Of a stretch of DNA of 28,307 nucleotides, positions 1-28,307 are shown one piece after another. Position 1 is the first letter of the stretch, and each line of letters begins with the position of its first letter. The notes below the pieces were generated by a model. The model was not told the origin of the DNA. It ran no database searches and saw only the letters and a list, made by a program, of their open reading frames with translations. Location of the stretch: assembly GCA_050178385.1 (NCBI GenBank), contig JBFXGD010000030.1, forward strand, positions 1 to 28,307, read 5' to 3'. The stretch comes from Calditrichaceae bacterium. GTDB lineage: Bacteria > Calditrichota > Calditrichia > Calditrichales > JBFXGD01. The translations under genes were made by a program, and so were the position numbers.

Positions 1-1140
1 GCGAATACCAGGAAGCTATATTTTCAATATGAACATCCCTTCTGGAATGACTTCATGGAACATCCCGATTATGATTCATTCTGGCAGGCGCGTAGTTCAC
101 TCAACCATTTTGAAGAGGTGAAACCGGCGGTGCTGGTGGTGGGCGGCTGGTTTGACGCGGAAAATCTGTTCGGAGCGCTGAACACCTATAAAACAATCGA
201 AAAAAAGAATCCGGATGCAAATAATGTGTTTGTCATGGGACCGTGGTTTCACGGCGGCTGGGTGCGGTCCGATGGCGACTTTCTCGGAAATATTGATTTC
301 GGAAGCAAAACCGGTGAATATTATATAGAAAATATCGAGTTACCCTTTTTCAGACATTACCTGAAAGGCGAGGGAGACATCACTCTCCCGGAAGCTCAGG
401 TTTTCGAAACCGGATCGAATCAATGGCGCTCCTATGACTCATGGCCTCCCAAAAACACGGAAATGGTAAATATTTATTTGCGCGCCGGGGGAGCAATCTC
501 ATTTGAAAAATCCGCAAAGTCCGGGCAAAACAGTTACGATGAGTATATCAGTGATCCCGCGAAGCCGGTACCGTTTACAGCGGAAATCACCAACGGAATG
601 CCCAAAACCTATATGGTTGAAGATCAGCGCTTCGTTTCCACGCGTCCGGATGTGATGGTTTATGAGAGCGATATTCTTGATGATAATATAACGATCGCCG
701 GTCCTTTGTTCCCGGAACTATATGTTTCCACATCAGGCACGGATTGCGACTGGATTGTCAAGCTGATCGATGTGTTCCCCGATACGCTTAAAGAAACGGC
801 TCCCGGCGGCAGCAATGCCCAAATGGGTGGTTTTCAGATGCTGGTGCGCGGTGATGTGATGCGTTCGCGATACAGGAATAGTTTTGAAAAACCCGAACCG
901 ATGAAGCCGAATACCGTGACAAAAATCAAATGGGAGACACCGGATATTAATCATACTTTTTTAAAAGGTCATAAAATAATGATACAGATCCAGAGCAGCT
1001 GGTTCCCTCTGGTTGACAGGAATCCGCAGAAGTATGTCAATATTTATCAGGCGGTCGAAGAGGATTTTCAAAAAGCGGCGCAGCGGATTTACCATTCATC
1101 TGAATATCCTTCATCCATAAATGTGAGTCTGATGAAATAG
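1..1140 (+). CDS. CocE/NonD family hydrolase (alpha-amino acid ester hydrolase / glutaryl-7-ACA acylase-like, peptidase S15), 5'-truncated by window edge
   Basis: Frame is open from base 1 (ANTRKLYFQYEHPFWNDFMEHPDYDSFW). Contains VGGWFDAE (catalytic Asp), MGPWFHGGW (catalytic His), and a PepX_C-type C-terminal domain (DQRF..RPDV, D.DWIVKLIDVFP, SSWFPLVDRNPQ). Confidence 0.9.
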   Translation, partial: ANTRKLYFQYEHPFWNDFMEHPDYDSFWQARSSLNHFEEVKPAVLVVGGWFDAENLFGALNTYKTIEKKNPDANNVFVMGPWFHGGWVRSDGDFLGNIDFGSKTGEYYIENIELPFFRHYLKGEGDITLPEAQVFETGSNQWRSYDSWPPKNTEMVNIYLRAGGAISFEKSAKSGQNSYDEYISDPAKPVPFTAEITNGMPKTYMVEDQRFVSTRPDVMVYESDILDDNITIAGPLFPELYVSTSGTDCDWIVKLIDVFPDTLKETAPGGSNAQMGGFQMLVRGDVMRSRYRNSFEKPEPMKPNTVTKIKWETPDINHTFLKGHKIMIQIQSSWFPLVDRNPQKYVNIYQAVEEDFQKAAQRIYHSSEYPSSINVSLMK

Positions 1141-1149
1141 GGGAGAAAG

Positions 1150-2316
1150 ATGTCATTCTTAACGCATCTGGAATGCGCGTATTGCGGAAAACAGTATTCG
1201 GCGGATAAAATTTATAATCTATGCCCTGATTGCAAAAAACCATTGCTGGCAAGGTATGATCTGATAGCCGCCGGAAAATCAATCAATCCAAAAATTCTTA
1301 AAAACCGCCGTCCCGATTTATGGCGATACCGGGAACTGCTTCCGGTCCGGTCAGAAAAGTACATTTTATCATTAGGCGAAGGATTCACACCGCTTATTCA
1401 CGCGGAACGTCTCGGTGGTGAGTTAGGATTTAAGCATCTTTTCATAAAAGATGAAAGTTTAAATCCGACCACATCATTTAAAGCGCGGGGTATGAGCGTC
1501 GCCATATCAAGAGCGTTTGAACTCGGGGTGGAAGAAGTATCCGTTCCATCCGCGGGAAACGCGGCGGGGGCCATGAGTGCTTACGCGGCGCTGGCGGGAA
1601 TGAAATCTCATGTCTTTATGCCGAAAGACGTGCCTTCGCCTTTTGTTGCCGAGTGCCGCGCGCTTGGCGCGCAAGTCACGCTTGTTGACGGACTGATTTC
1701 CGACTGCGGTAAGATCGCCGCCGAAGGAGTGAAGAAATACGGCAGGTTTGATGTCTCCACTCTAAAGGAGCCGTATCGTCTTGATGGTAAAAAAACCATG
1801 GGCTATGAAATTGCGGAGCAAATGAACTGGTCCCTTCCCGATGTGATTATTTATCCGACAGGCGGCGGAACGGGTCTAATCGGAATGTGGAAAGCGTTTG
1901 ATGAAATGGAGCAATTGGGCTGGATCGGTTCAAAACGTCCCAGGATGGTGACGGTTCAATCGGAAGGATGCGCCCCTATGGTTCGCGCTTTTGAAAACGG
2001 AGATGAATTCGCTGAACCCTGGCAGGGGGCAAAAACGGTTGCCGATGGTCTTCGTGTCCCGGGCGCGGTGGGTGATTTCCTGATTTTACGAGCCTTGCGT
2101 GAAAGCGGCGGAACGGCTGTGAGCGCTTCCGATAAAGAATTAATGGATGGAGCGAATCAGATCGGCCGGACGCAGGGAATATTCGCTGCGCCTGAAGGGG
2201 GAGCGACCCTTGCCGCTTTCATAAAACTACTCGGAAAAGGCTGGATTGGAAAAAACGAAACGGTTGTACTGTTTAACACAGGTAGCGGTCAAAAATACGC
2301 GTCTTTATGGGGATGA
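1150..2316 (+). CDS. thrC: Threonine synthase-like PLP enzyme (fold type II) with N-terminal zinc ribbon
   Basis: SLGEGFTPL, ESLNPTTSFKARG (PLP lysine), SAGNA, GKKTMGYEIAEQ, YPTGGG, FNTGSG.K. N-terminal CxxC...CxxC. RBS GGGAGA upstream. Confidence 0.8.
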   Translation: MSFLTHLECAYCGKQYSADKIYNLCPDCKKPLLARYDLIAAGKSINPKILKNRRPDLWRYRELLPVRSEKYILSLGEGFTPLIHAERLGGELGFKHLFIKDESLNPTTSFKARGMSVAISRAFELGVEEVSVPSAGNAAGAMSAYAALAGMKSHVFMPKDVPSPFVAECRALGAQVTLVDGLISDCGKIAAEGVKKYGRFDVSTLKEPYRLDGKKTMGYEIAEQMNWSLPDVIIYPTGGGTGLIGMWKAFDEMEQLGWIGSKRPRMVTVQSEGCAPMVRAFENGDEFAEPWQGAKTVADGLRVPGAVGDFLILRALRESGGTAVSASDKELMDGANQIGRTQGIFAAPEGGATLAAFIKLLGKGWIGKNETVVLFNTGSGQKYASLWG

Positions 2317-2397
2317 GTTGTTTCCGTATAGCCGGTGATGTAATATTTATTTGCAGGATGTTTGAGGATCCGCGTTTTTAATCATTAAGCTGTCTCC

Positions 2398-2423
2398 CGT
2401 CCCCCCGCTTTCACAGGAGGACG
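2398..2423 (-). other. Strand-specific RNA hairpin with GAAA tetraloop just after the RND gene stop
   Basis: Minus strand reads CGUCCUCCUGU-GAAA-GCGGGGGGACG: 11 consecutive pairs including 3 G-U. No U tract follows. Confidence 0.5.
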
Positions 2424-2436
2424 AAAGAAGCCAAGA

Positions 2437-5400
2437 TTATTTTTCCTTTACAAACACAATTCTGTACATGGCCGGCACAACGATAAGCGTGAGGAATGTG
2501 GCGAATGCAAGACCGAATACGATGGTCCATGCCAGCGGATTCCAGAATGCCACATTGTCACCGCCAAAATAAATCTGCGGATTCAGTTCGGTGAACAATG
2601 TCAGAAAGTTGATGTTAATACCCAACGCCAGAGGAAGCAGACCAAAGATGGTTGAAAGCGCCGTCAGCAGAACAGGGGTCAGACGGGTGGCGCCGGCGTT
2701 GATAATGGCTCCAACCGGATCCGTGGAGTCTTTCATCCGCTCGTCGATATAATCAATCAGAATAATCGCGTTTTTTACCACAATTCCGGCCACGGCGATA
2801 ATTCCCATCCCGGTCATCATCACCGATACATCAATATTGAAGATGATAAAACCCAGCAGTACGCCGATGATGCTAAAAATAATCTGTGACGCGATGATCA
2901 GCGGCTTGGCCAGCGAATTAAACTGGGCGACAAGGATGATAAGAATAAGCGCGATGGCGATAAATAACGCCTTCACCATAAAGTCACCGATCTCAGCCTG
3001 ATTTTCCTGCTCACCGGAAAAACGAATCGTGTAATTTTCCGGCAGATTGAAGCCGGGTAGCTCATTCTTGATGTTCTGGATAATTTCATTGGCGTTATAT
3101 CCGGTCAGAATATTCGAGGCAAGAGTGATGAGCCGTTCATTGTCCAGCCTTGTAATCGCTCCGAATGTGGATGTGTAGTCCGGCGCTGCCACCGCTGAGA
3201 TGGGAATATTGCTCGCGGGACCGTTTCCGTTTCCGGGTACCGTTAATTCCTGGCTGAGAAGCACATCCACATCATGCCGGTATTTTTCATCAAGACGGAG
3301 CTGAATCGGGTATTCATCCTCTCCGTCTCGGAATTTTGAAATTTCTTTACCATAAAGTGCCGTGCGCAAAGTCATGCCTACATATCCGGTGCTTACACCA
3401 AGTTTGCCTGCTTTGGCGCGATCCAGATTCAGAACGATTTCCGGTTTATGGATTTCCATATCGGTTTGGAGATTTTCTATTCCCTGAATCCCCAATGACT
3501 CGATATATTTTTTCAGTTCGTCAGAGAGCCTGACCAGTTCGTTGATATCTTCTCCGCGGATTTCAATGTTGATTGGCTTCCCGGCGGGCGGGCCCATGGC
3601 ATCGCGGTCCACTTCAATTTGCGCTCCGGGAATTCCCTGCACACTGTCACGAATTTCATCGAGATAATCGAGTGTTGACTTCCCGCTCTTTCTGTATTTG
3701 TATTCAACAAAGGAGACGGTCACTTTTGCCAGCTTTTCATGGGATGTGCTTTCAAACAGTCCGCTTCCGGCGTTGATGGCGACGTTGGTCATTACGGATT
3801 CCACATCGGGATTGTTTTCCCCGAGAATATCCATCACTCTGTTCTCAACGGTACGGGCAACGGCATCCGTATAAACAACATCCGTTCCTTCCGGCATTGT
3901 AATATAGACATAAACATAATTTGGATCACCGCTGGGCATAAAAACGACCTTCGGCGCCGCGACTCCCATCAGAAAGAATGTAAAAACGAGCAGAAATACA
4001 GTTCCGCCAACCACCGCGTAAGGCCGCTTGCCTTTCAGAAAAAATGCCAGAGAACTTCTGTAGCCGGTCATCATTAACGGTAATACAGTGTGCTGGAATT
4101 TATCGATCATTTTGATCATTGCCGTTTTGAGAAATATATAGAATATCAGTCCGAAGACGATCAGGTTGGCCGGCAGCATCCAGCCCGCCAGATAGAATAC
4201 CCCGGCAAATATACCGAGAATTACCGCGGTTTTAAGGAATTTTTTGCTCAGTTTTCCATGATCCGTATCATGCTCATCACCTTCATATTTCATGAAAGAC
4301 ACGGCAAACACCGGATTCATAAAATAGGCAACGAGAATGGATGCGGCCAAAGTAATAATTAGCGTGATCGGCAAATAGGATATGAACTTACCCATGATGC
4401 CGGGCATGAATATCAATGGGAAAAACGGCGCCAAAGTAGTGAGCGTACCGGTGAAGACGGGTACGGCAACTTCCCCGACGGCTGTTTTTGTCGCGTCAGT
4501 GATTGAGAGTCCCTTCGTGGTGGTGTAATGACGGTATATGTTCTCTACTACCACGATGGAATTATCCACCACAATTCCAAGCACCAGAATAAAAGCCATC
4601 AGAACGATCATATTCATGGTAAAACCGATCATGGGAACAATAACAAACGCGATCAGCATGGAAAGCGGGATGGCGACACCGACAAATACGGCGTCAAGTT
4701 CACCCATAAAAAACATCAGAATAAAAACCACAACAATAAATCCAAGGATAATCGTGTTAAAAAGATCGCTTACCGAATTACGGGTCTGAGTGCTGCTGTC
4801 ACCGGTAATGGCGAGAATAAGGTTTTCAGGACCACGTTTCTGAAATTTTTCCGTGATTTTCCGGATTTCATCAACGGCATCAATCAGATTCTCACCGCTT
4901 TTTTTGATCACGGATAAGGAGATAACCTCTTTCCCGTCCATCCGCGCGAAACTTTCACGCTCTTTAAATCCGTCAACTATTTCAGCGATATCTTTTAAAT
5001 AGACACCGTCTTTTATGAGAATATTGGCAATCTGATCTACCTTTTCAAATTCACCCACCACCCGAAGATTTCTTTTCATATCGCCGGCATGAATCAGGCC
5101 TCCGGAAATGGTGACGTTTTCATTCGCGACCGCGCTTTCTATCATATTGAAAGAAATGCCGGCCGCCTGCATCTTGTAAATATCGACGTTGATCTGAATC
5201 TCACGTTCCAGAGCACCCACCATATCGACGCGTGTAATCTCAGGCAGCGCTTCAATTTCATCCTGAAGATCATCGGCGTATTCTTTTAATTTTACCAGTC
5301 CAAGGTCACCCGACAGGTTCACAAATATAATCGGTATTTCGGAAACATCTATTTGTTTGAGATCCGGCTCCTGATACAAGTCATTCGGTAGTTCACTCCG

Positions 5401-5754
5401 TGAATCATCCACCGCCTTTTTGGTGTCGATAAAAGCCTGCATTTCATCCGCGGTAACTTCAAACTCCACAACAATAAGAGATACATCCTGCATGGACTGG
5501 CTGTTGATATGCTTGATACCGTTGATGCCTTTTAACTCTTTTTCGATCGGCCTTGTGATCAGGTTTTCAATATCCGCCGGTGATGTGCCGGGCTGGATGG
5601 TTGTGATCATAAAATAAGGGAAAACCACATCAGGAAACTGTTCCTTTGATGTGGACAAATACTGAATGATCCCAAAAATCACCAGCAAAACAGTAAATAC
5701 ATAAATCGTAGTTTTATTTTCTATCGCTTTATTGGATAGTTTGAATTCTTTCAT
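2437..5754 (-). CDS. RND efflux transporter permease subunit (AcrB/AcrD/AcrF family)
   Basis: 1105 aa. PGTSPADIENLITRPIEKEL, GIVVDNSIVVVENI (TM4), GIVVKNAIILID (TM10), RLTPVLLT, LPLALG. Confidence 0.95.
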   Translation of the reverse strand: MKEFKLSNKAIENKTTIYVFTVLLVIFGIIQYLSTSKEQFPDVVFPYFMITTIQPGTSPADIENLITRPIEKELKGINGIKHINSQSMQDVSLIVVEFEVTADEMQAFIDTKKAVDDSRSELPNDLYQEPDLKQIDVSEIPIIFVNLSGDLGLVKLKEYADDLQDEIEALPEITRVDMVGALEREIQINVDIYKMQAAGISFNMIESAVANENVTISGGLIHAGDMKRNLRVVGEFEKVDQIANILIKDGVYLKDIAEIVDGFKERESFARMDGKEVISLSVIKKSGENLIDAVDEIRKITEKFQKRGPENLILAITGDSSTQTRNSVSDLFNTIILGFIVVVFILMFFMGELDAVFVGVAIPLSMLIAFVIVPMIGFTMNMIVLMAFILVLGIVVDNSIVVVENIYRHYTTTKGLSITDATKTAVGEVAVPVFTGTLTTLAPFFPLIFMPGIMGKFISYLPITLIITLAASILVAYFMNPVFAVSFMKYEGDEHDTDHGKLSKKFLKTAVILGIFAGVFYLAGWMLPANLIVFGLIFYIFLKTAMIKMIDKFQHTVLPLMMTGYRSSLAFFLKGKRPYAVVGGTVFLLVFTFFLMGVAAPKVVFMPSGDPNYVYVYITMPEGTDVVYTDAVARTVENRVMDILGENNPDVESVMTNVAINAGSGLFESTSHEKLAKVTVSFVEYKYRKSGKSTLDYLDEIRDSVQGIPGAQIEVDRDAMGPPAGKPINIEIRGEDINELVRLSDELKKYIESLGIQGIENLQTDMEIHKPEIVLNLDRAKAGKLGVSTGYVGMTLRTALYGKEISKFRDGEDEYPIQLRLDEKYRHDVDVLLSQELTVPGNGNGPASNIPISAVAAPDYTSTFGAITRLDNERLITLASNILTGYNANEIIQNIKNELPGFNLPENYTIRFSGEQENQAEIGDFMVKALFIAIALILIILVAQFNSLAKPLIIASQIIFSIIGVLLGFIIFNIDVSVMMTGMGIIAVAGIVVKNAIILIDYIDERMKDSTDPVGAIINAGATRLTPVLLTALSTIFGLLPLALGININFLTLFTELNPQIYFGGDNVAFWNPLAWTIVFGLAFATFLTLIVVPAMYRIVFVKEK

Positions 5755-5767
5755 CTTTATCAGCCTT

Positions 5768-6946
5768 TTATTCCGTAATTGGGATTAGTTGATCTTTCTG
5801 GTTGCCGGCGATTACCTTGGCGTCGGAAACCCGCACATTCTGCCCGTCCGCAAGATTCTGATAACCGACTGTTACAATATATTCATCCGGTTGCAGTCCG
5901 TTTGTAAGTTCGATGATACCATCATAATTTAATCCGGTGGTCACCTGTTTTTTAACCACTTTCCAGATGTTTTCGCTCTGATTGATCAGTTTTGCGGTAA
6001 AGAGAAATTTACTTTCACCGGTATTTTGCACTACATTCACAGGTGCCGTTATGGCGCCGGCTTTAGTATAATCATTGATTGTCAGTATGGCCATCAAATT
6101 TGGTTTAACCGACTGCATTCCGGCCGGTATTTTTACCTCGACCGGGAAGGTGCGGTTTTTGGAGTCGATGACCTGAGAGACGGATCGTATAACCGAAGCA
6201 AAGGACTTATCCAGAACAGGAATGTACACATTTACGGAATCACCGCTATGCACCTGATTGATGTAGTTTTCGGATAGAAATGATTCAATTTTTAACTGTG
6301 AAACTTTTACAACACGTACCGTTCCAAAACCGGCGCCGATACCTTCGCCTTCTTTGACCAGAATCTGATCGACCGTTCCGCTGATGGGGGCGATGATTTT
6401 AGTAAGCCGGTAGGTCTCTTCCAAAGTCGCCAGACGCGCTTCGAGAGCATCCTTATTATTCTTTGCCTGAAGGTATTGAATTTCGCTTCCGATTTTCTTT
6501 TCCCAGAGCCGTTCCTGACGTTCAAAGATCGTGCGCGCCAGATCCAGACTCGTTTTTAGTTCAGTAATATTTTTCTCGTAAATCGCGCCGTCAAGCTGCC
6601 CAAGCAGTTGTCCGGCCTTTACCTGTTCGCCTTCGGTAACATAGATGGATTTTATCACTCCGTCGAGTTGGGCCGGGATTAGAATGTTATTATCTGAAGT
6701 AACCGTTCCCTGTGTCTTAATATAATGCCGGAAAACCGATGGTTTAACGGTCTGCAGCGAAATAAAGACGGTATTATCAGGTGCATTTTCGCCGTTTTCA
6801 AGGGCAATATCTGCCAGCAGCTGTTTAATTTCCAGGTTTATCTCATCACGTTTTGCTTCCAGCTCTTTTAGTTGAGATTGTTTATCCGCGCTTCCGCATC
6901 CCGCGATTGTCAAGACGGTTAATGCCATTAAAAATATTCTCTTCAT
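5768..6946 (-). CDS. RND periplasmic adaptor (membrane fusion protein), lipoprotein
   Basis: Lipobox-like TIAG-C. Lipoyl half-motifs GVIKSIYVTEGEQVKAGQLL and IIAPISGTV flank a coiled coil. Lies between tolC-like and RND genes. Confidence 0.93.
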   Translation of the reverse strand: MKRIFLMALTVLTIAGCGSADKQSQLKELEAKRDEINLEIKQLLADIALENGENAPDNTVFISLQTVKPSVFRHYIKTQGTVTSDNNILIPAQLDGVIKSIYVTEGEQVKAGQLLGQLDGAIYEKNITELKTSLDLARTIFERQERLWEKKIGSEIQYLQAKNNKDALEARLATLEETYRLTKIIAPISGTVDQILVKEGEGIGAGFGTVRVVKVSQLKIESFLSENYINQVHSGDSVNVYIPVLDKSFASVIRSVSQVIDSKNRTFPVEVKIPAGMQSVKPNLMAILTINDYTKAGAITAPVNVVQNTGESKFLFTAKLINQSENIWKVVKKQVTTGLNYDGIIELTNGLQPDEYIVTVGYQNLADGQNVRVSDAKVIAGNQKDQLIPITE

Positions 6947-6997
6947 TATAATATCCCATTCAAATTGGTTAAAACTGTTTATTGTCTTGTTTTTTTT

Positions 6998-8350
6998 CTA
7001 ATAATTTTCCAGCAGCTTATCCATTTTATTCTGCGCGTTTAGCAGATTAGATGTGGTTGTCATATAATCGGATTCTGCCTGCAGATACTGGGTGTGGCTC
7101 TGAATCAAATCCAGACTGGAAATCAGCCCTTCCTTGTATTTGATCAGATTGATGTCATAGATTTCCTTTGACAATATCATATTATTTTCAGAATTCTGAT
7201 ATCTTTTGAATGTGGTTGACAGGTCAGAGCGCGCCCGCCGGAATTCAAGATCCAGGCCTTGTTCGGCTTTTTGTTTCTGCAGAGAAGCCTGCTTCAACTC
7301 AATTTTTGCCTTTTGAACTTTAAAAACTTTCTGTCCACCACTAAAGATTGGCCAACTCGCAGATAAACCGACAACCGTCGTACGGAACCATGGGTCATTA
7401 CTGTCGAAAAAATTGAACTTGTTTCTCTGGGCGTTACGCTGGATGCTGCCGAACGCCGCGATCGATGGCATAAAACCGGTGAGTTCATTTTTTAATGTAA
7501 GATCAGCCAATTGTTCCTGTGTGGTCAGTAACTTGAAAGTGATATTCTTGTTCAGATCAAATTCACGTTCAAGCCGTGAGCGGATATCAAGGTCTGAGAA
7601 TACCTTTGCAAGATCATCCTTTAAACGGATCGGGCTGCTGAAAGGGATTCCCATCTGCATCTTGAGAAGATCGTATGCGATCATGATTTGCTGATCGATC
7701 GAGACAATACTGTTCTCGAGTCCGGTGACGGAGATCTGAAGTTGTTTAACATCGGTTTCTTCCACAAAGCCTTCGTCATACATGGCGCTGATCTCATAGA
7801 GTGTTTTTTTCAGATTATCGAGACTTTCCTGCAGAATTCGCCGGTTTTCCTCACCGATAATGATAAGATAATAGGTTTGGGCGATTGTTTCCTGCACATC
7901 CAGTTCGGTGCTTCGGGTGCTCTGCACTGAGAGCTTCTGATAAATTTTTGACGCGCGCAGCCCGACCAGATAACTTCCGCTGAAAATAAGCTGGGAAACG
8001 GAAACGCCATACGTCATATTATGAGTTTGACCGAATTTTACCGGAACGGTGGTTCCGGCGGCGTCACCAAAAAACTCACCGGGTATTAATTGCGTGGGAA
8101 TGTCGATCAATTTTTGATAATCCGCGCTGACTTCGATTTGGGGAAAACCGGCAGCGGTAACTTCCATGCGCTGTTTTTGCGCCGCCTTGATATTAAGCCG
8201 GGCATTGCGGACATCATAATTATTTTCCAGAGCGTATTTTTGCGCCTCTTTGATTGTAAAAGATAATTCTTCCTGAGCCGCGGCCAATCCTGACAGCAAA
8301 AATATAAGCATAATTCCGATCAAAAATCGGTATGATTTGTTTAAATTCAT
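6998..8350 (-). CDS. TolC family outer membrane efflux protein
   Basis: Signal peptide, ALENNYDV, two OEP-like repeats, SWPIFSGG, KYKEGLISSLDL. Confidence 0.92.
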   Translation of the reverse strand: MNLNKSYRFLIGIMLIFLLSGLAAAQEELSFTIKEAQKYALENNYDVRNARLNIKAAQKQRMEVTAAGFPQIEVSADYQKLIDIPTQLIPGEFFGDAAGTTVPVKFGQTHNMTYGVSVSQLIFSGSYLVGLRASKIYQKLSVQSTRSTELDVQETIAQTYYLIIIGEENRRILQESLDNLKKTLYEISAMYDEGFVEETDVKQLQISVTGLENSIVSIDQQIMIAYDLLKMQMGIPFSSPIRLKDDLAKVFSDLDIRSRLEREFDLNKNITFKLLTTQEQLADLTLKNELTGFMPSIAAFGSIQRNAQRNKFNFFDSNDPWFRTTVVGLSASWPIFSGGQKVFKVQKAKIELKQASLQKQKAEQGLDLEFRRARSDLSTTFKRYQNSENNMILSKEIYDINLIKYKEGLISSLDLIQSHTQYLQAESDYMTTTSNLLNAQNKMDKLLENY

Positions 8351-8366
8351 TTCCTCACCGTAATCG

Positions 8367-8975
8367 TTAAGATCTGATTTTTAGTCCGTTTAAAATTAAA
8401 TCGAGTAAATATTCTGTGTCTTTCTCGAGCTGCTTGAAGTCAGCAGAGGAGGGTCGAGGTGACTGCAGTGATAAAAACAGTTCCAGTCGCCGGGCTTCCA
8501 TCATTGTTCTTATGGCGTCGGCGGCCCTTTTAGGATCACCCTCACTGAATTCGCCGATATCCATGCCCTCTTTGATTAAATCAGCCATAAAATCAACGTT
8601 TTTTTCTTTCAGCTTTTTGTGCAGATTTTGTATCAGAATATGATTATCAAGCATCGCCTGAACATTCAGATCCATAAGCTCCGCCCGATCCTTTAAAAAC
8701 AGAACAATCGCTTTGCTGAACGCGTACATCTTTTCAGTTGCCGTTTGACTGTCCTTAAATTTAGATTTAATCTCTGACAATAATCTAATCGCTTCACGCT
8801 CAATGGCGTCACTGAAAATCGCCTCTTTGTTTTTATAATAGTAGTAGAGAGACGCTTTTTTCATGCCGATAACCGCGGCAATATCGTCCATCGTTGCCTT
8901 AACCGCGCCATATCTTGCCAGGCAGGACATGGCCGCGTCAAGGATCTGTTCTTTTTTTAATTCGTCTTTTTCCAT
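8367..8975 (-). CDS. TetR/AcrR family transcriptional regulator
   Basis: N-terminal HTH ILDAAMSCLARYG...TMDDIA...KASLYYYYKNKEAIF. First gene of the efflux operon. Confidence 0.93.
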   Translation of the reverse strand: MEKDELKKEQILDAAMSCLARYGAVKATMDDIAAVIGMKKASLYYYYKNKEAIFSDAIEREAIRLLSEIKSKFKDSQTATEKMYAFSKAIVLFLKDRAELMDLNVQAMLDNHILIQNLHKKLKEKNVDFMADLIKEGMDIGEFSEGDPKRAADAIRTMMEARRLELFLSLQSPRPSSADFKQLEKDTEYLLDLILNGLKIRS

Positions 8976-8993
8976 TCGTTTCCTGTCTAATTT

Positions 8994-9018
8994 TCGAACA
9001 ATCTATCATATTTTTCGA
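8994..9018. promoter_or_regulatory. Candidate TetR operator (imperfect inverted repeat)
   Basis: TCGAACAAT-ctatcat-ATTTTTCGA, 8 of 9 positions complementary, about 20-40 nt upstream of the tetR start. Confidence 0.4.
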
Positions 9019-9231
9019 TAATGCGCAATAGTTACGTATAAACTTTTCAGAAGTTTCAATTATTCCGGATGAATTCATTTTGATAAAGATAATGTTAATA
9101 TAGCAATATCAGTTGTAATCACATTGACCTTATAGTGGATAATGAAGGCCGGGTTTTTATAAAACCATTCTTGTCATTTTAACATACCGGAATTAAATTA
9201 GCCGCAGATAATTTATTAAGGATGTAAAAAT

Positions 9232-11502
9232 ATGAATTTTGACTATTTTTTAATCGCCGTTATTGTTTTGTTTGGTTTCGCGATATTCGATTTGATAGTT
9301 GGTGTGAGTAATGATGCGGTGAATTTTTTAAATTCATCCATTGGATCACGTGTAGCTCCGCGCTATGTCATCATGATCATTGCCAGTCTTGGAATCATGG
9401 CGGGCGTTGGTTTTTCAAGCGGTATGATGGAAGTCGCCAGAAAAGGCATTTTTCATCCGCAGTTTTTTACGATGCCGGAGTTGATTACTATTTTCCTTGC
9501 GGTCATGATTTCAGATGTTATTCTTTTGGATCTATTCAATACATACGGGCTACCGACTTCAACCACTGTTTCCATTGTCTTTGAGCTTCTTGGAGGCGCG
9601 GTCGCGGTTTCTATCCTGAAGGTTCTTGAAGCGAATGACGGATTAGCGCTTGTGGGTGATTATATAAATACAAGCAAGGCCATGATGATTATATTCGGGA
9701 TACTTCTTTCGGTGGCCGTGGCGTTTGTTTTTGGGGCGATTGTGCAGTTTTTAACCCGGCTTTTGTTCACATTTGATTATGTGAAACGAATGAAAAGATA
9801 CGGCGCTCTCTGGGGTGGCGTGGCGCTTGCGTTCATCACATATTTTATTCTGGTGAAAGGCGCAAAAGGCGCTTCGTTCCTAACTCCTGAGACTGTAGAC
9901 TGGATTAAGACACACACATTCACCCTTCTCCTGTCAATTTTTGCTGTTTCCGCTGTAATGCTTCAGATTTTGCTTTTTCTTAAAATAAACATATTTAAAC
10001 CGATAGTTCTCATTGGGACTTTCGCGCTGGCCATGGCGTTCGCAGCGAATGATCTTGTGAATTTTATCGGAGTTCCGCTGGCCGGTTTTCAGGCATATAT
10101 TGTCGCCGCCGCAACGGATTCACCATTGACCGCCACCATGGGCGCGCTCGGAAAGAGCGTTCAGACACAGCCGTTAATGCTGATTGGCGCCGGCCTGGTT
10201 ATGGTTGTCACTCTTTGGATATCAAAAAAAGCGAAAACAGTTACAGACACTGAAATCAGCCTTGGCCAGCAATCAGAAGGGGTGGAGAAATTTGATTCAA
10301 CATATCTATCGCGAAAAATTGTAAGGATGACAATCGGTTTCTTTAATTTTATTAAGCTGTTTATTCCACTATCAATCCGCCTCTGGGTGACAAAAAGGCT
10401 TGATATGCGGCAGTCTAAAGCAGAATCAGAAACGGAGCAGCGTCCATCTTTTGATTTATTGCGGGCATCCGTTAATCTGATGGTTGCCAGCGCGGTTATC
10501 TCCTACGCCACTTCTTATAAACTGCCTCTTTCCACTACCTATGTCACATTCATGGTTGCCATGGGCTCCTCGTTTGCCGATCAGGCATGGGGTCGTGAAA
10601 GCGCGGTGTACAGGGTTACGGGAGTATTAACGGTGATCGGTGGCTGGTTTATGACGGCGCTGCTTGCTTTATCAATTTCAAGTTTGATAGCCGTAATCAT
10701 TTATTATACCGGAGGCTTTGGCGTAATCTTCCTTTTGCTTGGCGTTATTGTGATTGTCTGGAGAAATCATCATAAGCACAGTGAAAGAACGAAACTTTCG
10801 GATATGGACCGCATTTTTAATCTGAAAAAAGTGACAAAGGTTAATGATGCCATCTCGGTTACTTTTGAGCATATGGGAATTTTCCTGGGTGAAATCCGTG
10901 AATCTCTTGATACTACTCTGGATGCCTTATTCTCACAAAATGAATATTTGCTCCGGGTGGAAACAAAAAAGACCAAACAGATCCAGAGGTGGGCAAATAT
11001 CATTATCGCGAATATTTTTAAAACGCTTAGGCTCCTGCAGAAAAAAGATGCCCATATTACCTATAAATACGGACAAACGATTCGGCGTATTCAGAAACTA
11101 TCCGATGGATACAGAGATATCGCCTTGCGTTCTCATACGCATGTCGGTAATCATCACAAAGGATTGCTCGAGGTTCAGATAAATGAACTAAGGGATGTAA
11201 AAACATTGCTGCTCAATATTCTCCGGGATGTTGAAGACGCGTTTAACAATAAGAGTATCGATTCATATGAAAGCGTAAAAAGTAAAGATGCCGAATTAAG
11301 AAATCTTGCTGATAAATTAAATATCAATCAGACCGAAAGAATACGTGATGACCGTTCAAAAACGAGATTAAGTATTTTATACTACGCGGTTGTCGGGAAC
11401 GCCATGATGATATCAAAACAAAACCTCAAGCTTTTGGAGATCTTTTCGGAAATCTTTAACGGTGTGGAGGAGACCACGGAAACCGAATCAAAAATGAAGT
11501 AG
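9232..11502 (+). CDS. Inorganic phosphate transporter (PiT/PHO4 family) with C-terminal helical PhoU-like region
   Basis: Signature GVSNDAVN and second repeat AANDLVN, LPTSTT and LPLSTT motifs, many TM helices, soluble helical C-terminus of about 240 aa. Confidence 0.88.
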   Translation: MNFDYFLIAVIVLFGFAIFDLIVGVSNDAVNFLNSSIGSRVAPRYVIMIIASLGIMAGVGFSSGMMEVARKGIFHPQFFTMPELITIFLAVMISDVILLDLFNTYGLPTSTTVSIVFELLGGAVAVSILKVLEANDGLALVGDYINTSKAMMIIFGILLSVAVAFVFGAIVQFLTRLLFTFDYVKRMKRYGALWGGVALAFITYFILVKGAKGASFLTPETVDWIKTHTFTLLLSIFAVSAVMLQILLFLKINIFKPIVLIGTFALAMAFAANDLVNFIGVPLAGFQAYIVAAATDSPLTATMGALGKSVQTQPLMLIGAGLVMVVTLWISKKAKTVTDTEISLGQQSEGVEKFDSTYLSRKIVRMTIGFFNFIKLFIPLSIRLWVTKRLDMRQSKAESETEQRPSFDLLRASVNLMVASAVISYATSYKLPLSTTYVTFMVAMGSSFADQAWGRESAVYRVTGVLTVIGGWFMTALLALSISSLIAVIIYYTGGFGVIFLLLGVIVIVWRNHHKHSERTKLSDMDRIFNLKKVTKVNDAISVTFEHMGIFLGEIRESLDTTLDALFSQNEYLLRVETKKTKQIQRWANIIIANIFKTLRLLQKKDAHITYKYGQTIRRIQKLSDGYRDIALRSHTHVGNHHKGLLEVQINELRDVKTLLLNILRDVEDAFNNKSIDSYESVKSKDAELRNLADKLNINQTERIRDDRSKTRLSILYYAVVGNAMMISKQNLKLLEIFSEIFNGVEETTETESKMK

Positions 11503-11522
11503 CGATTCAGGAATAAATCAAC

Positions 11523-11570
11523 AAAAGAGTTAAGACGCTTGTTTTAGGTTTCTTAACTCTTTTTGTTTTT
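11523..11570 (+). terminator. Intrinsic terminator after PiT gene (possibly bidirectional)
   Basis: AAAAGAGTTAAGA (11523-11535) pairs perfectly with TCTTAACTCTTTT (11551-11563), followed by TGTTTTT. Confidence 0.7.
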
Positions 11571-11824
11571 CTGGCCCCATTGCCATCCCGTATAAGTTTT
11601 CCGGTTTTGAAGGGGATGTGGACTTCATTAACAATACGCTTTCAGAAGGGAAAGCTGCTATTCACCATAGTGACCGGTATGCTGATTTATATCATCCGCA
11701 TTATCGGTTAGTAAGTAAAAATTACTATGATTGGCTTCGACGGCTGGACTCAAAAGGTCAACCGTAAGGAAGCGTCATATCTTATTTGTCCTTGCGGGTC
11801 TGTACCCGGGAATTTTCAGATCCC

Positions 11825-11839
11825 TGAGAATGGTTATCA
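11825..11839. promoter_or_regulatory. Fur-box-like 7-1-7 palindrome upstream of TRIC gene
   Basis: TGAGAAT-G-GTTATCA versus Fur core TGATAAT-N-ATTATCA (2 mismatches), about 30 nt before ATG 11871. Confidence 0.35.
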
Positions 11840-11870
11840 TCAGTTTGTATTCAGAAAAAGGTTAAAATGT

Positions 11871-12506
11871 ATGTTTCTCAGTCCGTTCACGGTTTCAAAT
11901 ATACTTGATCTTATGGGGGTGGCGGTTTTTGCTGTCAGCGGCGCCCTTGTCGCGGGAAGGAAGGGACTGGACCTTTTGGGTGTTTTCGTGATTGCCGCCG
12001 TGACCGCGGTCGGCGGAGGCACGCTCCGGGATCTTCTGCTGGACAGACATCCCATATTCTGGATTGATGATCCGGGATATCTTATCGTTATCATGGGTGC
12101 ATCGGCTTTTGCCATTGTGTATGTGCGTCTCAGGAAACCTCCCGGCAACGCCCTGCTGATCGCCGACGCTCTCGGTCTGGCGCTTTTTACGATTGCCGGT
12201 ACGCAGATTGCCGAAACGGCCGGACTGCACCCTGTAATCACTGTGTTAATGGGAACCATGACCGGTGTTGCCGGCGGGGTGATAAGGGATGTGCTGAGCG
12301 CGGAGGTTCCGCTAATCCTGCGCCGTGATATCTACGCGACAGCCGCGATCTCCGGTTCATCAATTTATCTGCTGATTCAGGTATTTGGAGTCAGCCGATT
12401 TATTGCCATGGGGGCGGGTTTGCTGACTGTTGTCATTCTCAGGGCAATGGCCATTCTTTGGGGACTGAGGCTGCCGGTATTTCGCCTTCCGCAAAAACCG
12501 AATTAG
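11871..12506 (+). CDS. Trimeric intracellular cation channel family (UPF0126 / YadS-YicG-like) membrane protein
   Basis: Two repeats: FAVSGA...GGGTLRDLLL and DALGLALFT..G...GVAGGVIRDVL. Start moved from 11727 to the in-frame ATG 11871 because the upstream extension is non-homologous. Confidence 0.9.
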   Translation: MFLSPFTVSNILDLMGVAVFAVSGALVAGRKGLDLLGVFVIAAVTAVGGGTLRDLLLDRHPIFWIDDPGYLIVIMGASAFAIVYVRLRKPPGNALLIADALGLALFTIAGTQIAETAGLHPVITVLMGTMTGVAGGVIRDVLSAEVPLILRRDIYATAAISGSSIYLLIQVFGVSRFIAMGAGLLTVVILRAMAILWGLRLPVFRLPQKPN

Positions 12507-12664
12507 CCGACAAGTCAACTTCCCGTCAATTTCTAATCGGTCTTATAGGAATAATCATAAGACACTCTTCTCTATATCTATTTGTGCTTTATCTTAAGAT
12601 GCGAACCACGGACGACGAAAAGAGCCGGCATTGATCAATCCATAAATACAACCACTAAAATGTT

Positions 12665-12701
12665 ATAAGCCTGCTGATATTTCCCGGCAGGCTTATTTTT
12701 T
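12665..12701 (+). terminator. Intrinsic terminator separating TRIC gene from the DUF134 cluster
   Basis: ATAAGCCTGCTG-atatttcc-CGGCAGGCTTAT followed by TTTTT. Confidence 0.75.
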
Positions 12702-12822
12702 ATCACTAAAACACTAATTCATATCGTATTGCAGTCCTGATCAAGGCACAATCATATAAAACAGATGCCGCATCACTATTTATATCATCCATTAAATGTG
12801 ATAAAAAATTTTTACAATTAAA

Positions 12823-12879
12823 TTGCTAAATGAACATAAGTTCATTATATTCAAACATACAAATGATCATATGTTCAAT
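12823..12879 (+). promoter_or_regulatory. Sigma70-type promoter with two palindromic operator copies
   Basis: TTGCTA (12823-28), 17-nt spacer, TATATT (12846-51). Perfect-arm palindrome AATGAAC-ataa-GTTCATT (12829-46) and a second copy AATGATC-atat-GTTCAAT (12862-79). Confidence 0.65.
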
Positions 12880-12894
12880 TCACTGGAGCCGGGA

Positions 12895-13317
12895 GTGCGA
12901 TCATCCTATCGAAAAAGACGTGTACATTTACCGCCGAAGTACCAATATTTTAAACCGGCCGGTATACCGCGCAAAATGTTAAAAAGCATGATATTAACGC
13001 TTGATGAATTTGAGGCAATCCGCCTGGCTGATTATCTGGGAAAAGAGCACCGGGATGCCGCGCAAAGAATGAATATATCGCGGCCGACATTTACGCGGCT
13101 TATCGCAAAAGCCCGGCAGAAGGTGTCAAAAGCGATCATTGATGGTATGGAATTAGTGATAGAAGGGGGTAATATAGATTTTGCTCAGTCATTGCACCGC
13201 TGCGATGAATGTGGTGAAGAACTTATTTTAGCCCGGTCACAGAGTCTGCAAAATTGCCCTGAGTGTGGATCTCAGGATATAAAAAGTCTGAATTCGGAAT
13301 ATGTAAAAACTCATTAA
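12895..13317 (+). CDS. DUF134 (UPF0251) predicted DNA-binding protein with C-terminal zinc ribbon
   Basis: RKRRV...FKPAGIP...LTLDEFEAIRLADY.G...AAQRMNISRPTF.R....AR.KV..A...G..L.IEGG, then CDEC...CPEC. Likely GTG start at 12895 after GGAG. Confidence 0.9.
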   Translation: MRSSYRKRRVHLPPKYQYFKPAGIPRKMLKSMILTLDEFEAIRLADYLGKEHRDAAQRMNISRPTFTRLIAKARQKVSKAIIDGMELVIEGGNIDFAQSLHRCDECGEELILARSQSLQNCPECGSQDIKSLNSEYVKTH

Positions 13318-13338
13318 TTATTGCAAAAGGAATACTCG

Positions 13339-13527
13339 ATGAAATTTATTGTTGATAATCAGGCATGCAGGGGATGCGGAATTTGTGAACGTGTGTGTCC
13401 GCAGGTTTTCAGAATGCGTAATGATATGTCGGTCAAAATTGAAATGACACCGGTACCTGCCGAGTTGATCAACTGCGCTCTGAGAGCCGAAAATAGTTGT
13501 CCATTAAGAATTATCAGCCATCATTAA
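13339..13527 (+). CDS. Single-cluster ferredoxin (COG1141-type)
   Basis: CRGCGICERVCP and distal SCP. RBS AAGGA before ATG 13339. Confidence 0.85.
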   Translation: MKFIVDNQACRGCGICERVCPQVFRMRNDMSVKIEMTPVPAELINCALRAENSCPLRIISHH

Positions 13528-13543
13528 CCTATCGGGAGAAACA

Positions 13544-13915
13544 ATGAAAATAGCTATCGCATCTGACGACGGTGAAAGCATTGCCATGCATTTTGGCCGT
13601 ACACGCGGTTTTTTGATTTACACTATTGAAAATGGCGTTGTTAAAGAACGCACATATACGCTTAATGATTTTACAGGACATGCCCGCGGGTTGAGCGGTA
13701 CATCACACAGCGCGGATCACCATGGACCGATTCTATCAGCTCTGAATGGGTGTAAAGCTGTTATTTCACGCGGCATGGGCCGCAAGATTTACGACGATTT
13801 GCAATCAATCGAAATTGAAGCTTTTATCGTACAGGAAACCATTGCAGATACAGCTCTTGACCTTTATTTAAAGAACCGGCTTTTGGATAACCCTGAAAAG
13901 GGATGCGAGCATTGA
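13544..13915 (+). CDS. NifB/NifX family (iron-molybdenum cofactor-binding-like) protein
   Basis: MKIAIASDDG..IAMHFGR...F, His-rich loop, C.AVISRGMG, C-terminal GCEH. Confidence 0.88.
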   Translation: MKIAIASDDGESIAMHFGRTRGFLIYTIENGVVKERTYTLNDFTGHARGLSGTSHSADHHGPILSALNGCKAVISRGMGRKIYDDLQSIEIEAFIVQETIADTALDLYLKNRLLDNPEKGCEH

Positions 13916-14074
13916 CCGTTTATGTTAAACAAGAAAGGGCGTTTGTCGCGTGGCAATAAATGTTACTTATAATCATCTGGAATGGCAATCAAAAACCGGA
14001 TTCCTCTATTGGCAGAAAAAAGCTCAATCCTGCTGTTATTTGGGATCCATATAAAAATAGAAATTATTAACACC

Positions 14075-14497
14075 ATGAATATTTCAGACAGAACAAAGAA
14101 GATATTAAAGAATACTAACAAAACATTTTTGAAGATGATGCCGATACTTATTGGTGTAATGGCGTTGATGGCATTGCTGATCAGTATAATCCCCACAAAA
14201 AAATTAACTTCAATCTTTACGGGAAATACTCTCATTGACCCATTTATCGGATCTTTTCTTGGTAGTATCTTATCGGGAAATCCCATCGTCAGCTATGTTA
14301 TAGGCAACGAATTACTGCAAGCAGGGGTCAGTACAATCGCGGTTGCCGCTTTTATGGCATCCTGGGTGACAGTAGGCATTGTTCAGGCACCGGCAGAAAT
14401 GCTTGTATTTAACAAAAGGTTTACAATCTACAGAAATGTGATTGCGTTTGTTTCAGCCGTGATAATAGCAATTTTAACTGTAAATATTTTAGGATAG
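14075..14497 (+). CDS. Predicted permease subunit A (COG0701/DUF318-like half)
   Basis: Hydrophobic. GSILSGNPIVSYVIG.ELL..GVS..AVAAF..SWVTVG...PAE...F...RN. In-frame ATG 14075 preferred over 13982. Confidence 0.75.
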   Translation: MNISDRTKKILKNTNKTFLKMMPILIGVMALMALLISIIPTKKLTSIFTGNTLIDPFIGSFLGSILSGNPIVSYVIGNELLQAGVSTIAVAAFMASWVTVGIVQAPAEMLVFNKRFTIYRNVIAFVSAVIIAILTVNILG

Positions 14498-14499
14498 AA

Positions 14500-15039
14500 A
14501 TGAACAAATCAGATAAAAAGATAAACCCGATGATTCTGTTGGGAACTATTGTGACAGCCAGTTACGCCATTTTGATGGTTGCCGATTTCAATCAGTTTTT
14601 AAAAGCTACGCGTTTATTTGGTAATATGCTCATAAATATTATTCCGGTTATGATTGTAGTCTATATCCTGATGCTTGCAATCAATTATTTTATAGAACCT
14701 ACATTCATTAAAAAACATCTTGGCAATAATTCCGGTATCAAAGGACTTCTCATAGCCATCGCCGGAGGCATTTTATCCGCAGGATCTATTTACGCCTGGT
14801 ATCCTCTGTTAGCAGATTTTAGAAGGCATGGCATGAGCAATAAGCTTATTGCCGTATTTCTTTATAACCGGGCGATAAAACTACCGTTATTATTTATGTT
14901 GATTTATTATTTTGGAGCCGCATTCACAATAATTTTTACAGTTTTTATTGTGCTCTTCTCAGTCATTAATGGGTACCTGGTGGAAATTGCGGTGCCAACT
15001 CATACAAACGAGGAGGAACCATTGTGGAAAAACCATTGA
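14500..15039 (+). CDS. Predicted permease subunit B (COG0701/DUF318-like half)
   Basis: KKHLG..SG.KG..IAI..GILSAGSIYAWYPLL......GM.....AVFLYNRAIKLPLL. Starts 2 nt after subunit A. Confidence 0.75.
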   Translation: MNKSDKKINPMILLGTIVTASYAILMVADFNQFLKATRLFGNMLINIIPVMIVVYILMLAINYFIEPTFIKKHLGNNSGIKGLLIAIAGGILSAGSIYAWYPLLADFRRHGMSNKLIAVFLYNRAIKLPLLFMLIYYFGAAFTIIFTVFIVLFSVINGYLVEIAVPTHTNEEEPLWKNH

Positions 15040-15470
15040 AGATCGGCATCATTATTTGCGACCGCTACCGTCGCTGCGCCGGCGGAAAATGTTTCAGGGC
15101 GCTCGAAAACAGGGAAGGGGCCTTCAGCATATATAAAAATCAAAAAGTAGTAGTGGCGGGTTATACTACATGCGACGGCTGCCCGGGTGGCAATATCGAA
15201 TACGCGCCGAATGAAATGAAAAATAACGGAGTAAAAAAAATACATTTTGCCACTGGAATGATTGTAGGGTATCCACCATGCCCGTATATCAAACACTTTA
15301 AGGAATTTATAGAAAAGAATTACGAGATAGAAGTTGTGATGGGGACGCACCCAATACCGGAAAAATATTATAAAATGCATAATAGTATGGGAACCTGGGA
15401 GTCAGATGAATGGCAGGATATCATAAAACCGGTCATTTGTGATCCTGAAATCCGTAAAGCTTACGATTGA
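15024..15470 (+). CDS. CGGC domain-containing putative Fe-S/metal-binding protein
   Basis: KIGIIICDRYRRCAGGKCF, TCDGCPG, GYPPCP, GTH. Strong RBS GAGGAGG before GTG. Confidence 0.88.
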   Translation: MEKPLKIGIIICDRYRRCAGGKCFRALENREGAFSIYKNQKVVVAGYTTCDGCPGGNIEYAPNEMKNNGVKKIHFATGMIVGYPPCPYIKHFKEFIEKNYEIEVVMGTHPIPEKYYKMHNSMGTWESDEWQDIIKPVICDPEIRKAYD

Positions 15471-15503
15471 GAAAAAAATATATAAAATCATAGGAGTATA
15501 AAC

Positions 15504-15689
15504 ATGCATGATCATAAAAAACAAAATCTGGGTGACGGGGGATACTGTGTCTGCCCAAAATGTGATTATCGCGCGCCACATAAAAATGGCGTTCCGTGCC
15601 AGGATGAACTGTGCCCGAACTGCAATGCAAAGCTTCTGCGGGAAGGCTCCGACCATCATAAAATGTATCTGAAAAAGAAGCAAAAATAA
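15504..15689 (+). CDS. Small Cys-rich metal-binding protein
   Basis: GDGGYCVCPKC....H..GVPC....CPNC...LLREGS.HH. RBS AGGAG upstream. Confidence 0.8.
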   Translation: MHDHKKQNLGDGGYCVCPKCDYRAPHKNGVPCQDELCPNCNAKLLREGSDHHKMYLKKKQK

Positions 15690-15756
15690 TATTTGAAACG
15701 AATGGCGAATTACAACAACATAATAAGACAGAGGATAAATTTAAATCGAGTCAATT

Positions 15757-16497
15757 ATGAAAAGTTTAAAGATTAGACAAAAATGGATGGAAGAGTTAAT
15801 GCCTTCCGGTATACCTGTTCCATCAAGCACGTTAATAAGCGGACCGGGAGGGGCGGGTAAGCCTTTAATCGGCGCTGTTATTGCCGATGCCTGGTTAAAT
15901 CAGGGGGGCTCGCTTATTCATTTTTTGATCAATTTTGATCGCGTATATGCCGATAAGATGCTGAATCTTTTTAATCCGGATCTGGAAAAATATAAAGACC
16001 GGATTGTGTACGTGGAGATCGATCCTCTGATAGAAGGGATTGAAAAAACGAATGATGTTACACTTCGCGGCAATTTGCTGATACCTGAGAATGTTGACAC
16101 GGCGATTCGTGAGGCAAAGGCAATGCTGCCGGAAACCGAAAGCGGTTCACTTATATACGCGTCAGCCTTAAATATGCTGCTTTTTTCAAAAAGCTATAAC
16201 CAGGCCATCCATGACAAATTTCTGGAAATAATTGGCGGTGGCGAAAACTGCATGTTTACTGTAGCAACTAATACATTTGAGGATCAGATCTCGCAATGGG
16301 AGAACAAAGCTGATAATCTCTTCTATTCGCGAAGCACTGATCAGATGCGACTGGGATTCAGTATATTAAGGTTGAAAGACAATTCGTATCGAAGCGATGA
16401 GGTTGAAGTTCCCCTAACTGAAGATGAACTCGTAAGCATACGGGCTGAGGCTAATAAAGCTCGAAAACACTTAATACCTGTTATAAAACAAATCTGA
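15757..16497 (+). CDS. RAD55/KaiC-like (RecA-fold) ATPase-domain protein with degenerate motifs
   Basis: LMPSGIPVPSSTLISGPGGAGKP resembles the KaiC/RAD55 N-terminus. ADNL...ILRLKD resembles the family C-terminus. Confidence 0.7.
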   Translation: MKSLKIRQKWMEELMPSGIPVPSSTLISGPGGAGKPLIGAVIADAWLNQGGSLIHFLINFDRVYADKMLNLFNPDLEKYKDRIVYVEIDPLIEGIEKTNDVTLRGNLLIPENVDTAIREAKAMLPETESGSLIYASALNMLLFSKSYNQAIHDKFLEIIGGGENCMFTVATNTFEDQISQWENKADNLFYSRSTDQMRLGFSILRLKDNSYRSDEVEVPLTEDELVSIRAEANKARKHLIPVIKQI

Positions 16498-16510
16498 AAT
16501 CGAGACTCTT

Positions 16511-17152
16511 ATGCGCATAACAATTGTTTTTGATAATACAAGTTTATCTGAAGAATGCCAGGCCGAGTGGGGCTTTGCATGCTACATTGAAACTGAACAC
16601 AGGCGAATTTTATTTGATACCGGAGCAGATGGAAAAATATTGCTGGATAATATGCGGGCACTGTCCATCGATCCCAAATCAGTTGATGACGTATTTATCA
16701 GCCATAATCATTTTGATCACATTGGCGGGTTGGCCGCCTTTTTAAATGAAAACAGTGCTGTACGTATATTTCTGCCAAAATCATTTCGCGGTGTGCGCAA
16801 AGCCCGAGAGATAATCTACATTGACGAAGCCAGGCAAATTGATGAAGGACTGTTCACCACCGGTGAGCTGGATGGCCTGGAGCAGTCGCTTGTCATTCAA
16901 ACATCAAAGGGGCTTGTTGTTGTTGTTGGTTGCGCGCACCCTGATATGCAAAAAATATTAACATCTGCTTCGCAATTCGGGAATATCTACTGGCTTATTG
17001 GCGGCCTGCATGGTTTTAATAAATTCCATTTGCTTAAAGATTTAAAACTTATTTGTCCGACACACTGCACTCAATATAATACTGAAATTAAAAATCTGTT
17101 TCCTTTGCCGCATACAGAAGGAGGCGTGGGCAGAACAATAAACATACCATAA
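16511..17152 (+). CDS. MBL-fold metallo-hydrolase (COG1237-type)
   Basis: EWGFAC.I....ILFDTG, SHNHFDHIGG, GCAHP, GGLH, PTHCT. Confidence 0.9.
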   Translation: MRITIVFDNTSLSEECQAEWGFACYIETEHRRILFDTGADGKILLDNMRALSIDPKSVDDVFISHNHFDHIGGLAAFLNENSAVRIFLPKSFRGVRKAREIIYIDEARQIDEGLFTTGELDGLEQSLVIQTSKGLVVVVGCAHPDMQKILTSASQFGNIYWLIGGLHGFNKFHLLKDLKLICPTHCTQYNTEIKNLFPLPHTEGGVGRTINIP

Positions 17153-17164
17153 AAGAGAAATATT

Positions 17165-17476
17165 ATGAACAATACCATTACACAAAAAGATATCCGGGAA
17201 ATTCTGGAGAAGATCCAGCATCCTGAGATAGATGCCTCGCTAGAGGACCTGGGAATGATTCTGGATCATGTAATTGACGGACAAATTGTTAATGTGGCAT
17301 TGGCATTACCTGCAGCGAAAATTCCACAAGCGGTTGAGGATGCCATCATTAAAAGTATTAATGAACCACTGGCTAAACATGGTCTTCAAACAAATATTCA
17401 GTTTTTTAATATGAGTGAAGAAAACCGCCGGAAGTTCTTAGCCCTGGCAAAAGCAAACTGGAAAGGCGCCATATAA
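17165..17476 (+). CDS. DUF59 (Fe-S cluster assembly / PaaD-SufT-like) domain protein, Cys-less variant
   Basis: IREILEKIQHPEIDASLEDLGMI matches the DUF59 N-terminal pattern L..V.DPE....IVDLG.V. Confidence 0.65.
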   Translation: MNNTITQKDIREILEKIQHPEIDASLEDLGMILDHVIDGQIVNVALALPAAKIPQAVEDAIIKSINEPLAKHGLQTNIQFFNMSEENRRKFLALAKANWKGAI

Positions 17477-17500
17477 TTTTCATAGAAGGATAGAAAAAGC

Positions 17501-18457
17501 ATGACATCTCAAGATTTTAAAAATATAGTGTTTGGGCCTGTCCCTTCAAGGCGTCTGGGTCGTAGTCTTGGAATAAATAATATCCCGCCCAAAATTTGTA
17601 GCTATACCTGTATATATTGTCAGGTTGGTAATACCAATTCGATGAGTATAGAAAGGCGGGCCTATTACAGCCCACAGTTGATTTTTGATATGGTAAAAGA
17701 AAAGGTCAGCCGGTGCCGGGCGGAAAATGAGCCTATAGATTATCTTGCCTTTGTACCGGATGGTGAACCCTCTCTGGATTTAAACCTGGGTGAAACGATC
17801 AATCTATTGAAATCTCTTGATATTCCGATTGCGATCATTACTAACAGCTCATTGATTAACCGCGAGAATGTAAAAAGTGAATTGTTGCAATGCGACTGGA
17901 TTTCCTTCAAAATTGACTCGGTTGACCCGGACACGTGGCATCAGATTGACCGACCGCACGGGAAACTACAGCTTGTTGACTTACTGGACAATCTGATAAG
18001 TTTTAAAACTCGCTTTAAGGGTAAACTGGTAACAGAAACAATGGTTGTACAAGATATAAATGACAGCGTACCGGTAAATACAAACACAGTGGAATATCTG
18101 GCGCGACTGCAACCTGACACAGCCTATATCGCCCTGCCTACCAGACCCCCGGCGGAATCGAGCGTGCGGCCCGCATCGGCCCAATCCATAACAAACATAT
18201 ATCAACTTTTTAAGAAACACTTAAAACGGGTGGAATTATTAACCGGTTATGAGGGCAACAAATTTTCATCATTGGGAAATATCCATGATGATATTCTCAG
18301 CATAACAGCCGTCCATCCGATGCGTATGGACGCGCTGCAAAGACTTTTGAATAAAAAACATGTTGATATAAAGCTGGTGGATGAGATGTTGTCCAATGGG
18401 GAAATCGTCCAGTCAAAATATCAGGGTCATACGTTTGTGCTTAAAGCATATAATTAA
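17501..18457 (+). CDS. Radical SAM protein (COG0731-type)
   Basis: FGPVPSRRLGRSLGINN, CSYTCIYC (CxxxCxxC), DGEPSL, ITNSSL, PTRPPAE. Confidence 0.92.
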   Translation: MTSQDFKNIVFGPVPSRRLGRSLGINNIPPKICSYTCIYCQVGNTNSMSIERRAYYSPQLIFDMVKEKVSRCRAENEPIDYLAFVPDGEPSLDLNLGETINLLKSLDIPIAIITNSSLINRENVKSELLQCDWISFKIDSVDPDTWHQIDRPHGKLQLVDLLDNLISFKTRFKGKLVTETMVVQDINDSVPVNTNTVEYLARLQPDTAYIALPTRPPAESSVRPASAQSITNIYQLFKKHLKRVELLTGYEGNKFSSLGNIHDDILSITAVHPMRMDALQRLLNKKHVDIKLVDEMLSNGEIVQSKYQGHTFVLKAYN

Positions 18458-18501
18458 AAGATGGCCACCGCATGCTTAAAAAAAGGAATAAACAGACAAT
18501 T

Positions 18502-20361
18502 ATGTTAAACCTGCGATATCCGTTTATAATGGCCCCTGTAAAACTAGGGTATAGTGACGCATCCGGAGAAGTTAATCACAAACACCTGAAATTTTATATG
18601 GACCGCAGCGCTCATATGGGTGCATTGACGCTTGAACCGCTTTTTCTTGATAAAGGTTTACGCGAGATACCCACCCAGCTGGGAATCGATTCCGATGATA
18701 AAATAAGTGGATTGCGCACCCTGACCGATGCTATCCATCAGAAGGGGGCAAAAGTCATTGCCCATCTCAATCATCCCGGCAGAATGGCGAATCCCAAAAT
18801 GCCGGGTAATTATTATGTCTCCGCTACCGACAAAGCATGCGAAAATGGGGGCGCGGTACCGAAAAGGATGGATCAGGCGGATATGAAATCCATTATTGAT
18901 TTATTCACGGCAGCGGCACATCGGTCTGAAGAGGCTGGTTTTGATATCATCGAACTGCAAATGGGACACGGTTATCTTCTGGCACAATTTTTATCACCTG
19001 ATGTCAATGACCGGACAGACGAATTTGGCGGTAGTTTTGAAAACCGCCTGCGTTTTCCGCTTATGATATTCGAAGCGGTTAAAAAAACGGTGCATCTGCC
19101 AATTATTGTCAGGGTCAGCGGAACAGAGATGACACCTCATGGAATTCTGATAAATGAAACCATTGCGCTGGCAAAAATACTTGAAGGGAAAGGAGCCGCG
19201 GCCATACATGTTTCAGCCGGTACTGTTTGCTCCACACCACCATGGTTCTTTCAGCACATGTTTGTTCCTAAAGGCAAAACATGGGAATTAGCCGCTGATG
19301 TTAAAAAAGAACTGAATATCCCGGTCATTTTTGTTGGGAGAATAAATTCAATCCGCGATGTGGATCGTTTAAAAAATGAGTTTGGCGCCAAATACATGGC
19401 ATTAGGGCGGGCATTAGTGGCTGATCCCGAATTTGCGGGGAAGTATCTGCAAGAAATAGATGGCCGTATTCGCCCGTGTTTGGCATGTTCGGAAGGATGT
19501 CTTGGCGGCGTCCGTTCCGGAAATGGATTAGGATGTGTTGTAAATCCTGCCTTGGGTAATGGGGTTGCCGTAATGACAGAAGCCGTGGAGAAAAAACATT
19601 TTGCGGTTGTCGGCGCCGGATTGGCAGGACTGGAGGCGGCCTTAACGCTAAAATCCCGCGGTCATATGGTAACGCTTTATGAGAAAAATGAGATCGGTGG
19701 TCAATTCAATCTGGCCTGGCGTCCGCCCAACAAGGAAAGCTTAAAAGAGATCGTTGATTTTTACGAGTACGAGCTAAAAGATAAAAACATCCATTTTGTA
19801 AATAAAGAAGCAACTGAATCTGAATTATTAGACAAAAAATTTGAAGCGGTCATTATAGCGACCGGAGCAGTGCCCGCTGTTCCTCCCGTAAAAGGCCTGA
19901 CGAAATTTTTCTGGACTGAGTTTCTGCATGATGAAAATTTACCGGTCAACAAAACGATCCTTATTATCGGCGGAGGATTGATCGGCATGGAAGTCGCCAG
20001 CAAATTGGTTGATAAAAAGAACAACGTGATTATTGTTGAAATGCTGGAAGAAGCGGCGCGTGGTATGGAAATGATCGAAAAAAATATGACAATGAGTAAA
20101 CTCAGCATGAAAAATGTACGAATATATACAGAAACACGGGTTATTGAAGTCGTCGGAGACAGGGTTGTTCTTGCTGGAAAACACGAACAAATCTTAGAGA
20201 ATATTGATCATATAGTTGTGGCAACCGGCATGACCAGCTATCATCCTTTATATGATAGCCTGAAAGATAAATTAACGGTACATCTTATCGGGGATGCTAA
20301 AAAAACAGGAAAAGCTCAGGATGCCATTCAGGATGGATATAAACTGGCTTTAGAGCTATAA
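18502..20361 (+). CDS. NADH:flavin oxidoreductase, OYE barrel + 4Fe-4S + FAD/NAD(P) domains (FadH / enoate reductase-like)
   Basis: HPGR, GHGYLLAQFLSP..N.RTDEFGGSFENRLRF, GRALVADP, CLACSEGC-x11-C, VVGAGLAG, IIGGGLIG. Alternative start 18472. Confidence 0.9.
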   Translation: MLNLRYPFIMAPVKLGYSDASGEVNHKHLKFYMDRSAHMGALTLEPLFLDKGLREIPTQLGIDSDDKISGLRTLTDAIHQKGAKVIAHLNHPGRMANPKMPGNYYVSATDKACENGGAVPKRMDQADMKSIIDLFTAAAHRSEEAGFDIIELQMGHGYLLAQFLSPDVNDRTDEFGGSFENRLRFPLMIFEAVKKTVHLPIIVRVSGTEMTPHGILINETIALAKILEGKGAAAIHVSAGTVCSTPPWFFQHMFVPKGKTWELAADVKKELNIPVIFVGRINSIRDVDRLKNEFGAKYMALGRALVADPEFAGKYLQEIDGRIRPCLACSEGCLGGVRSGNGLGCVVNPALGNGVAVMTEAVEKKHFAVVGAGLAGLEAALTLKSRGHMVTLYEKNEIGGQFNLAWRPPNKESLKEIVDFYEYELKDKNIHFVNKEATESELLDKKFEAVIIATGAVPAVPPVKGLTKFFWTEFLHDENLPVNKTILIIGGGLIGMEVASKLVDKKNNVIIVEMLEEAARGMEMIEKNMTMSKLSMKNVRIYTETRVIEVVGDRVVLAGKHEQILENIDHIVVATGMTSYHPLYDSLKDKLTVHLIGDAKKTGKAQDAIQDGYKLALEL

Positions 20362-20365
20362 AATT

Positions 20366-21613
20366 ATGACAATATTAACATCCACAAGCTCAAAAATAAA
20401 TTTCCGCGCGTTTATATGGCATTCGGGATTTCTGGCGTTGGCCAGTAATTTTATGGATATTGATACGATCATCCCGTCCATGCTGATAAAGGCCGGCGGC
20501 AATTCCATACATCTTGGTATTATGACCGCTATCATGCTTGGAGGATCCAGTTTATTCCAGCTTGTTTTTGCCGGATTTTTATCGGGAAAGCCCTGCAAAA
20601 AAAAATATTTGCTGACGGGGATAAATCTGAGAGTTGCGGCGCTTTTGGCGCTTGCGGTTCTGTTTCTTACAGCTTCTTCATTAAGTAGCGCTTTGATAAT
20701 CGCGCTGATTTTTTTGTTTATCTCTGTTTTTTCATTTAGCGGCGCTTTTGCCAACGTTTCTTATGTGGATATTCTTGGTAAATCGGTACTGGAAAATAAA
20801 CGTAAAAAGTTTTTCTCGCTTAAACAGATTTTTGACAGTATCGGTTTAATCAGCACGGCATTTATTGTTCGGGAGCTGGTAACATATTTTGACTACCCGA
20901 AAAACTACTTTGTTTTATTTTTGATCGCCGGTTTGTTGTTGTTGGTAGCTTCGCTGGGATTCTGGCGGATTCAGGAAGCTTCATCCGCTGTCCGTTCGCA
21001 CAAGGGGCTTGTGGATTTTTTTCGTATGATCCCCGGTGAGATCCGTAACAACTCCAATCTTAAATATTACCTGTTGCTGATCAACACTCTTGGTTTGACT
21101 CTCAGCCTGATGCCATTTTTTATTTTATTCGCAAAGGACAGTTTTGGTTTAACCTTTGAATCAGTAGGTAATTTTTTACTATTCAGAACAATAGGTATGT
21201 TGACCGCAGGAATAATATTATTTCAATTCGCCAGCCGTTTTATTTATAAACACCTTCTCATGTTCCTGATACTACTGGGAGCGGCCCTGCCTTTGATCAG
21301 CCTGACGCTGGCGCGTTCAGCGGAAAATTATCATTACATTTTTATTCTGACCGGAATTTTTTTCGCTATATATAAAGTGGCCCTCAATGGCGTTCTTTTA
21401 GAAATTTCAACCGATGAAAACCGGGCTACCTATACGGGAATATCAGGGGCCGGCAATATATTGACAACCCTTTTCCCCTTATTTGCCGGAGTACTGATTT
21501 CGGCGTTTGGTTATTATATGGTTTTTTTAACTGTTTCAGCCATTATTCTGCTCAGTTTCAGTTTTGTGTTCAAACTTGATTGCAGACCGGTTCATTCAAG
21601 ATCAAGCGGGTAG
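20366..21613 (+). CDS. MFS transporter
   Basis: 415 aa with about 12 hydrophobic helices in two halves. DILGK....KR and EIS..ENRATY.G loop motifs. Confidence 0.85.
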   Translation: MTILTSTSSKINFRAFIWHSGFLALASNFMDIDTIIPSMLIKAGGNSIHLGIMTAIMLGGSSLFQLVFAGFLSGKPCKKKYLLTGINLRVAALLALAVLFLTASSLSSALIIALIFLFISVFSFSGAFANVSYVDILGKSVLENKRKKFFSLKQIFDSIGLISTAFIVRELVTYFDYPKNYFVLFLIAGLLLLVASLGFWRIQEASSAVRSHKGLVDFFRMIPGEIRNNSNLKYYLLLINTLGLTLSLMPFFILFAKDSFGLTFESVGNFLLFRTIGMLTAGIILFQFASRFIYKHLLMFLILLGAALPLISLTLARSAENYHYIFILTGIFFAIYKVALNGVLLEISTDENRATYTGISGAGNILTTLFPLFAGVLISAFGYYMVFLTVSAIILLSFSFVFKLDCRPVHSRSSG

Positions 21614-21618
21614 ACAAG

Positions 21619-22641
21619 ATGGAAATTCTTAAAATTATCGAACACGCTCTGATGATTACGAGTTTCGTTTTTATCATGATGCTGCTCATAGAATATATCA
21701 ATGTTCAAACACGTGGCAGCTGGCAGGAATCTCTAAAAAAAAGCCGCTGGGGGCAATATATACTTAGCGCGTTTCTCGGTTCTGTTCCGGGGTGCCTTGG
21801 CGCTTTTACGGTTGTTTCCCTCTATTCACACCGCGTTGTGAGTTTCGGAGCGCTGGTAACAACCATGATCGCTACAAGCGGCGATGAATCATTTGTCATG
21901 TTTTCTATGTTTCCGCGCGAGGCCATCGGACTGACGGTAATATTGTTTTTTGTTGGAATTGCGGCGGGATATCTGACGGATCTTTTCTATAAAAAACAGG
22001 ATCTTTTGCTAATGGCTGAAGACCATCATTTGCTCATTCACAAGACGGATGTATGCCACTGTTTCCCAAAAGGTGAAATTTGGCAACAAATTAAAAACAG
22101 CACCTTACCCCGGACACTGCTTATAGGAATTTTTAGCTTGTTTTTGTTTTTTATGGTCAGCGGATCCATCGGGCCTGCTGTCTGGAACTGGAAAAAAATA
22201 TCGTTTACAGGCGGTGCGGTATTCGGTTTGTTTGTTGTAATTACGGTACCTGATCATTTTCTTGAACAGCACTTATGGCTGCATGTGATGAAAAAACACG
22301 TGCCCAAAATTTTCATCTGGACATTTGCGGCGTTGCTGGTCATTCACTACATGGAAAGCTATATCGATGTTAAAGAATGGATTCAGGAAAATTATTTTCA
22401 GGTTCTAATTGTAGCTATTCTGGTCGGTATTATCCCTGAATCGGGTCCACACCTTGTATTTGTGACCCTGTTTGCCGCCGGGAGCCTTCCTTTCAGCATA
22501 TTGCTGGCCAGCTCGATTGTCCAGGACGGACATGGTATGCTGCCCATGCTGGCAGTTTCCAGAAAAGGGTTTATGTTGGTTAAGGCTATAAATATTTCGG
22601 CGGGATTGATCGTAGGTCTGATTTCTCAAAGCATATTATAA
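21619..22641 (+). CDS. Putative metal (manganese-type, DUF2899-like) transporter
   Basis: LGSVPGCLGAF, ATSGDES, GIIPESGPHL, SSIVQDGHGMLP, His/Cys-rich central loop. Start at ATG 21619 avoids overlap with the MFS gene. Confidence 0.7.
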   Translation: MEILKIIEHALMITSFVFIMMLLIEYINVQTRGSWQESLKKSRWGQYILSAFLGSVPGCLGAFTVVSLYSHRVVSFGALVTTMIATSGDESFVMFSMFPREAIGLTVILFFVGIAAGYLTDLFYKKQDLLLMAEDHHLLIHKTDVCHCFPKGEIWQQIKNSTLPRTLLIGIFSLFLFFMVSGSIGPAVWNWKKISFTGGAVFGLFVVITVPDHFLEQHLWLHVMKKHVPKIFIWTFAALLVIHYMESYIDVKEWIQENYFQVLIVAILVGIIPESGPHLVFVTLFAAGSLPFSILLASSIVQDGHGMLPMLAVSRKGFMLVKAINISAGLIVGLISQSIL

Positions 22642-22690
22642 TTGTTCGGTTTATTTACATTTACAGTTTTAAAATTTAAGGGAATCAAAA

Positions 22691-23878
22691 ATGAAAAAAA
22701 ATCTAAACACAGGTATGGCGACGAAAGCGATTCACGCCGGTAATCTGGCTGATCCAATTTTTGGAGAAGTATCGGTGCCGATCTTTCAGACATCCACCTT
22801 CTCATTTCCCAGCGCCGATGAAGGAGCCGCGCGTTTTGCCGGTGAAAGTGACGGATTTATTTATACACGTATGGGGAATCCGACAATCAAGGCGCTTGAA
22901 GATAATGTGGCAATCCTTGAATCGGGTTTTAAGGGTCTGGCAACCGCGAGCGGTATGGCGGCCATAACGACTGTATTTCTGACATTTCTGAATAAAGGCG
23001 ATCATCTGGTCTGTACCGATTCAGTTTACGGGCCTACACGGATGGTGCTGGAAAGGGAGTTTTCGCGCTTTGGAGTATCCGCTACCTTTGTGAACAGTTC
23101 GGATTCTCAAAATGTTAAGGAGGCCATCAGGCCCAATACTAAATTGGTATATGTGGAAACACCGGCCAATCCGACCATCAGCATTACCGATCTGCGGGCG
23201 GTAGCTGAAATTGCCCATCTAAATGACGCTTTGTTCGTTGTAGATAATACATTTGCCAGTCCTTATCTGCAGCGCCCTATTGAGCTGGGTGCGGATGTTG
23301 TTGTGCATTCATTAACAAAATTTATAAACGGTCACAGCGATGTTGTCGGTGGGATGATTGTGGTAAAAAGTGAAAAATTATTCAAAACAATCAGACCTGT
23401 TCTTAACGCTTTTGGCGGTACAATGGATCCTCATCAGGCATGGCTTATTTTACGCGGCGTAAGGACACTGGCCCTTCGTGTAGATAAAGCACAGTCTAAT
23501 GCGGAAAAAATGTCTATGTTTCTGAAAAAGCACCCCAGTGTTAATTGGGTTTCATATCCGGGTCTCGATGAGCATCCGCAGCATAACTTAGCAAAAGAGC
23601 AGATGGATGGTTTTGGCTCCATGATTTCATTTGGTGTCAAAAACGGATTCAGTGGTGGAAAAACAGTAATGGATAATGTGGAGCTGTTTACACTTGCGGT
23701 TTCACTTGGCGGAGTGGAATCTTTAATAGAACATCCGGCCTCCATGACCCATGCGACCATTCCCAGGGAAGAACGCCTTTTGGCTAACATCAAAGACGAA
23801 TTGGTGCGCATGTCTGTAGGTTGTGAAGATTTCGAAGATTTGAAAAATGACATAGATCAGGCGCTAAATAAAATCTGA
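22691..23878 (+). CDS. PLP-dependent Cys/Met metabolism enzyme (methionine gamma-lyase / cystathionine lyase family)
   Basis: PIFQTSTF, IYTRMGNPT, SGMAAI, ETPANPT, DNTFASP, HSLTKFINGHSD (PLP Lys), AVSLGGVESLIEHPASMTH, R.SVG.E. Confidence 0.9.
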   Translation: MKKNLNTGMATKAIHAGNLADPIFGEVSVPIFQTSTFSFPSADEGAARFAGESDGFIYTRMGNPTIKALEDNVAILESGFKGLATASGMAAITTVFLTFLNKGDHLVCTDSVYGPTRMVLEREFSRFGVSATFVNSSDSQNVKEAIRPNTKLVYVETPANPTISITDLRAVAEIAHLNDALFVVDNTFASPYLQRPIELGADVVVHSLTKFINGHSDVVGGMIVVKSEKLFKTIRPVLNAFGGTMDPHQAWLILRGVRTLALRVDKAQSNAEKMSMFLKKHPSVNWVSYPGLDEHPQHNLAKEQMDGFGSMISFGVKNGFSGGKTVMDNVELFTLAVSLGGVESLIEHPASMTHATIPREERLLANIKDELVRMSVGCEDFEDLKNDIDQALNKI

Positions 23879-23900
23879 TCAAAAGCATGTTCAATTTTAG

Positions 23901-24041
23901 CCGGTCAGCCCGGGGTGTAACTCTTTGCAGTGGGAGCCATTTGGCTGACGGTCTTCAGAATATGGGAACCGGCGATATTTTTTGGCTGAGTCTGCCAATA
24001 TTTTACCTTTCGCAAAAAAGAAATGAATCGCCGGTTATTTT
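23901..24041. other. Structured intergenic region with nested inverted repeats after the cluster
   Basis: GTCAGCC/GGCTGAC (23904-10/23943-49). AACCGGCGAT/ATCGCCGGTT (23967-76/24027-36) is a perfect 10-bp pair followed by ATTTT. Confidence 0.45.
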
Positions 24042-24257
24042 CAACCCCGTTTTAAAGGAAAAATCAAAACAATCCCTTCCTTACACCTTTATATATTTCA
24101 TCTTAGAATCAATCGGCGGGGCCTAAAACAGGGCCGGTTTCACACAACTGTTCATAAAAAATTTTCAAATCCCAAATAAAAATTTATTCAAAAGGTAACA
24201 TCTTCGCATAGTACACGTATTTACAGGAAATCCCTTAAAAATAATTGTCTTTTACAA

Positions 24258-25541
24258 ATGACGGAGCAAAATATGACAAGAAAGAAAATATTTTGGATAG
24301 GCGGCATCGTTATTCTTGTCGTGGTAGCGGCAGTTTTGTTTTCAATGAATGGCAACAATGAAGAAGCTGTCGTCATCCAGACGGCTAAGGTTGACAAGCA
24401 AAAGATAATCGAAACCGTGACCGCCACGGGTATAATACAGCCGGAAACACAGGTAAAGATAAGCGCGGATGTGGCTGCTAAAATTATCAGGCTGGGTGTT
24501 AAAGAAGGCGATTGGGTGGAAAAAGGTCAATTGCTGGTTCAACTGGACCGTGAAAAATTCTTAGCGGTTGTGGAAAGCGCCGAGGCCAATCTTCGATCCA
24601 TGGAAGCAACGGCCAATCTGGTAAAAGAAAACATGAATAAAACCGAAAAAGATTATATGCGCGTCAATGATTTGTACGAAAAGCAGCTGGAATCTCAGGC
24701 CTCGATGGATCAGGCTTACGCGGCTTATAAAGTCGAAAAAGCGCGTCATCAATCAAATCTGGAACAGGTCGATCAGGCAAAAGCATCACTTAAACAGGCC
24801 AAAGACGATTTATCCAAAACCACCATATACGCTCCGATGGACGGAACGGTTAGTCAATTAAATAAAGAGGTTGGCGAAATAGCTCTGGGATCGCAGTTTC
24901 AGGAAGATGTCATAATGGTGATTTCAAATCTGACAGGGATGGAAGCGCTGGTGGATGTGGATGAGAACGATATCGTTTCCGTACATCTTGCAGACAGCGC
25001 GTCGATTGAAGTGGATGCGCTTCCGGATCATGTGTTCCGGGGAACAGTCAGTGAAATCGCCAGCAGCGCCAAGGTAAATGCCACGGGCACGGCTGACCAA
25101 AAAACAGAATTTGAAGTGAAGGTCGGATTACGTAATCCGGGTGATCAGCTGAGACCGGGGATGACGGCAACCGCGGATATTATAACCGAAACACGTGAAA
25201 GTGTTCTCGCGATACCCATCCAATGTGTCACCCTGCGCACCCCTGAGCAATTAGAAGTGGCCGAAGCTCAAAAAACATCTGAGGATTCACTCGCCAGTCC
25301 GGCGTACGCGCCCGATAAAGACGGCTTTGTTCCGATCGTGTTTGTCGTTAAAGATAGTCAGGTAAAGGCGGTTCAGGTTGAAACAGGTATACAAAGCGAA
25401 ACTCATATAGAGATCGTGACCGGACTGGATGAAGGGGATGAAATTGTCACAGGCAATTTCAGGGCTATCAGCGAGACTCTCCAGAATGGTGCCCGTATAA
25501 AGGTTGAGAATGAAAATAAGTCACCGCTTGTAAAAAAATAA
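24258..25541 (+). CDS. MacA-like efflux periplasmic adaptor subunit
   Basis: N-terminal TM anchor, VTATG.IQP...V.I, VKEGDWVEKGQLL, IYAPMDGTV, VDENDI, LRPGMTA. Confidence 0.92.
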   Translation: MTEQNMTRKKIFWIGGIVILVVVAAVLFSMNGNNEEAVVIQTAKVDKQKIIETVTATGIIQPETQVKISADVAAKIIRLGVKEGDWVEKGQLLVQLDREKFLAVVESAEANLRSMEATANLVKENMNKTEKDYMRVNDLYEKQLESQASMDQAYAAYKVEKARHQSNLEQVDQAKASLKQAKDDLSKTTIYAPMDGTVSQLNKEVGEIALGSQFQEDVIMVISNLTGMEALVDVDENDIVSVHLADSASIEVDALPDHVFRGTVSEIASSAKVNATGTADQKTEFEVKVGLRNPGDQLRPGMTATADIITETRESVLAIPIQCVTLRTPEQLEVAEAQKTSEDSLASPAYAPDKDGFVPIVFVVKDSQVKAVQVETGIQSETHIEIVTGLDEGDEIVTGNFRAISETLQNGARIKVENENKSPLVKK

Positions 25542-25568
25542 GAGACGGTTCAATCAGGAACGATCCCT

Positions 25569-26804
25569 ATGAAATCAATATCGGATAAATTAGAAGCTTT
25601 CAGAATCGCCCTTGATGCAATAATAAGCTATAAAACCAGGGGTATTCTGACAACTCTGGGTATTATTATCGGTATTGTCGCGGTTGTCACGACAATGACC
25701 GCGGCGAATGGCCTTTCCAATAATTTTCGGGAAAGTATTTCCGCCATCGGTTCAGACGTATTATATGTATCAAAATTTCCGTGGGTTTTTTCCGGAGATT
25801 TCTTTGAATTCAGAAACCGGCCAAATCTAACCCTTAAAGACAGCAAAAAACTTGAAAGGCAGCTAAAAAGCGCGGTGGCGGTTAATCCGACTACAAATAC
25901 GGAAAAAGACATTAAATACCGGTCAAATGTAATGGAAAACGTCAACATTATCGGAACGACGGAGAAAAACATCATCGTGACGGACGGTTTGCCGGAGTAT
26001 GGCCGATACCTGACAAATATTGATGTCCAGTTCAATAAAATGGTCTGCGTGATCGGATCGGAGATAAAAGAAAGGCTATTCAAGAATATTGATCCTTTAA
26101 ATAAAGAAATCAAAATCGGATGGTATAAGTTTTTGGTCGTGGGGGTTATGGAAAAACAGGGTAGCGCGAGTTTTTTCGGCGGACCAAATTTTGACAGTCA
26201 GATTTTTATCCCCATCACATCATTTGAAAAGTATTACGGCGGATCCAATCGCAATTACACTATCGCGGTAAAGGCGCCGACTCAGGAAGGAATGACAGAC
26301 TTCAAATACGAACTGATCGGGGAGATGCGAAAAATCCGCAGGCAAAGACCGGTGGAAAAGGATAATTTTTCGATTAATACAATGGATACCCTGATCGACG
26401 CGTATAATAATGTCATGGGTGTGGTTGTCCTTATCGGTTTGGTGGTGACAGGAATCTCCCTGTTTGTGGGTGGGATCGGAGTTATGAACATCATGTTTGT
26501 TTCGGTCACCGAACGCACCCATGAAATAGGGATACGCAAGGCGATCGGAGCAAAAAAGCGCATGATCCTTACCCAGTTTTTGTATGAATCATCCACCATC
26601 TGTTTGATAGGGGGAATAATCGGCGTCATTCTGTCATTTGGTGTCGCCGCCCTGATCAATAAATATGTGATGCCGGCCAGTATTTCGATGCCGATTGTTC
26701 TGGTGGCTCTGTTTATTTCCGTACTCACGGGAGTTGTGTCCGGATTTATACCGGCCTGGCGGGCATCGCGGCTTAATCCGATCGACGCGCTGTCATACGA
26801 ATAG
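25569..26804 (+). CDS. MacB/FtsX-family ABC transporter permease
   Basis: LTTLGIIIGI.AV, periplasmic core, GGIGVMNIMFVSVTERT.EIGIRKAIGA, PAWRASRLNPIDALSYE. Confidence 0.94.
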   Translation: MKSISDKLEAFRIALDAIISYKTRGILTTLGIIIGIVAVVTTMTAANGLSNNFRESISAIGSDVLYVSKFPWVFSGDFFEFRNRPNLTLKDSKKLERQLKSAVAVNPTTNTEKDIKYRSNVMENVNIIGTTEKNIIVTDGLPEYGRYLTNIDVQFNKMVCVIGSEIKERLFKNIDPLNKEIKIGWYKFLVVGVMEKQGSASFFGGPNFDSQIFIPITSFEKYYGGSNRNYTIAVKAPTQEGMTDFKYELIGEMRKIRRQRPVEKDNFSINTMDTLIDAYNNVMGVVVLIGLVVTGISLFVGGIGVMNIMFVSVTERTHEIGIRKAIGAKKRMILTQFLYESSTICLIGGIIGVILSFGVAALINKYVMPASISMPIVLVALFISVLTGVVSGFIPAWRASRLNPIDALSYE

Positions 26805-26830
26805 TCTTATCATAAAAAGAGAGAATAAAG

Positions 26831-28081
26831 ATGGTTGTCAACGATTTATTTCGAATGGCATTTACCGCCATCTGGAGCCATAAATTAAGATCGTTTCTCA
26901 CTCTGATAGGAATCATTGCCGGAGTGGCGTCTATTATCGGTGTGATGACGGGAATATCAGTGATTCAAAAAACGATTGAAGGCGAACTGAGTGTTCTTGG
27001 CGGTCAGGTTTTTCAGGTTCAAAAATGGTTAAGCGGCCCATCAACCCGTGAAGAAAGAAGAAAGGCCGCAAAACGAAGACCCACAACCGTGGAACATGCC
27101 AATATGATCCGGGAAAACGTGAAGACCGTTACTCTGGTCGGATCTGAACTTTGGAGTTTTGGCCATGTGGCAAAATATCGTGAACGTACGACCAACCCGA
27201 ATATGACCATCTGCGGCGGCACGCCCGAATATCCGCCAAACAACACACACTATATATTTCACGGCAGAAATCTTACCCGCGAGGATATTGCGGTGGCCCG
27301 ACCCGTTGTCGTGATCGGATACGCGTTGGCCAATGAACTTTTCCCATGGATGGATCCCCTGCAGAAAACCATGCGGGTTGATGGACGTAAATATACCGTC
27401 GTAGGCGTTTTTGGAGAAAAAAAATCCGCGTTCGGCTCAAACTATGATAATTATATCCTGATGCCCATTACAAGGTTTCAAAAGGTTTATGGAATGATCG
27501 ATCGAAATCGCGGCGGAGATGAACGCTCTGTCAATATCACCGTTCGGGCAGCCACGCCGGCTCTTCTGCAGGACGCGCTTGAAGAGACCAGGGCATTGAT
27601 GAGAAAAGCCCGGGGCTTAAAGCCGAATGAAGAAGATGACTTTACCATTTTTACCAGTGACAGCCAGATCAAGACATTTAATGAAACAACCGCCGGGGTA
27701 AAGACAGGCGCCTTTGTCATCGGAATTGTGGCGCTGCTAGTCGCCGGTATCGGGATCATGAATATCATGCTGGTTTCCGTAACCGAGAGAACCAGGGAAA
27801 TCGGTGTGCGTAAAGCGCTCGGAGCAAAAAGGAAAAATATACTTTTGCAGTTTCTGATCGAGGCCATTATCCTGTCCAATATCGGAGGCGTGATCGGTGT
27901 TCTGGTGGGATTTGGTCTGGGGAATCTGGTGAGTGTTTTTACAGGATTTACGCTCAACGTACCGATGGATTGGGCATTTATCGGACTCGCTTTTTGCACG
28001 GCGATCGGGTTGATTTTTGGATTCTGGCCGGCCTACAAGGCTTCGACGTTGGTGCCGGTAGCCGCGCTGAGGTACGAGTAA
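26831..28081 (+). CDS. MacB/FtsX-family ABC transporter permease (second paralog)
   Basis: KLRSFLTLIGIIAGV, GIGIMNIMLVSVTERTREIGVRKALGA, WPAYKASTLVPVAALRYE. Confidence 0.94.
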   Translation: MVVNDLFRMAFTAIWSHKLRSFLTLIGIIAGVASIIGVMTGISVIQKTIEGELSVLGGQVFQVQKWLSGPSTREERRKAAKRRPTTVEHANMIRENVKTVTLVGSELWSFGHVAKYRERTTNPNMTICGGTPEYPPNNTHYIFHGRNLTREDIAVARPVVVIGYALANELFPWMDPLQKTMRVDGRKYTVVGVFGEKKSAFGSNYDNYILMPITRFQKVYGMIDRNRGGDERSVNITVRAATPALLQDALEETRALMRKARGLKPNEEDDFTIFTSDSQIKTFNETTAGVKTGAFVIGIVALLVAGIGIMNIMLVSVTERTREIGVRKALGAKRKNILLQFLIEAIILSNIGGVIGVLVGFGLGNLVSVFTGFTLNVPMDWAFIGLAFCTAIGLIFGFWPAYKASTLVPVAALRYE

Positions 28082-28230
28082 AGATAAGTAAGAAGTAGGA
28101 AGTAAGAATTTTAAGAAAAAAGATAAAAGAAAAAAGAAAAAAGAGAAGAGTAGAGACGCAGTGTGCTGCGTCTGAAGTGGGAAGTAGGAAGTAAGAAGTG
28201 AAAAGCGTTAAGAGTTAAGAGTTAAGAGTA
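28082..28230 (+). repeat. Purine-rich degenerate heptamer tandem repeats
   Basis: AAGTAAG/AAGTAGG/AAGTGGG units in two blocks, plus GTTAAGA x3. Almost no C outside the embedded hairpin. Confidence 0.7.
28150..28173 (+). repeat. GTAG-type REP-like palindrome
   Basis: GTAG followed by AGACGCAG-tgtg-CTGCGTCT (perfect 8-bp stem). Confidence 0.6.
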
Positions 28231-28257
28231 GGGCGGGTAAAGAAAATTGGATCTCCA

Positions 28258-28307
28258 ATCCCGAAGGGATGGCATTTTTGTAGAAAAACGGACCCCACAA
28301 CATCCCG
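28258..28307 (+). repeat. Second REP-like unit, apparently tandem and cut by window end
   Basis: ATCCC-GAA-GGGAT hairpin followed by GGCATTTTTGTAGAAA. ATCCCG recurs at 28302, at the window edge. Confidence 0.4.

Follow-up and report, generated by a model that had tools for sequence, protein, structure and literature searches.

A run of 15 genes on the + strand of contig JBFXGD010000030.1 from an uncultured, anaerobic Calditrichaceae bacterium (positions 12895-23878 of the 28,307-nt stretch analysed, hereafter the window) is best explained, with a probability of about 0.6, as a variant of the 'orange-protein-like' regulon of anaerobes that lacks MinD-type ATPases, would be repressed by its own DUF134 product and probably handles metal-sulfur species. 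New here are a palindromic operator, its phylum-wide conservation and its tie to DUF134 and to a pool of genes that recurs in other genomes. The original prediction had taken the 15 genes for one DUF134-led system. The unit, the co-occurrence of its genes and the kinship with the ORP system stood; the fixed membership of 15 did not: the cluster is real, but it is one local selection from a wider gene pool whose order is shuffled.

The operon, its promoter and its operator

The features of the locus are as follows.
12665-12696, + strand: intrinsic-terminator-like hairpin, a 12-bp stem with 6 G-C pairs, then TTTTTTAT
12823-12851, + strand: sigma-70-type promoter TTGCTA-17-TATATT, a motif found upstream of g01
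12830-12845, no strand assigned: operator O1, perfect 16-bp palindrome ATGAACATAAGTTCAT filling the promoter spacer
12863-12878, no strand assigned: operator O2, imperfect copy ATGATCATATGTTCAA with 2 mismatches, 33 bp downstream of O1
12895-13317, + strand: g01, DUF134/UPF0251 HTH protein with C-terminal CxxC...CPxC (PF02001, 80.5 bits; profile cut-off 27)
13339-13527, + strand: g02, single-cluster 4Fe-4S ferredoxin (Fer4_13, E = 4.9e-12)
13544-13915, + strand: g03, NifX/NifB-C-terminal-like (Nitro_FeMo-Co) protein (PF02579, 50.2 bits)
13982-15039, + strand: g04 and g05, an ArsP_1-type permease split in two (PF03773; g04, 13982-14497, profile positions 163-291; g05, 14500-15039, profile positions 2-83)
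15024-15470, + strand: g06, CGGC-domain protein (PF08821, 102 bits)
15504-15689, + strand: g07, 61-aa Cys-rich miniprotein, CxCxxC..H..C..CPxC in translation
15757-16497, + strand: g08, KaiC/RecA-fold P-loop protein with degenerate Walker motifs (GPGGAGKP), from a structural model and profiles
16511-17152, + strand: g09, small metallo-beta-lactamase (MBL)-fold protein (MBL profile; nearest PDB entry 7dck, E = 1e-37)
17165-17476, + strand: g10, DUF59 (FeS_assembly_P) protein without Cys (Pfam profile)
17501-18457, + strand: g11, radical SAM enzyme from a highly conserved family that is uncharacterised (radical SAM profile)
18472-20361, + strand: g12, Fe-S flavoenzyme of FadH/BaiCD/OYE type (PF00724 and PF07992, Oxidored_FMN and Pyr_redox_2)
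20366-21613, + strand: g13, MFS transporter (MFS profile)
21619-22641, + strand: g14, ArsP_2-type 10-TM permease (NF037962, 155 bits; cut-off 100)
22691-23878, + strand: g15, Cys/Met-metabolism PLP lyase, methionine-gamma-lyase-like (PF01053, Cys_Met_Meta_PP, 511 bits)

The close packing of 15 same-strand genes that had been predicted was confirmed by arithmetic on the ORF coordinates: from g01 to g15 the gaps are 21, 16, 66, 2, -16, 33, 67, 13, 12, 24, 14, 4, 5 and 49 nt, each below 70 nt. This arrangement suggests that g01 to g14, plus probably g15, are co-transcribed as one operon. Of the edges proposed earlier, the upstream terminator and promoter were found, the hairpin closing a glycine-transporter-family gene 5' of the cluster, whereas the downstream stem-loops proved weak: a stem lies at about 23900-23953, but no T run follows it and the 152-nt fold 3' of g15 is matched by shuffled sequences (z = 0.34; 119 of 200 shuffles equal it). 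The first gene starts with GTG at 12895, where the sister genome uses ATG, and GGAG precedes it at 12885-12888.

The promoter is of sigma-70 type, and no sigma-54 -24/-12 element with two or fewer mismatches was detected upstream of the cluster. Exact ATGAAC-N4-GTTCAT occurs at two sites in the whole 3.9-Mb genome, each preceding a stand-alone DUF134 gene at the same position; the second DUF134 gene is followed by a paralogue of the g07 miniprotein. The -35/operator/-10 arrangement recurs before the DUF134 genes of relatives, most of whose promoters carry a second operator copy at a spacing equal to that of O1 and O2. Across the phylum the motif was found in 40 of the 81 genomes sampled, with a summed total of 62 operator sites against 7 for a reversed control; 39 of the 62 have an A/T-rich core. 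When 29 operator-site loci were fetched, genes of the pool adjoined 20, and DUF134 adjoined 16, of the 21 sites with A/T cores; none of the eight sites with other cores adjoined a pool gene.

The HTH of g01 is sigma-70-region-4-like, and each of the 26 relatives compared keeps all four of its Cys. Its product is proposed as autorepressor of the operon: a g01 dimer would bind O1 and O2 and repress the sigma-70-type promoter. The binder of the palindrome could be another regulator than the DUF134 product, and the four Cys may form a zinc ribbon with a structural role only. Fusions of DUF134 to a NifX-like domain, seen on contig C35 and among database hits (13 of 26), link the regulator with a domain that binds clusters. 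The repressor probably senses a metal-sulfur species, by way of its invariant Cys set, a NifX-like partner or both.

Recurrence of the genes in other genomes

In the sister genome g01 to g14 lie in the same order, with 73-93% identity, and the ArsP_1-type permease is split there too; together with the single promoter and the conserved operator, this upholds the view of the genes as a unit led by DUF134. Since ferredoxin, MFS, OYE and PLP lyase are very large, ubiquitous families, the possibility that unrelated genes stand together on one strand by chance was considered, but it is contradicted by this synteny, by the phylum-wide operator and by the return of the same families with two independent baits, and is a most improbable reading.

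Using the P-loop protein as bait, 80 loci from many phyla were collected, at which radical SAM (28), MBL (19), OYE (16), DUF59 (10), miniprotein (9), MFS (8), CGGC (8), ArsP_2 (6) and DUF134 (6) genes recurred. Recurrence is thus strong for the radical SAM and MBL families. It was thin for the NifX-like g03 (3), the split permease (2) and ferredoxin (1); the lyase was met at two loci, one match covering 12%. About half of the 80 loci, many on short contigs, had no window gene besides the bait. At 12 loci the gene immediately 3' of the P-loop gene is the MBL gene, the commonest in that place. Exact operator sites number 14 in the 1.11 Mb that the 80 loci span; almost all are intergenic, and they belong to Calditrichota and Bacteroidales. 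With the operator as an independent bait, operons behind it at 20 extended loci contained DUF134 (11), miniprotein (10), MinD-Fer4 (7), MBL (6), CGGC (6), cupin (6), ArsP_2 (5), P-loop protein (4), radical SAM (4), DUF59 (2), MFS (2) and lyase (2) genes, the same families in shuffled order. Most of the families therefore do occur together elsewhere, in genomes from many phyla, as had been anticipated. Cross-phylum identity within clusters reaches 50-59% for MBL, 60-69% for CGGC and 44-56% for radical SAM proteins, which suggests a conserved common task.

The pool additionally holds cupin, DUF89/ARMT1, methyltransferase, TrmO-like, ZIP, Feo and NadA genes, and is so heterogeneous that its members may share a regulator or a growth condition only, not a pathway. 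The genes would then be co-regulated because all are needed in one condition, such as low redox potential, sulfide or metal limitation, and their jobs (metabolite repair, NAD metabolism, assorted metalloenzymes, transport) would be unrelated. The neighbours of the P-loop gene include NadA, NadC, NAD kinase, YjeF, SIR2, YggS, class I FBA, peptide deformylase, DUF89/ARMT1 damage-control phosphatase, UDG and glyoxalase; membership and gene order vary freely among loci, and the orp operons of Desulfovibrio react to redox potential (PMC8359166). The commonest partners of the operator are nevertheless not housekeeping enzymes but P-loop Fe-S ATPases and small proteins that are Cys-rich or of NifX type, and both the DUF134-NifX fusions and the cross-phylum identities just given speak against unrelated jobs. 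Genes for Fe/Zn uptake and regulators (FeoB, FeoA, DtxR, Fur, ZIP) also recur next to the P-loop gene, which favours the metal-sulfur reading. We regard a regulon without a shared pathway as the lesser possibility, and prefer that of a metal-sulfur regulon, in which the operon would be a genus-specific assortment of a pool that anaerobes of many phyla keep under the same operator.

Proteins of the operon and their possible roles

The domain assignments made originally were all confirmed with profile searches (Pfam, NCBIfam). The label 'metal-sulfur' draws on domain names and on conserved Cys/His sets, which are present in g01, g06, g07 and g09. In g06, 6 Cys and 3 His are invariant (13 sequences); g07 has no family match in Pfam or NCBIfam, but all 20 relatives compared share its C15, C17, C20, H26, C32, C37 and C40. 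DUF59 protein g10 had been described as Cys-less, and its alignment of 13 sequences indeed has no conserved Cys. Basic Fe-S assembly does not depend on the operon, since the genome encodes a normal SUF system. The species it handles would be Fe-S clusters or precursors, which the ferredoxin, NifX-like, CGGC, miniprotein and DUF59 products might bind and pass along.

The P-loop protein g08 has no match in Pfam and weak KaiC matches only in NCBIfam. The GKP motif singled out earlier held up, K35 and P36 being invariant in 28 of 28 relatives: Walker A reads GxxGxGKP, an invariant Pro replacing Thr/Ser, and the Asp position of Walker B is occupied by a nearly invariant Gly. Without these catalytic residues g08 would act as a nucleotide-binding adaptor, not a motor.

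Among the enzymes, g09 has HxHxDH plus conserved C141, H143, H167, H185 and C186, and the translation of g12 shows C-x2-C-x3-C-x11-C; g12 scored under the cut-off of all NCBIfam equivalog models, as did g15 with the MGL equivalogs. The place of the lyase in the cluster, as predicted, was upheld in part: g15 is missing from the sister locus, the closest relative, but orthologues of 70% identity lie in the clusters of two other genomes (an operator-linked operon and a sigma-54/radical-SAM/CGGC operon), which makes it defensible to count it as a possible member. MBL, radical SAM enzyme, Fe-S flavoenzyme and PLP lyase might supply chemistry, reductant and possibly sulfide. The building or repair of metal-sulfur centres, dedicated enzyme clients and a sulfur supply from the lyase, all put forward originally, are hypothetical readings of domain content.

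In g11 the Cys residues C33, C37 and C40 are invariant, with no other invariant Cys, and alignment columns average 58% identity across phyla; sequence comparison found no relative in the PDB. Its predicted C-terminus, helix-helix-helix-strand-strand, resembles a winged helix, as in RiPP recognition elements. The enzyme might thus modify the miniprotein or CGGC protein into a metal-binding product exported by the permeases, and the miniprotein and radical SAM genes are adjacent or near at some loci, with three export-type permeases in the operon. Such a role is very unlikely, however: g11 holds three cluster Cys only, without a SPASM or twitch domain, its fold matches are generic (TM about 0.5), the miniprotein is found with DUF134 far more often than with radical SAM, and neither leader-peptide features nor a protease were seen.

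The three permeases would move a metal or ligand across the membrane. Orthologues of g13 (66% identity) lie in operator-linked operons, and in one relative an operator lies about 30 nt ahead of the g14 orthologue. Because g14 passes the NCBIfam 'arsenic efflux protein' model and g04/g05 match ArsP_1, an island detoxifying As, Sb, Se or Te was weighed, with ArsP-type and MFS export of species that the enzymes reduce, methylate or transform in some other way. Methyltransferases of the pool weakly match the ArsM and TehB models, 39% of the radical SAM look-alikes in one Atlas cluster have an HTH_5 (ArsR-type) domain, and sequencing runs that putatively contain this DNA are labelled landfill or aquatic metagenomes, a weak hint. 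Yet ArsR, ArsC, ArsB/Acr3, ArsA and ArsD were absent from the window, from 34 neighbour-family representatives and from 81 further neighbours, the methyltransferase scores are far under the cut-offs, and the names ArsP_1 and ArsP_2 span many permeases of putative function, all of which makes detoxification improbable.

Comparison with known systems

The nearest structures to the predicted g08 model (pLDDT 93) are SSO2452, PH0284, FlaH and KaiC-CI. With SSO2452 (profile match, E = 4.9e-08), PH0284 and archaellum FlaH/ArlH it shares fold and size (TM 0.60-0.70). The Walker A Pro and Walker B Gly set it apart from these single-domain KaiC/RecA-fold proteins, as does its neighbourhood of metal-sulfur rather than motility or clock genes.

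Like the ORP system of Desulfovibrio vulgaris Hildenborough (orp operons, OrpR, MrpORP), the operon is an anaerobe-specific cluster centred on small NifX/Di-Nase-domain proteins and Fe-S-binding partners, forming a small, dedicated regulon, and relatives of this genome place MinD-ferredoxin and Mrp genes under the same operator. One Orp3/4-like query found no MinD-ferredoxin ATPase in this genome (94% complete) or in a same-genus genome (97% complete), and did match such ATPases in two other genomes of the phylum; the predicted ORP-type kinship without MinD-type ATPases is sustained. In MrpORP, Fe-S clusters bind to the NifX-type domain, and the P-loop domain hands its cluster to ORP proteins (PMC6345978). 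Two-domain MrpORP is not encoded here (NF041136 matched g03 only, 27.7 bits; cut-off 450), three permeases and additional enzymes are present, and control would be by a sigma-70 promoter with a DUF134 palindrome instead of sigma-54/OrpR/IHF (PMC8359166).

The domain of g03 is that of NifB/NifX/NafY and IssA (IPR003731), and a radical SAM gene lies in its operon, as if NifB were split. However, g11, with its three invariant Cys, is not NifB-like, NifB being one among many generic fold matches, and the nifB model matched g03 alone (25.7 bits; cut-off 343.65). The window has no nitrogenase genes, as noted originally, and genome-wide PF00142 gave weak, partial P-loop matches only. IssA, a non-nif member of the family, stores Fe and S and can rebuild [4Fe-4S] ferredoxin (PMC5524996); its Gly-rich tail is absent from the g03 translation. 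A possible parallel is Methanococcus voltae on FeS2, in which IssA-clade and neighbouring radical SAM proteins increase (PMC9431491).

In its proposed control the operon resembles a further class. The operator overlaps the core promoter, and the conserved Cys of g01 are possible cluster ligands. IscR and SufR are small HTH Fe-S-sensing autorepressors encoded by the first gene of their own operons. They belong to families unrelated to DUF134, and the recurrent NifX-like fusion suggests a sensing device other than the IscR/SufR type.

Organization of the predicted operon and its promoter

The window is a complete 28.3-kb contig of a metagenome-assembled genome of 3.9 Mb that is 94% complete. In agreement with the original prediction, 15 genes (g01 to g15) follow one another on the + strand between 12895 and 23878 with intergenic gaps of -16 to 67 nt, and every domain named in that prediction was confirmed by profile searches with Pfam and NCBIfam. 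Scans of the window revealed neither Rfam families nor tRNAs.

Genes of the operon (12895-23878, + strand), in order, with supporting profiles
g01, DUF134 protein with a C-terminal CxxC...CPxC motif (PF02001, 80.5 bits vs cut-off 27)
g02, single-cluster ferredoxin (Pfam/NCBIfam)
g03, NifX-type (Nitro_FeMo-Co) protein (PF02579, 50.2 bits vs cut-off 26.3)
g04 and g05, ArsP_1 permease as two half-genes (PF03773, g05 34.2 bits vs cut-off 32.3; g04 23.2 bits, below cut-off)
g06, CGGC protein (Pfam/NCBIfam)
g07, Cys-rich protein of 61 aa (no family match)
g08, P-loop protein (no Pfam match)
g09, small MBL-fold protein (Pfam/NCBIfam)
g10, DUF59 protein without Cys (Pfam/NCBIfam)
g11, radical SAM enzyme (PF04055, 49 bits vs cut-off 29.5)
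g12, Fe-S flavoenzyme of FadH/BaiCD type (PF00724, 177 bits; PF07992, 105 bits)
g13, MFS transporter (Pfam/NCBIfam)
g14, ArsP_2 permease (NF037962, 155 bits vs cut-off 100)
g15, PLP lyase of the Cys/Met family (PF01053, 511 bits)

Of the boundaries proposed earlier, the upstream terminator and promoter were found, whereas the downstream "stem-loops" were unconvincing, folding no better than shuffled sequences.

Elements upstream of g01
12665-12696, good terminator
12823-12851, sigma-70-type promoter TTGCTA-17-TATATT
12830-12845, operator O1, perfect palindrome ATGAACATAAGTTCAT occupying the promoter spacer
12863-12878, operator O2, imperfect copy of O1, 33 bp further downstream and directly before the ribosome-binding site
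12895, GTG start codon of g01

The start of g01 is fixed by the sister genome, the closest relative and from the same genus, which has ATG in place of GTG. No sigma-54 -24/-12 element was found at up to two mismatches in 12500-12900. Overlap of an operator with a core promoter of optimal spacing, together with a second copy three helical turns downstream, is the textbook design of an autorepressor, from which we infer autorepression by g01; judging from sequence, DUF134 is the probable binder of the 16-bp palindrome. Within the operon there were no operators except a two-mismatch site inside g09, which is at chance level (three or more matches arise in 18 of 100 shuffles).

The flanking transport and efflux genes are ordinary. 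A TetR - TolC - HlyD - AcrB efflux set lies upstream (2437-8975, - strand) and a HlyD - MacB - MacB set downstream (24258-28081), and in relatives these sets are not linked to the operon.

Recurrence of the gene families and of the operator

Recurrence was assessed with two mutually independent baits, the P-loop protein g08 and the operator alone. In the protein database g08 has 66 relatives besides itself (67 listed), and it matches 276 stretches of a species-representative genome collection, in Calditrichota, Bacteroidales, Ignavibacteria, Zixibacteria, Anaerolineae, Thermotogae, Thermoplasmata, Thermococcus and others. The neighbourhoods of the best 80 of these 276 stretches, up to 10 kb per side, were searched with the window genes by tblastn. 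Since related genomes are not independent, counts from these best 80 stretches, and from the 81 genomes of one phylum sampled for the operator, describe recurrence and are not statistics. Next to the bait, the 80 loci contained genes for radical SAM (28 loci), MBL (19), OYE-type flavoenzyme (16), DUF59 (10), miniprotein (9), MFS (8), CGGC (8), ArsP_2 (6) and DUF134 (6) proteins. Recurrence was thin for the NifX-like g03 (3), the split permease (2) and the ferredoxin (1), and the lyase was found twice, once as a match of 12% coverage. The gene most often immediately 3' of the P-loop gene encoded the MBL protein (12 loci). In about half of the 80 loci the bait stood alone, many of these being on short contigs.

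Clustering of the ORFs in the 80 loci revealed further recurrent families that are absent from the window: ChrR-type cupin (20), methyltransferases (20 and 12), YggS (17), AmmeMemoRadiSam radical SAM (16), TrmO-like (13), small ferredoxin (11), ZIP (9), FeoB (8) and NadA (8). Other NifX-type proteins, Mrp, MinD-ferredoxin, DUF89/ARMT1, DtxR/FeoA, Fur and sigma-54 activators, likewise absent from the window, also recurred in these loci. Gene order and membership of this pool differ from locus to locus, and its heterogeneity, with NAD, repair and housekeeping genes, speaks for a less probable alternative, a regulon lacking a common pathway. The Cys/His-rich carriers, the iron and zinc uptake and regulator genes of the pool and the three permeases favour the handling of metal-sulfur species, which is the best-supported function.

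Over their 1.11 Mb, the same 80 loci had 14 exact matches to the operator, against approximately 0.07 expected for 12 fixed bases. Nearly all were intergenic, they were present in both Calditrichota and Bacteroidales, and the genes following them were DUF134, cupin, methyltransferase, ARMT1-CGGC-P-loop, or the P-loop gene itself.

Eight Bacteroidales loci (L024, L031, L033, L035, L044, L048, L060 and L067) have one conserved operon in common, in the order cupin - ferredoxin - YggS - NadA - AmmeMemoRadiSam - P-loop - (MBL) - LarA-like "hexonate epimerase" - DUF1684 - ZIP - NifX. A DUF134-type operator is located 5' of the cupin gene in two of them (L031 and L067), tying the unexplained AmmeMemoRadiSam enzyme to the regulon. 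In Thermococcus MAG loci (L032, L068 and L069) the P-loop gene is divergently oriented to DtxR-FeoB, with ModC and NadC close by, an archaeal context in which metal uptake is dominant.

The exact pattern ATGAAC-N4-GTTCAT occurs in just two copies in the genome containing the window; one-mismatch sites, mostly intragenic, were left out of the operator counts. The second copy, on contig C253, has the equivalent position before the other stand-alone DUF134 gene (L087:690-1483, - strand), whose promoter and operator are the same as those of the window. This gene is followed by an 80-aa Gly/Arg-rich paralogue of g07 that ends in the Cys motif of g07, and the two genes resemble a minimal unit of the regulon. 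Another palindrome, either ATGAACGATCGTTCAC or one closely similar, recurs at a 21-bp spacing 3' of a sigma-54 activator gene (C199:3628-3664) and is present on a second contig of this genome (C209:654-669); it is probably the site of some other regulator.

Across the phylum the operator pattern was present in 40 of 81 sampled genomes, with 62 sites versus 7 for a reversed control (summed from the table), and 39 of the 62 had A/T-rich central tetrads (ATAA, ATAT, TTAT etc.). Among 29 site loci that were fetched, 20 of 21 A/T-core sites adjoined genes of the pool, and in 16 of these the next gene was DUF134; the 8 sites with a different core all lacked pool genes beside them. Alignment showed a constant promoter layout in the phylum: -35, O1, -10, about 13 nt, O2, Shine-Dalgarno, start codon. 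In 20 extended phylum loci, the operons behind the operator contained DUF134 (11), miniprotein (10), MinD-ferredoxin (7), MBL (6), CGGC (6), cupin (6), ArsP_2 (5), P-loop protein (4), radical SAM (4), ARMT1 (3), DUF59 (2), MFS (2) and lyase (2) genes. One operator-led operon, MinD - MinD - NifX - P-loop - DUF59 - CGGC - miniprotein - MBL - radical SAM - ArsP_2, is nearly the window operon plus MinD genes. Chance juxtaposition of the genes is excluded. In another genome (G035:C5:35223-36064), the first MinD-ferredoxin gene behind a double operator has internal stops (one TGA, three TAA), which may reflect pseudogenization or faulty assembly.

In the same-genus genome the order of g01 to g14 is unchanged, at 73-93% identity. 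After the ArsP_2 gene, an unannotated 199-aa ORF and a glycine-transporter-family gene take the place of the lyase, making g15 the least secure member of the operon. The glycine-transporter-family gene is 5' of the operon in the window (11727-12506) and 3' of the ArsP_2 gene in the sister locus, a local rearrangement at the operon ends. The closest relatives of g15 are 70% identical to it, versus 39-56% for four paralogues in its own genome; one close relative is found behind the operator after a truncated OYE gene, and another in an operon with a sigma-54 activator, radical SAM, CGGC and ferredoxin genes. At L121:10207-11096 (genome G027), the operator is followed by a 205-aa OYE-type gene, an 89-aa ORF and a lyase orthologue. 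This OYE-type gene covers profile positions 13-211 of 342 and is probably a decayed copy of a g12-type flavoenzyme.

Properties of the encoded proteins

The four C-terminal Cys residues of g01 were invariant in 26 of 26 relatives. A third DUF134 gene of the genome, on contig C35 (L003:1501-2349, + strand), encodes a 282-aa protein that carries both DUF134 and a NifX-type domain, the latter with a long His-rich insert, as well as a CxxC...CxxC motif. Both domains were present in 13 of 26 database matches of this fusion (26-85% identity, query excluded), including one from a Desulfatitalea MAG. The recurrent fusion indicates that the DNA-binding domain is functionally linked to the cluster-binding domain, which in the window is the separate protein g03. 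The C35 gene adjoins a FecCD-like permease gene. Full-text searches, covering papers other than subscription-only ones, found no characterization of DUF134/UPF0251 or of the "CGGC domain"; UPF0251 appeared as a table row only, and among the papers listed for "DUF134" the titles pointed to families whose DUF numbers are longer, for example DUF1349.

Six Cys and three His are conserved in the CGGC protein g06, and six Cys and one His in the miniprotein g07. The label "DUF5320" for g07 was rejected, as g07 and its 80-aa paralogue had no Pfam match at the thresholds used.

The model of g08 (pLDDT 93) shows a single-domain KaiC/RecA-type fold, and the nearest structures in Foldseek were SSO2452, PH0284, FlaH and KaiC (KaiC-CI), with probability 1.00 and TM 0.60-0.70. 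Its Walker A sequence, GPGGAGKP, departs from GxxxxGK[T/S], and GKP was invariant in 28 of 28 sequences. In HMMER alignments the GKT of SSO2452 and PH0284 aligns with this GKP, and their (V/I)DS with fGs, so that a nearly invariant Gly replaces the acidic residue at the Walker B Asp position. The Thr/Ser of Walker A binds Mg. From these motifs, g08 is predicted to bind nucleotide, probably without hydrolysing it. Among the papers listed on DtxR and iron in Pyrococcus furiosus, none connected the KaiC-like gene with iron control. In the MBL-fold protein g09, HxHxDH and two Cys are conserved; a literature search on the nearest MBL structure, 7dck, gave unrelated papers only, and complex prediction for g08 with g09 (score 0.00) speaks neither for nor against an interaction.

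Residues C33, C37 and C40 of g11 (CxxxCxxC) were invariant in 22 of 22 sequences, and no other Cys was. The family is very conserved across phyla, with a mean column identity of 58%. Sequence searches gave no PDB relative, and fold matches were generic (Mmp10, PFL-AE, viperin, TYW1 and NifB, TM about 0.5), so that assignment of a function from the fold was rejected; the Atlas names just "radical SAM". The C-terminus of g11 is a helix-helix-helix-hairpin, and a winged-helix hint is the sole basis for the improbable alternative that the operon encodes a peptide-modification system. For AmmeMemoRadiSam, full-text search gave single mentions per paper only. On contig C145 of the same genome (1137-9043), a PAS/sigma-54 activator gene is followed by a paralogue of g11 (43% identity) and by genes that are Rnf-complex-like as judged from N-terminal sequences alone; possibly, as in locus L126, these genes form a second arm under sigma-54 control.

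The flavoenzyme g12 has an OYE domain, a four-Cys motif CLACSEGC...C and an FAD/NAD domain, as expected of the FadH/BaiCD type, and reaches no equivalog (BaiCD, 384 vs cut-off 825). Likewise, g15 is not a methionine gamma-lyase at equivalog level (TIGR01328, 474.7 vs cut-off 549.7; NF004876, 482 vs 666).

Proposed function and relation to known systems

Sequence comparisons lead us to propose, with a probability of about 0.6, that the predicted DUF134-autorepressed operon represents the form which the "orange-protein-like" regulon of anaerobes takes in this genus; any specific chemistry of metal-sulfur handling is less probable than this. The original prediction that the window lacks nitrogenase genes extends to the whole genome. 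Given this absence and a normal SUF system, the operon is accessory.

A more elaborate proposal, which we consider improbable, would unite these elements. DUF134 with a NifX-like domain would be an unrecognized metal-sulfur-sensing repressor with a regulon across anaerobes, and the window operon a MinD-independent route inside that regulon. The catalytically silent KaiC-fold protein, the winged-helix radical SAM enzyme and the Cys-rich mini-carriers would cooperate, using FeS(aq)-like species imported via the ArsP-type permeases or sulfide from the PLP lyase, to build a non-canonical metal-sulfur cofactor or remodel it, as a split, nitrogenase-independent counterpart of NifB/NifX.

Metal-sulfur enzymes, those with Fe-S centres among them, are of great importance to anaerobes. 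To our knowledge, how they acquire, carry and sense metal-sulfur species outside SUF, ISC and NIF is poorly known, and years of study have given the orange-protein (ORP) system no clear function. The locus supplies a concrete regulatory element, a 16-bp palindrome with DUF134 as its probable binder, and a regulon list from two independent baits, and the DUF134-NifX fusion hints at how the signal may be sensed. It also highlights two conserved unstudied families, the "GKP" KaiC-fold protein and the radical SAM family of g11. If the proposed function is true, the trafficking of Fe-S or FeS(aq) in sulfidic habitats becomes open to direct experiment.

In NifB, the radical SAM domain has additional cluster ligands and is fused to a NifX-like domain, whereas g11 has neither further invariant Cys nor a NifX domain; the NifB profile TIGR01290 matched g03 only (25.7 bits vs cut-off 343.65). 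Metalloid detoxification would be suggested by the family names of the permeases, its sole basis, the ArsP-type permease of ars operons being present here (g14 by NF037962, g05 by PF03773). This alternative is weakened by the absence of the ars core (ArsR, ArsC and ArsB/Acr3, with or without ArsA and ArsD) from the window, and of canonical ars genes among 34 representatives of recurrent neighbour families and 81 additional genes neighbouring the P-loop gene.

Among proteins with NifX-type domains, IssA is reported to store iron and sulfur as thioferrate (PMC5524996), and proteins of the IssA clade are described as rising together with two neighbouring radical SAM proteins in Methanococcus voltae on FeS2 (PMC9431491). 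In Desulfovibrio, the NifX-type domain of MrpORP is reported to bind a 3Fe-4S cluster, and an Fe-S cluster to pass from the P-loop domain of MrpORP to ORP proteins (PMC6345978); a redox-sensing sigma-54 activator is described as switching the orp operons (PMC8359166).

The window operon shares with the ORP system a small NifX/Di-Nase-domain protein, g03, by its PF02579 match. As had been predicted, MinD-type ATPases of the Orp3/Orp4 type, with a ferredoxin insert, are absent from the window. One MinD-ferredoxin query, used in tblastn and whole-genome searches, matched only the N-terminus of an Mrp gene in the same genome and found nothing in the same-genus genome; within the phylum it does match in two further genomes. 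The two-domain MrpORP (P-loop plus Di-Nase) has no counterpart here, its profile NF041136 matching g03 only (27.7 bits vs cut-off 450), and an Mrp-like gene is located elsewhere in the genome, on contig C8. In place of the sigma-54 promoter and OrpR control there is a sigma-70-type promoter with a palindromic operator. With three of the four testable ORP features (MinD ATPases, MrpORP and sigma-54/OrpR control) thus lacking, the window operon is a variant that would work like the ORP system and is not a member of it.
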